Positions 1 to 64,000 of a stretch of 64,000 nt of DNA are shown here, one piece after another. The DNA is taken from the NCBI GenBank assembly GCA_000002435.2, contig CM018790.1; one strand, 5' to 3'. The position numbers were made by a program, and so were the translations under genes. This DNA is from Giardia intestinalis. Taxonomy: Eukaryota. How positions within the stretch are numbered: position 1 is the stretch's first letter; each line of letters begins with the position of its first letter. Under the pieces are notes generated by a model. The model was not told the DNA's origin, made no database searches, and saw only the letters and a program-made list of their open reading frames with translations.

Positions 1-656
1 AAAGGGACACTTGTGCGGCTTTGCTGCGTGTTGTAGACGAGGATGGAGCACAAATACACCCTCTCAGCAGGGCGCTGCTCCTGGGTGAGGAGGTCAGCAC
101 CGAAGTGGTAGGTATGAGTGACGATCTTTGGGCGCAGGACAGCTTTGGGTGGTGCCCTCTTTTGTACGCGATAGGCTTTAATCGTGCGTATGCTGTGCGC
201 TGCATTTTGTCCTGCGAAAAGCAGCCTCCACCTAACAACATCCTTGAAGCGGCCTTACACATTGCACTTGCTTCACGAGGCTCAGATGAGGTGTTGAGTG
301 AGCTTCTAGAACGTCTAGATAGATATAAGATCACTGTAAGGACCCGAAGAAGGTATGGGGACGTTACCCTAATCAAAACTGAGCTTATGCATGCGGCAGC
401 AAAGGGCAGTGAGGATGAGGTTCGTAAGTACATTCACCAGTTGGGGAAGACCGTTGCAAGTTTAGAGGGAGGAACAGCCCTGATCTGTGCTGTCTCAGGA
501 GGTCACGTCGGGTGCTGCCGACTACTGTACAGGGAACTAGGTATGCAGGACAAGCGCGGACGTACTGCACTCGACCATGCAGAAGAGGGTGGGCACTCTG
601 AATGTATGTGGCTTCTTCGGCATGAGTCCGGCCTGTCAAAAAATGAAGCCCAATGA
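1..656 (+). CDS. Ankyrin-repeat protein (Giardia 'Protein 21.1'-like), 5'-truncated by window start
   Basis: The reading frame is open from base 3 with no upstream stop. The annotated 'M' at 21 is a TTG codon. Ankyrin-like repeats are visible (…GWCPLLYAIGFNRAYAVRCIL…, …GGTALICAVSGGHVGCCRLLY…, …GRTALDHAEEGGHSECMWLL…). The stop TGA is at 654-656. Confidence 0.6.
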   Translation, partial: RDTCAALLRVVDEDGAQIHPLSRALLLGEEVSTEVVGMSDDLWAQDSFGWCPLLYAIGFNRAYAVRCILSCEKQPPPNNILEAALHIALASRGSDEVLSELLERLDRYKITVRTRRRYGDVTLIKTELMHAAAKGSEDEVRKYIHQLGKTVASLEGGTALICAVSGGHVGCCRLLYRELGMQDKRGRTALDHAEEGGHSECMWLLRHESGLSKNEAQ

Positions 657-2850
657 CCACGTAAAGCTTACGCCTCTGGGAGCAGGCAACGAGGTCGGTC
701 GCTCTTGCTTTATTCTGTCATATCAGCGGAGTGGCTGCTCTGGGAGCATCATGCTGGACTGCGGGCTCCACCCTGCCCTGTCCGAGACACGCGACTACGT
801 TGCAATTCAGGCGCTCCCCTTCTTCGATTTAGAGGACTACGTCTCCACTTTGTCCCTTATCCTCATCACCCACTTCCATAACGACCACATAGCCGCTCTT
901 CCTTATTTACTGCGGTGCCTTCGTGACCGAGCTGTTAAGGAGGGGAAGCCAGAGCTCCACTACATCCCTCCAGTTTATATGACAGCACCAACTCTAAAGA
1001 TTTTCAAGGAAAGCGTCACTGATGTCATCTCCCAGACGAAGCTCTACACCCACGAAGATGTGGAGTTTATGGCCAAGAACACTAAACTACTCACGAGCTT
1101 CTACCAGACAGAGCGGGTCAATGGGATATCTTTTACCGCAATGCCGGCAGGTCACGTCATTGGAGCGGCCATGTTCCACATTAGTATAGATAATTTCCAC
1201 GCCCTCTACACTGGTGATTTCAGTTGTGAGCCGGAGGACAGGCATCTTCAGCCTGCTACATTCCCCCAGGTAAAGCTTGATTTGCTTATAATTGAGTCTA
1301 CGTATGGGACCATTCGTCAAAAGGAACGCATGACCAGAGAGCGTGATTTTATAGATCTCATAGTTTCGACCGTCAAAAAAGATGGCTGTGTGTTGCTGCC
1401 AGTGTTTTCTATAGGCCGTGTCCAAGAGCTTCTTTGCATCTTACAAGAGTACTGGCGAGAACATGAGCAAGAGATGGCTAGAGTTACGATCTACTACGTG
1501 TCTGCAATTGCTGATAATGCACGGCAATTGTATTCGAAGGATAAGGGCTTCCTGCGCCACGGAGACACAGGACTGTCCGACATTCAAACAGGGAAGCGTA
1601 AAGATAGAATAATCTACACGAAGACGCGGCCCAAAAATCCGAAAAAGCCCTATGTGATGTTCTGCACACCTGGAATGCTTCAGTCCGGTGTCTCAAAGGA
1701 AATGTATAACGAGTTGTGCGGATCTCCTGACAACCTCCTGCTTGTCACGGGATACGCAACTCAGGACACTCTTCTCTATAAGCTTCTTGAGGGAAAACCT
1801 CCTGGGGGTTATGCGGACGCCAAGATGCGTATTGAGGAGCTGTCCTTTTCCGCTCACTCGGACTACAATCAAACACTCGATGTCCTACGAAAGACTCGCC
1901 CACGTAATGTCGCGTTCATCCACGGTAGTGAGAAGAGCATTTCATCGTTAAAAAGAACCATCGCCAATGAAACCAGGGTCAACTTCAGCGAGGGAGGCAA
2001 GGAAGCAGACAAAGAAGAAATATCGTTTCATTATCCTCGTAACGGAGAAACTGTCACCTTCGCCTTCACAAATCCTGTGCAGCTGAGCATCAAGGTTGAC
2101 ACTGGTGCAGAAGACACTGCACAGACAGGAGTTGAGGACTCTCGCTCCATCGCAGCGATAGCCAAGGCATTGGACAAGAAGAAGATGTACATCGTGCAGG
2201 ACGGATTTGCGTTTTCGTTATACAATGCGTCATCGGTAAAGAAGAAGATGCAAAGATCGTGCGGTGGGATCACACTTAATATGAGTTTGACAATTGTGGG
2301 AGATAGCCCACTGACAGAGATATTTGAGAGTCATGGATTCCGGGTTACTGATTTGGGAACAGCCATCCTCTTGGTGCCCGGACTAGAGGAGATGCATGAC
2401 ACTGTACAAGGCGCCGGGACAGAGCCAAAAGATGGGAGCAATGCAATATCCCTGGCTGTGACGACATCATCTAGAGATGTCAAGCGGGTAACTCTTTCAT
2501 TTGATCTCTTCTCAAGCGTATCTGCTCTTTGCATACGTATCCTGTACATTATCCACTCGGCATCAAAGCTGCAAAAAGAAACGTCTCAAACATGCTTAGA
2601 CCTTCCATCTGTTTGCCAGCGTATTGGAGCATCTCTATTAGAAAATTTCAACGTTCAGTTGCACGAGTCGCCCACACAAGAACTGACTGCATCTTCTCCT
2701 CCTTACATTGTTATCGGTGATGTGAGATGTTTTCTAAATTTTCGTGGTTGGAACTTTGATCCTGTTTTCCCGTTGGAGAAAAAAGACTTTACTCTCCTCT
2801 CCGACATCTCGGACCACACTAACTGTTTGGTGCGAACACTCCTCCCGTGA
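643..2850 (+). CDS. CPSF73-like metallo-beta-lactamase/beta-CASP endonuclease (cleavage and polyadenylation specificity factor 73 kDa subunit or Integrator-11 family)
   Basis: The N-terminus MKPNDHVKLTPLGAGNEVGRSCFIL…MLDCGLHP…LILITHFHNDHIAALPYLL carries the MBL HxHxDH motif in the typical CPSF73 arrangement, followed by beta-CASP-like segments. The ATG at 643 is preferred over 577 or 622 because of its A-rich context caaaaaATG. It overlaps the upstream gene's stop by 14 nt. Confidence 0.85.
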   Translation: MKPNDHVKLTPLGAGNEVGRSCFILSYQRSGCSGSIMLDCGLHPALSETRDYVAIQALPFFDLEDYVSTLSLILITHFHNDHIAALPYLLRCLRDRAVKEGKPELHYIPPVYMTAPTLKIFKESVTDVISQTKLYTHEDVEFMAKNTKLLTSFYQTERVNGISFTAMPAGHVIGAAMFHISIDNFHALYTGDFSCEPEDRHLQPATFPQVKLDLLIIESTYGTIRQKERMTRERDFIDLIVSTVKKDGCVLLPVFSIGRVQELLCILQEYWREHEQEMARVTIYYVSAIADNARQLYSKDKGFLRHGDTGLSDIQTGKRKDRIIYTKTRPKNPKKPYVMFCTPGMLQSGVSKEMYNELCGSPDNLLLVTGYATQDTLLYKLLEGKPPGGYADAKMRIEELSFSAHSDYNQTLDVLRKTRPRNVAFIHGSEKSISSLKRTIANETRVNFSEGGKEADKEEISFHYPRNGETVTFAFTNPVQLSIKVDTGAEDTAQTGVEDSRSIAAIAKALDKKKMYIVQDGFAFSLYNASSVKKKMQRSCGGITLNMSLTIVGDSPLTEIFESHGFRVTDLGTAILLVPGLEEMHDTVQGAGTEPKDGSNAISLAVTTSSRDVKRVTLSFDLFSSVSALCIRILYIIHSASKLQKETSQTCLDLPSVCQRIGASLLENFNVQLHESPTQELTASSPPYIVIGDVRCFLNFRGWNFDPVFPLEKKDFTLLSDISDHTNCLVRTLLP

Positions 2851-2880
2851 CTCTCTCTTCTTCAGGAAATGCCCGTCTTG

Positions 2881-4887
2881 TCATATGGATTGCAACCCGC
2901 ACAGCTTAAGTGTCTCTACGGGATATACCAAGTGAAAGTCGTGTCCACCAACAGATCTGAAGACTATATTGATTCTAGGGCAGTACTTTTCAAACTGCTC
3001 TTTAGCTTTAGCACACTGAATGATTGCATCGTCGTTTGCTAATACTAGGACTGTTTCTAAATCGAGGTCGTCAAGCCTGGTAAAGTATTCCTTCCCAGAA
3101 GTCCAGGGGAATGCTGCTGAGCTGTTGATGGCCTGCTTTATAGCGCTGGTGCAGCGACTTCGAACATGCGACTCATATTTTCGCTTGACGTTTGCCTGTA
3201 GAGGCTCTGGGAGGTACTTAACCCGGTCAGCACAATCCAAAAACGTCTTGAGGGCAAGCGTTGGATATACAGACATGAGAGGCTGAGTTATACGCGCCAG
3301 GATGGGGTGATCACGCATAAAAATCAGCTTTCGGTTCAGCTCCATCACCATACCGACGGGAGCTAGCAGCACCACCTTGTCAACGATATCTTTCAAGATC
3401 GGGGCCATGGCTGCAGCCATTAGGCCTCCGCTAGAATGCCCCACTAAGGTTATCTTTTGCTGAGAAGAGGTTGAGTTGATCAGTTTGTATGTTCTCACTG
3501 GGTAACGGACCGTTGTCGCTGTCGCTGCAGCAGAAGGCCCTGAGGGATTGTTTTCGTCCTGCGGATTCAGCTCTGCCGGAGGTTGAACTGGTGAACCCGG
3601 AGGCTCATCAAGTATCTCGAATCCATGTATCCAGTTAAGCACTGGCAGAGAAAGGACCTCTAAGCAATACCTTATTAGAGTGTCTATGTCATAGGAGTCT
3701 CCTGGTGTTCCGTCACTTCCTCCTGTTGCTGGCCAGTCGAACGTGAGAACTTCATGCGTCATTGCAAGGGCATTGATGAAGGGAGCATTAATCGTTGTGT
3801 CGAAGTCGAAACCATGCAAAAAGAGCACTCTCGGGTATTGTTCCGTCGAGGGGTCCACTGTTATGCTATCGATTTGATTCTGCTCCTTCAGTGCTTTGTC
3901 GACAGCATCGCACACGGGGTTATCCAATGCTTCACCTGTATCCTTTGGTGTGCTTGCGTCTGTCTTGGGGACTGTGGATACAGGTGGGGTTTCAAGGCTT
4001 TCGTCTTGGTATCCAGCGTTGCGGTTAGGATTATCTGCAGAAACGTCCACTAGAGACACTCTTCCGTTATCGGCTGTGTTCTTTAGTATATATGCGCTGT
4101 GCACGGTACCAGCCCGTGGATGTGAATAGTATATTTTGCACATCCCAAGCGCAGGAAGTTTGCATGCTTGTATCTTTGTTGGGTTGAGCTCCAGCCATTC
4201 CAGTGGATATTTAATCAAGAGATCCGTGGAAGCGGGGAGACGCTCGAGTGGCGGTGGGTCGACCAGCCTGTCTACCGTATCCGTGTCAAAGAACGAGACT
4301 GCACGCATGTCTGGGTTGTTCAGGTAAATGTCTTCCTTCATGCTTTCGGTGAGGATCTTTCCTGGATCGTCGATGGGAGTTGCTGTAAATACGGGGTATT
4401 TGGGCAGTTTTAATGCAGAAGCAGGATCAGCAACAGGATCGTCAAGTCTTGAAACTGTCTCGAGGTATGGCCTTAGAGGTATACTAACTGGTGGCGGGTA
4501 TGCTCCCGGGGAGCGACCACTGACTCCTCTGTCATTGGGAGAGGATTCAAGAACTAGTGGTGTCTCAAAATGCTGTAGACTCTCTATCTCAGATATATCT
4601 CTAGACTGTTCCGGCACATAATCTGCTTCCTTCGCCTCATGGGCAGGGCTGGGCTGCCCTTCGGGAGAGTTTATAGCATTCATAGCTTGGGAGACCTCTT
4701 GCTGGACCTTATCTGCCATGGCCTCGGGGCTAGTAACGCCCAGAGTGACCTCTCCAGCAGGTGAAATAGTGACTTGCTCTGCAAGAGAAGCCTTCTCAGC
4801 GTCCGTGAGCTCGGTGGTAAAGACTACCTCATGGTCACTGTTCGCATCGTTGCCCGCGGGACTTGTTGGATCGCCAGACGGTGTCAT
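2881..4887 (-). CDS. alpha/beta-hydrolase fold protein with a roughly 340-aa low-complexity (P/S/D/E-rich) N-terminal extension
   Basis: C-terminal domain: VLFLHGFDFDTT…FDWPATGGSDG; nucleophile elbow LVGHSSGGLMAAA; …VLLAPVG…; a C-terminal GHDFHLV His motif. The start ATG at 4887 has the context ggaaaaaataATG. Confidence 0.75.
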   Translation of the reverse strand: MTPSGDPTSPAGNDANSDHEVVFTTELTDAEKASLAEQVTISPAGEVTLGVTSPEAMADKVQQEVSQAMNAINSPEGQPSPAHEAKEADYVPEQSRDISEIESLQHFETPLVLESSPNDRGVSGRSPGAYPPPVSIPLRPYLETVSRLDDPVADPASALKLPKYPVFTATPIDDPGKILTESMKEDIYLNNPDMRAVSFFDTDTVDRLVDPPPLERLPASTDLLIKYPLEWLELNPTKIQACKLPALGMCKIYYSHPRAGTVHSAYILKNTADNGRVSLVDVSADNPNRNAGYQDESLETPPVSTVPKTDASTPKDTGEALDNPVCDAVDKALKEQNQIDSITVDPSTEQYPRVLFLHGFDFDTTINAPFINALAMTHEVLTFDWPATGGSDGTPGDSYDIDTLIRYCLEVLSLPVLNWIHGFEILDEPPGSPVQPPAELNPQDENNPSGPSAAATATTVRYPVRTYKLINSTSSQQKITLVGHSSGGLMAAAMAPILKDIVDKVVLLAPVGMVMELNRKLIFMRDHPILARITQPLMSVYPTLALKTFLDCADRVKYLPEPLQANVKRKYESHVRSRCTSAIKQAINSSAAFPWTSGKEYFTRLDDLDLETVLVLANDDAIIQCAKAKEQFEKYCPRINIVFRSVGGHDFHLVYPVETLKLCGLQSI

Positions 4888-4980
4888 TATTTTTTCCTAG
4901 AATGCGAATTCGTACTATAAACCCTGCGAAACTACTAATGTACGAACCCTACAAAGAGAGCTCCGCGGTGATAAAATAAA

Positions 4981-6192
4981 TCACCCTTGCTCAATTATAC
5001 CTAAGACTTCCCGCAACTGAGACTCAGTTCTGCAGAGCACATTTAGATCAATGTCGCGAACCGTTTCGTCAATGTTCAGAACTGACCGGATCTGAGCGAA
5101 GACCTTAGCTCGTCTTTCATTAGAGTAGCTCATGAGATAAGCTGCACAGTTGAAAAGACGCATGTTGCGTTCGCGAACAGGGTCTTTACTGGTATCGTAG
5201 ACCTTTGAGCGGAAAGTGCTGGACAGCCCTGCATCTGACAATGAGTGCTGAGCCTGCGAGATGCTCGGAGCAGCAGTGATAGTATTGCCTTTTTGTTGCG
5301 ACGAGGCAGACCTCGCGCGTTTCTGTACTGGCTGAGTTTCTTTCAATGCTGAGGTGGTCAGTGTAGAACTGTTCATGGGGGTTAAGGCTCCAGACGCGGG
5401 TCTAAACTCATTGAGTGTGGATGGAAGGTCAAAGGTCACCTTCTTGCTTGCGGAGCATCCGGACCCAGGGTCATCCACGGCATTCAAAGGAAAAGATGCA
5501 GGATCAGCCTCTTTATTAAAAGAGCTAGTGCTGTTGGGACAAGCAGAAGTGGATAAGCGCGAGCCGGACCTTAGGGGTCTCGGGGTCTTACTCTTATTAT
5601 TAGGCTGAGTGTCCAGAGATCCAGAGGGATGAGGGGCAAAAAGGAGATCCAGGGCATCAGAGTCCGACTTCGGTACGGGCTTTCGTGCAACATGCTGCTT
5701 CATATTAACGGGGCACGCGAAATAACGCTCGACCTCAAGGAAGATATCATTAAAATGCTTAGCCTTTGCTGAGACTATCCTCCCTTCAAAGACGTTTGCT
5801 TGGAACACACGAATGATCTCGTTATAAAGTCGCCCCGTAGCCTCTATGATGGGTGTACAGTTTTTTGGACGGAGTGCCTGCTCTAGCGTGTACCCAGGTT
5901 TGATATTAAATCGAATGCTGTTATACGTGATCAGAAGAAAGTGGTAGCTGATCTGGCCTATCTCTGAGTAGTGACCGCCCTTCAGATTAGCCAGAATGTT
6001 TTTGAATGCACATGGGTCTTTGATATTGGTCCTATATGTTTGACAGAAACCCGCGTCATGCGCGTACGTCTCCAAGACAGGGGTCTTGAAAATGCTCGAC
6101 AGAACCTCGTTTTCAATAATATTAAGGAATGCGCCTTCCACTGTCTTCGTCAGAGGACCCTTCATCCACGCAATGAGGGGAGCAAGAGACAT
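4981..6192 (-). CDS. hypothetical protein (403 aa), structured N-terminal domain followed by a Ser/Thr/Pro-rich linker
   Basis: Long ORF with Giardia-like codon usage. It is divergent from the gene at 6272 across an A/T-rich 79-bp spacer. I did not recognise any family. Confidence 0.5.
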   Translation of the reverse strand: MSLAPLIAWMKGPLTKTVEGAFLNIIENEVLSSIFKTPVLETYAHDAGFCQTYRTNIKDPCAFKNILANLKGGHYSEIGQISYHFLLITYNSIRFNIKPGYTLEQALRPKNCTPIIEATGRLYNEIIRVFQANVFEGRIVSAKAKHFNDIFLEVERYFACPVNMKQHVARKPVPKSDSDALDLLFAPHPSGSLDTQPNNKSKTPRPLRSGSRLSTSACPNSTSSFNKEADPASFPLNAVDDPGSGCSASKKVTFDLPSTLNEFRPASGALTPMNSSTLTTSALKETQPVQKRARSASSQQKGNTITAAPSISQAQHSLSDAGLSSTFRSKVYDTSKDPVRERNMRLFNCAAYLMSYSNERRAKVFAQIRSVLNIDETVRDIDLNVLCRTESQLREVLGIIEQG

Positions 6193-6271
6193 CGGACTCC
6201 GAGAGCGATCCTTTTGCTTGCAAAAAGAATATGAAAAAGAATATGAAAACTGAAATCAGAAGACTAAAAAC

Positions 6272-7333
6272 ATGCACGCCCTTAACCAGGACTGCTTCAC
6301 CACGATTTCCGTGCCTTCGGTCGAAAAGTTGCGAGTCTTCCACTCCATCCCTCATGGCATAGACAACCCTCCGCGCCTTCTTTTCCTTCATGGTTACTCT
6401 TTCTTTACAGACCTCTACGCCACTCTGCTTAACGAACTTTGCACCCACTTCGAGGTCCTCGCGTTTGATTCTCCTGGTACTGGGGGCTCTGGTCCCATCT
6501 TCGACGGCGATTACACCGTCAACAGCCTCGTCGAGGTTGCTCTAGAACTATTGACTATTAGCCAGCTGAGATGGGTTCCCCGTGCGGCTTCGGTCCTGTA
6601 CAAGGCGAACATGAAGTACGACCCTGACAAAATGCTCGATTCGCAATCGGGGGAGGACAGGCAGCTAGCCGAATCATTGGTCGAGTCACTGGCCTTGAGC
6701 ACAGATAGGAAGAAGTTTACCATTGTTGGACACTCTATGGGCGCATTTCTAGCAGCAGAACTTACAGTAGCGTGCTGGAACTGCGTGGAAGCCGTCTATA
6801 TGGTAGCCCCAGCGGGGATCAAGTGCGAATTGAAGAACTTCTGGTCAGACCTCTGCGGCGGTGCTTTAGGAATATTCAGGAGAGCATATGCGAAGCTGCG
6901 CCATAAGCAGACCATAGAGAAATGGGTGGCTATTCAACAAGACAGTCTGGCACAGGGGCGCTCTGTGACACATGCCGAGCAGATGCAAAGAGATTTCTCT
7001 GAGGCGTATTTGGCTAACTCAAAAGCAGCCGTTTCTCGCTTTTGCTGCCTGGTGGACTTCCCGTGGTCTAACGGGCATGACGTGTTTAGAGAATTGGAAT
7101 CTATAATAGAGAAGAAGGGGTTGAACGCTTACTGCTATCTAATGGAGCAAGACGAGATAATATCGTACAAGGATGTCAGTGCCTTCTTCAGAGACATCAT
7201 GCCCAATTGCCGTCTGCACACCGTTTCGGCCGCCAATCATGACTGGGTGAACGACCACCCCCATCTACTGGTTCATAACATAATTAACGACCGGGCTCAT
7301 CTGACTGCGGCTACGTCTAGTGTCGAGATCTAA
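6272..7333 (+). CDS. alpha/beta-hydrolase fold protein (paralog of 2881-4887 and 8845-9768)
   Basis: PRLLFLHGYSFFTDLY…FDSPGTGGSGP; nucleophile elbow IVGHSMGAFLAAEL; …MVAPAGIKCEL…; C-terminal …NHDWVNDHPH (His). A-rich initiator ctaaaaacATG. Confidence 0.8.
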   Translation: MHALNQDCFTTISVPSVEKLRVFHSIPHGIDNPPRLLFLHGYSFFTDLYATLLNELCTHFEVLAFDSPGTGGSGPIFDGDYTVNSLVEVALELLTISQLRWVPRAASVLYKANMKYDPDKMLDSQSGEDRQLAESLVESLALSTDRKKFTIVGHSMGAFLAAELTVACWNCVEAVYMVAPAGIKCELKNFWSDLCGGALGIFRRAYAKLRHKQTIEKWVAIQQDSLAQGRSVTHAEQMQRDFSEAYLANSKAAVSRFCCLVDFPWSNGHDVFRELESIIEKKGLNAYCYLMEQDEIISYKDVSAFFRDIMPNCRLHTVSAANHDWVNDHPHLLVHNIINDRAHLTAATSSVEI

Positions 7334-8729
7334 CTGTATAAAATATTCCGTTATTGGGGTCACATCCCCAAAATTGCATGCCAGGAACATCTTTTATGGT
7401 CTCTTCAATTGCGCTCACGTATGCGTTCTGCTCGTGTTGCCCAGGTAGTTCGGTCTGTGTAGCAAGGAACATATCTCTTTTATTTAGGAAGCCGTCGACT
7501 TCCAGACCAAATAGCCCTATCTTGACCGTGCTAGTGCCATGCTCTTTGCTGAGATCTATGTAGCCTGGCCAGAAGAGACGGCCGTATCCATTTCCAAGCA
7601 CTAGGTTCCGAAGACGTTTGGGCTTCTCTGACTGCGCCTCAGAGCTGTAAACTTTTATAGATTTAGTGGCGGCTATTGTGCCTCCAGACTCATCAGCGGA
7701 ATGCAATCTAGTCTCCAACGGTGGAGCGCTGAACTTCACTGCAAACTGCTTAAGGTTCTTTTCATGCTTCTGCTGCATACGCTCAAGGTGCATTTGCTTC
7801 CGTGTTTGTCTATCTGCTTGGCGACGAAGCTTCCGTTGCTCCCTTCGTTCTGCTTTAGCCTTTCTCTTTTCAGCAATCATCCTTTCTTGATCCTCCCGAT
7901 CTTGCTGCATCTTAGTTAAATGAGTTTCTAACTTCATTTGGTTTTCCTGCACGCAGTAGTTATTGCCGTCGGCGAAAGATGACAGTTGCTGGGCAGTGTC
8001 GGAAGTAATATCATCGTGGTCAGACGCGTCTGATGAGGAGCAAGTGAGAGGCGGAAACTCGTACACGCGTGCTTGAATGCTATCCAGGGAGCAGACTGAG
8101 GCATTGTGCTGCCGAATTTCCTCCATGTAAGAGCTAATATGAAGATCAAACTCGCACGATGTCAGCGGAGTAAGCTGATAAGGCGGGAGCACCTGAGTTT
8201 GCCCTGTAGGCATGTCCCATGAGGGAGGCGCTAGTATCTCTGGCTTTTCTAACGACAGATTGCAAGCGTCGCTATAGCCGAAGTTATGAGGATAAACCGA
8301 GTTATAAGAAGGTTGGTAGATATTCGTGCAAGAGATGGGTGGCTGCTGATAGAATGATTCAGGGTTGACAGGCTGGGGAAAGACCTCCTGAGGGGCGTAA
8401 TTATATAGTACTTGCTGATGTGGCTGGCTAGAAAACTGTGATGGAAACGGATAAACAGGGTCTGTGACAACGTTCTGTGGTTGTGAATAGGGCTGCTGCG
8501 GCCCGGAGCTGTGCATAGGTTGCGGTGGCTGAGAAAAGCCAAAAACTGACGGGGATGTGTGTGCTTGCATGGGCGGGTCTTCGTCAAGCAAGAGTGGCGG
8601 ATCATCATCGGATCGCGGAAGCCGCGGAGCACCTGGAGGAGCCAGCTGACGAGCAAACGAGACTGGGGTGCTCTGCAGCGCCTGAGGGTCAAGCTGTGGC
8701 GGAGAGGTAACACCGCTTGCCGAGTACAT
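7317..8729 (-). CDS. hypothetical Pro/Gln-rich protein with a basic coiled-coil segment
   Basis: Large ORF. The track start at 8741 is a GTG; the first ATG lies 4 codons later, at MYSASG…. There is an in-frame stop immediately upstream. Its 3' end overlaps the convergent hydrolase gene by 17 nt. Confidence 0.5.
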   Translation of the reverse strand: MYSASGVTSPPQLDPQALQSTPVSFARQLAPPGAPRLPRSDDDPPLLLDEDPPMQAHTSPSVFGFSQPPQPMHSSGPQQPYSQPQNVVTDPVYPFPSQFSSQPHQQVLYNYAPQEVFPQPVNPESFYQQPPISCTNIYQPSYNSVYPHNFGYSDACNLSLEKPEILAPPSWDMPTGQTQVLPPYQLTPLTSCEFDLHISSYMEEIRQHNASVCSLDSIQARVYEFPPLTCSSSDASDHDDITSDTAQQLSSFADGNNYCVQENQMKLETHLTKMQQDREDQERMIAEKRKAKAERREQRKLRRQADRQTRKQMHLERMQQKHEKNLKQFAVKFSAPPLETRLHSADESGGTIAATKSIKVYSSEAQSEKPKRLRNLVLGNGYGRLFWPGYIDLSKEHGTSTVKIGLFGLEVDGFLNKRDMFLATQTELPGQHEQNAYVSAIEETIKDVPGMQFWGCDPNNGIFYTVRSRH

Positions 8730-8844
8730 GGGCGTTGGCACCGGTTTCTGGGCCCTTCTTTCTCAGTAGATATCTGTTGCAAAAATTGAAAAACGCCGTT
8801 ATAACGTTTCAAGTCCATTTGGCACCAATAAGTTGAGACAAAAA

Positions 8845-9768
8845 ATGGAGCACGGACATGACGCCTCGGACCCCATTGAGGAGTACTTTTTGCCCCGGGA
8901 GAAGGTGAGCTTCATCTCTGTGGAAGGATATCAGCAGGTGAAACTGTTTCGCTCAATAAAGGATAAGAGTGGACCCTGGGTTTTGTTTCTTCACGGACTG
9001 ACTTTCTACACCGATATATGTGCGGCATTTCTCAACAAGTTGTCTCGCAAGCATAATGTGCTCTCCTTCGACTGGCCCGGGGTGGGCGGTACAGATCCTT
9101 CCCGCAACGATATCTACACTCCACAAGAATTGCTCGGCTTTGCAGAGAAAGTTGTTGAAGCAGCAGAGCCGGGCCTGCCTGGCAGAGGCCTCAGTATCGT
9201 TGGGCACTCTATGGGCGGGCTCATGTCCCTTATCTTAGCAACTCACTATCTAAAGCAGGGATTTGATATAAAGAACGTTATCATGCTCGCCCCGGCAGGA
9301 GTCAAGGTCCACAAGTGGATGACTCACAGGCTGCTCACCACTCCGATCATAGGCCCTGTTCTGAACTTCATTTTTAAGAGATTCCCAGACGCCACCGCGA
9401 AGCGCATAGTCTACGAAACCCGCTACAACTTCCATTACATGCCAAAGCATATGGAGGAAGCGCTGTGGGAGCCTTTCAAGAAGAGCATGCTTCGCGACAC
9501 GAGGGTCACCGCAGCCCGCACCCTTGCCTTTGCGCAGTTTCCCTGGGAAAACCACGAAGAGCTTTTTATAGAGTTGGATAGGAGTAAGGTTAATGCAATA
9601 GTCGTGCTAGCTGGGCGCGATGTCACCATAGATACCCCCGCCACAGAGCACTTCTTGCGGACCAAGTGCTCTTCTATAAGCATACAAGTGTACCCAGATT
9701 ATACTCACGACCTTGTGGCCTGTAACGCAGATGTCATTACGGAATATATTTCTGCCGTCTTGCCGTAG
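8845..9768 (+). CDS. alpha/beta-hydrolase fold protein (third paralog)
   Basis: PWVLFLHGLTFYTDIC…FDWPGVGGTDP; nucleophile elbow IVGHSMGGLMSLILA; …MLAPAGVKV…; …YTHDLVACN. The ATG at 8845 has the context gacaaaaaATG; the track start at 8833 is a non-ATG codon. Confidence 0.8.
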   Translation: MEHGHDASDPIEEYFLPREKVSFISVEGYQQVKLFRSIKDKSGPWVLFLHGLTFYTDICAAFLNKLSRKHNVLSFDWPGVGGTDPSRNDIYTPQELLGFAEKVVEAAEPGLPGRGLSIVGHSMGGLMSLILATHYLKQGFDIKNVIMLAPAGVKVHKWMTHRLLTTPIIGPVLNFIFKRFPDATAKRIVYETRYNFHYMPKHMEEALWEPFKKSMLRDTRVTAARTLAFAQFPWENHEELFIELDRSKVNAIVVLAGRDVTIDTPATEHFLRTKCSSISIQVYPDYTHDLVACNADVITEYISAVLP

Positions 9769-9946
9769 CCGGATAGATGCCTAAATCTGCGCCCAGGCAG
9801 GGAAACTGGGATTCAGATAATTAAATTTTCTATGTTTGTCTCCTTTAATCGCCCTCAGGTGGAGTCCATATTTTAATTTTGTGACTCGAGTTTGGTCCTG
9901 TGTCTACCTGGGAGTCTTTTTTGCTTCTCGCTAAACTGGCATACCG

Positions 9947-10876
9947 ATGGACATCCATCTCATTTACCCCTTAGATTACAGTTGGACTCAGATTGTTTGC
10001 GCATTAGAAGCCATCGGGATCCATGTTAGCAAAGATAAGAGTGAGGCGTTTTTAACGCTTTTTTCTGAGACAAGCCATCTTTCACACACGCAATACATGG
10101 AGACGACGTGCATCAGCTTCGACGCCCTTCCTCATGGTATCGGGGTGTTGCTATTCTTTCTCCCCGCAGACAATTATCTCGGAGAAGCCGTGCTCGCCAG
10201 AAACATAGGTACATTCATGCTTCTTCCTAGCCGTCTTTTTGTCATAGACCCCTCTTGCAGACGCCAACACTATCCAGCCCATAGAGATGCATCCAGTGTG
10301 GTGGGTGCCAACCTGTCTCCTATCCCCACATTCAGATTGCCCGACGACATTGCTCCGTTGAAGTGCTCCATCTGCTCGTACTTGGGCCTCGTCTTGCATA
10401 AGCGGGCCTTGCCCGACGTTGTACAGGCGTCCTCACTCTGCCTGCTTGTCTGGGAGTGGATAAGACGCTATGAGGAGACTGCGTCAAACGCTACAGTCGA
10501 GAGCATACGACACTTTGGCCGGCTTGTTGGGGGGAATCTCCGAAACGAGATGGTCTCCAGTGACCCAGGAGCTCGTGAGCAGGTGCAAGTACAGCTGACG
10601 ACCCTAGCAAACTTCGTTCGCAGCATTCTTCATAAGAGCTGCACAAATACTTCGATGATACTGGGCCACTGCACGCTAAAAGAATACAAGCTACAAATCT
10701 TCATTTACGTCAGGTACAGGCCAGCAACCTTTCAGATACTGCTGGGCCACATGCTTGCAAGCATTTGCTGGTCGTTCACGGGAAGCAAGGAGGACACAGT
10801 CGTTTGCAGCCAGGACAAGACACATCTCGCCATCTCTGTTCTACTGCATCGCCCGCCTAGCTCACCCCATGCTTAG
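9947..10876 (+). CDS. hypothetical protein (309 aa)
   Basis: ORF length only. No family recognised. Confidence 0.45.
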   Translation: MDIHLIYPLDYSWTQIVCALEAIGIHVSKDKSEAFLTLFSETSHLSHTQYMETTCISFDALPHGIGVLLFFLPADNYLGEAVLARNIGTFMLLPSRLFVIDPSCRRQHYPAHRDASSVVGANLSPIPTFRLPDDIAPLKCSICSYLGLVLHKRALPDVVQASSLCLLVWEWIRRYEETASNATVESIRHFGRLVGGNLRNEMVSSDPGAREQVQVQLTTLANFVRSILHKSCTNTSMILGHCTLKEYKLQIFIYVRYRPATFQILLGHMLASICWSFTGSKEDTVVCSQDKTHLAISVLLHRPPSSPHA

Positions 10877-10908
10877 ACGTCTAGTATTGCTATCGTCATT
10901 GGCGGCAC

Positions 10909-11079
10909 TCATGAAAGGTGTGCCTCAAACTCTTTGGACGCCTCTACAAGGTAGTTGCCAATGAACTCGATCGCGTCTTTGGGCTTTCTGCATATTGCCT
11001 CTGCAAATGCATTGGACAGCTGCTCACCAACTGCTTCGGTAAGATACTTAATCGTCGCCTGGTCAATCCTCGTGTCCAT
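10909..11079 (-). CDS. DPY-30/RIIa-motif small protein (56 aa), not in the ORF track
   Basis: Minus-strand translation gives MDTRIDQATIKYLTEAVGEQLSNAFAEAICRKPKDAIEFIGNYLVEASKEFEAHLS. This matches the DPY-30 dimerisation/docking motif (compare human DPY30 …[44 protein letters not shown]). The A-rich initiator is ggggaaaagagATG and the stop is TGA. Confidence 0.65.
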   Translation of the reverse strand: MDTRIDQATIKYLTEAVGEQLSNAFAEAICRKPKDAIEFIGNYLVEASKEFEAHLS

Positions 11080-11177
11080 CTCTTTTCCCCAAGAATTTGA
11101 TATATGATCAATTCAATTTTTTTGTCACATAATTTATTTTAATTGCACTTGTCCATATTAACTTCATGCTTTTATGA

Positions 11178-11828
11178 ATGGAACAACTCGTAGTCCGGGA
11201 TATACAGGGAACGGAGGACCTCGAGGTGCTCAAGAAGAAGCACATCGCCCTGATAGTTAAGGACGGCATGTCCTCTGCGGCATTTTACAAGGTCTACAAT
11301 AGCATTTTGTGCCGCTATCCAGATGACCACGTCCTGCTCAATGGGGTGTTTTCCTTGCTGATGCTCATCCTGCTCGATATAGGTACAGAGCGACCGGAGA
11401 TACCACAGGATGACGCGCTGGTGGACACTGTTCACTCTTATTACAAGGCACTCCAGGGCACCTTAGAGTACAAGGAGTTTCTGTCGTCTCTGCGCTCCAT
11501 GCTCCCGTTCATCATGCAGCTAAATATTGATGCTGGTCGATTGTTTCAGATTATTCTTTTTCAAAGGACTCCGGCTGAGCTAAGGTATGAAACATTTGCC
11601 TCTGCAGAGGAGATTAGGGCCATGTGGGAATCGGATATCCTTTGCTTTGATTGTGGCGTGTACCTTAAGTATGGGAAGAGCGGTCATATATGTACCCATG
11701 CTCCGCAGCTTTCTGAACGGTTGTCCACAACCCAGAAGATTCAGAGAAACTGGGGTCCAGTGCGCTTTGAGTGGGTTGCAGAGCGGGTTCACGAGCCAAC
11801 CAACATCCCCTTTGTGCGAGTCGTCTGA
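11178..11828 (+). CDS. hypothetical protein (216 aa) with a C-terminal Cys/His cluster (CFDCGVYLKYGKSGHICTH)
   Basis: ORF preceded by a long A/T-rich spacer. No family recognised. Confidence 0.5.
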   Translation: MEQLVVRDIQGTEDLEVLKKKHIALIVKDGMSSAAFYKVYNSILCRYPDDHVLLNGVFSLLMLILLDIGTERPEIPQDDALVDTVHSYYKALQGTLEYKEFLSSLRSMLPFIMQLNIDAGRLFQIILFQRTPAELRYETFASAEEIRAMWESDILCFDCGVYLKYGKSGHICTHAPQLSERLSTTQKIQRNWGPVRFEWVAERVHEPTNIPFVRVV

Positions 11829-11939
11829 ACTCTAAGCTTGGAGTGGCTAAGCTGTCTCTCGAAAGCCATTCTCTGCTTGTGGATTGGGACTGTGGACAAT
11901 TGGAAAAGGTTCGCAGTTCACTGTGAAGTTGCTAGGCTA

Positions 11940-12641
11940 CTAATAGAAGTTAGATGCGTCTGTTCTGTAGTTGGCTTCGTGTGCCTTGCGCGCGATTTCT
12001 CTTGGGTTCTTCTCTACTTCAGGGGGAGAATTGCTAGTTGGTTTGAAGCCGGCCTGATTGAACCCATAGTTCATGTCATATCCATAGTTGGGGTTTGATA
12101 GAGCATCAGACGACTTGCCTGGTCTATCCATACTTGCCTGTTCAATCGCCCGCTGTCTGAATTCGTCATAGGTGGCTGAGGAGTCAGAGGGAATGACATG
12201 CGACTCTTGACCCTTCTTGTTGATACCGATGGACGTGTGTAAACTAGCCTCTTCCAAAGCAGGATCTGCTCTGACGTGAAACTGGTCCTTAGGTCTCTGT
12301 GTGCTCACGTGGACACTGGGAGGCGGCAACTTGCGGATCAACTCACCATTGGCATCAAGGTCGCCCCCTGGGCTTATGAGTACGCCCTCATCCTTGCGCT
12401 TATGCTCGCTGTTGTGCCTTGTAGCAAGCTCTGCATGCTCAGCAGACCTCTGAGCTGCGTAATCCTTCATGTCATTATCGGACATAAAGACTATCGATGA
12501 AGAAGTGTTTGCACCCGGCTTCATTCTGCGACCGGGAAGGGGCTGCTCTGCCGTTGCATCTCCAGTCTCGAAGGTTATCTGTGAGACCATTTGCTTCTGT
12601 ATGCGCGTGGGCACAGGGTCTGGGGGCGCCATCCAGGACAT
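11940..12641 (-). CDS. hypothetical low-complexity protein
   Basis: I take the start as the ATG at 12641 (MSWMAPP…). That gives a 14-bp A-rich spacer (tagctttaaaaaaag) shared with the divergent gene at 12656. The track start at 12674 would overlap that gene. Confidence 0.5.
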   Translation of the reverse strand: MSWMAPPDPVPTRIQKQMVSQITFETGDATAEQPLPGRRMKPGANTSSSIVFMSDNDMKDYAAQRSAEHAELATRHNSEHKRKDEGVLISPGGDLDANGELIRKLPPPSVHVSTQRPKDQFHVRADPALEEASLHTSIGINKKGQESHVIPSDSSATYDEFRQRAIEQASMDRPGKSSDALSNPNYGYDMNYGFNQAGFKPTSNSPPEVEKNPREIARKAHEANYRTDASNFY

Positions 12642-12655
12642 AGCTTTAAAAAAAG
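12642..12655. promoter_or_regulatory. 14-bp A/T-rich bidirectional promoter/initiator spacer between divergent genes
   Basis: The sequence tagctttaaaaaaag separates the minus-strand ATG at 12641 from the plus-strand ATG at 12656. Confidence 0.45.
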
Positions 12656-15600
12656 ATGCTTGTGGATAGAGCACACAGCCTTCCGCTGGGCACCACCATA
12701 CGTGGGTTCACAGTTGTGGAGAGTGAGTACGTATCGGAGACAAGTACCCAACTCATTAAGCTGATTCACGAACAGTCTGGCCTCACCGTCTTCAAGCATA
12801 TCCCACAAGATGCCAGCTACACAGAGAACAGCGCAAACATTGCATTCGCGACGTTTGCATCTGATGATAAGGGCCTCCCGCATATAACAGAGCATTCCGT
12901 CTTCTGTGGGTCCGAGCTTTATCCCCACAAGGATCCCTTCAACGAGGTGACCAAGACGTCTCTCAAGGTTTACAACAATGCGTTCACGGCGCAAACTCAC
13001 ACTGTCTACGAGTTTGCCTCTCGCTGCAAGCGAGACTACTTCAACATTCTGTCTGTGTACTTAGACGCTGTCTTTCGTCCCGCCCTGCTTAAAGACCCGC
13101 GCATCTATGCCCAGGAAGGTTGGCACCTGCACCTCGAGACAGAAGATGGCGAGATTGTCCAGTCTGGAATTGTCCTCAACGAAATGAAGAGCCGTTGTGC
13201 GTCACCCTCCACTGTTCTTGTGTATAATCTCCAGCGCCTCCTCTATGGTGGTACTGCAATGGGCTACGAGACGGGAGGCCTGCCAGATGCAGTGGTTACA
13301 GGCACTCACACGGATATAGCTGAGTTCTACAAGCGTTTCTATTACCCTGGGAACTGTGTCATTGCTTTCCACGGGAATATTCCTCTAGAAGATGAGCTTC
13401 GGGCAATTGTGGAACCATACTTGCTTGATTATGTCGGCGGAGAAGGCCCTGCCTTATCAAAGCGGTCTCCACCTACCCCAATCCTATATAGAGACCAGCC
13501 TAATTTACCAGAGCTAACGAAGGATGAGGTCTCTGCACAGGCGCGCGTCTCCAGCCGGTCTGCTCGCCGAGTCCGTTTCGTAGAGTACGGCGTGTCCAAG
13601 GAGACAAAAGCCTTGAAAAAGGAGGGAATAATAGGCAGGATTTACTATCTCTTCGACCTCCGTGACGCGACGCCCCTCTTGCTTCTCTCCGTCCGTGTGC
13701 TGGACTACATCCTTTTTGATCAGACGTCGAGCCCTGTGCCAGAGAGCCTTCAGTCTTCTTCGCTTTGCAAATCTTGCTATTCCATGTTAGACTGTACTGA
13801 GCTGCAGTGCACTCTCTACTTGTCTTTTCTTGGCTGTGAGCACACAGAGGAAGGGTACCTTGCGCTTATCAGCGCATACGAGGACCTCTTGACTGAGCTT
13901 ATGTCTCCCGAGAGGGATGGTCAATACTATCGCTTCCTCTCTCCCCAAGCTGTTGACGCCGCACTGAATCACATTGAGCTCGAGTACCGGGACATCAGGC
14001 CGTATTCTGGCCTTGGGGTAAACAATCGCACCATTAGCGCCGCTCTAGCAGGCTGTCCCAGCACTACGCGATTGCTCTATGAGGAGCCCCTGCGAGAGCT
14101 TCGCAAGCTGGTGATAGACGGTACCGTAACAGAGTATCTCTGTGGCGTTCTGGCTAAGTATCTTACCGCTCTAAACCCCCATCAGGCCGATGTTGTGCTA
14201 GTGCCCATTCCAGGGTATCTTGAGCAGTGTGAGGAGGCAACGCAACAGCGTCTAAGAGCTCTCAAGGCATCCATGTCGCCTGAAGACATACAGGCCCTGA
14301 TTTCTAACACCAAGAGTCAGATTCGCCGCGCGCTGGAACCAACTCCACAGGAGATAAACGAGCTACTTCCCATGCTGAGGATTGAAGAGATAGACGCTGT
14401 CAACACAGATATGTTCAAGGCCCAGTCGTTCCTTCACTACGATCTGAGAGTGAGCCCTCACCTCATGCCTGTCCTATACTGTCATACTGGCGAGCAAGGG
14501 AAGAATCTGACCTACCTCGAAGTGTGTACGGATATTACAGACATGTGCGACCTTGAGACTCTTCCCCTCCTCTCTCTTCTTGCCAATCACATCCTAGGCG
14601 AGGTTGCTACCACCTCATACAAGACAGTTGAAAGCTTGCACAGGGCAATTGATTATTACACTGGGGACTTCTCCATCTCCTTAAAAGCAGAAGATATCCC
14701 CCCATTCCTCCGGGACGTGAAGCACCCCACCTCTCAGACATGCACATCTATACCATCAAGAATTTATATGAGCATAAGTGCAACTTGTAAGGACACAGAT
14801 ACAGAAGCAGTTCTACGACTCATATTCCACGAGATCTTGGGCGGCTCAATTGTGGGCCTTACAAACCCTCGCGTGCTTCTCCGCCTACTTCACGAGTTCT
14901 GGATGTCTCTCAGAGAGGATATAGTGGAAGGAGATGGTCACTTGGTGGCAAGCAGGCGGGCCAGTGCTGTGTGCGGTCGCCTTACGTCCTTCGTATATGA
15001 ACTAGCGTCGGGGCCATCTATGTACAACTGGCTCAGCAAGTTTCTCAGGGACACCCTTGCAGATCATAGCTCCGGAACCGGCAGCTTAGAAGATGGCAGC
15101 GGGGCCGCAGAAGAAGAGATTTGCCATAGTGACAACTCCTTTGAGGGAGATGATAACGAAGATGAAGACGACGCTTTCCTAGACAATGATTCCACAAAGC
15201 AAGAGCTCTGTCTCCTCGGAGAGCAGCTGGCAGCTCTTCTTGCCAAAATGTGCGCTCGCCCGGAGCTCTTTCTCGTCTGCGTTGGTCAGCGCATCTCAGA
15301 CCTAGCTCCTTACGTAGCAAAGACCAGGTATGCTCCAGAGGACATGAGGAAGATCCAATCCATCTTGGCACAGCATACATTTAATGCCGAATTGCTCCGT
15401 GTAGTTGACAACTCGTATTCTCTGAGGCCGGGGAAGCTGAGTCTATGGGTGAAGAGGCGCAACACTTGTCCACTGGCTGAGCAGTTTAATCGCTTGCTGA
15501 CATGGTATCGTTGCGAGGATCAGTCTCTGCCCTTGGACGCTGACTTGGCCGACTACTCTGGTGTCTTTAATAGCCTAGCGATCCCAAGCGACGTCTCCTA

Positions 15601-16174
15601 TGTTGCTCGCGCATATCTGCCTTCTCTGGCTGAAAACCTGGCCATAGGAAGGAGCCACTTGTCTGGAAATATACCGGCAAAGTACCTCTCTCTTCACATC
15701 ATCGAAAACGTATACTTATGGGACAATGTCAGGATAAAGAACGGCGCATATGGATGCCTGCTAAAGCTCCGTCTCAACGGCTCCGCTATACTCTTCTCCT
15801 ATGATGACTCCAGAGTGGTTGAGACTATTAAGATATATGATAAGTTATCAGAGTCAGCAGAAGAGCTGTACGGTAGCCTAGATAAGCGAACACTAGACGG
15901 TTACAAGATAGGGTGTCTCAGCGCCAACCAGATCGGGATTTCGCCCAAAGAAATCTTTAAACAGGCCATTTACTATTTCATGGCAGGCTACTCTGTTCGC
16001 AGGCATTACCGAGAGATAAAGCAAACCCTCCGTGTGACCAAGGACGCCCTCATGAAGGCTCACGAATACTTCTCAAATCTATCATCCGCGCCATCTGTTA
16101 TTGTAGGATCTGCCTCCTCATGCAGGGATGCATTTGCCAAGGGGCTGATCCGTAAATACGACGTCTTTGAGTGA
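12656..16174 (+). CDS. M16C-family zinc metallopeptidase, presequence-protease (PreP/falcilysin)-like, 1172 aa
   Basis: Inverted zinc motif HITEH (HxxEH) within …LPHITEHSVFCGSELYP…. Size and layout are typical of M16C. A C-terminal …KNGAYGC… segment is present. A-rich initiator ctttaaaaaaagATG. Confidence 0.85.
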   Translation: MLVDRAHSLPLGTTIRGFTVVESEYVSETSTQLIKLIHEQSGLTVFKHIPQDASYTENSANIAFATFASDDKGLPHITEHSVFCGSELYPHKDPFNEVTKTSLKVYNNAFTAQTHTVYEFASRCKRDYFNILSVYLDAVFRPALLKDPRIYAQEGWHLHLETEDGEIVQSGIVLNEMKSRCASPSTVLVYNLQRLLYGGTAMGYETGGLPDAVVTGTHTDIAEFYKRFYYPGNCVIAFHGNIPLEDELRAIVEPYLLDYVGGEGPALSKRSPPTPILYRDQPNLPELTKDEVSAQARVSSRSARRVRFVEYGVSKETKALKKEGIIGRIYYLFDLRDATPLLLLSVRVLDYILFDQTSSPVPESLQSSSLCKSCYSMLDCTELQCTLYLSFLGCEHTEEGYLALISAYEDLLTELMSPERDGQYYRFLSPQAVDAALNHIELEYRDIRPYSGLGVNNRTISAALAGCPSTTRLLYEEPLRELRKLVIDGTVTEYLCGVLAKYLTALNPHQADVVLVPIPGYLEQCEEATQQRLRALKASMSPEDIQALISNTKSQIRRALEPTPQEINELLPMLRIEEIDAVNTDMFKAQSFLHYDLRVSPHLMPVLYCHTGEQGKNLTYLEVCTDITDMCDLETLPLLSLLANHILGEVATTSYKTVESLHRAIDYYTGDFSISLKAEDIPPFLRDVKHPTSQTCTSIPSRIYMSISATCKDTDTEAVLRLIFHEILGGSIVGLTNPRVLLRLLHEFWMSLREDIVEGDGHLVASRRASAVCGRLTSFVYELASGPSMYNWLSKFLRDTLADHSSGTGSLEDGSGAAEEEICHSDNSFEGDDNEDEDDAFLDNDSTKQELCLLGEQLAALLAKMCARPELFLVCVGQRISDLAPYVAKTRYAPEDMRKIQSILAQHTFNAELLRVVDNSYSLRPGKLSLWVKRRNTCPLAEQFNRLLTWYRCEDQSLPLDADLADYSGVFNSLAIPSDVSYVARAYLPSLAENLAIGRSHLSGNIPAKYLSLHIIENVYLWDNVRIKNGAYGCLLKLRLNGSAILFSYDDSRVVETIKIYDKLSESAEELYGSLDKRTLDGYKIGCLSANQIGISPKEIFKQAIYYFMAGYSVRRHYREIKQTLRVTKDALMKAHEYFSNLSSAPSVIVGSASSCRDAFAKGLIRKYDVFE

Positions 16175-16206
16175 TTAAGGTTTACCTACGGGATCTAGAG
16201 CCAGGG

Positions 16207-18483
16207 CTAAAGCATGAGGAATTCTGATATGGTCTTGTGACCACAGACGGCAGCGTAGCTAGCTGCGCTTTTCCCATCGGTATCTCTGAGCCCGCCCTCT
16301 TTCTCTACAAGGGCTTGGACCACTGTCATGTGCCCTGCAGCGGCGGCGTACATAAGGGCAGTCGTCCCTTGGGAATCCTTTATGCGAGCCTCCTTCTCCA
16401 TGAGCAGCGTGACAGCTTGTAAATGCCCATTACGTGCTGCAAACATGAGTGCGGTCTTCCCCTCCGTGTCTTGTAAGCCAGCTTCATAGTCTGCTAAGTA
16501 CATGACGAGCTTTGTGTATCCCTTCGCAGCGGCTATTATCAGAGCCGTCTTTCCCAGGTTATCCTGCATTTTGGCTTCAGCATCAATTAGCAGCTTTACA
16601 ACTGAGAATGAGTTTGCCTGTGTACCGATCATGAGAGCCGTTTGACCATCATATGCCTGGAGCCTCTTCTCTTGAGGCAGAAGGAGCTCTACCATTGGGA
16701 TGTTACTGTCCCGCGCTGCAAACATGAGTGCGGACCAGCCATAGTTATCTACCTTTCCCAGCTCAAGCGAATTACTTATAAGTAGGGTCACCAAGCTCCC
16801 TATACGCATGTTCTTGTGTGCATCTTGGCTAGCTGACGAGTCTGGTGTCGATGAATCACCGTGAGTGTTTAAACATAAGCTTGTTTTGCTGGCCATCATG
16901 AGAGCTGTGTGCCCGTTGGCGTCTCGCTGACCAGCTTCGTGCTCTAGTAGCAAGAAGACGACCTCGTGGTTTCCCTTTTCAGAAGCATACATGAGAGCAG
17001 TCTTCCCAGTGAGATCTTTCAGAAGCTTCTCCCTTCCCATCAATAAGTGCACTATATCGCAGTAACCCTCAGCAGCGGCTACCATGAGACTGGATATACC
17101 ATCTGTTTGAACACATCCTGCCTGTATTGGAGCAAGTAGCTCAGCAATACTGGTATGTCCACGCTTGCAAGCCATGTGCAAGGCTGTGGTCCCATTGTGT
17201 GTACTTATGCTGGCCTCGTAGGGTAGCAAGATGCGCACAGACTCTAGCTGCCCTTCCCTAGCTGCAAGATGTAGTGCTGTTACTCCGTTCGTAGTCGTGA
17301 TCCCACCTTCAACGGGTGCAAGAAGCTTTACACACTCAGTGGTTCCTGACATGGCTGCAACCATAAGTGCGGTATAGCCGGCCTTATTTGTCATTCCCGT
17401 CTCTGTGTTCTCCGATATGAGACGATAAACGAGATAGGAATACCCATGCAAGGCTGCGTGGATAAGGAGGGTGTTGCCGTCTTCATCTACTTCGCGGGGA
17501 ACACGCGCAAAAAGCCTGTTGATGACATTGTTGCCAATCTTTTTGCCTTCTTCAAGCTGCGAGTCAAGCTTTTGCTGAAAAGTGGACCTGTCAGCCTTGA
17601 GGGTCTCAATTTGCTCACGAAGTTTGGCTATCGTCTCTTTTTCTTGCTCATATTCTTTCAGCTGTAGCTTTAGTGCGTCTATTTGGTCATCCCGCGTCCT
17701 CAATAGCTGTGTTACTTCATTCATTGAAAGTATGCGTTGGTCGGTCTGACAGCCAAAGGATACTTTAGATAGTGGCTCAGTATTGCTGCTAAGCATATCG
17801 TTATCATGCTCATTAGGCTTTGAGGAGTCTTGAAAACCATAATTTTCGGGCAAATCAACGGAGATTAACGTGTTTAGGGGATGAAATGAGGAGGTCTTTG
17901 AGCTATCTACAACGGTATTATCTAGAAGAGGCGAGTGAGTGATGTTTTTGTCTGTTTCATTAGCATCGTTAATGGACTGAGTTGTTATGGCGAAGCTAAC
18001 AGCAGTTTGGGGACCATCTGAAGAAAGGTATCTCTCTACCTTAGCAAGGGTCTCAGGATTACCTTGTTCTTGTGCTACATGCAAGACATCATCTGCAATT
18101 GATTGCGGAAGTAGTTCACGCGGAAAAGCAGCAATGAGAATGTCTAGATAGGCTGTATCGTCTGCCCGTACCGCTAAGTGAAAAGGGGTTTCACCGTTTG
18201 CATTCTGAACACCTCCCTCAAGTGGTGCCAGCAGCTCCGCGATGTCTCTGTCACGTTTAGCAATTGACACGTGCAGCCCGGAGTCGCCGTCATCATTAAC
18301 CTGGCCAGCAAATTTCTCTCTATTATTTCTAACAATATCTACGGACCCGTTTGCTATGGCTGTGAACCAACCCGTCGCAGACCGCAAAAGCATGTCGGTT
18401 TTTAAAACTAAGAGAGGAGAGAGATGCACCCATTCACTCAGAAGATGAAACTGCGAGGACGAGCGTGTGATTACGGTAGGCAT
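16207..18483 (-). CDS. Ankyrin-repeat / coiled-coil / ankyrin-repeat protein (Giardia Protein 21.1 family)
   Basis: Many ankyrin repeats (GKTALMYASEKGNHEVVFLLLEHEAGQRDANGHTALMMAS…) flank a central coiled coil. The frame is open up to 18657, but the track start at 18609 is a GTG codon. The first ATG in frame is at 18483, so the start is uncertain. Confidence 0.8.
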   Translation of the reverse strand: MPTVITRSSSQFHLLSEWVHLSPLLVLKTDMLLRSATGWFTAIANGSVDIVRNNREKFAGQVNDDGDSGLHVSIAKRDRDIAELLAPLEGGVQNANGETPFHLAVRADDTAYLDILIAAFPRELLPQSIADDVLHVAQEQGNPETLAKVERYLSSDGPQTAVSFAITTQSINDANETDKNITHSPLLDNTVVDSSKTSSFHPLNTLISVDLPENYGFQDSSKPNEHDNDMLSSNTEPLSKVSFGCQTDQRILSMNEVTQLLRTRDDQIDALKLQLKEYEQEKETIAKLREQIETLKADRSTFQQKLDSQLEEGKKIGNNVINRLFARVPREVDEDGNTLLIHAALHGYSYLVYRLISENTETGMTNKAGYTALMVAAMSGTTECVKLLAPVEGGITTTNGVTALHLAAREGQLESVRILLPYEASISTHNGTTALHMACKRGHTSIAELLAPIQAGCVQTDGISSLMVAAAEGYCDIVHLLMGREKLLKDLTGKTALMYASEKGNHEVVFLLLEHEAGQRDANGHTALMMASKTSLCLNTHGDSSTPDSSASQDAHKNMRIGSLVTLLISNSLELGKVDNYGWSALMFAARDSNIPMVELLLPQEKRLQAYDGQTALMIGTQANSFSVVKLLIDAEAKMQDNLGKTALIIAAAKGYTKLVMYLADYEAGLQDTEGKTALMFAARNGHLQAVTLLMEKEARIKDSQGTTALMYAAAAGHMTVVQALVEKEGGLRDTDGKSAASYAAVCGHKTISEFLML

Positions 18484-18723
18484 GCTAGATTGCTTTGTAG
18501 ACGAGGGGCCGCGACGCTCGCTTCTTGTACAAAACCTTGTGATTAGGGTTTGTGTTGCAATGTATTGTTCCGTCCATGTGCGGGTTCGTCTCGCAACCGC
18601 ATGTAGCACAGATATAGACGACAGGCTGATTTTCCCCAGCTGGCTCCATTTATAACATCAAAAAATTGAAGATAGAGGATAGAGTTCAAAAAAAGGCAAT
18701 CTAGCTGAGGTTAAAAATCGTCA

Positions 18724-19404
18724 ATGCGCCCCCATCAAGCTCCTCAGACGAGTCCTGGGTGCGCGCGAGGAAGCCCAAGGGTCTCTTCGCACTCTCCTGT
18801 CCTGCTCCCACCTTCTGCGCACATACTCAATGCCAAGGCTTCCAGTCCCAACAACTCTGGATCCCTTATAGTTAGTCAATGCACCACGTCTCTGCGAACG
18901 CCTGGCGTCAGTCGTTCTGCATATGTGGGTTCTCCTGCCTCGCGAACGAAGGGCCCCGATAGGTCCATACACAAATCTATAGATCTAGAAAACCCCAGAT
19001 CCACACAGCAGCAGGCCCAGAATCAGCAATGTGCTATCCTTGCAAAGAAAGTTGCTCAATTAGAGCGCCGCGTTGCAGAGCAGGAAGTACGAATTTTAGA
19101 TCAACAAGAACGTTTGTCCCATTTGGAGAAATGTGAGACCCAGAATGACGCATTCCATGCAGTGATGAGGCTCTCAGATGAGGTTAGCGCTCAGTTTGTC
19201 GAAGCCATGGGGAAGCTCAATGACCAATTTAAGCTTGTGCAAGCGGACATAGAGTATATTAATGGAGAGATAGCAAAGATCATGGGCGACACAAAGCGCC
19301 GGCAACAAATCGTGACGCAGCACGGGGCAAACATAGACGCTATAGTCAGGGATTTAGCATATCTCAAAAAAACATTTCATAGAAATCTGAACGCACATGC
19401 ATAG
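18724..19404 (+). CDS. hypothetical coiled-coil protein (226 aa); may be the 5' part of one gene together with 19397-20638
   Basis: ORF with an A-rich initiator (ggttaaaaatcgtcaATG). Its stop overlaps the next ORF's start (cATGCATAGc). Confidence 0.45.
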   Translation: MRPHQAPQTSPGCARGSPRVSSHSPVLLPPSAHILNAKASSPNNSGSLIVSQCTTSLRTPGVSRSAYVGSPASRTKGPDRSIHKSIDLENPRSTQQQAQNQQCAILAKKVAQLERRVAEQEVRILDQQERLSHLEKCETQNDAFHAVMRLSDEVSAQFVEAMGKLNDQFKLVQADIEYINGEIAKIMGDTKRRQQIVTQHGANIDAIVRDLAYLKKTFHRNLNAHA

Positions 19405-20638
19405 CACGCATAGAGCCTCGGAGGTATCCCAGCTATCCACCCCACACCCTACTCCCAGTAGTGCCCCGAGCAGCAAAGGAGTGGGGCAGCGTACTAAGGG
19501 TGCACTTTCTCCCATTCAGCGACCTAGCGGAAAAGCAAGTGATATGGGAACAAGGAAGATTAACGCCCAGAAGATTCCAATAGTACCATTGACCGGGGCC
19601 TTGAGCGGCCTGGATGCCCCAGCAACTCTATACCCAGAAGACCTCGAACTTCTGGCAGAAGATGACGTAGTAGGAGACTTGGACTTTGTCTCAATATTAA
19701 CCAATCGCAAGCTTTCGTACACACAGTCGCACTCCATATGTGAGCCGATAGCAACCCCCGGGGCAGTGCTCACGGATGTGTTTCGGGGATTGCGCGAACA
19801 AAATGCGAAAATCATAAAGACTCTGAATCTCTTGATAACCGCAGGACGGAAAAACAAAACTGCTATCGCTGACCTGGAGACCAAACTGGGTGATGTTACA
19901 GCAGCGACAAATACACTCATTACTTCTACCCGTAGCTTTAAAGCAGATTTGGCGTCCACAGATACAAATATTAAAGCGACAAGAAATCATATGCTCTTGG
20001 TGCAGGATCAGCTGAAGCACCTTACTGCTTCCATGAATGCTAGCGCATCCGACGAGCAAAAGAGGCAATTCTCACGTAGCTACAACATCTATGGAAGGGT
20101 CTATGGGAACTCACCCGACGTACAGGAGAGGGATTCTGCACTCGCAAACAAGAACGCGTTAACACTATCGACTCTTGCAGGTGATGCAAGGAGCCCGTCC
20201 CCATCTCCGCCCCCAGATAGCCAGATCAGTCGCTGCCTGGTCATGGTCAAGAACGAGGCAGCTTTAGGTTCCTGCCACACGCCTCCCCAGGGCAACTCTG
20301 CAGCTCAATCCCAGACCCAGGCTAGTACTAAGATCCTCAACAGTCCCCTTAATAGTGCATTCAACCTTAAAGTAACTCCGTCACGGGGAGTTGCAGTAGC
20401 AAAGACCGATGTTGGTAGGCACATGCCCGCGGCTTTACAATCGCTAGGTCATCCTCAGTCACCGCAGTGGTGTCTCGAACAAAGTAAAACTGTGCGTGTT
20501 CCCCTTGCTACACCGATGGAGTCCATGGAGATCCGAGAAGGTCAGGGGTGCGACATGGACGCCGCCCAAAGGCTAGACGCGCTGGAAAAAAACCTTCGTC
20601 AAGTAATTGAGCACTTAGGCTTGTCATGGATCGAATAA
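19397..20638 (+). CDS. hypothetical Ser/Pro-rich protein (413 aa); possibly a frameshifted continuation of 18724-19404
   Basis: There is no A/T-rich initiator context in front of its ATG. Its reading frame opens only 3 codons upstream of that ATG. Confidence 0.45.
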   Translation: MHSTHRASEVSQLSTPHPTPSSAPSSKGVGQRTKGALSPIQRPSGKASDMGTRKINAQKIPIVPLTGALSGLDAPATLYPEDLELLAEDDVVGDLDFVSILTNRKLSYTQSHSICEPIATPGAVLTDVFRGLREQNAKIIKTLNLLITAGRKNKTAIADLETKLGDVTAATNTLITSTRSFKADLASTDTNIKATRNHMLLVQDQLKHLTASMNASASDEQKRQFSRSYNIYGRVYGNSPDVQERDSALANKNALTLSTLAGDARSPSPSPPPDSQISRCLVMVKNEAALGSCHTPPQGNSAAQSQTQASTKILNSPLNSAFNLKVTPSRGVAVAKTDVGRHMPAALQSLGHPQSPQWCLEQSKTVRVPLATPMESMEIREGQGCDMDAAQRLDALEKNLRQVIEHLGLSWIE

Positions 20639-20700
20639 GCGCCAACAATGCACAGTTCTAAATTCCGCCAAATCTAAAAATTGGTTTATTCTTTTAAAAA

Positions 20701-23700
20701 ATGTCCGTTAAGGCAAGTGCAGACTGGTTTGAATGCGCCCTGGCGGGCAACGCAGCGTCTATCCGGAATGCGAAGAAGAAGTGGAAAGGCTCCAAGGATA
20801 ATGACGGTAACACGGCTCTCATGCTTGTCTCCAAGTTGGAAGACAACTCTGTGTTCGATCTTCTCATCTACGAGGAGGCCGGTAATATGAACAACGAGGG
20901 TCACAGCGCGCTTTCCATAGCTGTCTTAGCCCGCCGGATGGATAAGGTCGAACGTCTGGCTACTCTTGAGGGGAGCATGATACTTGGGCGTGGTTGCACG
21001 GCTCTTATCTACGCCGCTTCTGTTCAGGACGCCGACGTTGTCCCGTTGCTTGCTCCGTACTCCATCATCGATCAGCGAAACGATGAGGGGTATTCCGCAC
21101 TCGATATTGCTGTGATGAACAATGATCTTGCCTTCGTGACATCCCTTATCGGCGCCGCGCGTGTGGACCTGGATACCCTCGACATGGCGCTCCGCTATAG
21201 CCTCACCCCAGATAGTGTCAGGGTCAACCAGGTGTTGATGGATTATAGAGCTACAACCTATCCAAACTCGGACCCTTTTGATCCAGATGCACGACCCACT
21301 AGCCACCAAGCACCTTCGACTACTATTACGAGCCTTAATCATCAGGGGACAATCGATCCTAAGAGCACTGATGTCGTCCCTTCTGAAGATTCAATGCAGT
21401 CACGAAGCGAGAAGCAGAAAAGTGGCAGATTTTCTCGTGCTGGTTCAAAACAGTCTTCTGTTCGCAGAACACCAAAGCTTGACAACGCGTCCTTCAGCAA
21501 TTCTGCGCTTGTCCAGAGCGTGGCTCGTATAGGGACTCCAGGGCCAGAGGAGGCGTCATCGGTGTACGGGCACCCGCTAAGCAATAGATCTTTTGAATCT
21601 AGCACGAACTATGCAGATCAGACGGCGTCCAGGCTGACCAACGGTAGTGTAAGATTGCAGGACATGGGTGATCCTGAGTATGCCGTTTCACGCTTCGGGG
21701 ATACGGTGCGCTCTACTTCTCTTATGGGGGAGCCGTCTCAATCGGCTGCTGATCTTAAGCCTCAGAAGGGCGGTAGAGCTTCCCGTGCCGGCTCGAAGCA
21801 GTCTTCTGTCCGCAGGACACCAAAGCTTGAGACGGCATCGTTTAGTAACTCGACTCTCGTTCAGAGCGTGGCTCGCATAGAGACTCCTGCCCCGGAAGAC
21901 ATGATGCCGGCAGGCAGGCAAGTGGCTGCTGGTAGTTCCGCAGCCTATGGTGAGACTTACGCTATGAGCATGGAGGCTCCCGTTGACGGATACGTCGATT
22001 CGGAGTTGCAGTACAGCGTGACACCCAACGAAATTCTTACGAATGTGGGGTCCTCTCAGGGCGGTGGTCAGGGCTTTACTAACTCAGCAGTGCTTTCTCG
22101 ACTACGCACCCCAACCAGCTCTGTCATTGCGGACAACGGAACTCAGGGCCTCGGCATTGCGCCTACGCGGGCACTGAAAAGCGCCTCTCAACCATTGAAT
22201 GCATATTCTGCAGGATCGTTTAGCCAAGCGGGCTGCCATGGTTCGGTCCTCTCCACCCGATCTATCACGGAGTCTATGCCTGTTCAGTCACGCCGAGCGC
22301 TCCCGGAGAGTGCAAGTGTGACGCAGCTTCAGGAGCTAGTCCGCGAGAAGCAGGCCATAATCGATGATCTTCAAAACCAGAACATGAAACTGAATAAGGA
22401 ACTCGTCGAGGTGAAGCGTAGTCTGCACAAGGCGGAGCTCGTTTCTGGTTCGGCTTCGCAGGGACACTGGGCTACGCAGTCGTCCATCGACAAGACAAAC
22501 CTTGTTATTGCTGACATGCAGGAGCAGGCCCGCGAGATGAAGACCGAGGCTATCCGCGCCAAGAATTTCTTCGAGCGCGAGCGTGAGCGCCTCAATGGTG
22601 ACATTAGCGAGAAAACAAAGCGCATCGCTGTCCTTGAAAACACCAACAGGAATATGGAGACATCGTGTGAGAGACTTCGAGCCGCCAACAAGGACCTCAT
22701 TGAGCAGCTTACCAAGAAGAAGACAGACGATAACATCACCGAGATGGTGGTGGCACAGAAGGACGCAGAGATAGGCGAGCTTCGTGACCGTATTAAGGAG
22801 CTCGAGAGTGACGTCGTCCGACTGACCCAGAAGGTCTCTTCCCACACCTCCGTGGCTGGAAGGTCTCGCAGCGGAGATGAGACGACCGTCTCTCAGCTTA
22901 CCAATGATTCTAATCTTCGCGGCTATCCTGCGCAGGCTGGCAATTCAACCAAGTTAAGTGCCGGGCCAGACGAGGCTGGTGCCTCCGAGGCAAGCCTCCA
23001 GGACGTTGTCAGGCAGCTTACAACTATGAACAATTCTAAGGACATAATTATTTCTGAGCTCCGCGGTGAGCTAGCGAACCTTCGTGATATCAGCAGGCAC
23101 AGCCAGCAAGACCATGGGGCGAGCCGTTCAAAAGCAGACGACATGGAGATGTACGACGTTAAGATGGCGCTTGCTGACCTCCAGGCGCGTCATGACGCTC
23201 TTTCTGAGGATAACTCCAAGACGCTCGAGAAGCTAAGGGTTCGTACACGCGAGCTCCAAGGCCTCGTGGAGGAGGTGGAGGGCGAGATACCTGCTGGAAA
23301 TCTAGGAACGCAAACAGATATATCACGCATGAAGGCCATAGTAAAGGTCAAGAACCGCGAGATTGCCGAGTTGAAGGAAAGCGCACTCAACACTGCATCG
23401 AGGCATGCTGCGACCTGCAAGGCGATTAATGCAGAGAACGAACGTCTCAACGCTGCTCTTCGGCGCAAGGAGAACGAGCTTGCTAAGGTCCATTCCGAGC
23501 TCTCGACGGCCCGCGATTTCCAAGACCACGTTGAAGGTGTGCGCAGCGAGAATACCCAGCTCATGAAGGAAATGAAACGTATGCGAAGTGAGCTTGAGAA
23601 GCAAGCAAATATCCACCCAGAGCTGGCAAAGTATGAGAGCTTGGTCAAAACTCTTGGGGAGGAGAATGATACGATGCGCCGCGTCTTGAAAAAGAGGAAG

Positions 23701-24825
23701 GAGCAGATTGAATATCTGAAGAACGGAGGAGACCCGTCTCTTTTGCACACAGTGGGAACTGGGTCCAAGTTGTCTGGTACAAATACGCCCATCAGCAAGA
23801 CACAGACGCTTAACAGCACGAGCCCCCATTCGGATATCATAAATCGCGATGCCAAGGGGAACGATGTCCTGCTTGTTAAGAAGTTAACCGAGGAGGTTAG
23901 ATCATATGGTGACAAGGTCACCGAACTGAGCCGCATGATAGCTCTCAAGGACGCTGAAATTTCTCTACTTCGCAAGCAAACGACCGACGGAGCGACGTAC
24001 AAAGACCTCCTCTGTCTGCTCAACGAAAAGATGAAGCGCGTGGACCAGCTTAATGCAGACGTCGAGCAACGGGACAGAGAAATATCCAAATTGGTTACCA
24101 TCAATCGCACAGGAACTGCCAAGCCTAAAGGCCTGACCGCGAGTATTCACAAGAGCGCTGCTATCAGTCGTTTCTACAGCCACGATGAGGTAAAGGATCT
24201 ATTGAAGCAGCTTTCTGACAAGGAAGCTGAGATCGCGCTTCTGAAATCCGAGAACATGAATAACAGCTATGAAAAGATCCATAACCTGGGAGACAAGTTC
24301 ACTGTGGTGAAGATAGAGAATCTGGAGGACAAGGTTGCTGTCTTGAACGCACACTTGGCAGACCGCGAAGGTACGATTGAGCGTCTCCAGGCCCAGCTAC
24401 AGGATGCCGAATTAGCCCTCCAGAGCCACAGAGCTAACCTCGGGCTTATCGGTATTGGGGGGCTGATGGCTTCGGGGAGCTACACGTCCCACAGAGACCG
24501 CGCTTCGGCCTCTCCAAGCACAGTTATGTCGCCGGATCTTGCCTACAGCAAGTCTCTAGAGGCCAGCAACGCTTCTCTGCAACAAAAGCTTGCAGACAGT
24601 AAGTTGAAGATAGCAGATGCACAGCAGGAATTGGAGTGGGCCCAGATGCGCATGGACTCTATGCACAGCGATCTACAGAAGTACAAGAGCAGATCTGGTG
24701 CTGCAAACACTCCGACAGCTGAGGGGCGCACTCCACAACAGCACAGCACGCCCCTCTCTATGACCGGCCAGCGTCCCGTCCTTGAGCCGAAAAACCACAC
24801 GCCTGTGTACAGCAGAGGAAAGTGA
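20701..24825 (+). CDS. N-terminal ankyrin-repeat plus long coiled-coil protein (1374 aa)
   Basis: N-terminus …DNDGNTALMLVSKLEDNSVFDLLIYEEAGNMNNEGHSALSIAVLARRMDKV… is followed by roughly 900 aa of heptad-rich sequence. A-rich initiator ttcttttaaaaaATG. AGTGACC follows the stop. Confidence 0.8.
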   Translation: MSVKASADWFECALAGNAASIRNAKKKWKGSKDNDGNTALMLVSKLEDNSVFDLLIYEEAGNMNNEGHSALSIAVLARRMDKVERLATLEGSMILGRGCTALIYAASVQDADVVPLLAPYSIIDQRNDEGYSALDIAVMNNDLAFVTSLIGAARVDLDTLDMALRYSLTPDSVRVNQVLMDYRATTYPNSDPFDPDARPTSHQAPSTTITSLNHQGTIDPKSTDVVPSEDSMQSRSEKQKSGRFSRAGSKQSSVRRTPKLDNASFSNSALVQSVARIGTPGPEEASSVYGHPLSNRSFESSTNYADQTASRLTNGSVRLQDMGDPEYAVSRFGDTVRSTSLMGEPSQSAADLKPQKGGRASRAGSKQSSVRRTPKLETASFSNSTLVQSVARIETPAPEDMMPAGRQVAAGSSAAYGETYAMSMEAPVDGYVDSELQYSVTPNEILTNVGSSQGGGQGFTNSAVLSRLRTPTSSVIADNGTQGLGIAPTRALKSASQPLNAYSAGSFSQAGCHGSVLSTRSITESMPVQSRRALPESASVTQLQELVREKQAIIDDLQNQNMKLNKELVEVKRSLHKAELVSGSASQGHWATQSSIDKTNLVIADMQEQAREMKTEAIRAKNFFERERERLNGDISEKTKRIAVLENTNRNMETSCERLRAANKDLIEQLTKKKTDDNITEMVVAQKDAEIGELRDRIKELESDVVRLTQKVSSHTSVAGRSRSGDETTVSQLTNDSNLRGYPAQAGNSTKLSAGPDEAGASEASLQDVVRQLTTMNNSKDIIISELRGELANLRDISRHSQQDHGASRSKADDMEMYDVKMALADLQARHDALSEDNSKTLEKLRVRTRELQGLVEEVEGEIPAGNLGTQTDISRMKAIVKVKNREIAELKESALNTASRHAATCKAINAENERLNAALRRKENELAKVHSELSTARDFQDHVEGVRSENTQLMKEMKRMRSELEKQANIHPELAKYESLVKTLGEENDTMRRVLKKRKEQIEYLKNGGDPSLLHTVGTGSKLSGTNTPISKTQTLNSTSPHSDIINRDAKGNDVLLVKKLTEEVRSYGDKVTELSRMIALKDAEISLLRKQTTDGATYKDLLCLLNEKMKRVDQLNADVEQRDREISKLVTINRTGTAKPKGLTASIHKSAAISRFYSHDEVKDLLKQLSDKEAEIALLKSENMNNSYEKIHNLGDKFTVVKIENLEDKVAVLNAHLADREGTIERLQAQLQDAELALQSHRANLGLIGIGGLMASGSYTSHRDRASASPSTVMSPDLAYSKSLEASNASLQQKLADSKLKIADAQQELEWAQMRMDSMHSDLQKYKSRSGAANTPTAEGRTPQQHSTPLSMTGQRPVLEPKNHTPVYSRGK
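21409..21905 (+). repeat. degenerate intragenic tandem duplication (about 354-nt period, two copies) inside the 20701-24825 CDS
   Basis: The protein segments QKSGRFSRAGSKQSSVRRTPKLDNASFSNSALVQSVARIGTPGPEE and QKGGRASRAGSKQSSVRRTPKLETASFSNSTLVQSVARIETPAPED repeat about 118 aa apart. Confidence 0.6.
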
Positions 24826-24853
24826 CCGGGTCTTTTACTCCGGAGCTTGTCAT

Positions 24854-26560
24854 TTATTTCATCAGCCCCTTTTTGATGCCGACTATGCTTTCGAGATACG
24901 GTGCCAGCGCAGCGCTGTCCATTCCATGTGCTTCTGCAAATGGGGGAACGGCCGTACAGATACTCTGAGCCCCGGACTCATAGTAGTAGGAGTGCAGGTC
25001 GATGTGGGTAAACATGTACGTCTTGATGTAATCGTATTTGATGTTGAAGCTCTCCTTGGCTTCGTCATAGAATGTCACTGCGCTAGGGGGCAGGTCCCGC
25101 TCTACAGCCTCTTCTAAGGCACTACAAATCCTGCAAGGGTTAGTGTTCTGAGATGCAAGGGCCCGGGCTATCTCTTTGAGGGCAGGCTCGATTTTGGTCA
25201 GGTCAAGCGACTGGAGGCTTTTCTGTGCCTTGATTCTCTCCAAGACTTTGCTTGCGTATGCTTTCATTGACAGGGGCTCATAGCGGAGCATTTGCTGGAG
25301 CACAGAAGGTGACGGAAGTGTGCAACGAACCGCGAGGTTAGCCTGGAGGCCACCGTGAGAAGGGTCGTTGTGTATGGGGGTTCCGGCTGCCTGCAGATGG
25401 AGCCTTAGCTGGTGTGTACGCCCTGTTATGGGAACACACATGGCCAAAGCCGTTTGTGTCGATGAATCAACGTGCACGTATTCGATCACTGTAATTGCCG
25501 CTTGGTGCTCTCCAATATCCGCCATTGACTGCGTAGGGTCTAGTTGAACCGCAATCAGATCTTGGAGCAACGCAGTGCACTTCTTTGAGGACACAAACCG
25601 TGAGTAAGTGTCACTGTCCTGAAACCAGAGCATTTCTTTGTCGCGCATAAACGTTACACCCTTCCCAAAGGAATGAGAACAAGCCGTGAGCTGCTCGATG
25701 CACTCATTGTATTTGTCAAGGCGCTCCAAATTCGCCCCGAAAAGCTCGGTGTGAGTGTTGAAGTGTATACAACGAGAAGTGTAATTGCCCTTGAACCTGA
25801 GACCCATAGGCCCCCAAATCAGACACACCCTTCTTGGAGAAATGTCAGTCGACACCATGCGACAATTGGCTAGGTACACCTTAACGTTTCCTCGTTCAAC
25901 TATCTCGTTCCGCTTTTGCTCTGCCTCCTTAGATGAATCAGCCATGACAATAAGCCCGGAGACAAGCTTATCAATGCGATTGCAAGCACGTAAACTCTTT
26001 TTGGTTGTCAATTTGGTGTCCGGGCTAGCAACCAACTCATTGACACTGTGATAGCAGTACTTTCCGCAGGGGTGTACCGGCATGGATGCAGGCTTTTCGC
26101 AGAAGACGTGGTCTCCCTCATCTCGTAGTACAGGTTGTGCCAGTATAGGAGGTTCGTGTCGGTGCATAACGTGCAGAATAAGGTCAGAATCCCGCAGCGT
26201 AAAGTTGGCGATGGAATCCTCTACGTAAAGAACCTGCTTTCTCGTTTTTGGCGTAAACGCAGATGATGGTTGACCCCATGTAGGACGCTTTTTGATCTGT
26301 GGCTCGGGGCTGGGGGCAAGGGCTGCGTCTGGCTGTGCATCCTTAACAAAGCAGTGAATGGCTCCGCGACGCAACACAAGTATCTGGCCACTGGCTGCTG
26401 CATTGGCGTAGTACTCTTCATCGTACTCAACAAACTCCTCGCAGAGGACCTTTAATAATGACCTCTCGTACCAGCGCTTTTTGGCAAAGGTCCCGAAGAC
26501 GTAAATGTAAGGGCAGAGATGAATCAGACCGGCGTCTTCTATCTGCTTGTGGGGGAGCAT
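24854..26560 (-). CDS. RluA-family RNA pseudouridine synthase (568 aa)
   Basis: Catalytic motif …NRIDKLVSGLIVMA… (HRLDxxTSG-like), the downstream …PITGRTHQLRLHLQAAGTPIHNDPSHGG motif, and an S4-like N-terminus. A-rich initiator cactataaaaataaATG. Confidence 0.85.
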   Translation of the reverse strand: MLPHKQIEDAGLIHLCPYIYVFGTFAKKRWYERSLLKVLCEEFVEYDEEYYANAAASGQILVLRRGAIHCFVKDAQPDAALAPSPEPQIKKRPTWGQPSSAFTPKTRKQVLYVEDSIANFTLRDSDLILHVMHRHEPPILAQPVLRDEGDHVFCEKPASMPVHPCGKYCYHSVNELVASPDTKLTTKKSLRACNRIDKLVSGLIVMADSSKEAEQKRNEIVERGNVKVYLANCRMVSTDISPRRVCLIWGPMGLRFKGNYTSRCIHFNTHTELFGANLERLDKYNECIEQLTACSHSFGKGVTFMRDKEMLWFQDSDTYSRFVSSKKCTALLQDLIAVQLDPTQSMADIGEHQAAITVIEYVHVDSSTQTALAMCVPITGRTHQLRLHLQAAGTPIHNDPSHGGLQANLAVRCTLPSPSVLQQMLRYEPLSMKAYASKVLERIKAQKSLQSLDLTKIEPALKEIARALASQNTNPCRICSALEEAVERDLPPSAVTFYDEAKESFNIKYDYIKTYMFTHIDLHSYYYESGAQSICTAVPPFAEAHGMDSAALAPYLESIVGIKKGLMK

Positions 26561-26675
26561 TTATTTTTATAGTGGAAAGGATTCACTGGACGGCCTATAG
26601 GCTGGAGCACAGCGTGTATTTTGCTTCGTAGTATCTGGTAGGCTACTGGGTGGTAGTGCTCAGAGCCTTGGTTGC

Positions 26676-26969
26676 CTAGCCATGGACCTCCTCTTCTGGT
26701 TCTAGCTCCATACCGCCATCGTGATCATCGATACCCTGATCTGCAACAGCGTTGAGTATCCGCAGTATGCCGTGTATGGACTGAAGAACCTTCAAATTCT
26801 TGATGACCCCTTCCATGGAAAACGTGAGGGAAGCCTCTTGTTTGAGTACCACAGCCGCCTGCTGTTCATTCTGAGACCCCGCGGTTGCAGAGCAGATCAT
26901 ATTCTTGTAAGACTGTAGCGCCTCCGTCGCGCAGCTGTGCGCTAGGGCTACTAGAGACTCTATCTCCAT
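26676..26969 (-). CDS. small hypothetical protein (98 aa from MEIESLVALAHS…)
   Basis: The internal ATG at 26969 has an A-rich context (ggcaaaaagaacctcATG). It is divergent from the coiled-coil gene at 27034 across a 64-bp A-rich spacer. No family recognised. Confidence 0.45.
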   Translation of the reverse strand: MEIESLVALAHSCATEALQSYKNMICSATAGSQNEQQAAVVLKQEASLTFSMEGVIKNLKVLQSIHGILRILNAVADQGIDDHDGGMELEPEEEVHG

Positions 26970-27033
26970 GAGGTTCTTTTTGCCTAAGAGCAGAAAAACG
27001 GAAAGAAAAACAGAATTTTGTTTGTTAACCCCC

Positions 27034-29058
27034 ATGGCTACGTATGATCACATTATGAGCTCACTGCAGGATCACGTCGACTCCCTTACCACACTGTCTG
27101 CAAATATCACCCAAGCAGTTGCTGAAGACCCGACAATTCCCATGGATTCGTTCGAGACCGAGATTGCGCTCATTGAGACGAAGTTTCAGGCTGTCCAGCG
27201 GGCCGTGACGCAGGCTCTAGGTGGAAATAGCATGAATACAGATGAATTATGCACGTTAAACTACAAGTATATGGAGTGCAACAAGAAGTTAAAAGACATC
27301 CGAAAGTTCATAGCAGAGCACGAAAAGGAGGGACTTTTGACCACAGACAACGATGATTTAAAGGATCTTTCTCCGGAGGATCTCAACACAGGAGGACCGG
27401 AGCCTACGAAACCGTACAGACAGGTTCACATATCCGCCGCGGCCCCAGTACCAAACTTTCTTGCCCCACCAGCAACTGGCCATTCAGGTGGAGGTGCCCT
27501 AGTAATCCCTCCTCAAACGTCCCCGTCCATCGCTAAGTTGCAATCTGCTGCCTCTATTAATAAGGGGTCTTACAACTCTCTCTTGGCTGTCTCTAACATA
27601 GGTGACAAGGGAGCTAATGTCTTGCTCCCCTCTGATGGTACTGAACTGTCCATGCGTACCAGTTCACCATCTGGTGTCCTTCGTAAGAGTTCTAACCCTG
27701 AACAGTACAAAAAACACGCAGAAGAGCTTAACAGAGGCATCAATAAGCTTCGTTCAAACCTCATAGCACTCAATCGAGCAGCTAATGAGCCAGAGACAAT
27801 CACAGAGGCTCTGACGGGCGTCAATCTGCAAGACGCTCGACTGGCCAGAGATAACAAGAAGCCCGTATCTGGGTCGGAGAGCGTGGCACAAATCACGGCC
27901 AATTTACGACGAGAAAACATCTCTCTCAAGGAGGAGCTGACAACGCTGAAGACACGCACAAAGCAGCAAGAAGATGAGATAGCATCCCTCAAGAAGGCAC
28001 TCTCCACGCAAACGAAGCTATCGGAAAAGCAGTCTGATGACATAGACATCCTTCAGGCTTCACTAGATAGAGTCACAGAAGAGCGCCAGTCGTTATCTGC
28101 TACATTGAAAGAGAAAATGCGCGCACTCGGAGACCTGCGCAAACAGCTAGACACTATAAGTGATCAGAACAAGGAGTTGACCGAATTGTTGGAGGTGGAG
28201 CGCAATGATCGAAATGTGGCCATCTCAGAACTGCGCGCAGAGCTGGGTCACTATAAAGCAGAGAACGATACCCTTAAGAGTAGACTCAAGACCCTAGACG
28301 AACTAAATGTAGAAGGCAACGTGCTTGAGCTGGAGCGAGTCACTGCCGACATCGAAGACATGCAGACTATGGTTAAGCAATTGAAGAAGCAAAAGGCAGA
28401 TATGGCCAATAGATTTGCGCGTGAGAAGGAGCTTCTCCAAGAGAACATCGATGTTTTAGAAGCGCAGCTTGCCTCAGGTTACTTAGAATCGGAGAAGGGC
28501 GCTCCGTCCCACGCTGAAATCGTCATGCTGGAGCAAGAGGTGGTCAAGCGCGACATTGAAATTAAGCGTCTCCGTAATCTGGTTGCTAAGGCCATGAGTG
28601 ACAAGGATGAAGCAATGGCTCTTCTGGGTCTTGGAGCCGGTGACACTACAGACGAACGTACAGATGAGACTGACACAGACAGCGCGAGCTTTAGGATGCT
28701 TGAGCCTAGGTCCGGGTTTTCTACTGTGCCGCCTGGGCCATACCCTGTTGGCCGTCAGAGCTTTCTTTCTAGTCTACCACAGGCTCCGCCCCAGCCCCTC
28801 CAACCAGATGCGGGCAGAGCTCCCAGTACTCTTTCTATGTTACTATCCCAGAAGGCTGGCCCTTCCTTCGGTGTTTCCACGGGTCAGCTGGGACGAGTGG
28901 GTGGGTCTGAGGGGCATCCAACAGGGAGAAATGCCAGTTTACATGATGATTCCACTGTGTCCGGAGCTAACGAAATCGAGGACGATGACCTCGATGTGGC
29001 TGCTCTTGTCAGGAAGAAGCGTGATAAGAGACTATCAGTAACAAATGCCCCCAAGTGA
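27034..29058 (+). CDS. coiled-coil protein (674 aa)
   Basis: Start MATYDHIMSS…. There is a long heptad-rich central region. The stop TGA is embedded in AGTGAAC (29054-29060). Confidence 0.65.
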   Translation: MATYDHIMSSLQDHVDSLTTLSANITQAVAEDPTIPMDSFETEIALIETKFQAVQRAVTQALGGNSMNTDELCTLNYKYMECNKKLKDIRKFIAEHEKEGLLTTDNDDLKDLSPEDLNTGGPEPTKPYRQVHISAAAPVPNFLAPPATGHSGGGALVIPPQTSPSIAKLQSAASINKGSYNSLLAVSNIGDKGANVLLPSDGTELSMRTSSPSGVLRKSSNPEQYKKHAEELNRGINKLRSNLIALNRAANEPETITEALTGVNLQDARLARDNKKPVSGSESVAQITANLRRENISLKEELTTLKTRTKQQEDEIASLKKALSTQTKLSEKQSDDIDILQASLDRVTEERQSLSATLKEKMRALGDLRKQLDTISDQNKELTELLEVERNDRNVAISELRAELGHYKAENDTLKSRLKTLDELNVEGNVLELERVTADIEDMQTMVKQLKKQKADMANRFAREKELLQENIDVLEAQLASGYLESEKGAPSHAEIVMLEQEVVKRDIEIKRLRNLVAKAMSDKDEAMALLGLGAGDTTDERTDETDTDSASFRMLEPRSGFSTVPPGPYPVGRQSFLSSLPQAPPQPLQPDAGRAPSTLSMLLSQKAGPSFGVSTGQLGRVGGSEGHPTGRNASLHDDSTVSGANEIEDDDLDVAALVRKKRDKRLSVTNAPK

Positions 29059-29060
29059 AC
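29054..29060 (+). terminator. Giardia-type polyadenylation signal AGTGAAC overlapping the stop codon
   Basis: ccaAGTGAACgag contains the TGA stop of the 27034-29058 CDS. Confidence 0.55.
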
Positions 29061-29083
29061 GAGAACAAGCTTTGGCATGGTCA

Positions 29084-29281
29084 CTATTCTGCTGTATCCA
29101 CAGAGTTGCCACTTTGGTCTCGTAAGAGCATGACTTCTCTGATCGCAGCAGCAAGAGCTTCAGGATTTGCACCCCCTTCACAAAGAGAAAGTATGCAAGC
29201 AAGAGCGCTCCGAGACAATCCCGTCTTCAATATACTTGATATTTCCTCGATGTGGATGAGCGCGTCTGCAAGATCGGGCAT
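29084..29281 (-). CDS. MZT1: MOZART1 (mitotic-spindle organizing protein 1), gamma-tubulin complex microprotein, 65 aa
   Basis: MPDLADALIHIEEISSILKTGLSRSALACILSLCEGGANPEALAAAIREVMLLR… aligns with the MZT1/GIP signature (human …[41 protein letters not shown]…). A near-canonical Giardia initiator gatttttaaccaaaaaaATG is present. Confidence 0.8.
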   Translation of the reverse strand: MPDLADALIHIEEISSILKTGLSRSALACILSLCEGGANPEALAAAIREVMLLRDQSGNSVDTAE

Positions 29282-29443
29282 TTTTTGGTTAAAAATCTAG
29301 GTACCCTAGCCTACTTTTCTCGTGTCAACCTTCTGTTGTGGAAGCATGCACAACCTGCTGGGATTCCTCTTCGCTTCAGTACCAGAACAAAGACATTTCC
29401 CGAACTAGCTCAAAGTCTCGATGTGGGAATTTATTAAAATTCC

Positions 29444-30442
29444 ATGGATATCACGGGCTGGTTTTGTGCAGCAGAAGCAGGAGACCTTGAACACATTAAG
29501 GAGACATGTATACAGTTTGTAGGCAAAGTCAATGAAAGAGGTCGGACAGCCTTAATGTTGGCTGCATCCTTAGGGCACAGATCCATCTGTGATTTCCTCG
29601 CTAGGTTTGAAGGCCGTCAGACAACGCCTAAAGGAGTAACTGCCCTTATGATTGCAGCGGAGTTGCAGCACATTGACATTGTGGCCGTTCTAGCGCCCTA
29701 TGAGTCAAGGATGCGCTCAGACAAGGCAGAACCAGCAATTATACGTGCTGCGCGCCATTGCTGCATGCCAGCGTTAGAGATTCTCCTACCCTACGAGATG
29801 TGCTATGCATCGGAGTGCTTGGCTGTGGCAAAAATTAATAGGTTGGAAGAGGTATATAAACGGATTGATGCTGCTCTCACAGACAACTTCACAGAGAGCC
29901 TCAGTGTACAGGCTACTTTGGCTCAGCCCATCCTCCCTCAGAACAGTCTATTACCACAATCTCAGCATCAATCCCAATGTATTCAGATGTTAGGGGTAGA
30001 TGGGGACGTGGATGCACGTGTAGATGCAACCGCAGACACAACTCTGCAGCAGGCCGATCTTATCACAACACTTACCATTGAGCTGGAGGATCTTCGTCTG
30101 GTAGAACGAGAGTATGAGGATCTAAAGCATATGTGTGAAGCATACCAAGAGCAGATCCGTGAACTGAACCTGGACAATGACACTCTATTCACTGACAACA
30201 TGTCTCTACGGCGGGACAAAGAGAAGCATCTAAGAGCCCTAAAAAGACTCGGCCCCTGTCCATCCTGCAAGAAGTCACGATCGGAATTGCAGAATCTACT
30301 GGCTGAAAACACACGGCTATCAGCAAAATTATCGACAATAAAGACAAACTCCTTGGAGGTATGGTCTAGGATTCTAATGAAGAGGGCCTTGAGCGACGAA
30401 GAAATACAGCGATTCGCCCCCTTTGCTGATTTAATTCAGTAA
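29444..30442 (+). CDS. short ankyrin-repeat plus coiled-coil protein (21.1-like, 332 aa)
   Basis: …GRTALMLAASLGHRSICDFLARFEGRQTTPKGVTALMIAAELQHIDIVAVLAP…, then a coiled coil. Initiator tttattaaaattccATG. The stop is embedded in cAGTAATg. Confidence 0.7.
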   Translation: MDITGWFCAAEAGDLEHIKETCIQFVGKVNERGRTALMLAASLGHRSICDFLARFEGRQTTPKGVTALMIAAELQHIDIVAVLAPYESRMRSDKAEPAIIRAARHCCMPALEILLPYEMCYASECLAVAKINRLEEVYKRIDAALTDNFTESLSVQATLAQPILPQNSLLPQSQHQSQCIQMLGVDGDVDARVDATADTTLQQADLITTLTIELEDLRLVEREYEDLKHMCEAYQEQIRELNLDNDTLFTDNMSLRRDKEKHLRALKRLGPCPSCKKSRSELQNLLAENTRLSAKLSTIKTNSLEVWSRILMKRALSDEEIQRFAPFADLIQ

Positions 30443-30468
30443 TGCAGATAGGGGTTAAAGATCAAAGA

Positions 30469-30482
30469 CCAGTAATTACTGG
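30469..30482. promoter_or_regulatory. perfect 14-nt palindrome CCAGTAATTACTGG in a convergent intergenic spacer (AGTAAT polyA-signal-like on both strands)
   Basis: Read directly from the sequence. It lies between the stop of the + gene (30442) and the stop of the - gene (30503). Confidence 0.5.
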
Positions 30483-30502
30483 TAGGTGATCCATCCCGCC
30501 TG

Positions 30503-33500
30503 CTACGTCAAAGCGTTGCTTATTTCTCTCCGTAGCTTATCAATTGCCGATTCGAATTCCGTGAGTCGTACGCTTGCAAAGAAGCTCATTAACGTCTTGC
30601 ACGTGGCCATGTCTTGCTGATAAATGGCTACCTTGGCTGGATCCGAGGTCTTTTGGATGCTAGAGACATATAACTTTATAAATCTCTCCAATATCCCTCT
30701 CACACGCGTGCCTTGTATATTATACCTGAACATGTTACAGACCTCGTTAGGAACATAACGCTCTATGAACTCATTCGGGGAGATGTTCGCCATAACATAC
30801 ACATTTGTCAGGATTTCACACAGTTCTGACAGAAACTCGCTAAGAAGGTCTGCTCCCACATTATTTATTTTCCTGCTTAAATCATGGAGAGTCCGGGGCC
30901 AAAAAACTGTCATGATGACTCCGTAGATGGCGCCAAGGATTGGAAACGGTACAAAGATGCTTTCATATTTCTTGATAGGAGTAGTAACCTCCGTCAAGCC
31001 AAAATGCTTGTATATCTTGTCCTTGTGAGGGCTTCCTGTCACTTCTATAGGTTTATCAACTGTCACACCCATTGTTACACTGTGGATACCAGATCCAGCC
31101 CAGGCGATCGAGTCAACTTGTCTATGACTACGCGTGCCAATGATTTCATCGTTAAATATGGCTATCAGTGATGAACACAGCTCTTCGAGTTTTCGTAAAT
31201 TTTCCCTTGTTGTGTGTGAATAGATATAGCCATAGAGAGATTCTAGAAGAACGAACTGGGAGCCCATCAGCTGGTTGCCTAGCCTGCCATCTAGTAACTC
31301 TGCGAAAGTCCCTGGGGTCATCGGGACCTTGTTCGACTCGGCTATGGCGCCAAAAAGCCTATCTTGTCTTCTGCAAAGATCGGTAACGGAGGATACCATA
31401 TCTTGCGACGGCCCTCCATCTGTACCAACTGCAGGCCGACCCTGCGACAGAAGTACTGTGAGTGTCGGATACTCAGCAGCAGACACATTGTCTCTATATT
31501 CATAATCTGCCACAGCGCGAGTGGATGGATGGAGTACGCTGGTGTAAAGCGCCCAGATGGCATGCTCAGACCAGGTTAGATCGTTTTGTTTAACATCCTT
31601 GCTATCGCCAAAATTATTTATAATGTGTTTGATTGGTGCAACTACAGCCATGAAGAATTCATCTAGCCTTATGGTTCCGCGGAGAGAAAGGGTACTGGGA
31701 TAAATCGGCTTCAAAAACGTTGCCACCGCATTGGAATTTATCCGCAGCACATCCAATAGCTCAGAAAAATATCTATAGACCGTCACGTCGTGTCTCTTTC
31801 TGTCTATTAGAACAGCAACGTCAAAGATATATCTCAATAAGACAAGTGAGACGATGGGATCATCCTTTACCTTCAGGCACGCTTCGACTGACTTATCTAA
31901 AAGTATATGTAACTCCTTTAAAAGCTTGTCTTTGATCTGGCCCTCCGATAGCTTCATGCGGTTGCAGGTGTCATCGAGTCTGAAGCGTATTTCATAAGCA
32001 GAGTACTGCATGGCTTCTGTTAAGCTAGGCATAAGGCAGTATTTCTTATCCAAAGATGAAGGGATGGAGAGACTGAAGCCTGCCAGCACCTTATTAAGCG
32101 ACGGCGTCAAAGGCACTGGCTTGAGAACAGATGTCGTCTGGGAAACCTGAAAATATTGCTGAATAGGTCGCAGAAGTCCAAAAAAGTACTGCATAAGTTC
32201 TGTGGCCAGCGGCATCCCGGATTCATCTATTGCGTTCACCAAGGAAAAAATAAAGCTATAGCACTGCTTGAAGTCACGAGCATACAATAGAGACGAGAAT
32301 GATACGTAATTCTCAACAAACTCAGCACTATACTGGCGACAAGCGCAGAGTACCTTATCGTATATCACCTGCATACTGGACGCTCCCCGGAGGAATGACG
32401 TGATAACCTTCCTTGTCCACTTGGGGTAGTTCACCCCTAGGGATTCAAAGATAAGCTTGTTGTTATCGAGACCGTACCAGAGACTGAGGGGCTGTGCGGG
32501 GGCTATGCAATGAATACCCCCTGCAATGATTGAGACAAATTGCGGGGCTGTAAACTGTGCCATAATGACTAGGGAAAATACATATTGACAGATCATGATC
32601 TTATGTCTGGATGAGACAGAAAAGACATCCGGCTGGAGCGAGCTGAAGGAGAGGGAGGTGATAGGGAGGGAGGAGAGTAAGGTAGAAAAGATGGGCTGTT
32701 CTGACTTTAGTGACATAACAAGGAGCTGACCCTGATTTGTGCCCAGCAACCAGTAGTCTGCTACAAACGGTGACACCGCCACCGCCGTAACGTAGGCCAA
32801 CGAGTCGCGAGACACCGGTTGTGAAAGTGAAAATGTTCGTGTGTCCGACTTGGGTGAGCCAGTGTCAAGTCCAGTGACTTTGACAATGGAGCAGATAGAT
32901 CCAGAACTGACGACAAGCGTTACGTCCTTCGGCCCATCGGATAATATGTATAGAGAGTTAATTTCAGACGAAAAACCACGCTTCAATACGATTGCAGGCA
33001 TGCCGCACGAAGAGGTGTCTAAGATCCGTACTAAATAAAAGAACTTATCGATGGAAAATGCCAAAAACTCCCTTCCAATTGCACAAGAACATAGATGCTC
33101 GGCAATATCCTCCTTGGACTTGGCCGCAGGAAACTTTGACGAAATGTTGCTTTGGTAGGATGCGACGAGCGTATCAAGAATATCGTGTGTGTCGGAAGTC
33201 CCGCATGTGTCTGGCCCTTTGCCGCTCACAGCAGCCACCGGATTGGTAGCGTCAGCCACTTCACTCCGGGTCGTCTGATTCTCAGAACAGCTCTGTCCTG
33301 CGTCGGACCTGACGCCCATCAAATATCCAGTCAGAGAAAGCATACCTTTCTTGATAAATTGCTTGTTTTCCAGTCTATACACTAGTAACTCGTTGGTTGT
33401 GCTGAGCAGGGCTATGTTATCCCCCAGATGCTCCAAGGGGTTTACTGCAAGAGTAGCAAACCGTATCTTTTTCTCAAATATTCCTGTGTCTATTGCTCCC

Positions 33501-33748
33501 AGGCAATAGGTGTTATCCTTGTATGATGCTTCTAAAAGGGAGTACCCAGACGGTGTAATAGTCATGATACCCCCCGTGTGTGTCTTGAAGGCAACAATGC
33601 CTGAGTCACCCTCCAAAAAAGCTTGAGTGGTAACAAAGATGCTGTGGAGGCTTTGTGTGGAAGTACGTAGATGCTCTGCACGGAAGAAGTCGTCATAAGG
33701 CGTCTCTGTTGCTGCCACAGAGCGGACTTGATGGGTGATAATGGACAT
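30503..33748 (-). CDS. large hypothetical protein (about 1081 aa)
   Basis: Continuous ORF. The track start at 33757 is a TTG; the first ATG is at 33748 (MSIITHQ…). No family recognised. It may be a beta-propeller plus alpha-solenoid protein. Confidence 0.6.
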   Translation of the reverse strand: MSIITHQVRSVAATETPYDDFFRAEHLRTSTQSLHSIFVTTQAFLEGDSGIVAFKTHTGGIMTITPSGYSLLEASYKDNTYCLGAIDTGIFEKKIRFATLAVNPLEHLGDNIALLSTTNELLVYRLENKQFIKKGMLSLTGYLMGVRSDAGQSCSENQTTRSEVADATNPVAAVSGKGPDTCGTSDTHDILDTLVASYQSNISSKFPAAKSKEDIAEHLCSCAIGREFLAFSIDKFFYLVRILDTSSCGMPAIVLKRGFSSEINSLYILSDGPKDVTLVVSSGSICSIVKVTGLDTGSPKSDTRTFSLSQPVSRDSLAYVTAVAVSPFVADYWLLGTNQGQLLVMSLKSEQPIFSTLLSSLPITSLSFSSLQPDVFSVSSRHKIMICQYVFSLVIMAQFTAPQFVSIIAGGIHCIAPAQPLSLWYGLDNNKLIFESLGVNYPKWTRKVITSFLRGASSMQVIYDKVLCACRQYSAEFVENYVSFSSLLYARDFKQCYSFIFSLVNAIDESGMPLATELMQYFFGLLRPIQQYFQVSQTTSVLKPVPLTPSLNKVLAGFSLSIPSSLDKKYCLMPSLTEAMQYSAYEIRFRLDDTCNRMKLSEGQIKDKLLKELHILLDKSVEACLKVKDDPIVSLVLLRYIFDVAVLIDRKRHDVTVYRYFSELLDVLRINSNAVATFLKPIYPSTLSLRGTIRLDEFFMAVVAPIKHIINNFGDSKDVKQNDLTWSEHAIWALYTSVLHPSTRAVADYEYRDNVSAAEYPTLTVLLSQGRPAVGTDGGPSQDMVSSVTDLCRRQDRLFGAIAESNKVPMTPGTFAELLDGRLGNQLMGSQFVLLESLYGYIYSHTTRENLRKLEELCSSLIAIFNDEIIGTRSHRQVDSIAWAGSGIHSVTMGVTVDKPIEVTGSPHKDKIYKHFGLTEVTTPIKKYESIFVPFPILGAIYGVIMTVFWPRTLHDLSRKINNVGADLLSEFLSELCEILTNVYVMANISPNEFIERYVPNEVCNMFRYNIQGTRVRGILERFIKLYVSSIQKTSDPAKVAIYQQDMATCKTLMSFFASVRLTEFESAIDKLRREISNALT

Positions 33749-33875
33749 CGGTAGCAACCAGCTTTCTAATCTTTCTAGATTAAAAAATCCCCTTTTAAAT
33801 AAAAGGGTATCAGTGTTGTTCCTTTGTAGCTCTTACTCCTTCGCCTCTCTCAACTATCTGTAAGGACACCACTCA

Positions 33876-33882
33876 GTTTACT
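33876..33882 (-). terminator. polyadenylation signal AGTAAAC overlapping the TAA stop of the helicase gene
   Basis: The minus strand reads …gtc gAG TAA ACt gag…. Confidence 0.5.
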
Positions 33883-36082
33883 CGACACCTTCTGCTGCCC
33901 AAGAGTCTAGATCTTCTGGGAAAAGTATCACTCCGTTATTCATTAGGTGATTGCAGTAGGCCTTGAGGGTCGGATCTTTCTCTAAAGTGATGGAGTTGCC
34001 TATGATTACCACAAGACGCTTCGCACGCGTAATCGAAACGTTCAGCCTGCGGATATCGCTTAAAAACCCAACGTCACCCTCATCATTGGAACGAACAAAG
34101 CTAATGATTATTATTTCTTTTTCCCTGCCCTGAAAGCCATCGACAGTGCTTACCTCTAGGCCTTTTGTCACATGCGCCTCCATGCGTCCTGCAAGCAGGC
34201 TCACTTGGGCTGTGTATGGACTGATGCATCCTATGACCGTCTGGGGAGTGCCCACCTTGGGCGAGCTGGAAAGAAGGGAAACGAAATAGTCTACCAATCT
34301 GACCACAATGTCTGCCTCGCCGTGGTTTAAAATACTGAGTTGGGGAAGCAGGGTTTGGCCGTCCTCTTCGCGAGTTTCCAAGAGGTTCATGCTGCAGGTA
34401 TCTACGAACAATTCCGTTGGATTCTTTGGGAGCGCATCGTCATCAACACAATTGAACCAATCTTCACCTAGAAAGTCTGCTAGTGAAATGTTTCTAACGG
34501 ATTCAGCTGGTACCAAGCGTCCCAGATAGAACTCTTCACTAGGAAAACGACATATTTGATGACAAAATCGATACTGCTGCTCGAGCATGACAAGAGGGCT
34601 TATCTTTGCTTCCTCGGAGACAATCTCCTCTGCCCTCTGAACTAGATTGCTGGTTATCCTGTTTAAAAAGGGCAGCGAAAACGTTTTGGAGTGCATGGCT
34701 CTGTCTGAGATGACTGTGGGTGGTAGCTGATTGGGGTCACCAGCCAGGACAAGCTTTCCCTTTGTGAGGAGTATCGCTCCCAAAAGAGAGACATCCAAGG
34801 CCTGGCTTGCCTCATCTACAAGCACAAAGTCAAATCCACCTGAGCTTTCTGCAGCACGAAGACATAGAGAGGTGGATGTCCCATTGAGTGTGCAGGCGAC
34901 TAAGCGAGCAGTAGCGAGAACCTGCTTCCCACAATCGCGTTGGCCAGAAAGCATATTATTTCTTGCAGCGTAAAACTCAGAGCGTGCCTCATACAGGGCC
35001 TTCTTATCTCCTGTTGTCTTAGTTTTAGCGCGAACTCGCTTATATGCTTGCTCAGCCTTTTGGAAATCAATCTTTGCACTGTGTAATTCTGACGCATAAT
35101 CAGTGAGTAGTTTGCTATCAAATAGAAATGGATAGACAGCTTCCGTTGTAGCGCGCGCCGGGGATCCCAGACGGAGAACCAAATCTGTCTTGCTCCCCAG
35201 CTTGCGGAGAGCAGCGCAAATACCCAATAGGAGATTGTCGGTGGCCGTGTTAGATGGGGCGCACACCAAGATTCGTATTTGCGGATTGTTAAGTAAACAG
35301 AGCGCAACACCTGCCGAAAGAGTTGTTGTCTTGCCGGTTCCGGCCGGCCCCCAAATTACGGAGAGAAAAGAGGATGCAGCCATACACCGCACCGCTTCCT
35401 TCTGCTTGCAATTCAACAACAAAGAGTCGGGAATACACAGCTCATGGCCCCACTGCTTAGGCGAAAGAGGCTCCAATTCCCTCTCTCCCAACAGAATTTC
35501 TGTGATCTTCCTGCGCACATGTCTCATCTCTGAAGACATCTCTACTCCTTTGTCCCAGGGCGCTCTGGATGCCTTAAAGTGCTCTATGTTGGCATGCAAG
35601 TACTTGAAGGTTAGATCGCTTCCGGCTCTAAAAACGACCAAGGGCTCAGCTGCCTCCAGATCTGCGATATCTATTTTGTCTTCAAGGCTGATTCCCACAG
35701 CTTTATCAGTGAAGGAAACAACGATGCCCTGGCAAATAAGTCTCAAACGCCCATCCAGAACAGCCACAATATCTCGCGGGTGGAACCCGCTAGCATCTGG
35801 TCCCAGGGGTGAGTTATGGCGACCCAGCTGGGCCACTGGAGTTCTACTACTCGCCATCACCTGGGATTGAAGAACTGTCAATCCCTTGACGGCATATCCC
35901 GCCTTTTGAAGAAGTCTCAATGGGGCGGTAGGCGCTGCTTGGAGAGAGGTAGCGAAAGCCTGAGACCCCTTATAAAAATCATAGCTAATTCCTGCGGGAG
36001 CCGGACAACGCTGGACCTCTTCTACTCGCTCTGCATCAATGCAAGCTTTCTGCTTGTCAATCCACTTATCCATCACATCCAT
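33878..36082 (-). CDS. Superfamily-1 Upf1-like (DNA2/NAM7 family) helicase, 734 aa, without an N-terminal CH zinc-knuckle domain (Hcs1/IGHMBP2-like)
   Basis: Walker A VIWGPAGTGKTTT; Walker B/motif II FVLVDEASQA; motif III LAGDPNQLPPTV; motif V VDGFQGREKEIII; motif VI SITRAKRLVVIIGN. Confidence 0.85.
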   Translation of the reverse strand: MDVMDKWIDKQKACIDAERVEEVQRCPAPAGISYDFYKGSQAFATSLQAAPTAPLRLLQKAGYAVKGLTVLQSQVMASSRTPVAQLGRHNSPLGPDASGFHPRDIVAVLDGRLRLICQGIVVSFTDKAVGISLEDKIDIADLEAAEPLVVFRAGSDLTFKYLHANIEHFKASRAPWDKGVEMSSEMRHVRRKITEILLGERELEPLSPKQWGHELCIPDSLLLNCKQKEAVRCMAASSFLSVIWGPAGTGKTTTLSAGVALCLLNNPQIRILVCAPSNTATDNLLLGICAALRKLGSKTDLVLRLGSPARATTEAVYPFLFDSKLLTDYASELHSAKIDFQKAEQAYKRVRAKTKTTGDKKALYEARSEFYAARNNMLSGQRDCGKQVLATARLVACTLNGTSTSLCLRAAESSGGFDFVLVDEASQALDVSLLGAILLTKGKLVLAGDPNQLPPTVISDRAMHSKTFSLPFLNRITSNLVQRAEEIVSEEAKISPLVMLEQQYRFCHQICRFPSEEFYLGRLVPAESVRNISLADFLGEDWFNCVDDDALPKNPTELFVDTCSMNLLETREEDGQTLLPQLSILNHGEADIVVRLVDYFVSLLSSSPKVGTPQTVIGCISPYTAQVSLLAGRMEAHVTKGLEVSTVDGFQGREKEIIIISFVRSNDEGDVGFLSDIRRLNVSITRAKRLVVIIGNSITLEKDPTLKAYCNHLMNNGVILFPEDLDSWAAEGVE

Positions 36083-36274
36083 TCAAGCAGGCCGAACAGT
36101 ATTTGCAGTCCCCACAAGCACACGGTGCAGTCGCTCTGGGCAATAACTCTGAACGGAAATTTAAATGTGCATATTATTATATGCCACTATAGTTTTAACA
36201 ATAACTCTATATCATCGCAGTGAACCGCAGCGCCTTTGACCGGGTATCAGTGATATCAACTCTACTGCACACTG

Positions 36275-37882
36275 ATGACAGACAAGCAATATACCGTTGT
36301 AATAGAGGAACCAACTGCGAAGCTGTATCGCATTACAAATCCGGGAATTCAAATGAAGCCTCACGACTTCACGCTGGTCAAGCAAGAAGATGGCGACCGA
36401 CAGTTGATCTCCACCAACAAGCTTTATGAGGCAGCAAGCTGTGATTCAGTTGCCACTGGATATGAGTTCGATTACTACGTTGTGCGGATAAATGACGGAG
36501 ACAGCACAGTGACTCTTACACCAACTGTTCCTGTGTCTCTTTATTTGAACCCGGTGCACGAAGAAACCATAAAGCCTGTACTGCAGCGCACAGCTGACAA
36601 TAAGCTTCGGTCAAGTTGTTCGCTTCGCGAGGCGGTCAACTTCTTCACGACTCGCCAAGGGACCTTCAGTCAAAGTAAGCTTCAAGGAATGATAACAAGC
36701 ACCATGCTTTCGACGAGTAGCATTGCAGAGGCTGGCGGAGCCATCATTGCTCAGGAAAAGGCTAGGGGTTTCTGTAACGAGTATACAAATTATCCTCCAT
36801 TCAATCTTTCAGCTAGCCTGGCTAGTGATGTCTTCCCCATTCGCGGGCTATTGTGCATAAGTATCATAGACTACTGCAAAACGCACACCGGCTCTCTCTC
36901 GCGTGAGTATTGGAGCAACTATGTAAGAGAGGTATCGATGCCTAGGGATTTATCTGTGACTGCAAACTCAGACGCTACGCCCTCAGCTTCCGCACAAGGC
37001 GATAAGGCCGCTGCCACTGGTAGCTCAACCTCTAGCAGCTCTGACTCTGATGAAGACATCACTGTATCTGCTCTTCACAGCGCTGATCCTTCCGCCAAGG
37101 ACACGGACTCTATGCTAGAGCTTACCGAATTTGCTAAAAATGAACGAGAAAGGCTTTCTGTGTTAGGCTGCAACCAATTCGATGATACATTGAACAGACC
37201 ATTGTACATGAACAACATACACTATCAGGAAGAAGGTGGGGTATACTACTACACTATTACAGGGATTGTGAAAACCTGGAAACGTCGGGGTGCCATTGAC
37301 TATGACACCACCATCGAATCAAAGGATATAGTTCGCTTCTTGCGCGAGTTTGATTTCCGTTTCACCTATACTCGGTCCAGTATCGACGTATCCGATGGAC
37401 TTGCCATACAGCTACTAGAGCGGTACAGAGCAAACCTTTTGGCGTACGCAGCTGTTCCTGGCTATGACAGGTGTCGCCTCCACGACTTAGCATCTCTCTT
37501 ACTAGTCCTCTATGAGATGCTCTTGTATATAGCAGGCGCTGATAGATACTCTGTCCCCATTACAGAGTTCATCAGTGGTCGACTTGGGTGCAGCTTCAAG
37601 CCATCTACTGGCAGGGCTCGGGCTGTGAGAGACATACTGCCGCCATATGCATGTGCAATCATTTTGCATTTTGAGAACTATACAGTTGACCCGCAGGTAC
37701 TGTCCAAAGTCCTGCAGATTGACATCTTTGCTATCTGTAGACTTTGCACCAGCCTCTTCTGTAAGCGAACGGGCAAGGACAATCAGAGGTATCAGTTGAA
37801 GGCACCGGTTGTTAAGAGCGGAGAGATAATTAAAAAACGGCGTGGTTTACAGAGTATAGCACTCAAGAGATCAATGGTATAG
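36275..37882 (+). CDS. hypothetical protein (535 aa)
   Basis: ORF only. Confidence 0.5.
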   Translation: MTDKQYTVVIEEPTAKLYRITNPGIQMKPHDFTLVKQEDGDRQLISTNKLYEAASCDSVATGYEFDYYVVRINDGDSTVTLTPTVPVSLYLNPVHEETIKPVLQRTADNKLRSSCSLREAVNFFTTRQGTFSQSKLQGMITSTMLSTSSIAEAGGAIIAQEKARGFCNEYTNYPPFNLSASLASDVFPIRGLLCISIIDYCKTHTGSLSREYWSNYVREVSMPRDLSVTANSDATPSASAQGDKAAATGSSTSSSSDSDEDITVSALHSADPSAKDTDSMLELTEFAKNERERLSVLGCNQFDDTLNRPLYMNNIHYQEEGGVYYYTITGIVKTWKRRGAIDYDTTIESKDIVRFLREFDFRFTYTRSSIDVSDGLAIQLLERYRANLLAYAAVPGYDRCRLHDLASLLLVLYEMLLYIAGADRYSVPITEFISGRLGCSFKPSTGRARAVRDILPPYACAIILHFENYTVDPQVLSKVLQIDIFAICRLCTSLFCKRTGKDNQRYQLKAPVVKSGEIIKKRRGLQSIALKRSMV

Positions 37883-38003
37883 CAATTTTGGTATCTCACT
37901 CTCATTTTTTACAAAACATGTCACCAGTGAGTCAATCTTGATTGTGTTTAACGAATAAAGTACTGTGAATAAATTCTTTTAGCAGGTGGTGGACGACTGA
38001 AAG

Positions 38004-38468
38004 TCATCCCAATCTTATGTAGATTTCGTGCTCCATGATATGGAAGAAGAAAATGCCAAGAGCGATGCCCAGTGCCAGTCCTGCGTGGAGAGTTTTCATG
38101 ATCTTAAAGTATAGAGGCGGGCGAATCCGACCCCTGCATCGCCTGATCAGCACGGGCATAACCATGATTCCAATGCCTGTCAAGGCGTCCAAGATCATCA
38201 TGATGAACGACCACCAACCGGCGTTAAATAGAGACTTCAAAGTAATCGCCTTATATGCCTTAACATCATAGATGTGATAAGTAGCTGCGACAAGAGCAAA
38301 TGCCGCCGCAATAATATGTATTGTTAAGAACGAAATTCGCAAGCCTTTGGCTCGGTGAGAAAGACACGGAACCCGAGTGAAGTGAATGTGAAGCTTTAGC
38401 CCCAAAAACACTCCTGTTAAGAGGACTAACACCGTACTTATGGCTGCCAACAACGATGAGACCTTCAT
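38004..38468 (-). CDS. small 4-TM membrane protein with His pairs in the helices (154 aa)
   Basis: Four hydrophobic segments, several containing His (…LKLHIHF…, …LTIHIIAAAFALVAATYHIY…, …LHAGLALGIALGIFFFHIMEH…). Confidence 0.5.
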   Translation of the reverse strand: MKVSSLLAAISTVLVLLTGVFLGLKLHIHFTRVPCLSHRAKGLRISFLTIHIIAAAFALVAATYHIYDVKAYKAITLKSLFNAGWWSFIMMILDALTGIGIMVMPVLIRRCRGRIRPPLYFKIMKTLHAGLALGIALGIFFFHIMEHEIYIRLG

Positions 38469-39077
38469 TACTGCTCGTTAGATATTGGGTCTGGCTTGTA
38501 AGGGAGCAGGTGCCACCAATATTCCAAGTACGAGTATCAAATAATTAATTATAATTTTTACTCAACCAAAACACATCCAGGCTTCACAACTTAGCAATTG
38601 TGCACAGCAGCAATGCATCCCAGCTATGGATGAGAGCACTCTTCAATGTCAATACATAATTGAGAAAGCTCCTGAGAGGATGCCGGAACATAGGTCCATC
38701 ACTAGAGTGCACTAGTAAGGAAAAGGATTGTCAGCTATAGTACTCTATAGCTTTGCAAGTGTTCTTCTATGAAAGCAATAGACGAGGTAGAATAAGCAAT
38801 AAGTAGCTGGATATATCTCCTGGTAGCAATCACATTAGTACCTAGCAACTAATAATAAGTCCTTGTCTAACTTAGATAAATCTTGCTTTATGTACAGTTA
38901 TACAAACAATCACTATCTACATTAACAAGTGGCGTGTGATCACATTGACAACATGAAGACTATATAGCGGCAATAGACCATTACACGCAGTACTATTGCT
39001 TAGCTATTACGCCTACCAGTTCTTTGGATTGTCAATCCAGCCTTCAAATAGTTTCAAAATCTGTTATTTCAAAAATA

Positions 39078-42000
39078 ATGTACCCAGTGCTCCGGCTGTA
39101 TCTCAAGACGGCCAGAGCCCACCTTTGTCTCTACATCTGCATGATTGTCATGCCGGTCGTTGTGATGGCCGCTGTCGCGCTCTTCTTCTCGTTCGAGGAT
39201 AGACTGCAAAGCCCTAGCAGCGGCCTAGGCGAAGGGACTCTCCCGCGCCTCCCGTTGTGCAGGGACCTGCCTGGTTGCACGAGCCAGACCGTGTACCTTG
39301 CATTCTCCCCCGACACGATCGAAGCGCGCCGGGTCGTTGACAGACTCGCCCAACAGAACGGATTAGAGTCGGAGCGGATTGTTGCCGTAAAAGACCGCGC
39401 AACGATGCAGAGGCTTGTGGCCGGGAAGAATCTCGGCCCGAGCTTTGTCGATGACGTGATTGCGGCCAACCTGGGAGAGACGGTGCGGGGGCACCTCCTA
39501 GGCGCCGATGGCTCCCTTGCTTCAATCCTCACCCCGCGGGAGGTCCTTGCAGACAGGGGCGTCGTTGCAGAGATGCTTGACACAGCGTATGGGCTTAATG
39601 ACAGAACCCTGGATGCGTTCGATGACGAGTGGGCCGCGAGCATGGGACCGGCCGACAGCGTCTTCCTCGCGCTCGACCTAAACATCTCAAACCGGGAAGC
39701 GTCAGACATCCCGCAGGCCGTCCAGTACTCGCTCTGGTACAGCCAGGAGATGATGACCTGGTACGCTGTCAAACACCCTAGTCCACGGACAAGGTCCTCA
39801 ACGCCTAACTCGTACGCCATGTCGTATGTGTGGAGCCCGGTGTCCTTCAGCATTTTCGAGGCGATTCACAACGCCCTGACGGAAACCTTTATTGGCAAAA
39901 CCATTTCGTACAGCCTGGGAGAGTATCCGTTGCAAGGCTCGACGACCACCCTTGCTGGGATGCAGGCGTACATGATTCTCCAGCTTTCTATCTTCCTCGA
40001 GTGCATCCTGACCCTCATCTTCGCAGCGCACTTTCGCGGGCCCTTTCAGACCACGCTCCGCCGATTGGGTGTCTCGGAGTTCTGCATGTACGGGTTCACG
40101 TTTGGCACACTTTTGATCGCCAACCTCTTGGCATACGGACTTCTCTTTGGTGCTGGCTCGCTCTTCAAGTTGTTTCCCTTCTCGAGCTACACTCCTTCTC
40201 TTAACGCCCTTGTCAGCATCACCTTCGCCCTCATCACCACCGCCTCCGTGCTGCTCCTGCACATGCTCTTCTACAACACGTCGGTGGCAATTGCCTTTGG
40301 GACGGTGGCCCTGATTCTGCTCGTGGCGTTCCCCTTCCTGATCCTCCTCGAGCAACCAGACTACCCCACGATCTGGACACAACTTGCTATTCCAACCTGG
40401 CTGACAAAGGTCTTCTACGTCCTGTTTCCTCCCCTGGGGCTCGTTGCCATCTGCGACATGATGATAACGTTGAGACCGGAGCGTATGCTGACTCTTCTTG
40501 TTGGACAGAGCGCCAGCACGTACGGCCTTGAGCTCCTGTTTAATGACATAGATGGATATCATTCAAAGCACTTTTCGTGTCTAGGTACAATATTTATTGG
40601 TGTATCTGAGTGTACTTTTCAGCTTCCTTACCTTGGATCTCTTGTCGTCACGTCCCTGGTTCAGAGCACCCTAGCTCTTCCGCTGTTAACTCTGGTTCTC
40701 CTCTTCTGCAAGCATGAGCCAGGCTCACAAGGACTTCCCCTCAGCTTCCTCTGCAGCCGCAAGTTCTACCGTACAAGGCGCCCCAAGGACAACCCGGAGT
40801 TCCCCTTTCTGTCTGTCTCAGGGCTTCGGAAGACATACCGTAAGGCAAAGAGATGCACGGTCGTCAAGGAGGAGGCGCTGTGCGGGCTGGACTTGCACCT
40901 TGAGCAGGGAGAGGTCACGGGCCTCGTCGCGACAAGCGGCGGGGGAAAGTCCACAGCCCTGGGGATCATGGCTGGCGAACTGGCGCCCTCCGGCGGGCAG
41001 TGCGCAGGGCTCGGGCACGATCTCCTCTGTCCGTACACCGCACGGTCCCTGCGGGGGTTCATCTCGCTCTGTCCCCAGGAATGGAACAACATCTGGATCA
41101 ACCTCACTGTCAGGGAGAACGTTCTTCTGTGCGCAGAGATCCGGGCCAGGGTCACGGGCCGCCTCGGCGAGCTCCAGCACAGAAGCGAGTCTCTCGACGG
41201 ATACGTCGACGAACTCCTGAAGCGCCTCGGGTTGCACGACCACGCGCACAAGCAGGCGTCTGCCCTGTCTGGGGGGATGCTTCGTCGCCTGGCCCTTGCA
41301 AACGCAACGGCGGGAGGTCCGCGGCTGATACTTCTCGACGAGATTACGGTGGGCGTGGACCCGATCCTGAAGCGCCAGATCTGGGCGTACGTTCGCGCAC
41401 TGGTCACAGAAGGCGCCGCAGCAGTCCTGTCCTCCCACGACGCCAACGAGATAGCAGAGCTAGCCACTCGCGTTGTCGTGCTCAAGGCCGGTCGGACGCA
41501 GGCCGATGCCCCTGTCGTGCAACTCCTTGAGGAGCATGGAGACTACGTGGTCTCAGTGACGTCGGAAAGCCGCGACGCCATTTCACGAGTAGCGCTGCTG
41601 CTCTCGACGGAGCTAGGGACTCTGCTCGGAGTTGGCGCTAAAGAGCTAGGTGTTACAATGGACCCACGGCGTGCCAGCATATCCATCCCTGCAGCACTAG
41701 TCCCAGATGCACATGCTCTGGCGGGTCTGATACAGCACTGCCGCGCCTTCGAGAAACGAGAGGGCGTCCAGGTTGCCGTCTCACGGGCCCGGCTGGAGGA
41801 TGTCTTCGAGCACCTGCTGGATGGCGAAGACGACGCGCAGCCGGAGCCTCTGCGCTCAGTAACTCTGGACGAGGACAGAAAGCCCTCCGTGACGCGCCAC
41901 CTGCTGCTCCTCTTCCTCTCCCTGGACCTTCAAGAGCACTGCAGAAGCTTTGTTTCCATACTTGCTGCACTGACCGCCCTGTTTGTGCTAATTTGGATGG

Positions 42001-45000
42001 GGGTCCATTATACTCTTACTAGCGTCAAAAGTGCTATTGAGTTGGTAGAGGCAGCGCAACTTAGCGAGTGGTCTCTGTCGTGCCTTGCTGACTGCATCAA
42101 CACCAATCCCGATGCAGACCCCTTGCTGACAGACGCCAATGTCACAACTGAAAACGTAAGCGAGTTTTTGAAGGCCAACCCAGGAGTCGATGCCCTTCAG
42201 GTCATGGAGCGCTGCCTGGTGAAGCGTCCTCGGCGACTCTTCGAGCCAATGCTTCAGTATCCAAATGGATTCTCCGCCTGTCTTAGCTACATGAATCGCT
42301 TGGGCCTCGACACATATCGCTACGATTACTTGACCGTTGGAGATCGTCAGACAGGATCCCTGGGAACCAACGAGACACAGTTCAGTTGGTACTACATTGG
42401 CGTAGTAGGTGACGCCTCGAAGGTCGAGACCTCAGACAGCGTATCATTGAGCCTGTCTCTGGACGACCCTCTTATAGCAAGCTCTCCAACGGGAGGGCTT
42501 GACTATTATGTCGCAAACGAGCCCCAGCAGATCTCTTTCTCTCCCCAGAACTTTGGGGATGTGTGGAGGAGGGGCGTGGAGGCAGGCCTCAGACACCCCT
42601 TGGACTCCGATGACCTGTTCTCGCTTGTGGCCCCCCGCATGACTGTACCTCAGTATCTTCGCAGTGACACATCTCCGCCCCCGAAGGATACAGAGAATCG
42701 CACACTTCTGCTTGAGGAGACAATTCTTCGCCAACCCACGGCAAGTGACTTCTTCGAGGGGATTACGTCCACAATTGGCAGTACATTTACCAAGCCAGAC
42801 TGCTTCGATTCACAGCCGGCTGTACAAGCACGTGTGGTTCGCAGGGTGTTCAGAAGCATCCCTGCGGTTATCTTTCAACCAGGCCAGCACGAGGCAGGCA
42901 GTGCGTTGCTTCTTAAGATGTATGCTATGCTTCCTCCTCTCGGGCCACAACGCAAGGCCTATCGTGATTGGGTCATTACCTTTACTCCATCGAAAGAGCG
43001 GGCCGATACGCCAGCATATACTTCGAAATATTTCATCCCTACTTTGTTTCAATATCTGTACAAATATCCTAACAATGCCATTGATATCACGAAAACCGAT
43101 CGTGTCAGATTCACATTCACGACGATTGGGGCGGATGCGATGGCCAAGATGACCGGCGCTCTCTTCCGTCAGCACCTCGTAGAGTCTCTTCGGGACACGC
43201 TCGGCGTAGAGGAGGCGTGGCGCCAAGGGACAGAATTCACCTATGACGGGTCCGTGATGAGTATCCCTAGGCGGTATCTGAACAGAGATCTCATATTCGA
43301 AACTCCGGGGGCAGCCCTGCAATCGATGGAGATAATGAGTGACTACTACTTAGTGTTCCTCTTATTGCTAGGAAGCGTTATCGTAGCCGGTCGCGCTGCC
43401 CGGGAATTTCAGCAGCGCACCGTGACCCTTCTTCACCTCCACGGGGCCTCTGAAATGCGCGTTGTCATGGTTCTTATCCTGTACTTCAGCATCTGGACCA
43501 TCATCCCCACAATACTGATTGCAGCGGCCTTGACAGCACTCTTTAAGGACGCCTTCTTCATCCACGGTCCTGCAGTGGCCGCTGTCGCATATACCTGCCT
43601 GGGAATGATAGCTCTTTCCAGCGTGTTCAATGCAGTCCTAGTGGCCGTGCTCCTTCGCTCTCAGCAGAACGCCATGCTGACCGTGGTTCTCCAGATCCTC
43701 GTCGCTGTCTTTGTCTCCGGCTCTCTCAGGGCCGAGGGAGCAGTGGCCGCCGTCCTGGGCCTTCTGGCTCCCGGCGCGGGGTACATGCCCGTGCTGCGAA
43801 ACGCCATAGGACTTAGCCGCATTAGCTGGGGGTCTCTTGCCCTCTCGTTTCTGATATCGCTGCTAGAGGTGCTTGCCTCGCTTGGCGTGCTGCTGCTCAG
43901 GAAGATTCGGGTCCGCCAGAGGATCAAAGACAGGACCCCTGACGGATCAGATTCAGAGGAGTCTGGACTGCTGAGCGGGCTATCAGAAACAACTTCCATG
44001 ACCAGCCTCAATTTGGAGAGGAAGGATGCACCTCCCGGACACCCTGACAACCACCTCAGCGTGCAGGGGATCTCGCACAGCTATCGCAAGGGCGTCCACG
44101 CGCTCGACAACGCCTCGTTTTCGGTGCCGGCGGGGAGCATCTTCGCCCTGCTCGGCGCCAACGGGGCCGGGAAGTCCACGATGATGCACGCCCTGACCGG
44201 AGTCCTGAGGCCGACTGCTGGAAGCGCTCTCTGCGTGCGTAACGAGGCCGACAGCAGATGGGTTGACCTCTTCCGGCGGGTCCACCACAGCCGGTACATC
44301 ACAGTTGTTCCCCAGCACGACCTTTACTGGCCGCAGCTCACGGTCCGCGACCACGTGAAGATCATCCGAGGGCTCACGCCCAGGGCACTTCGGCCAAACA
44401 TCAAGTCGACGGACCACGTGCTCCGCCTGGTGGGGCTGGCCGAGCACGCCAACAAGAGGGCCGGTGCGCTCTCGGGCGGGATGCGGCGGCGCCTCACGCT
44501 CGCGATGGTCCTAGTTTCGTCTCCCTCGCTCATCTGCCTCGACGAGGCGACGACGAGCTTCTCGGGGCGCCTGAGGAAGCGGGTCTGGGACGCCATTCTT
44601 GCCAGCAAGGGCGTCAACAAGACGCTCATCGTCACGAGCCACGACATGGCCGAGGTGGAGGCCCTGGCAGACACATGCTGCGTCCTCCGGAAGGGCCGGG
44701 TCATCGCCAGCGGGTCTGTCGACGATCTCTCTGCACAGAGCCGCGTGGCCTACACGCTCACCGTCGCGTGCGGATCATTAGAGGCGTTCGACGCCTACCT
44801 TGCTGGCCCCCACAAGTGCGCCTGTGAACTCTCTGGTGGGCTGCTTGCAAACGCCGAAGTCAACAGCGTTGCACGGCTAGTCAAGTACAGGATCCCTCAA
44901 GGTGTGGACCTCGAGACGGCCATCTCCTCTCTGTCCTCGGCCGGGTGCCTAACGCACGCCTGGGCGCTGACGCATGCACGCCTGGAGGAGGCGTTCGTTG

Positions 45001-45017
45001 ATCTAACAGGGTGCTAA
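39078..45017 (+). CDS. ABCA-type full ABC transporter (TMD-NBD-TMD-NBD, about 1979 aa)
   Basis: NBD1: Walker A GLVATSGGGKST, signature LSGGMLRRLALA, Walker B LILLDEITVGVDP. NBD2: Walker A LLGANGAGKSTMM, signature LSGGMRRRLTLAM, Walker B LICLDEATTSF. Multi-helix TMDs with large loops. The ATG at 39078 has the context tttcaaaaataATG; the track start at 39024 is a TTG. Confidence 0.9.
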   Translation: MYPVLRLYLKTARAHLCLYICMIVMPVVVMAAVALFFSFEDRLQSPSSGLGEGTLPRLPLCRDLPGCTSQTVYLAFSPDTIEARRVVDRLAQQNGLESERIVAVKDRATMQRLVAGKNLGPSFVDDVIAANLGETVRGHLLGADGSLASILTPREVLADRGVVAEMLDTAYGLNDRTLDAFDDEWAASMGPADSVFLALDLNISNREASDIPQAVQYSLWYSQEMMTWYAVKHPSPRTRSSTPNSYAMSYVWSPVSFSIFEAIHNALTETFIGKTISYSLGEYPLQGSTTTLAGMQAYMILQLSIFLECILTLIFAAHFRGPFQTTLRRLGVSEFCMYGFTFGTLLIANLLAYGLLFGAGSLFKLFPFSSYTPSLNALVSITFALITTASVLLLHMLFYNTSVAIAFGTVALILLVAFPFLILLEQPDYPTIWTQLAIPTWLTKVFYVLFPPLGLVAICDMMITLRPERMLTLLVGQSASTYGLELLFNDIDGYHSKHFSCLGTIFIGVSECTFQLPYLGSLVVTSLVQSTLALPLLTLVLLFCKHEPGSQGLPLSFLCSRKFYRTRRPKDNPEFPFLSVSGLRKTYRKAKRCTVVKEEALCGLDLHLEQGEVTGLVATSGGGKSTALGIMAGELAPSGGQCAGLGHDLLCPYTARSLRGFISLCPQEWNNIWINLTVRENVLLCAEIRARVTGRLGELQHRSESLDGYVDELLKRLGLHDHAHKQASALSGGMLRRLALANATAGGPRLILLDEITVGVDPILKRQIWAYVRALVTEGAAAVLSSHDANEIAELATRVVVLKAGRTQADAPVVQLLEEHGDYVVSVTSESRDAISRVALLLSTELGTLLGVGAKELGVTMDPRRASISIPAALVPDAHALAGLIQHCRAFEKREGVQVAVSRARLEDVFEHLLDGEDDAQPEPLRSVTLDEDRKPSVTRHLLLLFLSLDLQEHCRSFVSILAALTALFVLIWMGVHYTLTSVKSAIELVEAAQLSEWSLSCLADCINTNPDADPLLTDANVTTENVSEFLKANPGVDALQVMERCLVKRPRRLFEPMLQYPNGFSACLSYMNRLGLDTYRYDYLTVGDRQTGSLGTNETQFSWYYIGVVGDASKVETSDSVSLSLSLDDPLIASSPTGGLDYYVANEPQQISFSPQNFGDVWRRGVEAGLRHPLDSDDLFSLVAPRMTVPQYLRSDTSPPPKDTENRTLLLEETILRQPTASDFFEGITSTIGSTFTKPDCFDSQPAVQARVVRRVFRSIPAVIFQPGQHEAGSALLLKMYAMLPPLGPQRKAYRDWVITFTPSKERADTPAYTSKYFIPTLFQYLYKYPNNAIDITKTDRVRFTFTTIGADAMAKMTGALFRQHLVESLRDTLGVEEAWRQGTEFTYDGSVMSIPRRYLNRDLIFETPGAALQSMEIMSDYYLVFLLLLGSVIVAGRAAREFQQRTVTLLHLHGASEMRVVMVLILYFSIWTIIPTILIAAALTALFKDAFFIHGPAVAAVAYTCLGMIALSSVFNAVLVAVLLRSQQNAMLTVVLQILVAVFVSGSLRAEGAVAAVLGLLAPGAGYMPVLRNAIGLSRISWGSLALSFLISLLEVLASLGVLLLRKIRVRQRIKDRTPDGSDSEESGLLSGLSETTSMTSLNLERKDAPPGHPDNHLSVQGISHSYRKGVHALDNASFSVPAGSIFALLGANGAGKSTMMHALTGVLRPTAGSALCVRNEADSRWVDLFRRVHHSRYITVVPQHDLYWPQLTVRDHVKIIRGLTPRALRPNIKSTDHVLRLVGLAEHANKRAGALSGGMRRRLTLAMVLVSSPSLICLDEATTSFSGRLRKRVWDAILASKGVNKTLIVTSHDMAEVEALADTCCVLRKGRVIASGSVDDLSAQSRVAYTLTVACGSLEAFDAYLAGPHKCACELSGGLLANAEVNSVARLVKYRIPQGVDLETAISSLSSAGCLTHAWALTHARLEEAFVDLTGC

Positions 45018-45290
45018 GTTGCAGAAGGCAACCAGGTCACCTCTACGAAGCTTGTGATTCTAGTGAAGCGAATAAGCCCGCCTCTAATCATCTTCCCAAC
45101 CGCAATTCTGTCTCAATGGCTGCAGGCACCGGAACACGGCCCATTGTGTTGCTGCTCACACGCGGCCCAGTCTCTGGGCAAGGGATGCCTCTATCTGGTG
45201 CAGTGATCCTGCAGTATTTACTGTGGTAGAACAGAGTTGTCACGTCTGATCCAGCGACCAGCAGGCTAAGGCGCTGACAAGGCGTGCTAT

Positions 45291-48152
45291 TCAGTGCCTG
45301 CCCTCGGATCGGGCAGGGCGTTTGGTTGAGACAACGCGGACGACGGGTTGCGCGCCCTCTTGCAGAGGCTTAAGTTCCAGATTAGCCAGGGGATAAAGGG
45401 TGTTGAGCCCACCGTAGTCAATTGCGTCTCCAAGGGCTGCCGCTTGCCGTGCACGAGTTTTGTTTGCAATGGCGATGCTGTGTCTTAGGGTGGCAACGGC
45501 AATGTCGTCGTTCTTTTCAACGTAGTTGGAGTAGTAGCCTACCTCTGAATCATTTAACAGATAGCAGCCACACGCCACATAGATCCGCTTGACTAGCATA
45601 TCTGTGCTTCTGGCTGCCCGGGATCTGAAGACATTCGCTGTGGAGCGTTGCACAAACAGAAGTTCACGAGAAAACCGCTGGAGGATACTATCTAGGGTGT
45701 CGCACACCTCCACGCTGAGGCGCATGTTGCCCTCTTGCAGCGGGAAGAGGGTGTATATCTCAGGCTTGTACAATGATGTGCGAGCCGAGAAACCGCTGGC
45801 GGACTCGCTGGTGAGCGAGCTCAGTGTCTTTGAAAGCAGAGCAGCTAACCCTTGGACTGAACCGAGGGTAAGGGGAGGACATTGTAAATACAGGTGATTG
45901 CTTGTCTTCGCAATGGTGTCTCCGCTTCCTTTACGGTCGGTCCCGAACAGGCGGGTCAGCTCCTGCATATGTTTCAAGTCATATAGTTGATGGATGTATT
46001 CGCACAGCAGAGGAGTGAAGTCAAGATTGAGTACAGGTGGGTGATCGGTGCAAGGGATAAAGCAAGTTCCTTGGTTGAACAGCGCGCGGAGAAAGGTTAG
46101 GATGGTGTCATTGGCTACTCCATTGATGGTGCAAAACTTTATTGCTAGATCTGTAACATGAATGGCAAAGACAGTAAACGCACGAATAGGGACACAATCG
46201 TACACTATGTCCTTGGCGTCTGTGTCACTTTTCTGATTGGTATTGCCAGTGCCATCGTCTTTATCCTTAACTTGCGTGCCAGATGTATTTATAACATTAT
46301 AATAATGGTACAGAACCGCGCTATTAAGCAAAGAGTCACAGCATCCAAACACAACTGCTGCGGTGTTAAATTTAGTGCTGTTGCTTTCCACACGTTCAGC
46401 TATCAAAGAGTGCTTGATATAGGCCCCACACGCAAGAAAATTAAGAGATGTAAACGCATATGCATACAAGCATCTAAGTAAGAAAGTGTAGAGGGGGGTC
46501 TTGACTCGATTTGACTCGGCCAGAAAGTCAAGGATCAATACAATAAGATTCGAAATAGTGTTATTCTGCATACATGGGTGTGGCGAGTAAAACTCCTCTG
46601 GTATAGAGTCTGTCAATGGTATACCTTGACATCTCTGTAGAGTAGATAGAGTCCATGTCGGCTTTTTAACATAACATCCAGATCGCCTATAGACGTTATC
46701 AAAGTCCTTTTGGGCCGATTCTTGGTGCTCATAGGTATCTGAGTCGTCTGAATCATGGTCCATATGGCCTGCATCTACGCCTTGTTCTGTAGAGAGAGTA
46801 GGAAGCAGACCAGGGAAGTCAAAGACACCGTACGGTGTTGGCTCACCTTGCTGTGATTTAAGAGAAATGACCTGCTGAGCCTTTGGAATAAGAGCACAAA
46901 CAGCTTCACCCAGATGCCTCCGCAGTCTGTGCCACAGGTTAGCGGGTCGGCCTCCAACAAGCCCTTGCAATGCTCCTAGCTCTGCCTCGTCCCAGTGGTC
47001 TGAGCTAACTAAGTTAACAAGTTCAGTGAAACATTGCCCTTCTGTGTCGTTGTTATCGTATGCCAAAGATTCATGTCCTAATCTGAGCAATCCTAGGATA
47101 TAGGATAAAAGAGAAAAGTAGGTTATGCCTGATGGCTGGTACTGAATCACTGTCTCAAGGCAAAACAAAACTCGTCTTGCCGCCTCTAATTCGCTGATTA
47201 TAGCTTGATTGACCAAAAGGGCAGATACCTTCATTTCAAAGTCAACCACCTCGTTCCAGAGAAGATTTGCAAGAAGCTGCTTCTGCTTATCAGACGTAGT
47301 ATGAACATAATTCATGCCTGGGATGCTATTATTCGGCCATCTACCCGGTGCTTTGGAGCTAAAAGAACTTCCATGGGCTAGCTGCTGAATATTACTGGGA
47401 ACGCCCATGGCGTTACACATAGTTACATGACGTTTTAGCAAGAATTTAACGATCAGGCTGTAATTCTTGACGATTGTACAAAAACGTGTAAGCTGGTTCA
47501 AAGTGGGTATAAAGTCTAGGGGCTGTCCCTGTGCATCGATCGTGGGAAGGGAAGAGTCATCTGCGTATAGCCTTAACCCCTCCTCAGGTTGAGAGCTGTC
47601 GATATTTGCAATGCGACAGTAATTTGTTAGCTGGCTATAAAGCCTGAGGTCCGGTAGCGCAATGGTAGCCAGGGGGATGGTACTCAAAAACTCCATTATC
47701 AGAAGAGAAAGGTCTATTTCTTTGTTAGTGTATGTCACGTTGCACAACACTTTCCATGCTATGTTTCCTAGAGGATCATACGGAGCAAATAGCACGGCCA
47801 GCGCAGCTAGAGACATGACCTGCGGAATTCCTGTCCGACTTGTATCGGTTGCATTTATCTTAGAGAAGGAATGCCGAATAAGAGGGGCAAAAACAATTGC
47901 TGTGGGTGCTATCTGGATCACTTTGCAGAGCTCAGCATACAGCAGAGGATCTTTCTTAGCGAGGAGAGTCTCAATGAAGATGGCCCCCATTTCGGGATCA
48001 GTAGGGAAGATGGAAAGATAGGTGCGTATCAAGCCACAGTGTTGGTTTGTGCTCATTAGTTTTTCAAGACTTCCTGATCGGAGAGGCTCCCAGGAAGATA
48101 GAGAGTCTGGGTTCTGAGTAACATTCGAAAGAAACTCCGTCAGAGAGGCCAT
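45291..48152 (-). CDS. large hypothetical protein (953 aa), probably an alpha-helical repeat
   Basis: Continuous ORF with an A-rich initiator (gcactgtaaaaaaATG). No family recognised. Confidence 0.6.
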   Translation of the reverse strand: MASLTEFLSNVTQNPDSLSSWEPLRSGSLEKLMSTNQHCGLIRTYLSIFPTDPEMGAIFIETLLAKKDPLLYAELCKVIQIAPTAIVFAPLIRHSFSKINATDTSRTGIPQVMSLAALAVLFAPYDPLGNIAWKVLCNVTYTNKEIDLSLLIMEFLSTIPLATIALPDLRLYSQLTNYCRIANIDSSQPEEGLRLYADDSSLPTIDAQGQPLDFIPTLNQLTRFCTIVKNYSLIVKFLLKRHVTMCNAMGVPSNIQQLAHGSSFSSKAPGRWPNNSIPGMNYVHTTSDKQKQLLANLLWNEVVDFEMKVSALLVNQAIISELEAARRVLFCLETVIQYQPSGITYFSLLSYILGLLRLGHESLAYDNNDTEGQCFTELVNLVSSDHWDEAELGALQGLVGGRPANLWHRLRRHLGEAVCALIPKAQQVISLKSQQGEPTPYGVFDFPGLLPTLSTEQGVDAGHMDHDSDDSDTYEHQESAQKDFDNVYRRSGCYVKKPTWTLSTLQRCQGIPLTDSIPEEFYSPHPCMQNNTISNLIVLILDFLAESNRVKTPLYTFLLRCLYAYAFTSLNFLACGAYIKHSLIAERVESNSTKFNTAAVVFGCCDSLLNSAVLYHYYNVINTSGTQVKDKDDGTGNTNQKSDTDAKDIVYDCVPIRAFTVFAIHVTDLAIKFCTINGVANDTILTFLRALFNQGTCFIPCTDHPPVLNLDFTPLLCEYIHQLYDLKHMQELTRLFGTDRKGSGDTIAKTSNHLYLQCPPLTLGSVQGLAALLSKTLSSLTSESASGFSARTSLYKPEIYTLFPLQEGNMRLSVEVCDTLDSILQRFSRELLFVQRSTANVFRSRAARSTDMLVKRIYVACGCYLLNDSEVGYYSNYVEKNDDIAVATLRHSIAIANKTRARQAAALGDAIDYGGLNTLYPLANLELKPLQEGAQPVVRVVSTKRPARSEGRH

Positions 48153-48306
48153 TTTTTACAGTGCCCTTAGTAATGAAAAAGCCACCTGGATCTGACGTGA
48201 AGGAAGTGATACTGCTATTAGGTCTTCTAGTTGAGGCGCAAAAGGGTCGGTATGCTTGTGTGCATGGACTGTATTATCCTTGCCGTGAATTAAGCTTCAA
48301 ATAAAA

Positions 48307-49470
48307 ATGACGACTCTTGCTACACTCCCGCCTCTCACCCCTGCGCAGAAACAGCATCTCCTGGAGAAGCTTGCTGAAGATATCATGTGCCCAGAGGAGC
48401 TTCACGCCCTCTTACATGCTGATGGAAACAAGCGCTTGACATGTTATGACGGTTTTGAACCCAGTGGAAGGATACATATTGCGCAAGGAATTGCAAAGGC
48501 CATTAATGTTAACAGGTTATTGAGGTCAGGTATTGACTGCGTCTTTTATGTGGCAGATTGGTTTGCTGCTTTAAATAATAAATGCGACGCAGAGCTCTCA
48601 AAGATCCAAATTTTAGGGCGCTACTTTGTGGAGGTTTGGAAAGCGTGCGGGATGCTGGGTGTCTCTAAACCGGTTGTGTTTAGTACGGGCCAAAAAGCGT
48701 CTGTCAGGTTTGTGTGGGCAAGTGAGTTCATCAGGCAGAACTCTTCCTCGTACTGGATGCGCGTAATGAATATTGCACGTAGCTTTACGGTGCCTCGTAT
48801 GCAGCGATGCTCAACTATAATGGGCCGAACAGAGGGTGATGATCAGCCAATTTCTCAAATACTATATCCCTCAATGCAATGTGCGGATATCTTTGAGCTA
48901 AAGCTGGATCTGGTTGAGATGGGACTTGATCAGCGTAAGGTAAATGCCTTAGCCCGGGATTACTGCGATAAATCTGTAGAGCTAAGGCACCATAAGCCTG
49001 TTATTCTCATGCACCACATGCTGCTTGGCCTTGTGGGTGACGGTAAAATGAGCAAGTCTGTTCCTGACTCTGCTATTTATATGGACGATTCCTTCGAAGA
49101 AATTCAGCGAAAGATCATGAACGCTTCTTGTCCAGAACCAGGAGCCGAGAGCGGCAATCCTATTCTTGAGTACTACAAGTACATTGTGTTTGGCGCAATA
49201 GAGCAGGAGATGATATCAACAGAGTGTTTAGGATCAGTTGTTGTCCTACCATACGACCGGGACGGTAGTGCCGCTGACTGCAGTCAATTCGCTAATTATG
49301 AGGAGCTGGAGACGGCATATGTGGAGGGAAGAATTGCACCACATGTTCTTAAGTCCTCGTTGGTTCACTATATAGACAGTCTTATCGCCCCCGTCCGTGC
49401 CCATTTCAAGTCGACCCCAGAGCTTTCTCGCTTACTCTCTGATGTGCACAACATACGATCTGTCCGCTAA
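48307..49470 (+). CDS. Tyrosyl-tRNA synthetase (class I aaRS), 387 aa
   Basis: …YDGFEPSGRIHIAQG… (HIGH-like region), …LYPSMQCADIFELKLDLVEMGLDQRKVNALARDY…, and KMSKS within …GKMSKSVPDSAIYMDDSFEEIQRKIMNASCPEPG. These parallel the eukaryotic TyrRS segments …[34 protein letters not shown]. Initiator caaataaaaATG. Confidence 0.85.
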   Translation: MTTLATLPPLTPAQKQHLLEKLAEDIMCPEELHALLHADGNKRLTCYDGFEPSGRIHIAQGIAKAINVNRLLRSGIDCVFYVADWFAALNNKCDAELSKIQILGRYFVEVWKACGMLGVSKPVVFSTGQKASVRFVWASEFIRQNSSSYWMRVMNIARSFTVPRMQRCSTIMGRTEGDDQPISQILYPSMQCADIFELKLDLVEMGLDQRKVNALARDYCDKSVELRHHKPVILMHHMLLGLVGDGKMSKSVPDSAIYMDDSFEEIQRKIMNASCPEPGAESGNPILEYYKYIVFGAIEQEMISTECLGSVVVLPYDRDGSAADCSQFANYEELETAYVEGRIAPHVLKSSLVHYIDSLIAPVRAHFKSTPELSRLLSDVHNIRSVR

Positions 49471-49557
49471 GCGTCCACTTACCCTGCGGGCGTGTGCTTA
49501 GAGCGGTCACCGAGACTAAAGCAAACATAGATTCACACACAACTAGAAAAGTGAACT

Positions 49558-52119
49558 CTACTTACTAGATGGTCTAGAAAATCCAGAAAAGCCGGAGAAG
49601 CCACTGCTAGCAGTGTCAGACATGGGTCCAGAGACTAAGCTGTCGAGATAGAGCTCGACAGCCCCTTGCGGAGTGACATTCTGAAGTCCGGCATGATTGA
49701 TGCGACGATAGATATCAGTTAGAGTCGTTTCGTGGCGCTTGAGGACGTTGATCTTCTTGACCTTCATGGCAGGGGTCAGGCATCCGTTCTCTGGAGTCCA
49801 CGGATCTCCCTCAACAACCAACGCCTTAGGGATCTCAAAAGATCTCAAAGAATTTTCCTTGCAGGTTTTCTGGATGGCCTGAAGGACCTGCATGAACAAG
49901 TCCTTCAACCTGGGATACGCACTCGGGTCTTGAAGGGTTATCTCAAGCTTTCCCTCTACATCTTTTGGTATTGCGTGGCCAAGCTCTTTTTGACACATGT
50001 CAACATTGAGAACGACCACACAGAGCACGCAGCTCTCGAAACGTGAGCCATGCATGATGCACTGCTCAACGTATTTGCAGCGGCTGATAGCGTTCTCGAT
50101 TGTGGTGGCGGAGATGTACTCCCCTTGAGCAAGCTTAAAGATTCCACGCTTACGGTCAATCAGACGCAGTTCTCCAAGAGACCTATCGTATTCCCCTATG
50201 TCTCCCGTCATGAACCAGCCGTCCTCGGTGAGCGTCTCCTTGGTCTTGGCGTCGTCGTTGTAGTAGCCACTGAAGACCGAGGGCCCCTTGATCCAGACCT
50301 CTCCGCGCGGGTTTGGCTTGTCCGTCACGAGATAGTCCATGTCAGGGACAGAGGTAAGGCGTATCTTAGTGGAACTATCCAGGGTCACACCGACAGTTCC
50401 CCAGTGTAACGTAGACGTTGGCTGCACCACACCATGTGCCGCTGTCTCAGACATTCCCCAGCCTTCAAAGACCTCCATGTCACATGCGATGCGTAGGAAC
50501 TCGCCAACTTTCTGTGAAAGAGGAGCAGACCCTGTCACGCAAAGAGAGCAGCGGCCCCCCAAAAGAGCTTTCGTAGAAGAGAATATCTTATTAGTAAGCC
50601 CAGGCCACGGCCTCCCAGCAAGAAGAGCCTTACGGCGAGAGCCATAGGCTGCAAAGAAAACAAAGCGCTTGAAACTCGAGAGGGCGCTGACCTTGGCCAT
50701 GATTCCATCAAATAGCTTGTTCAGAACGCGAGGCACAGCAACGAAGAAGGTGGGGCAAAGCATTTGGACGTCTTCAACCAGCATTTTGATATCTCCTTGC
50801 CAAAATCCCATACAGGCACCGGAGTGGATGGACACAAAATTGATTACACGCATAAATATATGAGCATTTGGAAGAAAGGAGAGAGTGTAATGCTGTTGGC
50901 CTTGAAGCGGAAGAAGGCGTGAGCACTGCATGGAGATAGCGGTGTGCATCACATTCCCGTGGCTTAGCTTTACGCCCTTTGGATTCCCAGTTGTTCCAGA
51001 CGTATATATAAGAGTCATCAAGTCGTCACGCTGCGAGACCTCCAGGTCCAGTGAGGGGAAGCTAGTGATTGGGAAGTCATCTGAATACAGGTAGGAGTAT
51101 CCAGCAAGACCGGTGGCCGAGCTCTGTGCATACTTTGAAAACATAGCCTTGTATCTATCAGTCTCCCTCCCGAGGGTAGTAACCTGGTGGTAGGTCCCCG
51201 AGACAAGCTTCATGAGTTGTTGCACGGTTTCAGGCTGCCCATATTTCCCTTTGTCCATAGTGAACAATTGGTGTCCCAAATGAGGAATGTCCTTCTTGTC
51301 CGGTAGGTAGAAATGTGCCCCATGGCTACCGCTAGCAGTGTCACAAGCCGTACTGATAATGCGCGAATAGCGAGACTTTGTGCCCTCCACGGCATTCTGC
51401 TCTTCTGGTGTACGTCGTCGAGGATTGTGGCATCCATATTTACGGTCTCCCTCGTCGAATTCCTCCATGCGGCGCGGAACAGTAGAGGTGTGCGTTGGCA
51501 TAGCGAGGCTTACTGTTTTACCGTCCGGACACGAGAATGAGTTAGCAAACTGGGAATAGTAGTCCGACACAAGCGCCCTATCATCCAAACGGTCATCGAA
51601 GATAATGACCGCCTTAACCGAAGGACACCTTGAAGCAGCGTCAGCCCACTTTGGAAGCCTATCTGGGGCTACAAAGAGAATGGAAATCTGAGAGTCATTT
51701 GCCACCAGTATAACTTCCTCTGTGCTCTGCGTATCATAAATCGGGACAAGTACTGCGCCTAGCGCAATGCACGCAAGATCCAGCACAACCCACTCTACAC
51801 GGTTAGTGGATATAACACCAACCTTACTTCCTTTGGTAATGCCCAGAGCCTGAAGACCAAGGGCCAACTCGACGGTCATCTTGTACACCTGGGCGTATGA
51901 GTACCACTCAAAGTCACCACGTGACCCCTTGTAAGGTGGGTCGAACTTAGAGCTCTTCAGAACAGGAGGGGCCGTCATGGGCCGAAGAAACTCACGAGTC
52001 CCAAGAAAACGCAAACCAGGAGTGACTAGGGTCGTCTTCTGCATAATCCGCAGACCTGTGCAGGCATCGCCAGAGACGTCAAGCCCGGGAGCGTCAAAGG
52101 GGCAGATGAAATCCGACAT
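49558..52119 (-). CDS. Long-chain acyl-CoA synthetase (AMP-binding superfamily), 853 aa
   Basis: AMP-binding motif LIYTSGTTGNPKGVKLSHGN, …TGDIGEYDRSLGELRLIDRKRGIFKLAQGEYIS…, and a C-terminal …GCLTPAMKVKK. Initiator ccaaaaattaattgaggATG. Confidence 0.85.
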   Translation of the reverse strand: MSDFICPFDAPGLDVSGDACTGLRIMQKTTLVTPGLRFLGTREFLRPMTAPPVLKSSKFDPPYKGSRGDFEWYSYAQVYKMTVELALGLQALGITKGSKVGVISTNRVEWVVLDLACIALGAVLVPIYDTQSTEEVILVANDSQISILFVAPDRLPKWADAASRCPSVKAVIIFDDRLDDRALVSDYYSQFANSFSCPDGKTVSLAMPTHTSTVPRRMEEFDEGDRKYGCHNPRRRTPEEQNAVEGTKSRYSRIISTACDTASGSHGAHFYLPDKKDIPHLGHQLFTMDKGKYGQPETVQQLMKLVSGTYHQVTTLGRETDRYKAMFSKYAQSSATGLAGYSYLYSDDFPITSFPSLDLEVSQRDDLMTLIYTSGTTGNPKGVKLSHGNVMHTAISMQCSRLLPLQGQQHYTLSFLPNAHIFMRVINFVSIHSGACMGFWQGDIKMLVEDVQMLCPTFFVAVPRVLNKLFDGIMAKVSALSSFKRFVFFAAYGSRRKALLAGRPWPGLTNKIFSSTKALLGGRCSLCVTGSAPLSQKVGEFLRIACDMEVFEGWGMSETAAHGVVQPTSTLHWGTVGVTLDSSTKIRLTSVPDMDYLVTDKPNPRGEVWIKGPSVFSGYYNDDAKTKETLTEDGWFMTGDIGEYDRSLGELRLIDRKRGIFKLAQGEYISATTIENAISRCKYVEQCIMHGSRFESCVLCVVVLNVDMCQKELGHAIPKDVEGKLEITLQDPSAYPRLKDLFMQVLQAIQKTCKENSLRSFEIPKALVVEGDPWTPENGCLTPAMKVKKINVLKRHETTLTDIYRRINHAGLQNVTPQGAVELYLDSLVSGPMSDTASSGFSGFSGFSRPSSK

Positions 52120-52221
52120 GCCTCAATTAATTTTTGGCACTTAACATAAGTTTATACCTTTACTTATTAATTTCTGACTTCTAGATCTCGGGGTTTCGAG
52201 TTCACATTCCCATGGTTACGC

Positions 52222-52974
52222 TTAGCTGCGGACTGGGAGCCTCTCTCTTACGACGGGCCCTTCTAACTGCGTCGATGAGACGGATGCAGACCGGGTATTA
52301 GCCCCCGTTTTAGTGTTTGTGAGCCCTGTGAAGACATACTTCATCCCCCACTTGGTCCCGTCGACACCCTTTGGTACCGCAGGCATCTGAACAATCTCCA
52401 TACTCTCCGTAAGAGTCAGGTGTATCCATATTCCTTTTAACTGATAGTAGTACTCCTTGTAATCATCTGCCGTGAGGAAGTATGCGTACTCGAGGTCACG
52501 GCTTATGAGGCGCTCCATCAGGTTGAGGTCGCGGAGAGAAAAGTCGCTGGCACACAGGGCAAAGGATCTAGAGCTACAGGATATGTCGTCCCATACCTTG
52601 CTTGCTATCATGATGCAGGTGAATACAAGCCTTTCCCAGGTCTCGCTAGAAATAGTGACCCTGCAGGGATTCAGGTTGATGAACATGTCAAGATATATGA
52701 CAGAGGCTACAAGGCACTCTGGCTCTACCTGGGCCTTTCGGAAAAGTCGATAGATGAAGGTGTACACCTCTTCGAATTTTGGGAGTCTGTTGTAGTACAA
52801 GAAATTTGAGGTCTTGAAGATGCTGTATGGAGCAGTATCAACTTTGTATGGGAAAGGCATGGCATGGGTGGCAAGAATCATTCCGTAGACAGCCGCTGAA
52901 ACGCCCTTGACTGTCATATTCAGCTTTAAACTAGATCCTTGAGCGCCACCATGTGACGCTGCAGCAACGTTCAT
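52222..52974 (-). CDS. PHO80-like (P/U-type) cyclin, 250 aa
   Basis: Cyclin-box-like segment …FIYRLFRKAQVEPECLVASVIYLDMF…ETWERLVFTCIMIASKVWDD…. Confidence 0.65.
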   Translation of the reverse strand: MNVAAASHGGAQGSSLKLNMTVKGVSAAVYGMILATHAMPFPYKVDTAPYSIFKTSNFLYYNRLPKFEEVYTFIYRLFRKAQVEPECLVASVIYLDMFINLNPCRVTISSETWERLVFTCIMIASKVWDDISCSSRSFALCASDFSLRDLNLMERLISRDLEYAYFLTADDYKEYYYQLKGIWIHLTLTESMEIVQMPAVPKGVDGTKWGMKYVFTGLTNTKTGANTRSASVSSTQLEGPVVRERLPVRS

Positions 52975-53131
52975 GATTATATTTTCACCTGGTAGCGTTC
53001 TACGAGCGTAGTAAACAGTACTGAGGCAAAGGTGATAAACAACCTCTACGTTAGTAAACGGAATAAGAGGCGGGTAGCGGTGCCTGCACGCGGCGGAGAG
53101 GGCGGCCGCACAATGCTAAAGAAAAAATTGC

Positions 53132-53845
53132 ATGGCCCGGGTGAAACAAGACTACGTGGTTGTCGATCCCAAGGGGAAGCACACAACGCTTACAATTGAG
53201 AATGTGGGGCTAATACCAATCATGGCTCGGGTGCGGTCTGTGAATGTCACCGCATACTCAATTAACCCGACCTATTACCTGATCCATCCCAACGGATCAC
53301 AGGACGTCAACATAGAGATTCATATACCACGCCATATTGATCCCCTACACGACGCGTTCAAGGTTGCCACATTGACGCTGCCTCAGAAGTTTCTAGAGAG
53401 AGTTAAAACAGAGGTAGAGACCAGAAAAAGCCCCAGCGACACCGTGTGCAGGACCCTTTGGGAAGAAGTTGTTGCAACATACAATCCTATTACAAAGGAT
53501 ATCATCGTTCCTACACGGAGCGTAGGGGTATTAGGGACGTATCAAGCAAAGCTGGCGCAGGACACAGATGACCTAAATATCCTCAAGGAGGAAATAGAGC
53601 GTCTGATAGCCATGCGGAAAAAGAACGAGAAGCTGCTGCAAGACATGGAGACAAAGGGAATCGTCATCCAATCAAGGAAAAACAATCTCACGGAGAGACT
53701 AAAATATCTGCAGGCTCAGCTGGATTCTCTAGGTGTTTCGCGCGTAATGGGACAGATGAACAAGTCCAAGCGTATACTGGCCCACTACTTATTTATAATT
53801 TTCTTACTCCTGGCGTCTACCCTTGGGGGGTACGCCCTCTTGTAA
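53132..53845 (+). CDS. VAP-like protein: N-terminal MSP domain, coiled coil, C-terminal transmembrane anchor
   Basis: MSP-like …KHTTLTIENVGLIPIMARVRSVNVTAYSINPTYYLIHPNGSQDVNIEI…, a coiled coil, and a C-terminal TM helix ILAHYLFIIFLLLASTLGGYALL. Initiator gaaaaaattgcATG. A TGTAAAC motif is at the stop. Confidence 0.6.
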   Translation: MARVKQDYVVVDPKGKHTTLTIENVGLIPIMARVRSVNVTAYSINPTYYLIHPNGSQDVNIEIHIPRHIDPLHDAFKVATLTLPQKFLERVKTEVETRKSPSDTVCRTLWEEVVATYNPITKDIIVPTRSVGVLGTYQAKLAQDTDDLNILKEEIERLIAMRKKNEKLLQDMETKGIVIQSRKNNLTERLKYLQAQLDSLGVSRVMGQMNKSKRILAHYLFIIFLLLASTLGGYALL

Positions 53846-53986
53846 ACACGTTGCTTCATATGTTTGCTGCAGTGCATGTACTAATCTGCATGGTGAGTAA
53901 GTTATTAGGTCCACAAGTTAGTTTTCTGGCTTCGCTCCAAAAGATGGATAACGATCTCATAATTTTATTTAAGGTTTTTAATAGCT

Positions 53987-55330
53987 ATGGACGGTACTCC
54001 AGTGGAGCAAGCTGTTGATGGGATGTCAGGAATGGAGCTTCTCTGGCTCGGCCTGGTCGAATATAAAGAGCTGCGGAGGCTAGGAAAAGATGAGCGCGAG
54101 AAGGCTCTCAAGGGCGTTTTGCAGAGATTTGAGCTTCTGACTACTAGAGGATCGGCTGAGCAGCGGTTAAGCAAAAACGAGAGCTCTAAAGAGCTAAACG
54201 AGACAAATATTCCGTTTCTGCTTGGCTACTACTACGTTGGGAAGATACTGAATGACTACGTCCATGAAAACCGTTTAAAGGCTCTTACTGTTGCATCCAA
54301 TAACTTTGTCATCTTCCTAGAGATCCTCACCGATTATGGCATGCTGTCGCCCGACGAGGCTGCAGAGGTTGTTGTGATGCAGCAGGAGGCCGGACTTGGG
54401 GGAGAAAAGGATGAAGTAGACGAGATGATAGAACACGTAAAGCCTCAGCAGGGAATAATGAAGGCCCTGGCTACTCGCCAACGCGCCCAGCAAGAATTTC
54501 GAGTTCAGCAGGAGGCAGAGGCGATGCACGAGGAGATAGCCAAGCTAATGCAATCGACCAAGCGCGCAGATTATGACGCCGCTCGCGATCTTCTAGAGAA
54601 ATATCTCCGTGCTCTCGTGCTTTCTGCGAAGTTTGGTGCGCTGAAAGAGCTCAAGTACCTTTACGAAGAAACGCGGATGCTATCATTTGAGAAGAACAAC
54701 CCGGAAGAGGCGGAGCGCATCCGAAAAGATCGTATGCGATATGGGGCTCCCGAGAATACTGCAAAGAAGAGCATCAACATGGTGTCACTGACCGAACAGG
54801 ACATTGCAGTCATCGACAAGAACAAGCCCATTCAAATATCGAACGCCGAGGATCTGAAAAGGCTAGAGGTCATCAAGCAAGAGGCCCGGAAGCAGGGTGC
54901 GTTTGTGCCGAAGGACTGCATCGAACTTCTTAGGGAAGGCAATGAGGCTGCTGCAGTTGCTATGGGGCCTACCAAAGCGGGCCTCAGCGGGATTGCTACG
55001 GCTTCCAACCTCACAACGCAAGACGTGCTAGGTCAGGCAGACGGGCTCCGCCTTAACGCAGAGCAGTTTACTGGCTTGAATCTTGTCTATGGGGGTGGGA
55101 ATCCTTATACAGGCCAAATACCCGGTGACCCTAACGGGGACCATCGCAACGTGGTCTATAAGGTGTCCAGGACAGAGACAATGCAGCCAGGGACGAAAGA
55201 CGAAGAGCCTGATGAAGATAAGCCTCCTTCAGACTACTCGGATGACGAGGAGGTGCACAGACAGCGTAAAGACGATGACGAGAACGATGGAAGGAAGAGA
55301 GGCTGGGGGAATCGCTATAGGCGCATGTAA
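53987..55330 (+). CDS. TAP42/alpha4 (IGBP1)-like PP2A-regulatory protein (putative), 447 aa
   Basis: Helical N-terminal domain. The acidic C-terminus ends …DDDENDGRKRGWGNRYRRM, resembling the conserved TAP42/alpha4 tail (…DDWKDTHPRGYGNRQNMG). This is a similarity I recognised by eye, not a search result. Confidence 0.5.
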   Translation: MDGTPVEQAVDGMSGMELLWLGLVEYKELRRLGKDEREKALKGVLQRFELLTTRGSAEQRLSKNESSKELNETNIPFLLGYYYVGKILNDYVHENRLKALTVASNNFVIFLEILTDYGMLSPDEAAEVVVMQQEAGLGGEKDEVDEMIEHVKPQQGIMKALATRQRAQQEFRVQQEAEAMHEEIAKLMQSTKRADYDAARDLLEKYLRALVLSAKFGALKELKYLYEETRMLSFEKNNPEEAERIRKDRMRYGAPENTAKKSINMVSLTEQDIAVIDKNKPIQISNAEDLKRLEVIKQEARKQGAFVPKDCIELLREGNEAAAVAMGPTKAGLSGIATASNLTTQDVLGQADGLRLNAEQFTGLNLVYGGGNPYTGQIPGDPNGDHRNVVYKVSRTETMQPGTKDEEPDEDKPPSDYSDDEEVHRQRKDDDENDGRKRGWGNRYRRM

Positions 55331-55336
55331 GTAAAC
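55330..55336 (+). terminator. polyadenylation signal AGTAAAC overlapping the TAA stop
   Basis: cgcATGTAAGTAAACgtag. Confidence 0.55.
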
Positions 55337-55369
55337 GTAGGGCTTTCTGTTAAACGTCGCTATCGACTG

Positions 55370-56209
55370 CTAATCCATGAGATTGTGCAGTATATTAGCT
55401 TTACCCCGTATGAGAGCGAGCTCCCCCTCTGTGAGCGTGCACTGGAGGTATGTCTTGCTTTGCGTTGGGCCCCTTGTGCAAGCAATACATCGGGAGTTGA
55501 TCAAGCTCATAATTGTGTCATCAATATCAACAGCAGACAGCAGCGTATCAGTTTGCAGACAGCTGTACGCTTGAAAACATGCCTTGAGTCTTGCCACAGA
55601 CACACGAGAGGACCTAGTACGACCGTTAGTTGTTGTGTGGCTTAGGCTCTGCTTGAAGCTCTGGCCCTTTCGCTTGAGGGTTGTCCTTCCGAAGCGGTAC
55701 TCGTCCTGGCTGGGACTACTGTGCATGCAAATGTGCAAGATTGATAATAGAATACACTGGACACGGGTCATATGACCGCAATACGGAGAGATAGGGGAGC
55801 AAAAGGAGATGACATTTTCGTTAATGCTAGCAGTGATGAACCGAGGAGCTTCCAAAGTAATGTAGTCACATCTTTCATCAGTTGGGCGTCTTGAAGCTGC
55901 GATGAAAGATTTTCCACTAGCCTGTAAGGCCAATATCAGCTCATTGAGATTGAAAACACATACATCATCGAGGAGAAGAACACAGGTACACGGGGCAGCA
56001 AGCACATGGGCCTCTAATTCCTGGATGCTGCGGTACATGGCGCAATATAGCATTTCTGTACAAGCAACACGTGCATGGACCGCCTGGAGAACTGTTGTCT
56101 TTCCACTAGAAGCTTTACCAACCAAGACCATCTGTAGCAGGATGCCGCTACGAGCAACCTCAGATGTGAGGATCTCTAGATGCCGCACTGCCTCGCTAGC
56201 AGTCAACAT
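55370..56209 (-). CDS. P-loop NTPase (279 aa), family unresolved
   Basis: Walker A LVGKASSGKTTVL; Walker B CVLLLDDV. Initiator gaaaagtaaataATG. Confidence 0.55.
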   Translation of the reverse strand: MLTASEAVRHLEILTSEVARSGILLQMVLVGKASSGKTTVLQAVHARVACTEMLYCAMYRSIQELEAHVLAAPCTCVLLLDDVCVFNLNELILALQASGKSFIAASRRPTDERCDYITLEAPRFITASINENVISFCSPISPYCGHMTRVQCILLSILHICMHSSPSQDEYRFGRTTLKRKGQSFKQSLSHTTTNGRTRSSRVSVARLKACFQAYSCLQTDTLLSAVDIDDTIMSLINSRCIACTRGPTQSKTYLQCTLTEGELALIRGKANILHNLMD

Positions 56210-56259
56210 ATATTTACTTTTCCATGCCTTACACCCAACACCCGTGTTTCTGGTTAGGT

Positions 56260-57072
56260 TTAAGACAGAGACGACCTAATGTGAAAAAGCGTGTTGCTTA
56301 CAAAGCCCAGCTCTTTCAGTGTCTTCCCGCTTAGAGAGGTACGAGAGTAGAGGACAGAGGCCGCGGGGTACCATAGGCTTTCCGTTTCCAGAAGTTCTAG
56401 GCTATCAAATAGAGCCTCCATGGTCTCGTCAACCCTTATGGAGACTTGCTTCGGGGCCCCACCGCTTGTTTTGATGGCCTTGACCTTTATAACACCTTCA
56501 ACGACAGCCACTGTTTGGAGATCTGATGTATTACGAACACAACAAGCAGACCCCGAGCATGCAGCGGTAGAGTCAGTGTGTTCTGGGAAAACATCCTCAG
56601 AGCTTCCCAAGGGACCGTCAGACTTCATAGCGGCTCTCATTTCTGTGTACTGCTGCTGCATACGCTTGCAAAGCTCCTCTGACTCATGCTTTCTGGCCTC
56701 CATCTCATAACGGATGCGGTCATGGAGCTGAGCCTTCATATTCTTTTCCCTCTGCTTTTCCCGCTTGATTTCCTCAAGCTCCGCTTTTTGTCGTCGTATT
56801 CTTAACTCCTCTGGTGAGAATGATTGGGTACCTGGAGAATGAGTCGAGACACTGTTCTGCGTAACTCCCGAAGCAAGCGGGCTTCCGCTAAGCTTTGGAT
56901 CCTCAGGGGCTGGCTCCTTCTGAACCTCGTCACCCATCTCTGTAGGCTGCTGTGCGGCTATATAGTCTAAGATGGAGTCTACGTCATCACCTGCAGACGC
57001 TACTGCGTCGCGAACCAGCTCCAAAGGGAAGCCGTATGTCTCATGAATCGTGTTTATCAGCTCCTCGGACAT
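56260..57072 (-). CDS. UBA-like N-terminal domain protein with a coiled coil and a possible C-terminal UBX-like domain
   Basis: The first ATG is MSEELINTIHETYGFPLELVRDAVASAGDDVDSILDYIAAQQ (UBA-like) with the context accaaaaattccccATG. The C-terminus is …YSRTSLSGKTLKELGFVSNTLFHIRSS. The track start at 57102 is a non-ATG codon. Confidence 0.5.
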   Translation of the reverse strand: MSEELINTIHETYGFPLELVRDAVASAGDDVDSILDYIAAQQPTEMGDEVQKEPAPEDPKLSGSPLASGVTQNSVSTHSPGTQSFSPEELRIRRQKAELEEIKREKQREKNMKAQLHDRIRYEMEARKHESEELCKRMQQQYTEMRAAMKSDGPLGSSEDVFPEHTDSTAACSGSACCVRNTSDLQTVAVVEGVIKVKAIKTSGGAPKQVSIRVDETMEALFDSLELLETESLWYPAASVLYSRTSLSGKTLKELGFVSNTLFHIRSSLS

Positions 57073-57245
57073 GGGGAATTTTTGGTTGGCAAGGAAGGCC
57101 AAAAGGAGTTTTTTCGCCGACAGCGTTCACATGTAATTGCAAAAAGTTGCAGAAAATTAACGTGAATCCGCGCAGACCCTTGCTTTGCAATTTCAGATGA
57201 TGTGTTCAAAAGTTTGTTTCAAAATGTTGCGGAATCCAAAAAAGG

Positions 57246-60200
57246 ATGAACCCGTTCGACCTTACTCCTGCATCGATTCCCTTCGTCCATGCGAGTGACA
57301 AGGCGGCCATGCTTCAGAGCGTGATACCGTTAGCAGTGGCTAAGGGCGTGGCATCTAATGCAGACACTCTTTCGGCGACAGACATCGCCATTGCGGCACG
57401 TGAGCCGCTACGCAACGCAAATCCGAATCCAGATGCCAGTTACATACTTACCCTGACACGCTACTATAAGCTTATGCGTCCAATTGCAGAGCACGCAAAT
57501 GACCACGACGTTCTGCGCGCCACCGTGGCTAACCCCAGCAAGTGGGTCTCTGAGAACGTATCTCTCGAGTGCTCCTCCATTGCCGGTGAAGCAGTTGCTG
57601 CTGCAATTAATCTAGCTGCAGCAAAGATTTTTAGTGGAATAGGAAATCACTACGACGCGACTAGGTTCTTCTCGGAGGCCGAGGCTATTCTGCAGGAGGC
57701 TGCTACGCTAGCAGAAAGCGGCCACCTATGTGGATTTTTAGGCCCTACTCATCTCCGGGCGCTGGCTTTGTTTGCCCAAGCACAGTCTCTCGAGAGCACT
57801 GCCGTGAGCAAGATCAACAAATTGGGTGCAGAGGAAATAGAGTCAACTGAACTGCAGACAGCCCTGCGTACGCTCACCGAGGCTAGTGCTCTTTACGATC
57901 GAGTTTTCAAAGACCTGGCTCCGACAGCCTCTTCTTCTACCGTTGTTGCAAGCACGTCTCTCTTTAAGGCTAAGCTTCTCCCTGCTCTTGCCAGATACGT
58001 CGTTGCGAATGCCTACTTTAATGGGAACAGGCTTTCTAATACCGCTACTGAATGCCGCAGGGCCTCTGAACTTCTTACCGTCGCACAAGCCGCGCTGGAG
58101 CTTACTCCTGACCAAGAACGCATGACTTCTGAGCTGGCCACGGCAATTATCGGCATACAGAGCAACCTACCCGTGGCCGGTGTCGATGACGAGGCACAGT
58201 TATATGATCTTCAGAGGATGACAGAGCAAGATTTCCGTGAATTCAAGCAAGCATACGGCGCACCAACAGATGTTCTACCTCCGTGGAGAAACGATTCTTC
58301 TCAAGACACTGCGGCTCTTAACGAATTACGCCGCATTGTGGCCAGCAAGGACGATGAAATTCAGGCACTTAACATCTCGTTACGAAACGCGCAGCTGGAG
58401 CTTCTCCAGGTATCTTCTGGAAGCGTTCTCAACACAGAAGTCACGTATCTTAAGGGTCTTTTGGAGAAGGAACATGAAACCGTGAAGTCACTTCAAGAAG
58501 CAGCAGAACTTAAGAACAAAGAGGTGGATGCATTGAACGAAGCCCTTAAGCAACAAGAGGAGATGGTCAAGTCCCTCTGTGAAAGTATCTCTCCATCTGC
58601 ATCCCGCAAGAATCTCAAGAGCCCAGCTGCGGGGGATGCGTCCACCCGCGAGGCAGACAGGCGAGAGCGCATGATAAAGAAACTTCAGATGCAGGTTATG
58701 AGTAAGGACATTGAGATTAATGAGTTGAAGTCTTCTCTTGAGCTAGCGAACAGCGGCATGTTAGCCTCTACCACCGGTGCGACGACAGACGAGGTCGACG
58801 CTCTCCGAAGGGACATTGCGGCTCTTCAGAATGCTATTGATGATAAGGACAAAGAGGTAAAGTGGCTAGAAGACGAGATTCGGCAAAAGGATGATACGAT
58901 GATAGAATTGCGGGGCCGCACGGAAAGTGAGATAGAGTCCCTCCAGGAGACAGCCGCCAGCAAAGACCAGGAAATTGCAAAGCTCGAGGCAGAATTGAAG
59001 AGTACCTTGCAAATGATCCAGGCCCTCAAGAACTCTGAGGCTGATGGCGCTGGTGCAACAAACATACTGCAGCGTGAGAAGGCACACCTAGAGGATAAGT
59101 TGCAAGAAAAGGAAAATATCGTAGCAGAATTAAACGAGGCCTTAAGAAAAAAAGATTTAACGATTGCTGAGCTGCATGAGAGCGCTGCAGCTCAGCAACG
59201 GAAGGAACAGGAGACAATCGACTTCTACGAAAACCTCAAAAGAGAGCAGAATCAAGTTATCTCTGATCTGCGAAGCTCGCTCTCGGCTAAGCAGGCCACT
59301 TTAGCCATGGCAGAGGAGACTGCAAAGACACTAGAAAGTGAAGTCCAGTCGCTAAAGAGTGAAGTGGACGCTAAGACTATGGAGATAGAAAGCCTCCTTG
59401 CTATGTCGACGAGCAAGGCCAACGATATGGACCAGACCATGGAAGAGCTCCAGTCATTGAGGACCGAACTGCTGGCCAAAGAAGGAGAAATTCAAACCCT
59501 TAGGAACCTAATCGAAGAGAAGGAAGCAATAATTACTGATTTACGGATGACAGAAAGCGAACACCAGAACAAGTATACTACTCTCCAAACCACACTTCAG
59601 CGGCTGAATGAAGACCTTCAGAGCAGAGACCGTCAGATCGTTGCACTTTTAGAAGAAGCAGAGGCAGCAGCTGAGCGTCAAAAGGCGAGTCAACATCTTC
59701 AGGAACAGCTCCAGAGGCAGATTTCTCAGCAAGATATTGTAAGCAAAAGCGTCCAAGAACAAGTCTGTATGATGAGCGATGCTGCCTGTCGGGCCCGCTA
59801 TTTAGAGGATAAATTGGCCACCAAAACATACGACGAAGAAGTTTTGCGTACTATGATACAACGTGTAGAAGATGCCGACCGAGACAAGGGGAGGACTATC
59901 GAGAGTCTGAGAACGGAGATTGAGTTTTTGCGCAGTGAACCTAAGTATCAGCCAGACGACAGATCGGGTCAAATAGAAGCACTGGAAGACAAGATCGTAG
60001 CGTTGAACACACATATTCGGTATCTTACTAACGAGCTACTTCAAAAGGAGCAAGAGCTAGTGCACTTAGCTAATGACGATAAATCAGCTGAGACAGACCG
60101 TCTGAAGAAGCTTCTTATTAGTCAGGATGATGAGCTGAATGAGCTAAAGGAGAACCTGTTCCTTCTTAGAGAAAAGGGAATAAGCGATGGAATTCTTGAC

Positions 60201-63200
60201 GGAGAACCCACGATGGTTCCTGCAAGCATGCTTGTTAGCAAGCAAGAGGAGATCGATAGATTAAAAGAAGCCTTAGAGTCTCTTAGCGCAGAGGAGCCGA
60301 TTATAGTTACCCGGCACGAAGAGCCAGAAGAGGATATCTCTAGTCTTAAGAAGCAGCTTACTGAGCTCACCGGACTGGTTGCCAGTCAAGCCGTCCAGAT
60401 TGAGGGTTTGAATGCTCAATTAGCCGATAAAACACGTGACCTTGACACTGCCTTGTATGATGTCGCAGTCTTAAGACGTGCATTGCGCGTCATTGAGGAT
60501 GACTACAGAGATTCTGAGCGCAGTCTTGACCAACTCGAACAACAAGCTGTCAACATGAAGGATGCTTATGAGTTATCTCTTGCAGCGCAGGTAAGTCCTA
60601 TTGGCGTTCTTGAAAACGAGCTCCGAGCACTCAGTACGCATAATCAGCAATTGATAGACGTCATTGATGAAAAGGACGGTGAGATTTCACGGCTTCATGC
60701 TTCTGTTATCGATGCTATTTCTGCTAGCCAAGTTGTAGTTGCTCCTCCCGATTTCTCCAATTTGCTCACCGATAAAGACGCCGAGCTCGAGCGCCTCCGC
60801 ACGCTCCTCGACCATCCCCCGGTTGAGCAGCCCGTAGACGACTCCCAGAAGTACCGGGACGCGATCGGCTTCCTCAAGGAGGAGCTTGCCTACAAGGACC
60901 ATGAGATCCGCCGCATGAGGGCTGACAGCGCGCCCTCCGAGGTCGCGCAGATCGTTGACGCCTCCCTCAAGCAGGCCCTGGCACAGAAAGAGGAAGAGGT
61001 GGCGCGCCTCAAGAGCGCCCTGGAGGATCTCGCCTCGGACCACATCGGCCAGAAGACCGGCGAGCCCGACACAGCCGCTCTCAAGGCCCTGCAGCAGGAG
61101 ATCAGCACAAAGGACGACGAGATCCAGAAGCTCACCGCTGTCATCGCTGCCATGCCGCGCACCCATGAGCCGCAGGACATCACTGACGCCGCAGAGCTGG
61201 TGCGCATCCTTGAGTCCAACCTCGAGAGGGAGAAGGATGACACGGCTGCTCTTCGCGACGCCCTGCGCAACGCAGAGGAGAAGAACAATGAGCAGCTTCG
61301 CGAAATAGATGATCTTCGTCGGGAGCTCGACGCGCTTCGCAGGGCGGCTCCCGTCGAGCCTCTTGCGGCTGCAGCCCCGGCCGACGACGACCTTCTCCGG
61401 TCGCTGCGCGCAGACAACGAGATGCTGATGGAGGATGTCCATGATAAGCGCCAAGACATCAAGGTTCTGGAGCGCAAGCTTCTTCAGGCCAAGGACGTCA
61501 TCGAGGATCTCAAGGACGCGCTCGTCCGCGTCGAGCCCGCCGAGCTGACGGCCATTGCAGACGGCGACGCGGAGGACATCGGCCGCCTCCAGGACCTCCT
61601 CGAGAACATGAAGCAGCGCGAGAAGGAGCTCAACCGCTTCTACACCGACCTGCTGAAGCAGACCCAGCCGGCACAGGCACCAGAGCCCCTCACCCAGGCA
61701 GACTTCGAGCGGATCCTCTCCGAGAAGGACGCCGAGCTCGAGCGCCTCCGCACGCTCCTCGACCATCCCCCGGTTGAGCAGCCCGTAGACGACTCCCAGA
61801 AGTACCGGGACGCGATCGGCTTCCTCAAGGAGGAGCTTGCCTACAAGGACCATGAGATCCGCCGCATGAGGGCTGACAGCGCGCCCTCCGAGGTCGCGCA
61901 GATCGTTGACGCCTCCCTCAAGCAGGCCCTGGCACAGAAAGAGGAAGAGGTGGCGCGCCTCAAGAGCGCCCTGGAGGATCTCGCCTCGGACCACATCGGC
62001 CAGAAGACCGGCGAGCCCGACACAGCCGCTCTCAAGGCCCTGCAGCAGGAGATCAGCACAAAGGACGACGAGATCCAGAAGCTCACCGCTGTCATCGCTG
62101 CCATGCCGCGCACCCATGAGCCGCAGGACATCACTGACGCCGCAGAGCTGGTGCGCATCCTTGAGTCCAACCTCGAGAGGGAGAAGGATGACACGGCTGC
62201 TCTTCGCGACGCCCTGCGCAACGCAGAGGAGAAGAACAATGAGCAGCTTCGCGAAATAGATGATCTTCGTCGGGAGCTCGACGCGCTTCGCAGGGCGGCT
62301 CCCGTCGAGCCTCTTGCGGCTGCAGCCCCGGCCGACGACGACCTTCTCCGGTCGCTGCGCGCAGACAACGAGATGCTGATGGAGGATGTCCATGATAAGC
62401 GCCAAGACATCAAGGTTCTGGAGCGCAAGCTTCTTCAGGCCAAGGACGTCATCGAGGATCTCAAGGACGCGCTCGTCCGCGTCGAGCCCGCCGAGCTGAC
62501 GGCCATTGCAGACGGCGACGCGGAGGACATCGGCCGCCTCCAGGACCTCCTCGAGAACATGAAGCAGCGCGAGAAGGAGCTCAACCGCTTCTACACCGAC
62601 CTGCTGAAGCAGACCCAGCCGGCACAGGCACCAGAGCCCCTCACCCAGGCAGACTTCGAGCGGATCCTCTCCGAGAAGGACGCCGAGCTCGAGCGCCTCC
62701 GCACGCTCCTCGACCATCCCCCGGTTGAGCAGCCCGTAGACGACTCCCAGAAGTACCGGGACGCGATCGGCTTCCTCAAGGAGGAGCTTGCCTACAAGGA
62801 CCATGAGATCCGCCGCATGAGGGCTGACAGCGCGCCCTCCGAGGTCGCGCAGATCGTTGACGCCTCCCTCAAGCAGGCCCTGGCACAGAAAGAGGAAGAG
62901 GTGGCGCGCCTCAAGAGCGCCCTGGAGGATCTCGCCTCGGACCACATCGGCCAGAAGACCGGCGAGCCCGACACAGCCGCTCTCAAGGCCCTGCAGCAGG
63001 AGATCAGCACAAAGGACGACGAGATCCAGAAGCTCACCGCTGTCATCGCTGCCATGCCGCGCACCCATGAGCCGCAGGACATCACTGACGCCGCAGAGCT
63101 GGTGCGCATCCTTGAGTCCAACCTCGAGAGGGAGAAGGATGACACGGCTGCTCTTCGCGACGCCCTGCGCAACGCAGAGGAGAAGAACAATGAGCAGCTT

Positions 63201-64000
63201 CGCGAAATAGATGATCTTCGTCGGGAGCTCGACGCGCTTCGCAGGGCGGCTCCCGTCGAGCCTCTTGCGGCTGCAGCCCCGGCCGACGACGACCTTCTCC
63301 GGTCGCTGCGCGCAGACAACGAGATGCTGATGGAGGATGTCCATGATAAGCGCCAAGACATCAAGGTTCTGGAGCGCAAGCTTCTTCAGGCCAAGGACGT
63401 CATCGAGGATCTCAAGGACGCGCTCGTCCGCGTCGAGCCCGCCGAGCTGACGGCCATTGCAGACGGCGACGCGGAGGACATCGGCCGCCTCCAGGACCTC
63501 CTCGAGAACATGAAGCAGCGCGAGAAGGAGCTCAACCGCTTCTACACCGACCTGCTGAAGCAGACCCAGCCGGCACAGGCACCAGAGCCCCTCACCCAGG
63601 CAGACTTCGAGCGGATCCTCTCCGAGAAGGACGCCGAGCTCGAGCGCCTCCGCACGCTCCTCGACCATCCCCCGGTTGAGCAGCCCGTAGACGACTCCCA
63701 GAAGTACCGGGACGCGATCGGCTTCCTCAAGGAGGAGCTTGCCTACAAGGACCATGAGATCCGCCGCATGAGGGCTGACAGCGCGCCCTCCGAGGTCGCG
63801 CAGATCGTTGACGCCTCCCTCAAGCAGGCCCTGGCACAGAAAGAGGAAGAGGTGGCGCGCCTCAAGAGCGCCCTGGAGGATCTCGCCTCGGACCACATCG
63901 GCCAGAAGACCGGCGAGCCCGACACAGCCGCTCTCAAGGCCCTGCAGCAGGAGATCAGCACAAAGGACGACGAGATCCAGAAGCTCACCGCTGTCATCGC
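57246..64000 (+). CDS. Giant coiled-coil protein (more than 2250 aa, 3'-truncated by window end) with a C-terminal array of identical 317-aa tandem repeats
   Basis: My own translation from the ATG at 57246 (context atccaaaaaaggATG) runs to base 63998 without a stop. About 1170 aa of unique, heptad-rich sequence (…EIQALNISLRNAQLELLQ…) is followed by the repeat unit DKDAELERLRTLLDHPPVEQPVDDSQKYRDAIGFLKEELAYKDHEIRRMRADSAPSEVAQIVDASLKQALAQKEEEVARLKSALEDL… The ORF is absent from the supplied track because no stop codon lies in the window. Confidence 0.85.
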   Translation, partial: MNPFDLTPASIPFVHASDKAAMLQSVIPLAVAKGVASNADTLSATDIAIAAREPLRNANPNPDASYILTLTRYYKLMRPIAEHANDHDVLRATVANPSKWVSENVSLECSSIAGEAVAAAINLAAAKIFSGIGNHYDATRFFSEAEAILQEAATLAESGHLCGFLGPTHLRALALFAQAQSLESTAVSKINKLGAEEIESTELQTALRTLTEASALYDRVFKDLAPTASSSTVVASTSLFKAKLLPALARYVVANAYFNGNRLSNTATECRRASELLTVAQAALELTPDQERMTSELATAIIGIQSNLPVAGVDDEAQLYDLQRMTEQDFREFKQAYGAPTDVLPPWRNDSSQDTAALNELRRIVASKDDEIQALNISLRNAQLELLQVSSGSVLNTEVTYLKGLLEKEHETVKSLQEAAELKNKEVDALNEALKQQEEMVKSLCESISPSASRKNLKSPAAGDASTREADRRERMIKKLQMQVMSKDIEINELKSSLELANSGMLASTTGATTDEVDALRRDIAALQNAIDDKDKEVKWLEDEIRQKDDTMIELRGRTESEIESLQETAASKDQEIAKLEAELKSTLQMIQALKNSEADGAGATNILQREKAHLEDKLQEKENIVAELNEALRKKDLTIAELHESAAAQQRKEQETIDFYENLKREQNQVISDLRSSLSAKQATLAMAEETAKTLESEVQSLKSEVDAKTMEIESLLAMSTSKANDMDQTMEELQSLRTELLAKEGEIQTLRNLIEEKEAIITDLRMTESEHQNKYTTLQTTLQRLNEDLQSRDRQIVALLEEAEAAAERQKASQHLQEQLQRQISQQDIVSKSVQEQVCMMSDAACRARYLEDKLATKTYDEEVLRTMIQRVEDADRDKGRTIESLRTEIEFLRSEPKYQPDDRSGQIEALEDKIVALNTHIRYLTNELLQKEQELVHLANDDKSAETDRLKKLLISQDDELNELKENLFLLREKGISDGILDGEPTMVPASMLVSKQEEIDRLKEALESLSAEEPIIVTRHEEPEEDISSLKKQLTELTGLVASQAVQIEGLNAQLADKTRDLDTALYDVAVLRRALRVIEDDYRDSERSLDQLEQQAVNMKDAYELSLAAQVSPIGVLENELRALSTHNQQLIDVIDEKDGEISRLHASVIDAISASQVVVAPPDFSNLLTDKDAELERLRTLLDHPPVEQPVDDSQKYRDAIGFLKEELAYKDHEIRRMRADSAPSEVAQIVDASLKQALAQKEEEVARLKSALEDLASDHIGQKTGEPDTAALKALQQEISTKDDEIQKLTAVIAAMPRTHEPQDITDAAELVRILESNLEREKDDTAALRDALRNAEEKNNEQLREIDDLRRELDALRRAAPVEPLAAAAPADDDLLRSLRADNEMLMEDVHDKRQDIKVLERKLLQAKDVIEDLKDALVRVEPAELTAIADGDAEDIGRLQDLLENMKQREKELNRFYTDLLKQTQPAQAPEPLTQADFERILSEKDAELERLRTLLDHPPVEQPVDDSQKYRDAIGFLKEELAYKDHEIRRMRADSAPSEVAQIVDASLKQALAQKEEEVARLKSALEDLASDHIGQKTGEPDTAALKALQQEISTKDDEIQKLTAVIAAMPRTHEPQDITDAAELVRILESNLEREKDDTAALRDALRNAEEKNNEQLREIDDLRRELDALRRAAPVEPLAAAAPADDDLLRSLRADNEMLMEDVHDKRQDIKVLERKLLQAKDVIEDLKDALVRVEPAELTAIADGDAEDIGRLQDLLENMKQREKELNRFYTDLLKQTQPAQAPEPLTQADFERILSEKDAELERLRTLLDHPPVEQPVDDSQKYRDAIGFLKEELAYKDHEIRRMRADSAPSEVAQIVDASLKQALAQKEEEVARLKSALEDLASDHIGQKTGEPDTAALKALQQEISTKDDEIQKLTAVIAAMPRTHEPQDITDAAELVRILESNLEREKDDTAALRDALRNAEEKNNEQLREIDDLRRELDALRRAAPVEPLAAAAPADDDLLRSLRADNEMLMEDVHDKRQDIKVLERKLLQAKDVIEDLKDALVRVEPAELTAIADGDAEDIGRLQDLLENMKQREKELNRFYTDLLKQTQPAQAPEPLTQADFERILSEKDAELERLRTLLDHPPVEQPVDDSQKYRDAIGFLKEELAYKDHEIRRMRADSAPSEVAQIVDASLKQALAQKEEEVARLKSALEDLASDHIGQKTGEPDTAALKALQQEISTKDDEIQKLTAVI
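60771..64000 (+). repeat. Perfect tandem repeat, 951-bp unit, at least 3.4 copies, in frame within the giant CDS; GC-rich
   Basis: Copies begin near 60777, 61728, 62679 and 63630. The minus-strand ORFs 60890-61477, 61841-62428 and 62792-63379 in the track have identical sequences and are exactly 951 bp apart. The array reaches the window edge, so its full length is unknown. Confidence 0.9.

What the first reader, a model, noticed from the sequence alone, without database searches (positions are those of the whole stretch)
2881..9768. Local cluster of three paralogous alpha/beta-hydrolase genes on alternating strands, interleaved with unrelated genes
Genes at 2881-4887 (-), 6272-7333 (+) and 8845-9768 (+) share the same architecture. 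Each has LFLHG…F(D/Y)(W/S)PG(T/V)GG(S/T) near the N-terminus, a (L/I)VGHS(M/S)G nucleophile elbow, …LAP(A/V)G…, and a C-terminal (H/G)HD… histidine. Ser-Asp-His triads therefore look intact in all three. They are clearly diverged (about 35-45% identical by eye), so the duplications are not recent. The first copy has additionally acquired a roughly 340-aa acidic, Pro/Ser-rich disordered N-terminal extension. Retention of three diverged catalytic paralogs within 7 kb suggests sub-functionalised lipases, esterases or peptidases. In a lipid-scavenging parasite this could relate to phospholipid remodelling.
Basis: seen in the sequence. Interest (0 to 1): 0.5.

Follow-up and report, generated by a model that had tools for sequence, protein, structure and literature searches.

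The report
Giardia ENC6 hydrolase gene trio
The three genes are real, anciently duplicated alpha/beta-hydrolase paralogues of Giardia intestinalis, but they are already annotated in the reference genome (two as "ENC6 protein", first described in 1996 as an encystation-induced transcript), so the finding is correct but ordinary, and their substrate is still unknown.

Summary
The three ORFs exist at the stated coordinates. All pass Pfam Abhydrolase_1/6 and keep the HG, GHSxG, Asp and His motifs.

They are identical to G. intestinalis WB reference proteins:
- A = XP_001705929 "ENC6 protein" (GL50803_102961, the ENC6 of Que et al. 1996).
- B = XP_001705926 "ENC6 protein" (GL50803_24372).
- C = XP_001705923 "Alpha/beta hydrolase family protein".

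- Pairwise identity is 24-29 %, not 35-45 %.
- A's "340-aa extension" is a ~223-aa disordered N-terminus, then the conserved beta1-beta2 hairpin, then a ~90-aa insertion.

The cluster A-bromodomain-B-hypothetical-C is syntenic in another assemblage and in G. muris. Each paralogue has its own G. muris orthologue (bootstrap 94-99 %), so the duplications predate the genus split. The trio belongs to a subfamily seen so far only in fornicates (Spironucleus, Hexamita, Dysnectes), plus a fourth Giardia copy elsewhere.

The nearest solved relative by sequence profile is human ABHD6 (1e-25). Fold searches do not discriminate, and there is no membrane anchor. Published RNA-seq shows induction during encystation.

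One unexpected point: the G. muris orthologue of A has lost both the nucleophile Ser and the HG motif.

Verdict: already known genes, function uncharacterised, low interest.

The parts
2881..4887 (-). Gene A: ENC6 protein, 668 aa (XP_001705929.1 / GL50803_102961). It is an alpha/beta-hydrolase with a long disordered N-terminus.
   Evidence: ORF. Pfam Abhydrolase_1 at 6.2e-16. Exact identity to the WB reference, and the original ENC6 cDNA AAB40524.1 sits in the same cluster and matches residues 436-668. The gene ID follows from the GLP15_2991 orthology.
4219..4887 (-). A residues 1-223: acidic, Pro/Ser-rich, predicted disordered N-terminal tail.
   Evidence: pLDDT <50. Composition and net charge. 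pN 0.139 between assemblages, so it is constrained but looser than the core. A comparable tail is present in the G. muris orthologue P0010.
4114..4218 (-). A residues 224-258: the beta1-beta2 hairpin that starts the hydrolase fold (YPLEWLELNPTKIQACKLPALGMCKIYYSHP).
   Evidence: pLDDT 75-88 with two strands. It aligns with the N-terminal hairpin of B, C, P0010 and P0011. pN 0.012, the most conserved segment.
3844..4113 (-). A residues 259-348: low-confidence insertion between beta2 and beta3.
   Evidence: pLDDT mostly <50. Absent from B and C.
2884..3843 (-). A residues 349-668: catalytic core plus helical cap. Contains HG 358-359, Ser485 (GHSSG, 3427-3441), Asp620 (3022-3036), His649 (2935-2949) and a disordered insert at 432-463.
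4981..6192 (-). Interleaved, unrelated gene: bromodomain-containing protein, 403 aa (XP_001705927.1).
   Evidence: Pfam Bromodomain at 1.1e-5. Identity to the reference. Same position between A and B in another assemblage and in G. muris-like contigs.
6272..7333 (+). Gene B: second 'ENC6 protein', 353 aa (XP_001705926.1 / GL50803_24372). Contains HG 40-41, Ser155 (GHSMG, 6728-6742), Asp294 and His323. It carries a roughly 45-aa insert after helix A that starts with the same L-x-W-[IV] motif as A's insert.
   Evidence: The gene ID was mapped from CH991763 coordinates.
7317..8741 (-). Interleaved, unrelated gene: hypothetical protein, 474 aa, P/Q-rich. Its 3' end overlaps B's by 17 nt.
   Evidence: ORF. 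No Pfam or PDB match. 55 % aa identity between assemblages. Not related to the bromodomain gene.
8845..9768 (+). Gene C: 'Alpha/beta hydrolase family protein', 307 aa (XP_001705923.1). This is the compact form without inserts. Contains HG 50-51, Ser122 (GHSMG, 9202-9216), Asp259 and His288.
   Evidence: The AF2 model has pLDDT 74 and a canonical fold with a helical cap at residues 159-231.

Best explanation
The window is from Giardia intestinalis assemblage A (WB). The three genes are the annotated ENC6 / ENC6-like / alpha/beta-hydrolase trio.

Origin (shown). They arose by local duplication of one alpha/beta-hydrolase gene before G. intestinalis and G. muris diverged. They have been kept in the same order, with the same two unrelated genes between them, under purifying selection. 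They belong to a small subfamily found so far only in fornicate protists (Giardia, Spironucleus, Hexamita, Dysnectes). The subfamily is marked by LHGF-x-F, D-x-PG-x-G, GHSxGG, APAG and a cap-end FPW motif. Giardia has a fourth, unlinked member.

Predicted biochemistry (inferred from sequence and models). Each protein is predicted to be a soluble enzyme with no signal peptide or membrane anchor. Each has the canonical eight-stranded core and a helical cap. Catalysis would use the classical mechanism: Ser in the GHSxG elbow attacks an ester (or thioester or amide) carbonyl, His and Asp act as the charge relay, and the oxyanion is stabilised by the backbone after HG and after the Ser.

Likely role (inferred). 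The most likely substrates are acyl esters of lipids of the monoacylglycerol or lysophospholipid type. The divergent caps and inserts would give the three copies different specificities or partners.

Expression (from the literature). Expression rises during encystation. A/ENC6 is up at 7-14 h. The B locus is up about 5-fold at 22 h and in cysts. The best guess is acyl-lipid turnover while the cell remodels its membranes for the cyst.
For: Identity and annotation:
- Exact matches to XP_001705929 and XP_001705926 ('ENC6 protein') and XP_001705923 ('Alpha/beta hydrolase family protein'). The 1996 ENC6 cDNA falls in A's cluster.

Fold and motifs:
- Pfam scores are above the cutoffs. The triad and HG are invariant in all G. 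intestinalis copies.

Paralogy and age:
- Pairwise E is about 1e-22.
- In the NJ tree the A, B and C clades, each with a G. muris orthologue, have 99/99/94 % support. The Giardia-type clade has 65 %.
- Synteny holds in another assemblage and in G. muris-like contigs.
- pN is 0.08-0.13 against saturated pS.

Subfamily range:
- An exhaustive HMMER search gave only 9 proteins at E<=1e-30, and scores then fall quickly to generic alpha/beta-hydrolase levels.
- The named members are Giardia, Spironucleus salmonicida, Hexamita inflata and Dysnectes brevis.

Lipid lead:
- The family profile's best solved hit is ABHD6, 1e-25 over the whole domain.
- C alone best matches the yeast monoglyceride lipase Yju3.
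- Foldseek of the C model puts ABHD6 and phospholipase PlaF among the top four.

Solubility:
- The highest 19-residue hydrophobic windows are <1.6 and lie in core strands.

Expression:
- PMC3610916 and PMC7743719 cite ENC6 as an encystation marker.
- Einarsson 2016 Table S1 gives FPKM 63 / 93 / 79 / 307 / 362.
- Rojas-Lopez 2021 Table S3B lists GL50803_102961 among genes up at 7-14 h.
Against: - No substrate evidence exists. A 2023 review states that no Giardia phospholipase A or lysophospholipase has been characterised.
- The FPW motif has no counterpart in ABHD6 (alignment), and the membrane anchor is missing.
- The G. muris orthologue of A lacks Ser and HG, so at least that lineage has a role that does not need catalysis.
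- The Einarsson locus for B is merged with the antisense hypothetical gene (window 6272-8730). The late induction may therefore belong partly to that gene.
- The tree is NJ on 284 columns, and deep nodes are weak (A+B 36 %).
Confidence: 0.7

Rival explanations
1. The three are active serine hydrolases, but their substrates are not glycerolipids. Candidates include protein or peptide substrates (S33-type aminopeptidase, depalmitoylase or thioesterase) and small-molecule esters.
Against: Hydrolase_4 overlaps Abhydrolase_6 in one clan and is not diagnostic. The best whole-domain sequence matches are monoacylglycerol lipases. No NCBIfam equivalog is approached.
Confidence: 0.25
2. Gene A (ENC6 proper) acts mainly as a non-catalytic scaffold or ligand-binding pseudoenzyme. 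Its long disordered tail and inserts would mediate interactions during encystation. The triad in G. intestinalis would be dispensable or residual.
For: The G. muris orthologue reads LFLTD and GHGEG in both the reference protein and an independent assembly, while the rest of the domain and the tail architecture are kept. The A lineage has the longest branches and the extra disordered segments. The tail is itself under constraint (pN 0.139 against pS 0.71).
Against: All four G. intestinalis assemblage versions of A keep HG, GHSSG, Asp and His. The catalytic core has pN of 0.06-0.11. Loss in one lineage does not show dispensability in another.
Confidence: 0.15
3. The resemblance is only the generic alpha/beta-hydrolase signature. 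On this view the three genes come from unrelated subfamilies that happen to lie close together.
For: Identity is only 24-29 %, which is typical of many unrelated pairs in this superfamily.
Against: They share subfamily-specific motifs (FPW, APxG, F-D-x-P) that are absent from ABHD6 and generic hits. They are each other's best matches by many orders of magnitude. They form a clade with the G. muris copies. Three of the four family members in the genome lie within 7 kb.
Confidence: 0.02

Closest known systems
ENC6 (Giardia lamblia encystation-induced transcript; Que et al. 1996, Mol Biochem Parasitol 81:101; GL50803_102961 and GL50803_24372)
   Same: It is the same thing. A is identical to the reference ENC6 protein and contains the original 247-aa cDNA product. 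B carries the same annotation. ENC6 is used in the literature as an encystation marker.
   Different: Nothing differs for A and B. C is annotated only as 'Alpha/beta hydrolase family protein', although it is the third member of the same cluster. In the papers read here, ENC6 appears only as a transcript or expression marker, and its enzymology is not addressed.
Human ABHD6 (monoacylglycerol / lysophospholipid lipase; PDB 7ots)
   Same: Alpha/beta-hydrolase core with a helical cap, an HG oxyanion motif, a GxSxG nucleophile, and Asp and His in the same order. It is the best solved match of the family profile (1e-25, whole domain) and the top Foldseek hit of the C model.
Yeast monoglyceride lipase Yju3p (PDB 4zwn/4zxf) and bacterial phospholipase A PlaF (6i8w)
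   Same: Yju3p is the best single-sequence PDB hit of C (1.9e-7, residues 45-298). PlaF is among the top Foldseek hits for both models. Both are acyl-lipid serine hydrolases with caps.
   Different: The matches are weak. PlaF is membrane-anchored. The subfamily motifs are not shared.
Fornicate 'Alpha/beta hydrolase family protein' paralogues (Spironucleus salmonicida EST45277/EST47338/EST43318, Hexamita inflata CAI99..., Dysnectes brevis, Giardia GL50581_3165)
   Same: Same subfamily. They share the LHGFNFF, DLPGHG, GHSMGG, PAG and FPW motifs and the same length and architecture as C.
   Different: These are the single-domain form with DLPGHG. The Giardia trio has FD(W/S)P-x-x-GG instead. A and B also have the L-x-W-I insert, and A has the disordered tail. 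None of these relatives is characterised.

Membership tests
Alpha/beta-hydrolase fold superfamily (Pfam clan AB_hydrolase; Abhydrolase_1 / Abhydrolase_6) | Score above the Pfam gathering threshold | tested here: met
   For Abhydrolase_1 and Abhydrolase_6 respectively, A scores 59.2 and 48.8, B scores 39.9 and 61.2, and C scores 50.8 and 57.9 bits. The cutoffs are about 26 bits.
Alpha/beta-hydrolase fold superfamily (Pfam clan AB_hydrolase; Abhydrolase_1 / Abhydrolase_6) | Nucleophile elbow Sm-x-Nu-x-Sm after strand beta5, with the acid after beta7 and the His after beta8, in that order | tested here: met
   GHS(S/M)G, then D, then H are invariant in the alignments. Their positions fit the strand order in the AF2 models.
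Alpha/beta-hydrolase fold superfamily (Pfam clan AB_hydrolase; Abhydrolase_1 / Abhydrolase_6) | Three-dimensional fold | tested here: met
   [not shown]
Giardia ENC6 (reference annotation) | Sequence identity to the deposited ENC6 proteins and cDNA | tested here: met
   A and B are exact matches to XP_001705929.1 and XP_001705926.1. AAB40524.1 lies in A's 90 % cluster and matches residues 436-668. C is a paralogue that is not named ENC6.
Giardia ENC6 (reference annotation) | Induction during encystation | not testable with these tools
   Literature only: and 58/88. The locus used for B is merged with the antisense gene.
ABHD6-type monoacylglycerol lipase | Ser-Asp-His triad and HG oxyanion motif aligned with those of ABHD6 | tested here: met
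   Profile alignment to 7ots_A over residues 16-283. The crystallised chain reads GTAMGG at the elbow, so its own nucleophile position is not a Ser in that entry.
ABHD6-type monoacylglycerol lipase | N-terminal transmembrane anchor | tested here: not met
   No 19-residue window has a Kyte-Doolittle mean of 1.6 or more, and the maxima lie in core strands. All the N-termini are polar.
ABHD6-type monoacylglycerol lipase | Orthology (closer to ABHD6 than to other ABHD families) | tested here: inconclusive
   [not shown]
ABHD6-type monoacylglycerol lipase | Hydrolysis of monoacylglycerol or lysophospholipid | not testable with these tools
   Needs an enzyme assay.
[not shown]
   The elbow residue is Ser in A, B and C.
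Peptidase S33 (Pfam Hydrolase_4, PF12146) | Score above the gathering threshold and specific similarity to prolyl aminopeptidases | tested here: inconclusive
   C scores 54.2, B 36.6 and A 27.8 bits against a cutoff of 27. The model overlaps Abhydrolase_6 in the same clan. NCBIfam pro_imino_pep_2 matched only the fourth paralogue, and far below its cutoff.

The most novel reading that the evidence does not exclude
ENC6 proper (gene A) is drifting from enzyme to pseudoenzyme. In G. muris it has already lost its nucleophile and oxyanion motif while keeping the fold, the cap and the long disordered tail. Its conserved role in encystation would therefore be non-catalytic, for example lipid or ligand binding, or scaffolding through the disordered regions. 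B and C would carry the hydrolytic activity.
Probability: 0.15. Interest if true: 0.4.

Novelty: already known. Interest (0 to 1): 0.15.

Why it matters
Giardia cannot make fatty acids and depends on scavenged host lipids. It is killed by the serine-lipase inhibitor orlistat (PMC3747212), yet no Giardia lipase, phospholipase A or lysophospholipase has been characterised at the gene level (PMC10513453).

A conserved, encystation-induced trio of soluble serine hydrolases is a reasonable candidate set for such activities and for activity-based probing.

That said, the genes, their fold and their clustering are already visible in the reference annotation. This finding adds no new kind of system.

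The modest additions made here are:
- the age of the duplications (before the G. intestinalis / G. muris split);
- the subfamily's restriction to fornicates among the named members found;
- the corrected domain map of ENC6;
- the loss of the catalytic Ser in the G. muris ENC6 orthologue.

Tried and rejected
1. Word-indexed protein searches with C, with B, and with a 19-sequence family alignment returned only Giardia orthologues or generic hydrolases. The exhaustive HMMER search was what revealed the subfamily.
2. NCBIfam gave no hit anywhere near a curated cutoff.
4. I tested whether the two interleaved genes are themselves paralogues, which would mean a two-gene duplication unit. They are not.
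5. A remembered likeness of the C-terminus of the hypothetical gene (7317-8741) to the Nup98 autopeptidase domain was not supported by Pfam at E<=10 or by a PDB search.
6. The Myb2 motif CWACAG occurs once, 66 nt upstream of C, and nowhere within 200 nt upstream of A or B. It is not enriched in the window (54 observed, 71 expected), so no regulatory claim is made.
7. A first bootstrap run with Biopython timed out and was redone with numpy.
8. dS between assemblages is saturated, so only pN and pS are reported, not dN/dS, except for sub-segments of A.
9. Full-text searches on the gene numbers mostly hit unrelated PMC IDs.
10. Rfam found nothing in 1-14000.

Full report
**Observation**

The window holds ORFs at 2881-4887(-) (668 aa, "A"), 6272-7333(+) (353 aa, "B") and 8845-9768(+) (307 aa, "C"), exactly as reported. 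All three exceed the Pfam gathering scores of Abhydrolase_1 and Abhydrolase_6.

A three-way alignment shows invariant LFLHG, F-D-x-P, GHSxG, APxG, FPW, a catalytic Asp and a C-terminal H-D. The residues and coordinates are A Ser485/Asp620/His649, B Ser155/Asp294/His323 and C Ser122/Asp259/His288.

Pairwise BLASTP gives E of about 1e-22, but identity is only 24-27 % (25-29 % in the alignment). tblastn finds no further copy in the 64 kb.

The genes in between are a bromodomain protein (4981-6192, -) and a P/Q-rich hypothetical protein (7317-8741, -). They are unrelated to the hydrolases and to each other. B and the hypothetical gene converge and overlap by 17 nt.

**What the genes are**

An exact-sequence look-up shows that the window proteins are identical to Giardia intestinalis WB reference proteins:
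- A = XP_001705929.1 / KAE8302512.1, "ENC6 protein".
- B = XP_001705926.1, "ENC6 protein".
- C = XP_001705923.1, "Alpha/beta hydrolase family protein".
- The gene between A and B = XP_001705927.1, "Bromodomain-containing protein".

The original ENC6 cDNA product (AAB40524.1, 247 aa) is in A's cluster and matches A residues 436-668.

The literature names two ENC6 genes, GL50803_102961 and GL50803_24372 (PMC3610916). I assigned them as follows:
- 102961 is A. Its P15 orthologue is GLP15_2991, and C is GLP15_2987.
- 24372 is B. The locus CH991763:121899-124357 ends exactly at B's start codon once the window is placed on that scaffold using GL50803_9506.

ENC6 was described by Que et al. (1996) as an encystation-induced transcript with alternative polyadenylation. 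Later papers treat it as an encystation marker. So the genes, their fold and their adjacency are already in the public annotation.

**Anatomy of A**

The 345 residues ahead of LFLHG are acidic (56 D+E against 27 K+R) and rich in Pro (11 %) and Ser (8.7 %). They are not a single extension.
- In the family alignment, A 227-258 (YPLEWLELNPTKIQACKLPALGMCKIYYSHP) lines up with the N-terminal beta-hairpin of the other members and of the G. muris orthologue.
- The AlphaFold model gives pLDDT <50 for 1-223, 75-88 with two strands for 224-258, mostly <50 for 259-348, about 90 for 349-431 and 464-668, and <50 for the 432-463 insert.
- Between assemblages the hairpin is the most conserved piece (pN 0.012). 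The tail (0.139) and the first insert (0.161) are looser but still constrained. The second insert is nearly free (0.414).

B has a roughly 45-aa insert at the same place as A's second insert, beginning with the same L-x-W-[IV] motif. C has none. The C model (pLDDT 74) shows the canonical core with a helical cap at about residues 159-231.

None of the three has a hydrophobic segment that could be a signal peptide or membrane anchor.

**Evolution**

The same gene order (kinase/ankyrin, CPSF73-like, A, bromodomain, B, hypothetical, C) occurs in a second assemblage. Amino-acid identities there are 76 % (A), 85 % (B) and 83 % (C), against 55 % for the hypothetical gene. Synonymous sites are saturated (pS 0.75-0.82), while pN is 0.13, 0.076 and 0.080. 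This is purifying selection.

An exhaustive HMMER search of 1.84 billion representatives with the three-sequence profile found only 9 proteins at E<=1e-30. Scores then fall quickly to generic hydrolase levels. Among the closest hits:
- P0008 and P0010 are G. muris "ENC6 protein" TNJ29685 and TNJ29683.
- P0009 is the G. muris-type C orthologue.
- P0014 is a fourth G. intestinalis paralogue encoded elsewhere (GL50581_3165).
- The remaining named members are from Spironucleus salmonicida, Hexamita inflata and Dysnectes brevis.

In G. muris-like contigs the order B-bromodomain-A is kept, and C has the same downstream neighbours as in the window.

An NJ tree (284 columns, 300 bootstraps) recovers A, B and C clades, each with its G. 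muris orthologue, at 99, 99 and 94 %. A clade of A+B+C plus two proteins from an unidentified GC-rich organism has 65 % support. The fourth Giardia paralogue groups with the other unplaced, unnamed members P0012 and P0013, but with weak support (bootstrap 21 %). The order among A, B and C is unresolved.

Conclusion: the duplications are local, and they are older than the G. intestinalis / G. muris split. They occurred within a subfamily whose named members so far are all fornicates.

**An unexpected detail**

In the G. muris orthologue of A, the oxyanion motif LFLHG reads LFLTD and the elbow GHSSG reads GHGEG. Both changes appear in the reference protein and in an independent assembly. The Asp, the His, the FPW motif, the hairpin and the tail architecture are all kept. 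All four G. intestinalis assemblage versions keep the full set. So "triads intact in all three" holds for this genome but not across the genus.

**Function**

- The 19-sequence family profile hits human ABHD6 best (1e-25 over the whole domain). Next come a feruloyl esterase (1.5e-21), MenH, and others.
- C alone hits the yeast monoglyceride lipase Yju3 best (1.9e-7).
- Foldseek of the C model puts ABHD6 first and phospholipase PlaF fourth.
- NCBIfam offers nothing near a cutoff.

I therefore regard "soluble acyl-ester (probably acyl-lipid) serine hydrolase" as the most likely activity. ABHD6 is a functional analogy, not a demonstrated family membership. The membrane anchor, a defining ABHD6 feature, is absent, and the subfamily's FPW motif is not in ABHD6.

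Published expression data:
- GL50803_102961 is listed among genes up-regulated at 7-14 h of encystation (PMC8700996 Table S3B).
- The GL50803_24372 locus rises from 63 FPKM in trophozoites to 307 at 22 h and 362 in cysts (PMC4807828 Table S1). That locus is merged with the antisense hypothetical gene.
- A 2023 review records that no Giardia phospholipase A or lysophospholipase gene has been characterised.
- Giardia's sensitivity to orlistat has been attributed to unidentified GxSxG lipases.

**Verdict**

The feature is already known and annotated as ENC6, so novelty is nil at the level of kind.

The points worth carrying forward are the loss of the nucleophile in the G. muris ENC6 orthologue and the trio's status as uncharacterised, encystation-linked serine hydrolases in an orlistat-sensitive parasite.

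Noticed in passing
L006 2402-3976 (G. muris-like contig); proteins P0010 and P0156 (TNJ29683.1): The G. muris orthologue of gene A/ENC6 has LFLTD in place of LFLHG and GHGEG in place of GHSSG. Both the oxyanion motif and the nucleophile Ser are lost, while the Asp, the His, the FPW motif and the disordered tail are kept. This is seen in two independent sequences.
   Followed up: partly
window 7317-8741 (-): This hypothetical 474-aa gene lies between B and C. It has a P/Q-rich N-half, a K/R/E-rich stretch and a conserved C-end. It is the fastest-evolving gene of the block (55 % aa identity between assemblages) and has no Pfam or PDB match. Its 3' end overlaps B's by 17 nt. A remembered likeness to the Nup98 autopeptidase domain found no support.
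   Followed up: partly
window 4981-6192 (-): A bromodomain protein sits between A and B and shares a 79-nt divergent intergenic region with B. The same placement is conserved in G. muris-like contigs.
   Followed up: partly
window 577-2850 (+): A CPSF73-like metallo-beta-lactamase / beta-CASP / RMMBL protein converges on gene A with a 30-nt gap. This neighbour is not conserved next to A in the G. muris-like contig.
   Followed up: no
window 10909-11079 (-): A small 56-aa ORF matches the Dpy-30-like gene called at the syntenic position in other Giardia contigs.
   Followed up: no
window 8767-8845: In isolates P15 and DH, gene C is annotated 39-43 aa longer at the N-terminus. In this window that frame is closed by TAG at 8767-8769, and the difference looks like one base in an A-run near 8788-8793. 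ATG 8845 is therefore the start here. A CAACAG (Myb2-type) motif lies at 8774-8779, 66 nt upstream of that ATG.
   Followed up: partly
L005 1807-2664 and L008 3859-4887 (one contig, SRR31929897_24641): An unidentified organism carries two members of the Giardia-type clade (P0016, P0011) about 16 kb apart on one contig. The L005 part of the contig has 62 % GC. Both have a B-like insert starting with x-W-I. The organism was not identified.
   Followed up: no
PMC4807828 Table S1, locus CH991763:121899-124357 = window 6272-8730: The published expression locus named GL50803_24372 merges B with the antisense hypothetical gene. The reported late-encystation induction cannot be assigned to B alone.
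   Followed up: partly

Follow-up and report, generated by a model that had tools for sequence, protein, structure and literature searches.

Does a 65-codon ORF on chromosome 2 of Giardia intestinalis encode the gamma-tubulin complex microprotein MZT1, and if so, what could such a protein do there? The locus touches the question of how the eight axonemes, the median body and the ventral disc arise in a cell with a gamma-TuSC only. We analyzed the ORF within a 64-kb window, by which we mean the whole stretch of DNA under study. In what follows, we ask whether the frame is a gene, to which family its product belongs, how the locus is arranged and what the protein may contribute to microtubule nucleation.

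The ORF and its existing annotation

The ORF lies on the minus strand at 29084-29281 and comprises 65 codons followed by a TAG stop at 29084-29086. Its exact translation is MPDLADALIHIEEISSILKTGLSRSALACILSLCEGGANPEALAAAIREVMLLRDQSGNSVDTAE, which confirms the 65-aa product quoted in a preliminary description of this DNA. When all six frames are considered, the 64-kb window contains 107 ORFs that start with ATG and reach 65 aa or more. Because ORFs this long are common in the window, length is uninformative and the case rests on content.

The 65-aa sequence is identical to XP_001705906.1, KAE8302530.1, ESU36732.1 and UniProt A8BNG1 (UniRef100_A8BNG1), and is named in the databases 'Mitotic-spindle organizing gamma-tubulin ring associated protein' of Giardia intestinalis/duodenalis. 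The exact sequence is present on 181 contigs, one of which is chromosome-scale (1.54 Mb). Inspection of the existing annotation had been proposed as a check on the MZT1 reading, and the MOZART1 family name is already given at this locus. In addition, Dhani et al. (2013) included a sequence labeled 'Gl, Giardia lamblia' in their alignment of predicted MOZART1 orthologues (Fig. 1A; PMC3814152). Since the gene is annotated in the reference genome and was shown in a published alignment in 2013, Giardia MZT1 is not a new gene; its model, family name and orthology have been public for years. The expectation that a small ORF of this kind would often be left unannotated or called hypothetical does not hold for the reference strain, where it is annotated by name. 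It does hold for P15, whose orthologue carries the NCBI label 'Hypothetical protein GLP15_2973'; the corresponding UniRef entry carries the family name.

The protein belongs to the MOZART1 family

We ran the HMM search that had been suggested for this ORF. In Pfam-A, the protein matched PF12554 (MOZART1) with a score of 51.5 bits (gathering cutoff 27; E = 8.6e-14), with residues 8-49 aligned to profile positions 4-45 of 47. PF12554 was the sole Pfam family matched by the 65-aa protein at E <= 1. MZT2 (MOZART2) is another small helical gamma-TuRC microprotein, which binds the GCP2 N-terminus, and it belongs to a different family from the Giardia protein. Because only PF12554 was matched at this threshold, the Giardia protein is MZT1 and not MZT2.

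Reciprocal similarity was examined using proteins of solved structure. When PDB chain sequences were searched with phmmer, all seven significant matches were MZT1/Mozart1 ('Mitotic-spindle organizing protein 1 / Mozart1'), with E-values from 3.4e-7 to 5.5e-6. Among these matches are the human Mozart1 chains in 6l81 as well as MZT1 from complexes of pig, Xenopus and Chaetomium, and the next PDB sequence matches after them were designed helical repeats with E-values of 0.05 or higher. In the reverse direction, the cores of three solved MZT1 chains were searched against the 64 kb with tblastn and matched only 29111-29245 (E = 3e-9 to 1e-8, 40-53% identity), with a runner-up at E = 0.04. Whichever way the search was run, solved MZT1 chains from the PDB, including the human one, ranked first and no other chain reached significance.

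Searched exhaustively with phmmer, 1.84 billion representative proteins yielded 247 homologues at E <= 1e-3, nearly all of them 55-150 aa long. We aligned 60 sequences, consisting of the query and 59 homologues (56 from the phmmer search and three other Giardia orthologues), and each of the 60 is a member of PF12554. The invariant columns of the family, L22, G37 and P40, are all present in the Giardia protein. The near-invariant columns (S15, L18, T20, G21, L27, L33, E35, N39, A42, L43, A44 and E49) are all kept as well, and the protein carries the signature S/T-x-x-L-x-TGL ... LxE-x-G-x-NPEALA ... E. Its N-terminal extension is shorter than in most of the aligned homologues.

Two related sequences from outside the window have unusual structures. 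The top distant homologue (P0030) is 186 aa long and contains two identical MZT1 units, most likely the result of a gene-model or assembly duplication and not a true tandem MZT1. The other, an 81-aa variant from a Logan assembly (P0029), is found on a single contig; it equals the Giardia protein up to residue 33 and is frameshifted thereafter. This variant is probably an assembly or sequencing error and not a pseudogene.

The predicted fold matches solved MZT1 structures

An AlphaFold2 model made with the homologue alignment has three helices and a mean pLDDT of 76.7, and pLDDT below 50 is confined to the last four residues, 62-65. The Giardia protein therefore combines microprotein size (65 aa, within a range of about 55-100 aa) with a predicted compact fold of three helices. 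When the model was compared to the PDB with Foldseek, ranks 1-11 were all MZT1 chains (TM 0.69-0.84; rmsd 1.0-4.0 A, mostly 1.0-2.1). The matches include MZT1 on the Chaetomium GCP3 N-terminus (6l7r), on human and Chaetomium GCP5 N-termini (6l81, 6l82) and inside native vertebrate gamma-TuRCs (9eoj, 9g3x/y, 9i8m, 9qvm). Foldseek E-values were weak (0.05-3) because the query protein is so short, and the match probability was 0.92-1.0 for the top nine, 0.60 for rank 10 and 0.38 for rank 11.

The PF12554 match, the PDB matches in both directions, the fold and the annotation all bear out the MZT1/MOZART1 identity that the preliminary description had assigned to the ORF. Based on these data, the ORF very probably encodes a three-helix microprotein that is the MZT1/MOZART1/GIP1 orthologue of Giardia intestinalis (assemblage A, WB-type; chromosome 2), and we refer to it as GlMZT1.

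The gene is conserved across Giardia lineages

We compared the locus to three others: an assemblage B-type locus (L001), a P15/assemblage E locus (L003) and a locus from a fourth, more divergent Giardia (L005). Orthologues in other Giardia lineages exhibit 82-98% protein identity. Over codons 1-55, dN/dS among the four lineages was 0.02-0.08 where calculable. In this region, the 19-33 synonymous differences over ~41 sites are at or near saturation, and there are just 2-11.5 non-synonymous differences over ~124 sites. Codons 56-65 are relaxed (dN/dS 0.23-0.71), and the C-terminal tail of the L005 orthologue differs in length and sequence. Gene order is also maintained: the ankyrin-repeat gene, MZT1, the convergent coiled-coil gene, a small ORF and a pseudouridine synthase follow one another in assemblages B and E, and on the short L005 contig two partial opposite-strand genes flank MZT1. 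These comparisons show that purifying selection acts on 29084-29281 (-) and that it is a genuine protein-coding gene. The selection is also indirect evidence that the protein is expressed.

The opposite strand carries an 81-aa ORF (Table 1), and the abundance of ORFs of at least 65 aa in the window would be compatible with the 65-codon frame being a chance ORF or a non-expressed relic, with the antisense ORF as the real feature or with no gene at all. In each of the other lineages (L001, L003 and L005), stop codons interrupt the antisense frame, and its product has no Pfam match above cutoff. On these grounds we rejected the antisense ORF as a real gene; it exists where it had been described, and it is spurious, as had been claimed. 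The stops in every other lineage also count against the broader chance-ORF reading, as do the HMM E-value, the low dN/dS with saturated synonymous sites in four lineages and the conservation of both synteny and start context. Given the PF12554 E-value, the purifying selection and a reverse tblastn search specific to the MZT1 ORF, we rejected this reading as vanishingly improbable. It is effectively refuted already by the PF12554 match and the cross-lineage comparison, and we proceed with 29084-29281 (-) as the MZT1 gene.

Start context and gene ends

Giardia genes are known to have a short AT-rich initiator. The start context of MZT1 is GATTTTTAACCAAAAA followed by ATG, with five A's before the ATG. 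An initiator upstream of the ORF had been proposed; the AT-rich element is real, and the string quoted for it contained one A too many (six, not five). Assemblages A, B and E share the conserved motif TAA(C/T)CAAAAA-ATG. The 15 positions before the ATG (-15 to -1) are 87% A+T, whereas the window averages 49% and a content of at least 80% is found in only 1.8% of 15-mers. For 22 sampled long ATG-start ORFs, the upstream sequence averages 66% A+T and several end in AAAAAATG. The element upstream of MZT1 fits a Giardia initiator, and its function is putative.

The ATG of the divergent ankyrin-repeat gene is at 29444 (+), 162 bp from MZT1. On the other side, MZT1 is convergent with a coiled-coil gene that ends at 29058, and the distance of 25 bp given in the preliminary description is correct. 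The stops are so close that the MZT1 and coiled-coil transcripts must either abut or overlap at their 3' ends. The consensus of the Giardia poly(A) signal is AGTRAAY. A perfect match to this signal, AGTGAAC at 29054-29060 (+), overlaps the coiled-coil gene's TGA stop. AGTGACC, which has one mismatch to AGTRAAY, follows the MZT1 stop.

Table 1. Features within and around the MZT1 ORF (coordinates are those of the 64-kb window)
Feature	Position	Strand	Basis
Conserved MOZART1 core, residues 8-49 (IHIEEIS..TGL..LCEGGANPEALAAAIRE)	29135..29260	-	PF12554 match, alignment, dN/dS
Three-helix fold (predicted): H1 2-17, H2 24-35, H3 40-61	29099..29278	-	AlphaFold2 and Foldseek
Variable C-terminal tail, residues 56-65, in part of low confidence or disordered	29087..29116	-	dN/dS, pLDDT
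AT-rich element GATTTTTAACCAAAAA directly upstream of ATG, putative initiator/core promoter	29282..29297	-	A+T content, conservation
Remaining part of the 162-bp intergenic region between the divergent MZT1 and ankyrin-repeat genes	29298..29443		ORF positions
Spacer from the MZT1 stop to the stop of the convergent coiled-coil gene, 25 bp	29059..29083		ORF positions
Antisense 81-aa ORF, GTG start, shadow of MZT1	29055..29300	+	Stops in other lineages

Neighboring genes

MZT1 had been described as tucked between two cytoskeletal genes, a claim for which we find no support. The coiled-coil neighbor (GL50803_14971, chromosome 2; 26968-29058, +) is annotated as 'SMC family protein', 'Chromosome segregation protein SMC' or hypothetical, and the divergent neighbor is annotated as 'Ankyrin repeat protein 1'. 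Because neither an SMC domain nor any other Pfam domain scores above cutoff in the coiled-coil protein, the 'SMC' name looks like a coiled-coil artefact. Hints of ATG16 and Rab5-bind in the coiled-coil protein and of Mto2_bdg in the ankyrin protein (E = 0.009) all fell far below the Pfam cutoff and were not counted as evidence.

Public models of the coiled-coil gene are 696, 674 and 667 aa long, and the start of the 674-aa model is at 27034. By RNA-seq, GL50803_14971 is down-regulated on host-cell contact (PMC7461913). Between this gene and the pseudouridine synthase lies the small ORF at 26676-27035 (-), which is up to 119 aa long and has no Pfam match. Its counterparts in assemblages B and E (L001 6296-6583, L003 6316-6621) are syntenic genes of 95-101 aa, and the small ORF may encode a further uncharacterised microprotein. 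The ankyrin gene is adjacent to a 1,084-aa ORF at 30503-33757 (-), which has no Pfam domain above cutoff and faint beta-propeller hints; its length is conserved in assemblages B and E (1,073-1,075 aa).

Comparison with known MZT1 systems

Vertebrate MZT1 (PDB 6x0u, 6l81, 9eoj, 9g3x, 9i8m) belongs to the same Pfam family as GlMZT1 and exhibits 50-53% identity to it over a 38-residue core. The two also have in common the three-helix fold (TM 0.69-0.84) and the signature EIS..L.TGL...L....LCE.G.NPEAL. Vertebrate chains are 72-86 aa long and have a longer N-terminus, whereas GlMZT1 has 65 aa, of which only ~9 precede helix 1. The docking partners of vertebrate MZT1 are GCP3, GCP5 and GCP6, whereas Giardia is reported to have GCP2 and GCP3 only.

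Fungal Mzt1 proteins (S. pombe Mzt1/Tam4, Candida albicans Mzt1 and the Chaetomium Mozart1 of 6l7r and 6l82) are microproteins of similar size, with 64 aa in S. pombe (PMC3814152). Direct GCP3 binding is established for fungal Mzt1, whereas for Giardia it is expected from family membership. The plant proteins GIP1 and GIP2 (GCP3-interacting proteins) are of the same family, and the core motif is common to the plant-like homologues in our alignment. Plant GIP1 and GIP2 also act at the nuclear envelope and at centromeres.

Candida albicans has a gamma-TuSC only, and its Mzt1 and receptor proteins drive oligomerisation. By analogy, the Candida albicans gamma-TuSC and Mzt1 would be the best functional analogue of the Giardia case. 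No Giardia counterparts of the fungal receptors Spc110, Spc72 and Mto1 were identified in the material examined.

MZT1 and the gamma-tubulin complex of Giardia

According to Kim and Park (2018), gamma-tubulin, GCP2 and GCP3 are the only gamma-TuRC proteins in Giardia (PMC6562232, sections 3.5 and 4), and GCP4-6 are lacking there. In the same paper, gamma-TuSC knock-down led to a reduced median body, shorter caudal flagella and cytokinesis defects. The three genes are GL50803_114218 (gamma-tubulin), GL50803_17429 (GCP2) and GL50803_12057 (GCP3) (PMC6562232, PMC4931700). The table of a basal-body review likewise has gamma-tubulin, GCP2 and GCP3 as present, and MZT1 is absent from it (PMC4931700). 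The literature therefore supports the genomic co-occurrence of MZT1 with gamma-tubulin, GCP2 and GCP3 in Giardia. The annotated MZT1 orthologue contradicts the statement in PMC6562232 that there are no further gamma-TuRC proteins. MZT1 is known to the databases and has been overlooked by the Giardia cytoskeleton literature. Our literature search for Giardia MZT1, which included its accessions (A8BNG1, XP_001705906) and product name, found no functional study, no transcript, protein or interaction data and no report of GlMZT1 localisation. MZT1 is also absent from the RNA-seq supplement of PMC7461913, whose tables list only differentially expressed genes.

MZT1 binds GCP3 directly in fission yeast (PMC3814152). 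In the solved structures of the family, MZT1 intercalates helically with the N-terminal helical domains of GCPs. In other eukaryotes, its partner is the N-terminal helical domain of GCP3, and also those of GCP5 and GCP6 where they exist. The resulting MZT1-GCP module stabilises the complex and aids its oligomerisation and its recruitment to microtubule-organising centers. Since GCP2 and GCP3 are the only GCPs reported in Giardia, GlMZT1 would, judging from its family, most likely bind the N-terminus of GlGCP3. Such an arrangement would resemble the gamma-TuSC-plus-Mzt1 system of Candida albicans. We infer that GlMZT1 binds GlGCP3, co-localises with gamma-tubulin and has a role in nucleation. 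A more specific proposal, to which we give even chances, is that GlMZT1 is the one accessory factor overlooked in the Giardia literature and that it lets GCP3-containing small complexes oligomerise and target basal bodies, median body and ventral disc differentially.

Published fragments of GlGCP3 are MLETILAL (morpholino), residues 121-139 (antigen peptide) and LALLNYIS (primer) (PMC6562232). A padded 62-aa query assembled from these fragments returned no GlGCP3 candidate in a search whose sparse word index also missed known MZT1 homologues.

GlMZT1 could instead be a true MZT1 homologue whose role has diverged from gamma-tubulin-complex assembly, for example acting mainly at the nuclear envelope or centromeres, as reported for Arabidopsis GIP1/2, or binding a lineage-specific partner in place of GCP3. 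Without GCP4-6 (PMC6562232), Giardia has only one of the three canonical MZT1 docking partners, and a diverged role would also suit the short N-terminal extension and the fast-evolving C-terminal tail. However, the residues conserved throughout the family are all retained under strong purifying selection, and the fold superposes on MZT1 bound to GCP N-termini. Moreover, Candida albicans, with its gamma-TuSC only, still uses Mzt1 with GCP3/Spc98. We consider a diverged role improbable, and we favor a role for GlMZT1 in the gamma-tubulin complex.

The presence of MZT1 in Giardia adds weight to the placement of MZT1 in the ancestral eukaryotic nucleation toolkit, even without GCP4-6. If MZT1 does enable the oligomerisation and targeting of small complexes, Giardia would represent a minimal, deeply branching 'gamma-TuSC + MZT1' nucleation system. 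The practical value is modest: for Giardia cell biologists, the annotated MZT1 is a candidate component of the gamma-tubulin complex.

Other features of the window

No Rfam family reached its gathering score anywhere in the 64 kb. At the right end of the window, a reading frame of at least 2,251 codons (57201-64000, +) runs off the edge. Within this frame, a 951-bp tandem repeat is present in at least 3.4 copies with 99% identity at 60765-63917. Tandem Repeats Finder missed this repeat because its period exceeds the program's limit of 500. A 1,069-aa minus-strand ORF at 60687-63896 is the antisense shadow of the repeat-bearing frame, and the products of 57201-64000 on both strands have no Pfam domain above cutoff. 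Toward the other end of the window, three genes with an alpha/beta-hydrolase fold lie within 7 kb of one another (2881-4887, -; 6272-7333, +; 8833-9768, +), suggesting that the cluster at 2881-9768 is a local paralogue family.

Follow-up and report, generated by a model that had tools for sequence, protein, structure and literature searches.

Giardia VSP repeat genes and the repeat-bearing surface or cytoskeletal proteins of other parasites carry arrays that evolve by unequal crossing-over and gene conversion. We compare with these a coding array found in the window (the whole 64,000-nt stretch of Giardia intestinalis DNA analysed here, from contig CM018790.1), where the first 6.75 kb of the known gene GL50803_113677 of G. 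intestinalis WB, named “Coiled-coil protein,” runs into tandem units of 951 nt. As in other concerted coding-repeat arrays, identical units fill the centre and degenerate copies lie at the edges, every copy shares the differences that set isolates apart, and the copy number varies by assembly. Unlike those arrays, this one has an unusually long unit, lies in an intracellular coiled-coil protein, and has a GC3 that rises sharply from 0.4-0.5 to 0.83 in the homogenised segment only.

Two protein families provide further comparisons. Bro1 proteins include human ALIX, HD-PTP, and BROX, yeast Bro1, and the Giardia proteins GiVPS31A, B, and C (GL50803_7031, 6464, and 103709), and the layout of GL50803_113677, a head and then coiled coil, is like that of GiVPS31A and B. 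It differs from Bro1 proteins in being two to three times larger, in its identical-repeat array, and in having neither a Pfam BRO1 match nor a significant ALIX profile match. With SMC proteins it shares long coiled-coil arms, but it has neither their ATPase head motifs nor their hinge. Taken as a whole, the locus is likely to be best explained as GL50803_113677 with a GC-rich array kept homogeneous, its product perhaps joining a Bro1-like head to a rod or tether of the ESCRT/endocytic network.

Gene model and protein layout

Translation of the plus frame from the ATG at 57246 reaches the window end with zero stops; the closest in-frame stop upstream occupies 57198, with no other in-frame ATG between it and 57246. 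A sequence-only reading of this DNA had proposed a single giant plus-strand coiled-coil gene missing from the program-made ORF list, and both points are borne out, by the open frame of 2,251 codons and the heptad pattern given below and by the list, which lacks the gene because ORFs running off the window are not listed. Its description of the gene as unannotated was mistaken: the gene is already GL50803_113677 in WB, ESU34981.1 plus ESU35074.1 in isolate DH, and GLP15_2958 in isolate P15, with AS175_ORF_244 and GS_ORF_325 as further orthologues. The first 1,177 residues of the window protein are 99% identical to ESU34981.1, the DH entry being split in two at the repeat, with a sequencing-error stop at its end, and misnamed as SMC.

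The neighbouring genes in the window are exact matches to the WB proteins KAE8302542-44, GL50803_009057, and GL50803_0014850, and GLP15_2958 lies three genes away from TAP42 (GLP15_2961), a spacing identical to that in the window. The intergenic region between the ATG and the minus-strand GL50803_0014850 ORF, which could start at 57102 at the farthest, is presumed to hold the promoter. GL50803_113677 is expressed in four isolates (FPKM 64, 16, 72, and 60), and a polyA site has been mapped for it. The 2007 gene model from the Sanger reference (CH991763:66556-73383) measures 6,828 bp, exactly the two-copy length, accounted for as 1177 + 2x317 + 8 + 456 aa; this 2,275-aa protein, with which the listed mass of 255 kDa is also consistent, has two repeat units vs. 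at least 3.39 in the present assembly.

The protein has three parts: a 345-aa globular head, about 830 aa of unique coiled coil, and the array of identical 317-aa modules (Table 1). Other assemblies place a 456-aa coiled-coil tail after the array, and the full protein would comprise at least 2,900 aa, provided that the fourth unit is complete. Hydrophobic heptad periodicity in long helices was found in both the unique rod and the unit: over aa 346-1177, all of the unique coiled region, the heptad contrast is 0.643, vs. 0.403 +/- 0.017 in shuffles, and the best-phase contrast is 0.646 in the repeat unit and 0.417 in the head. An AF2 model (pTM 0.35) predicts the unit to be a segmented coiled coil of six main helices (residues 23-50, 55-91, 99-125, 134-190, 200-251, and 265-296), 27-57 residues long, with Pro/Gly-containing breaks between them. 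Pfam searches of the window protein returned coiled-coil families at sub-threshold level only.

Table 1. Features of the GL50803_113677 locus (window positions)
Feature	Position	Strand	Details
Divergent intergenic region, presumed promoter	57103-57245	.	143 bp; from ORF list, in-frame stop 57198, and neighbour identity
GL50803_113677, 5' part	57246-64000	+	6,755 nt, 2,251 codons; stop codon past window end
N-terminal globular all-helical domain	57246-58280	+	aa 1-345; Bro1-like predicted fold
Unique coiled-coil region	58281-60212	+	aa 346-989; from heptad contrast; Pfam matches sub-threshold only
Old degenerate repeat copy	60213-60776	+	aa 990-1177; GC3 0.41; from BLASTP with unit
Antisense ORF, non-coding mirror-frame artefact	60687-63896	-	1,069 aa; codon-aligned with sense frame
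Primer 113677-F match	60765-60788	+	Exact, unique; straddles upstream array boundary
Repeat unit 1	60777-61727	+	951 nt, 317 aa; perfect period-951 identity; GC3 0.83
Repeat unit 2	61728-62678	+	Same as unit 1; junction motif GAGAAGGACGCCGAGCTCGAG at 61722-61742
Repeat unit 3	62679-63629	+	Same as unit 1; junction motif at 62673-62693
Repeat unit 4, first 371 nt	63630-64000	+	Unit cut by window end; junction motif at 63624-63644

The 951-bp array and other assemblies

Every base from 60777 to 63049 is identical to the base 951 positions downstream (0 mismatches in 2,273 comparisons), and the array spans 3,224 nt, or 3.39 units, up to the window end that truncates it. The perfect tandem repetition read from the sequence, at least 3.4 copies of 951 bp, is thus confirmed in unit size and identity; its start is refined to 60777 (codon 1178), giving a unique 5' part of 1,177 codons rather than 1,170. 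The array has the structure n x 951 nt plus a 25-nt overlap, and its edges are sharp, nucleotide identity dropping to chance level just outside. A BLASTP alignment of the unit with the upstream flank covers 184 columns at 27% identity (E 4e-6); for the flank downstream of the array, identity to the unit is 31% (E 2e-12). TRF is silent on the array only since its maximum period is 500. Of the primers for this gene, 113677-F comes from Figure S8 of PMC3610916, and 113677-R matches all unit junctions save for one absent G.

At the array, short-read assemblies are either collapsed or broken. A Logan contig from at least 20 runs stops at 60806, which is 30 nt (k-1) inside the unit, and the only expectation that fits this end is a unit with two different predecessors. 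The DH 454 contigs end 446-448 nt into the unit, approached from either side, and the AS175 model (3,942 bp) and the GS model (3,534 bp, at a contig edge) are likewise cut off at or in the unit. A metagenome assembly runs through the unit with no variant breaks, and published RNA-seq reads gave a false “intron” in GL50803_113677 that PCR rejected.

These observations bear on whether the array was created or inflated by the assembler or by polishing, or whether true differences between copies were erased. Polishing with multi-mapping reads tends to make copies uniform, and the older WB reference has two copies vs. at least 3.39 in the window, both of which would suit such an origin. We nevertheless regard it as improbable, since 20 or more independent short-read assemblies contain the tandem junction, each of the DH, AS175, and GS assemblies breaks at or inside the unit, the metagenome assembly crosses it uniformly, and the spurious RNA-seq junction was found in published reads for this very gene. 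That two or more copies lie in tandem is secure; it is the exact copy number and the absolute identity that depend on this assembly, and the perfect identity may be partly due to consensus polishing of the long-read data.

Probable concerted evolution and base composition

Copies are closer to one another within the genome (0/2273) than the unit is between lineages. The WB unit differs from that of isolate L001 at 3/951 nt and from that of DH at 1-2 positions, with only 3-4 variable unit sites between isolates; where WB was compared with a related isolate over both parts of the gene, 3/951 nt differ in the unit and 32/3531 nt in the unique part. Every window copy carries the bases specific to WB (unit positions 59, 614, and 678), and the degenerate edge copies, at 27% and 31% identity, stand outside the homogenisation. 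The identical units therefore probably reflect concerted evolution by ongoing recombination. Through recurrent unequal exchange and conversion among units, the central units would stay identical, and the same processes would alter the copy number, two in the 2007 Sanger reference and at least 3.39 in the long-read assembly.

If the array had expanded just once, very recently, in the WB lineage and were not being homogenised, its copies would be identical because they are young, and both the zero differences between copies and the sharing of the WB bases at 59, 614, and 678 by all of them agree with an expansion after the split of the isolates. We think this unlikely. The unit is apparently multi-copy in A2 (DH, AS175) and in assemblage B (GS), a state read from assembly behaviour, namely contig breaks, and the P15 (assemblage E) and 2007 WB models are both two-copy in length. 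Furthermore, a GC3 of 0.83 in the unit only requires many substitutions accrued while the segment was repeated, and the degenerate flanks, together with the diverged modules of the distant orthologue, indicate an ancient modular region. Among the three causes originally offered for the identity, ongoing homogenisation is thus the one we favour; recent expansion alone is less probable, and the breaks in at least 20 short-read assemblies and in DH, AS175, and GS rule out that the array is an artefact.

The contrast in codon composition between the repeats and the unique 5' part, remarked on from the letters alone, is substantial. Windowed GC reaches 0.63-0.66 within the array against 0.46-0.54 upstream of it, and GC3 is 0.83 in the unit, 0.41-0.55 elsewhere in the gene (0.41 and 0.50 for the old copies that flank the array), and 0.48-0.69 in the 26 other window ORFs. 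The GC3 step is located within ~20 codons of both unit edges, and in the distant Giardia orthologue (2,326 aa), which contains diverged modules only, the GC3 profile is flat. Enrichment of silent-site GC is thus restricted to the recombining segment, as is characteristic of GC-biased gene conversion (gBGC), and this composition suggests that gBGC is probably behind it; our literature search returned no papers on gBGC in Giardia. GC-biased repair during conversions would push GC3 to 0.83 in the unit only and would also strip it of TTA, CTA, and TCA codons, opening a long antisense ORF.

These three codons number 0 in the unit vs. 39 in the unique 1,177 codons, and GC-ending codons dominate the unit; therefore, a long antisense frame is open. 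It terminates where the sense frame has its last TTA/CTA/TCA codon, codon 1148 (nt 60687), whose reverse complement is the stop, in agreement with the earlier view that the minus-strand ORF is an artefact. As the longest complete ORF listed for the region it could be taken for a genuine gene, but we give that very little credence: it mirrors the sense codons exactly and is open only because of the codon usage of the unit, its translation is skewed (23% Leu, 12% Val, and 11% Gly), and it is the sense frame that shows heptad periodicity and has orthologues.

Head domain and possible function

The head seems to have a Bro1-like fold. In an AF2 model built on two sequences (mean pLDDT 58), it is predicted to resemble the Bro1 fold, a TPR-like solenoid of helices with an elongated shape and about 350 aa, and the best superposition of residues about 110-340 is with solved Bro1 domains. 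At the sequence level, hmmscan with a cut-off as loose as E 10 gave zero BRO1 (PF03097) matches for either the window protein or the distant orthologue, and a profile of the same two proteins retrieved no Bro1 chain from PDB sequences. A comparison of this shallow two-sequence profile with PDB-checked ALIX 1-346 in hhalign gave E 0.29, the sole aligned stretch being FAQAQ (176-180) against ALIX LAQAQE. GiVPS31B likewise yields no more than weak Bro1 sequence signals, alongside “Smc superfamily” hits. GL50803_113677 is absent from the published Giardia ESCRT survey, which names VPS31A, B, and C only, and a phmmer search for paralogues found none.

The database name of ESU34981.1 and ESU35074.1, given by NCBI/UniProt to the DH orthologue, makes the protein an SMC chromosome-segregation ATPase, and a long coiled coil does bear a generic resemblance to SMC arms. 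We attach practically no weight to this assignment. Walker A ([GA]xxxxGK[ST]), Walker B (hhhhDE), and LSGG signature motifs are all missing from the complete one-copy protein and from the distant orthologue, so that an SMC ATPase is rejected at motif level; Pfam matches to SMC_N and the hinge are absent, the complete C-terminus of P0005 contains no ATPase head, and the N-terminal domain is predicted to be all-helical and Bro1-like rather than an ABC-type head.

Many Giardia coiled-coil proteins are cytoskeletal, and the sequence-only reading had accordingly suggested a role in the axoneme, median body, or ventral disc, for which we found nothing. A structural cytoskeletal protein would suit the giant coiled coil and the sub-threshold Pfam matches to Lebercilin and CEP85, with fainter ones to CCDC39 and CCDC89 (ciliary/centrosomal families), but no ciliary or centrosomal match passes its family threshold, and the similarity is of the compositional kind typical of coiled coils. 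The searched literature holds no localisation data for GL50803_113677. The predicted Bro1-like head also argues against a cytoskeletal role, as does co-purification: like the GiVPS31 paralogues, the protein co-immunoprecipitates with ESCRT-II baits, with 134 hits for GiVPS36A and 28 for GiVPS25, spectral counts that are inflated by the size of a protein of at least 255 kDa (PMC8394649). It is among the most abundant preys of these baits and was classed by the authors as cell-traffic related. We therefore consider a cytoskeletal role doubtful; the protein counts neither as an SMC ATPase nor as an established part of the cytoskeleton. The sole functional data, this co-purification, together with the predicted Bro1-like N-terminal fold, point to ESCRT and membrane traffic, and GL50803_113677 may, with less certainty than holds for the array, serve the Giardia ESCRT/endocytic network as a long rod or tether of variable length.

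The GL50803_113677 locus and its tandem array

Translation of the plus frame that opens at the ATG at 57246 gives 2,251 codons up to the window end with zero stops; the nearest in-frame stop upstream lies at 57198, and the next in-frame ATG after it is the start itself. A direct period scan found every base from 60777 to 63049 to be identical to the base 951 nt further on (0 mismatches in 2,273 comparisons), so that the final 3,224 nt repeat a unit of 951 nt (317 codons) 3.39 times without a single difference. The array follows the formula n x 951 nt + 25 nt, and outside it nucleotide identity is at once that of chance; its GC content is 0.63-0.66, against 0.46-0.54 upstream. Tandem Repeats Finder, run with a maximum period of 500, did not report the array because 951 exceeds this setting, and the gene is missing from the ORF list because the list omits ORFs running off the window.

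Coordinates of the gene, its repeat array and other features discussed in the text
Feature	Sequence	Position	Strand	Remark
GL50803_113677, part in window	window	57246-64000	+	runs off the window
GL50803_113677, published model	CH991763	66556-73383		6,828 bp, 2,275 aa + stop
Tandem array	window	60777-64000	+	951-nt unit
Primer 113677-F match	window	60765-60788		spans upstream array edge
Primer 113677-R matches	window	61722-61742, 62673-62693, 63624-63644		unit-unit junctions
GC3 dip	window	about 61200-61330 and repeats	+	unit codons about 140-185
1069-aa ORF	window	60687-63896	-	listed complete ORF, mirror frame of sense codons
195-aa ORF	window	60890-61477	-	repeated at +951 and +1902
117-aa ORF	window	60955-61308	+	repeated at +951 and +1902
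303-aa ORF	window	23193-24101	-	entirely within ankyrin-repeat protein gene
Ankyrin-repeat protein gene	window	20701-24822	+	
ABC-transporter ORF	window	39078-45014	+	1979 aa
GL50803_0014850	window	56260-57072	-	upstream neighbour
P0007 gene	L002 (Logan SRR30592944 contig)	5183-12981		distant orthologue
DH unit fragment	L003 (AHGT01000111.1)	6532-6979		last 448 nt of contig

Franzen et al. 2013 (PMC3610916) have a "Coiled-coil protein GL50803_113677" in a supplementary table, and its 2,275 aa equal 1177 + 2 x 317 + 8 + 456 aa exactly, i.e., a two-copy version of the window protein. Primer 113677-F (CTCACCGATAAAGACGCCGAGCTC; PMC3610916) has a single exact match in the window, and primer 113677-R (PMC3610916, Figure S8) corresponds to the three unit-unit junctions minus one G, the missing base being either a misprint or a true mismatch to the genome. 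Three upstream window proteins have exact WB matches, namely TAP42-like KAE8302542.1/XP_001705887.1, GL50803_009057, and GL50803_0014850 (1.54-Mb contig); the P15 orthologue GLP15_2958 lies three genes from TAP42-like GLP15_2961, with spacing equal to that in the window; and the 255 kDa given in co-IP tables (PMC8394649) fits the two-copy model. Primer, neighbours, model length, gene spacing, and mass agree, and the gene is therefore already annotated. It is also expressed, with FPKM values of 64 in WB, 16 in AS175, 72 in P15, and 60 in GS; in the table that lists them (PMC3610916), clathrin heavy chain comes close to the WB value. The sequence-only reading described the open frame and the perfect 951-nt repeats correctly; its interpretation holds in part, and primer, coordinates, and mass contradict its statement that the gene was unannotated. 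A literature search on the new-style gene ID returned nothing specific.

GiVPS31B (GL50803_6464) had been considered as an identity, since a model cut short about 100 aa into the unit would have roughly its mass of 142 kDa, and since GiVPS31B, too, carries weak Bro1 and SMC signals; it was rejected when primer, coordinates, and the mass of 255 kDa pointed to GL50803_113677. An entry of isolate DH, ESU34981.1, named "Chromosome segregation protein SMC," shares 99% identity with the unique 1177 aa.

The tandem copies exist and are not an assembly artefact. Among short-read (Logan) contigs, reached through the upstream neighbour gene and at most 10.3 kb each, one that recurs in at least 20 runs stops at 60806, which is 30 nt (k-1, k = 31) inside the unit. 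Such a branch of the de Bruijn graph at the unit start needs two predecessors, the unique flank on the one hand and a further unit's end on the other; a single-copy version would not branch, because its 25-nt overlap is too short. The DH 454 assembly is broken inside the unit: coming from the left, a contig stops after 446 nt of it, and a second contig opens 448 nt before its right end. The gene models of AS175 (3942 bp) and GS (3534 bp, lying at a contig edge) are cut off at the unit or inside it (PMC3610916). A megahit metagenome contig (L001) has the array collapsed to one copy and makes the complete 456-aa tail visible. Furthermore, GL50803_113677 was among the RNA-seq "cis-intron" candidates that were rejected by PCR (Franzen et al., PMC3610916), and reads crossing unit junctions would give rise to such a candidate if the reference has the wrong copy number. 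How many units there are, and that they are absolutely identical, depends on this one assembly, since polishing can homogenise copies; a literature search for long-read descriptions of the locus gave nothing specific.

The DH fragment of the unit carries two single-base insertions relative to the window unit, after unit positions 377 and 437, which shift the frame, so that ESU34981.1 (1307 aa) ends at a false stop; the C-terminal part of the DH gene is a separate entry, ESU35074.1, on a different contig. The widely used 2,275-aa, 255-kDa model is a repeat under-count, and the DH gene is divided over two entries under a wrong SMC name; this affects RNA-seq mapping (one false intron already) as well as proteomic quantification and cloning of the gene.

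Evolution and base composition of the unit

Pairwise searches with the unit revealed degenerate copies on both sides of the array, directly upstream (aa about 990-1157; 27% identity, E 4e-6) and in the tail directly downstream (31% identity, E 2e-12). P0007, a distant Giardia orthologue of 2326 aa with a 42% identical head and the same ADK-like and small genes downstream, contains several unit-like segments at 27-37% identity in the same type of search; neither this search nor stringent self-BLASTP found near-identical repeats in it. Stringent self-BLASTP found no internal repeats in the one-copy protein or in P0007, and these were detected by the pairwise searches. The diverged segments in P0007 and in the flanks therefore indicate that the modular region is old. 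The start of the P0007 gene lies 4 nt ahead of the upstream gene's end, which marks the genome it comes from as very compact.

There are 0 differences among the window copies, the unit differs from that of the metagenome contig at 3/951 positions and from that of DH at 1-2, and at these positions every window copy has the WB base; the unique part differs from the metagenome contig at 32/3531 nt. Read from the sequences, the zero differences within the window, the WB-shared bases, and the multi-copy signs in A2, B, and E isolates form the pattern that unequal exchange and gene conversion would leave in the course of concerted evolution. A private recent expansion in WB is a possible, less likely explanation of the identity of the copies.

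GC3 is 0.83 in the unit; the old copies next to the array have 0.41 and 0.50, the remaining gene 0.51-0.55, and 26 other window ORFs 0.48-0.69. The change is abrupt: in 40-codon windows, GC3 rises from 0.38 to 0.88 at the left array edge and falls from 0.82 to 0.55 at the right one, and the peak is absent from the non-homogenised P0007. Codon-usage selection should affect the whole gene, so a step limited to the recombining segment would be best explained by GC-biased gene conversion. Comparison of the unit in WB, the metagenome contig, and DH gave too few variable sites to polarise changes, and a literature search for GC-biased gene conversion in Giardia found no paper. Within the unit, GC3 dips to 0.62-0.65 between flanks at 0.85-0.92. 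Of the 26 background ORFs, that of the ABC transporter stands highest in GC3 (0.69; typical values 0.48-0.61).

Giardia recombination biology is still debated, and at this locus both homologous recombination and conversion bias lend themselves to a compact test, with copy number and per-unit variants readable from long reads across isolates and a clean GC3 step against which conversion bias can be tested. Current views stand, the gene being known and such repeat evolution well understood; of interest are the repeat number that the standard gene model counts too low, the GC3 step, and a possible fourth Bro1-type protein.

Protein architecture and possible links to ESCRT

Heptad periodicity from residue 346 on is 0.64, versus 0.40 +/- 0.017 for shuffles. 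The unit is predicted by AF2 to be mostly helical, with helices of 27-57 residues, Pro/Gly-containing breaks between them, and no confident tertiary fold (pTM 0.35), and is therefore a segmented coiled coil; Pfam coiled-coil matches were all sub-threshold. The SMC ATPase reading implied by the DH name was rejected, as Walker A, Walker B, signature motif, and hinge are all absent.

The head (aa 1-345) has relatives in Giardia only (phmmer against 1.84 billion representative proteins), and its AF2 model, made from two sequences, has a low overall pLDDT of 58, with 70-90 over about residues 140-310. Pfam BRO1 matched neither the window protein nor its distant orthologue, and sequence-level tests did not confirm a Bro1 reading: in hhalign, the shallow two-sequence head profile scored E 0.29 against a verified ALIX Bro1 sequence, though the one stretch that it aligned sets FAQAQ against the ALIX LAQAQE motif.

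The known Giardia Bro1-type proteins are GiVPS31A/B/C (GL50803_7031, 6464, and 103709; 109, 142, and 95 kDa), two of which have coiled-coil regions and "Smc superfamily" matches (PMC8394649); GL50803_113677 is missing from this set. In co-IP it has 134 hits with GiVPS36A as bait and 28 with GiVPS25, it appears a third time in the data for CHMP7 or VPS20L, and the authors classed it as cell-traffic related (PMC8394649). It already ranks among the most abundant ESCRT-II bait partners; a literature search found no localisation data. In our best functional reading, to which we give about even chances, the protein serves the ESCRT and endocytic network as a long rod or tether whose head is Bro1-like. 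The cytoskeletal role suggested by the sequence-only reading seems unlikely. Improbable as a whole is a fuller proposal in which GL50803_113677 would be a fourth Bro1-headed, ESCRT-associated Giardia protein whose rod length varies in 317-aa steps (an estimated 40 nm or so of coiled coil per unit) by mitotic unequal exchange; the array, with its identical copies in one genome and its sharp GC3 step, would then serve as a natural readout of GC-biased gene conversion in progress. If the Bro1-like head were confirmed, the reduced Giardia ESCRT system would gain another Bro1-type adaptor, on an exceptionally long rod.

Mirror-frame ORFs and a neighbouring gene

The 1069-aa ORF had been taken for an antisense artefact, rightly so, since it is an exact mirror of the sense codons. 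Only a sense TTA, CTA, or TCA codon can close the mirror frame, and there are 39 of these in the unique 1177 codons and 0 in the repeat region; the final one (codon 1148) is where the ORF ends, at nt 60687. The frame is open because the unit uses GC-ending codons, and its hypothetical product would consist of 23% Leu, 12% Val, and 11% Gly. The 195-aa and 117-aa ORFs, both with period 951, look like more off-frame shadows of the GC-rich unit, and the 303-aa ORF is probably another mirror-frame ORF. The neighbour GL50803_0014850 is called "hypothetical" in WB and UBX domain-containing protein by UniRef in its DH version (V6TDS9), and its start codon differs between the models (270 aa in WB, 280 aa in DH).
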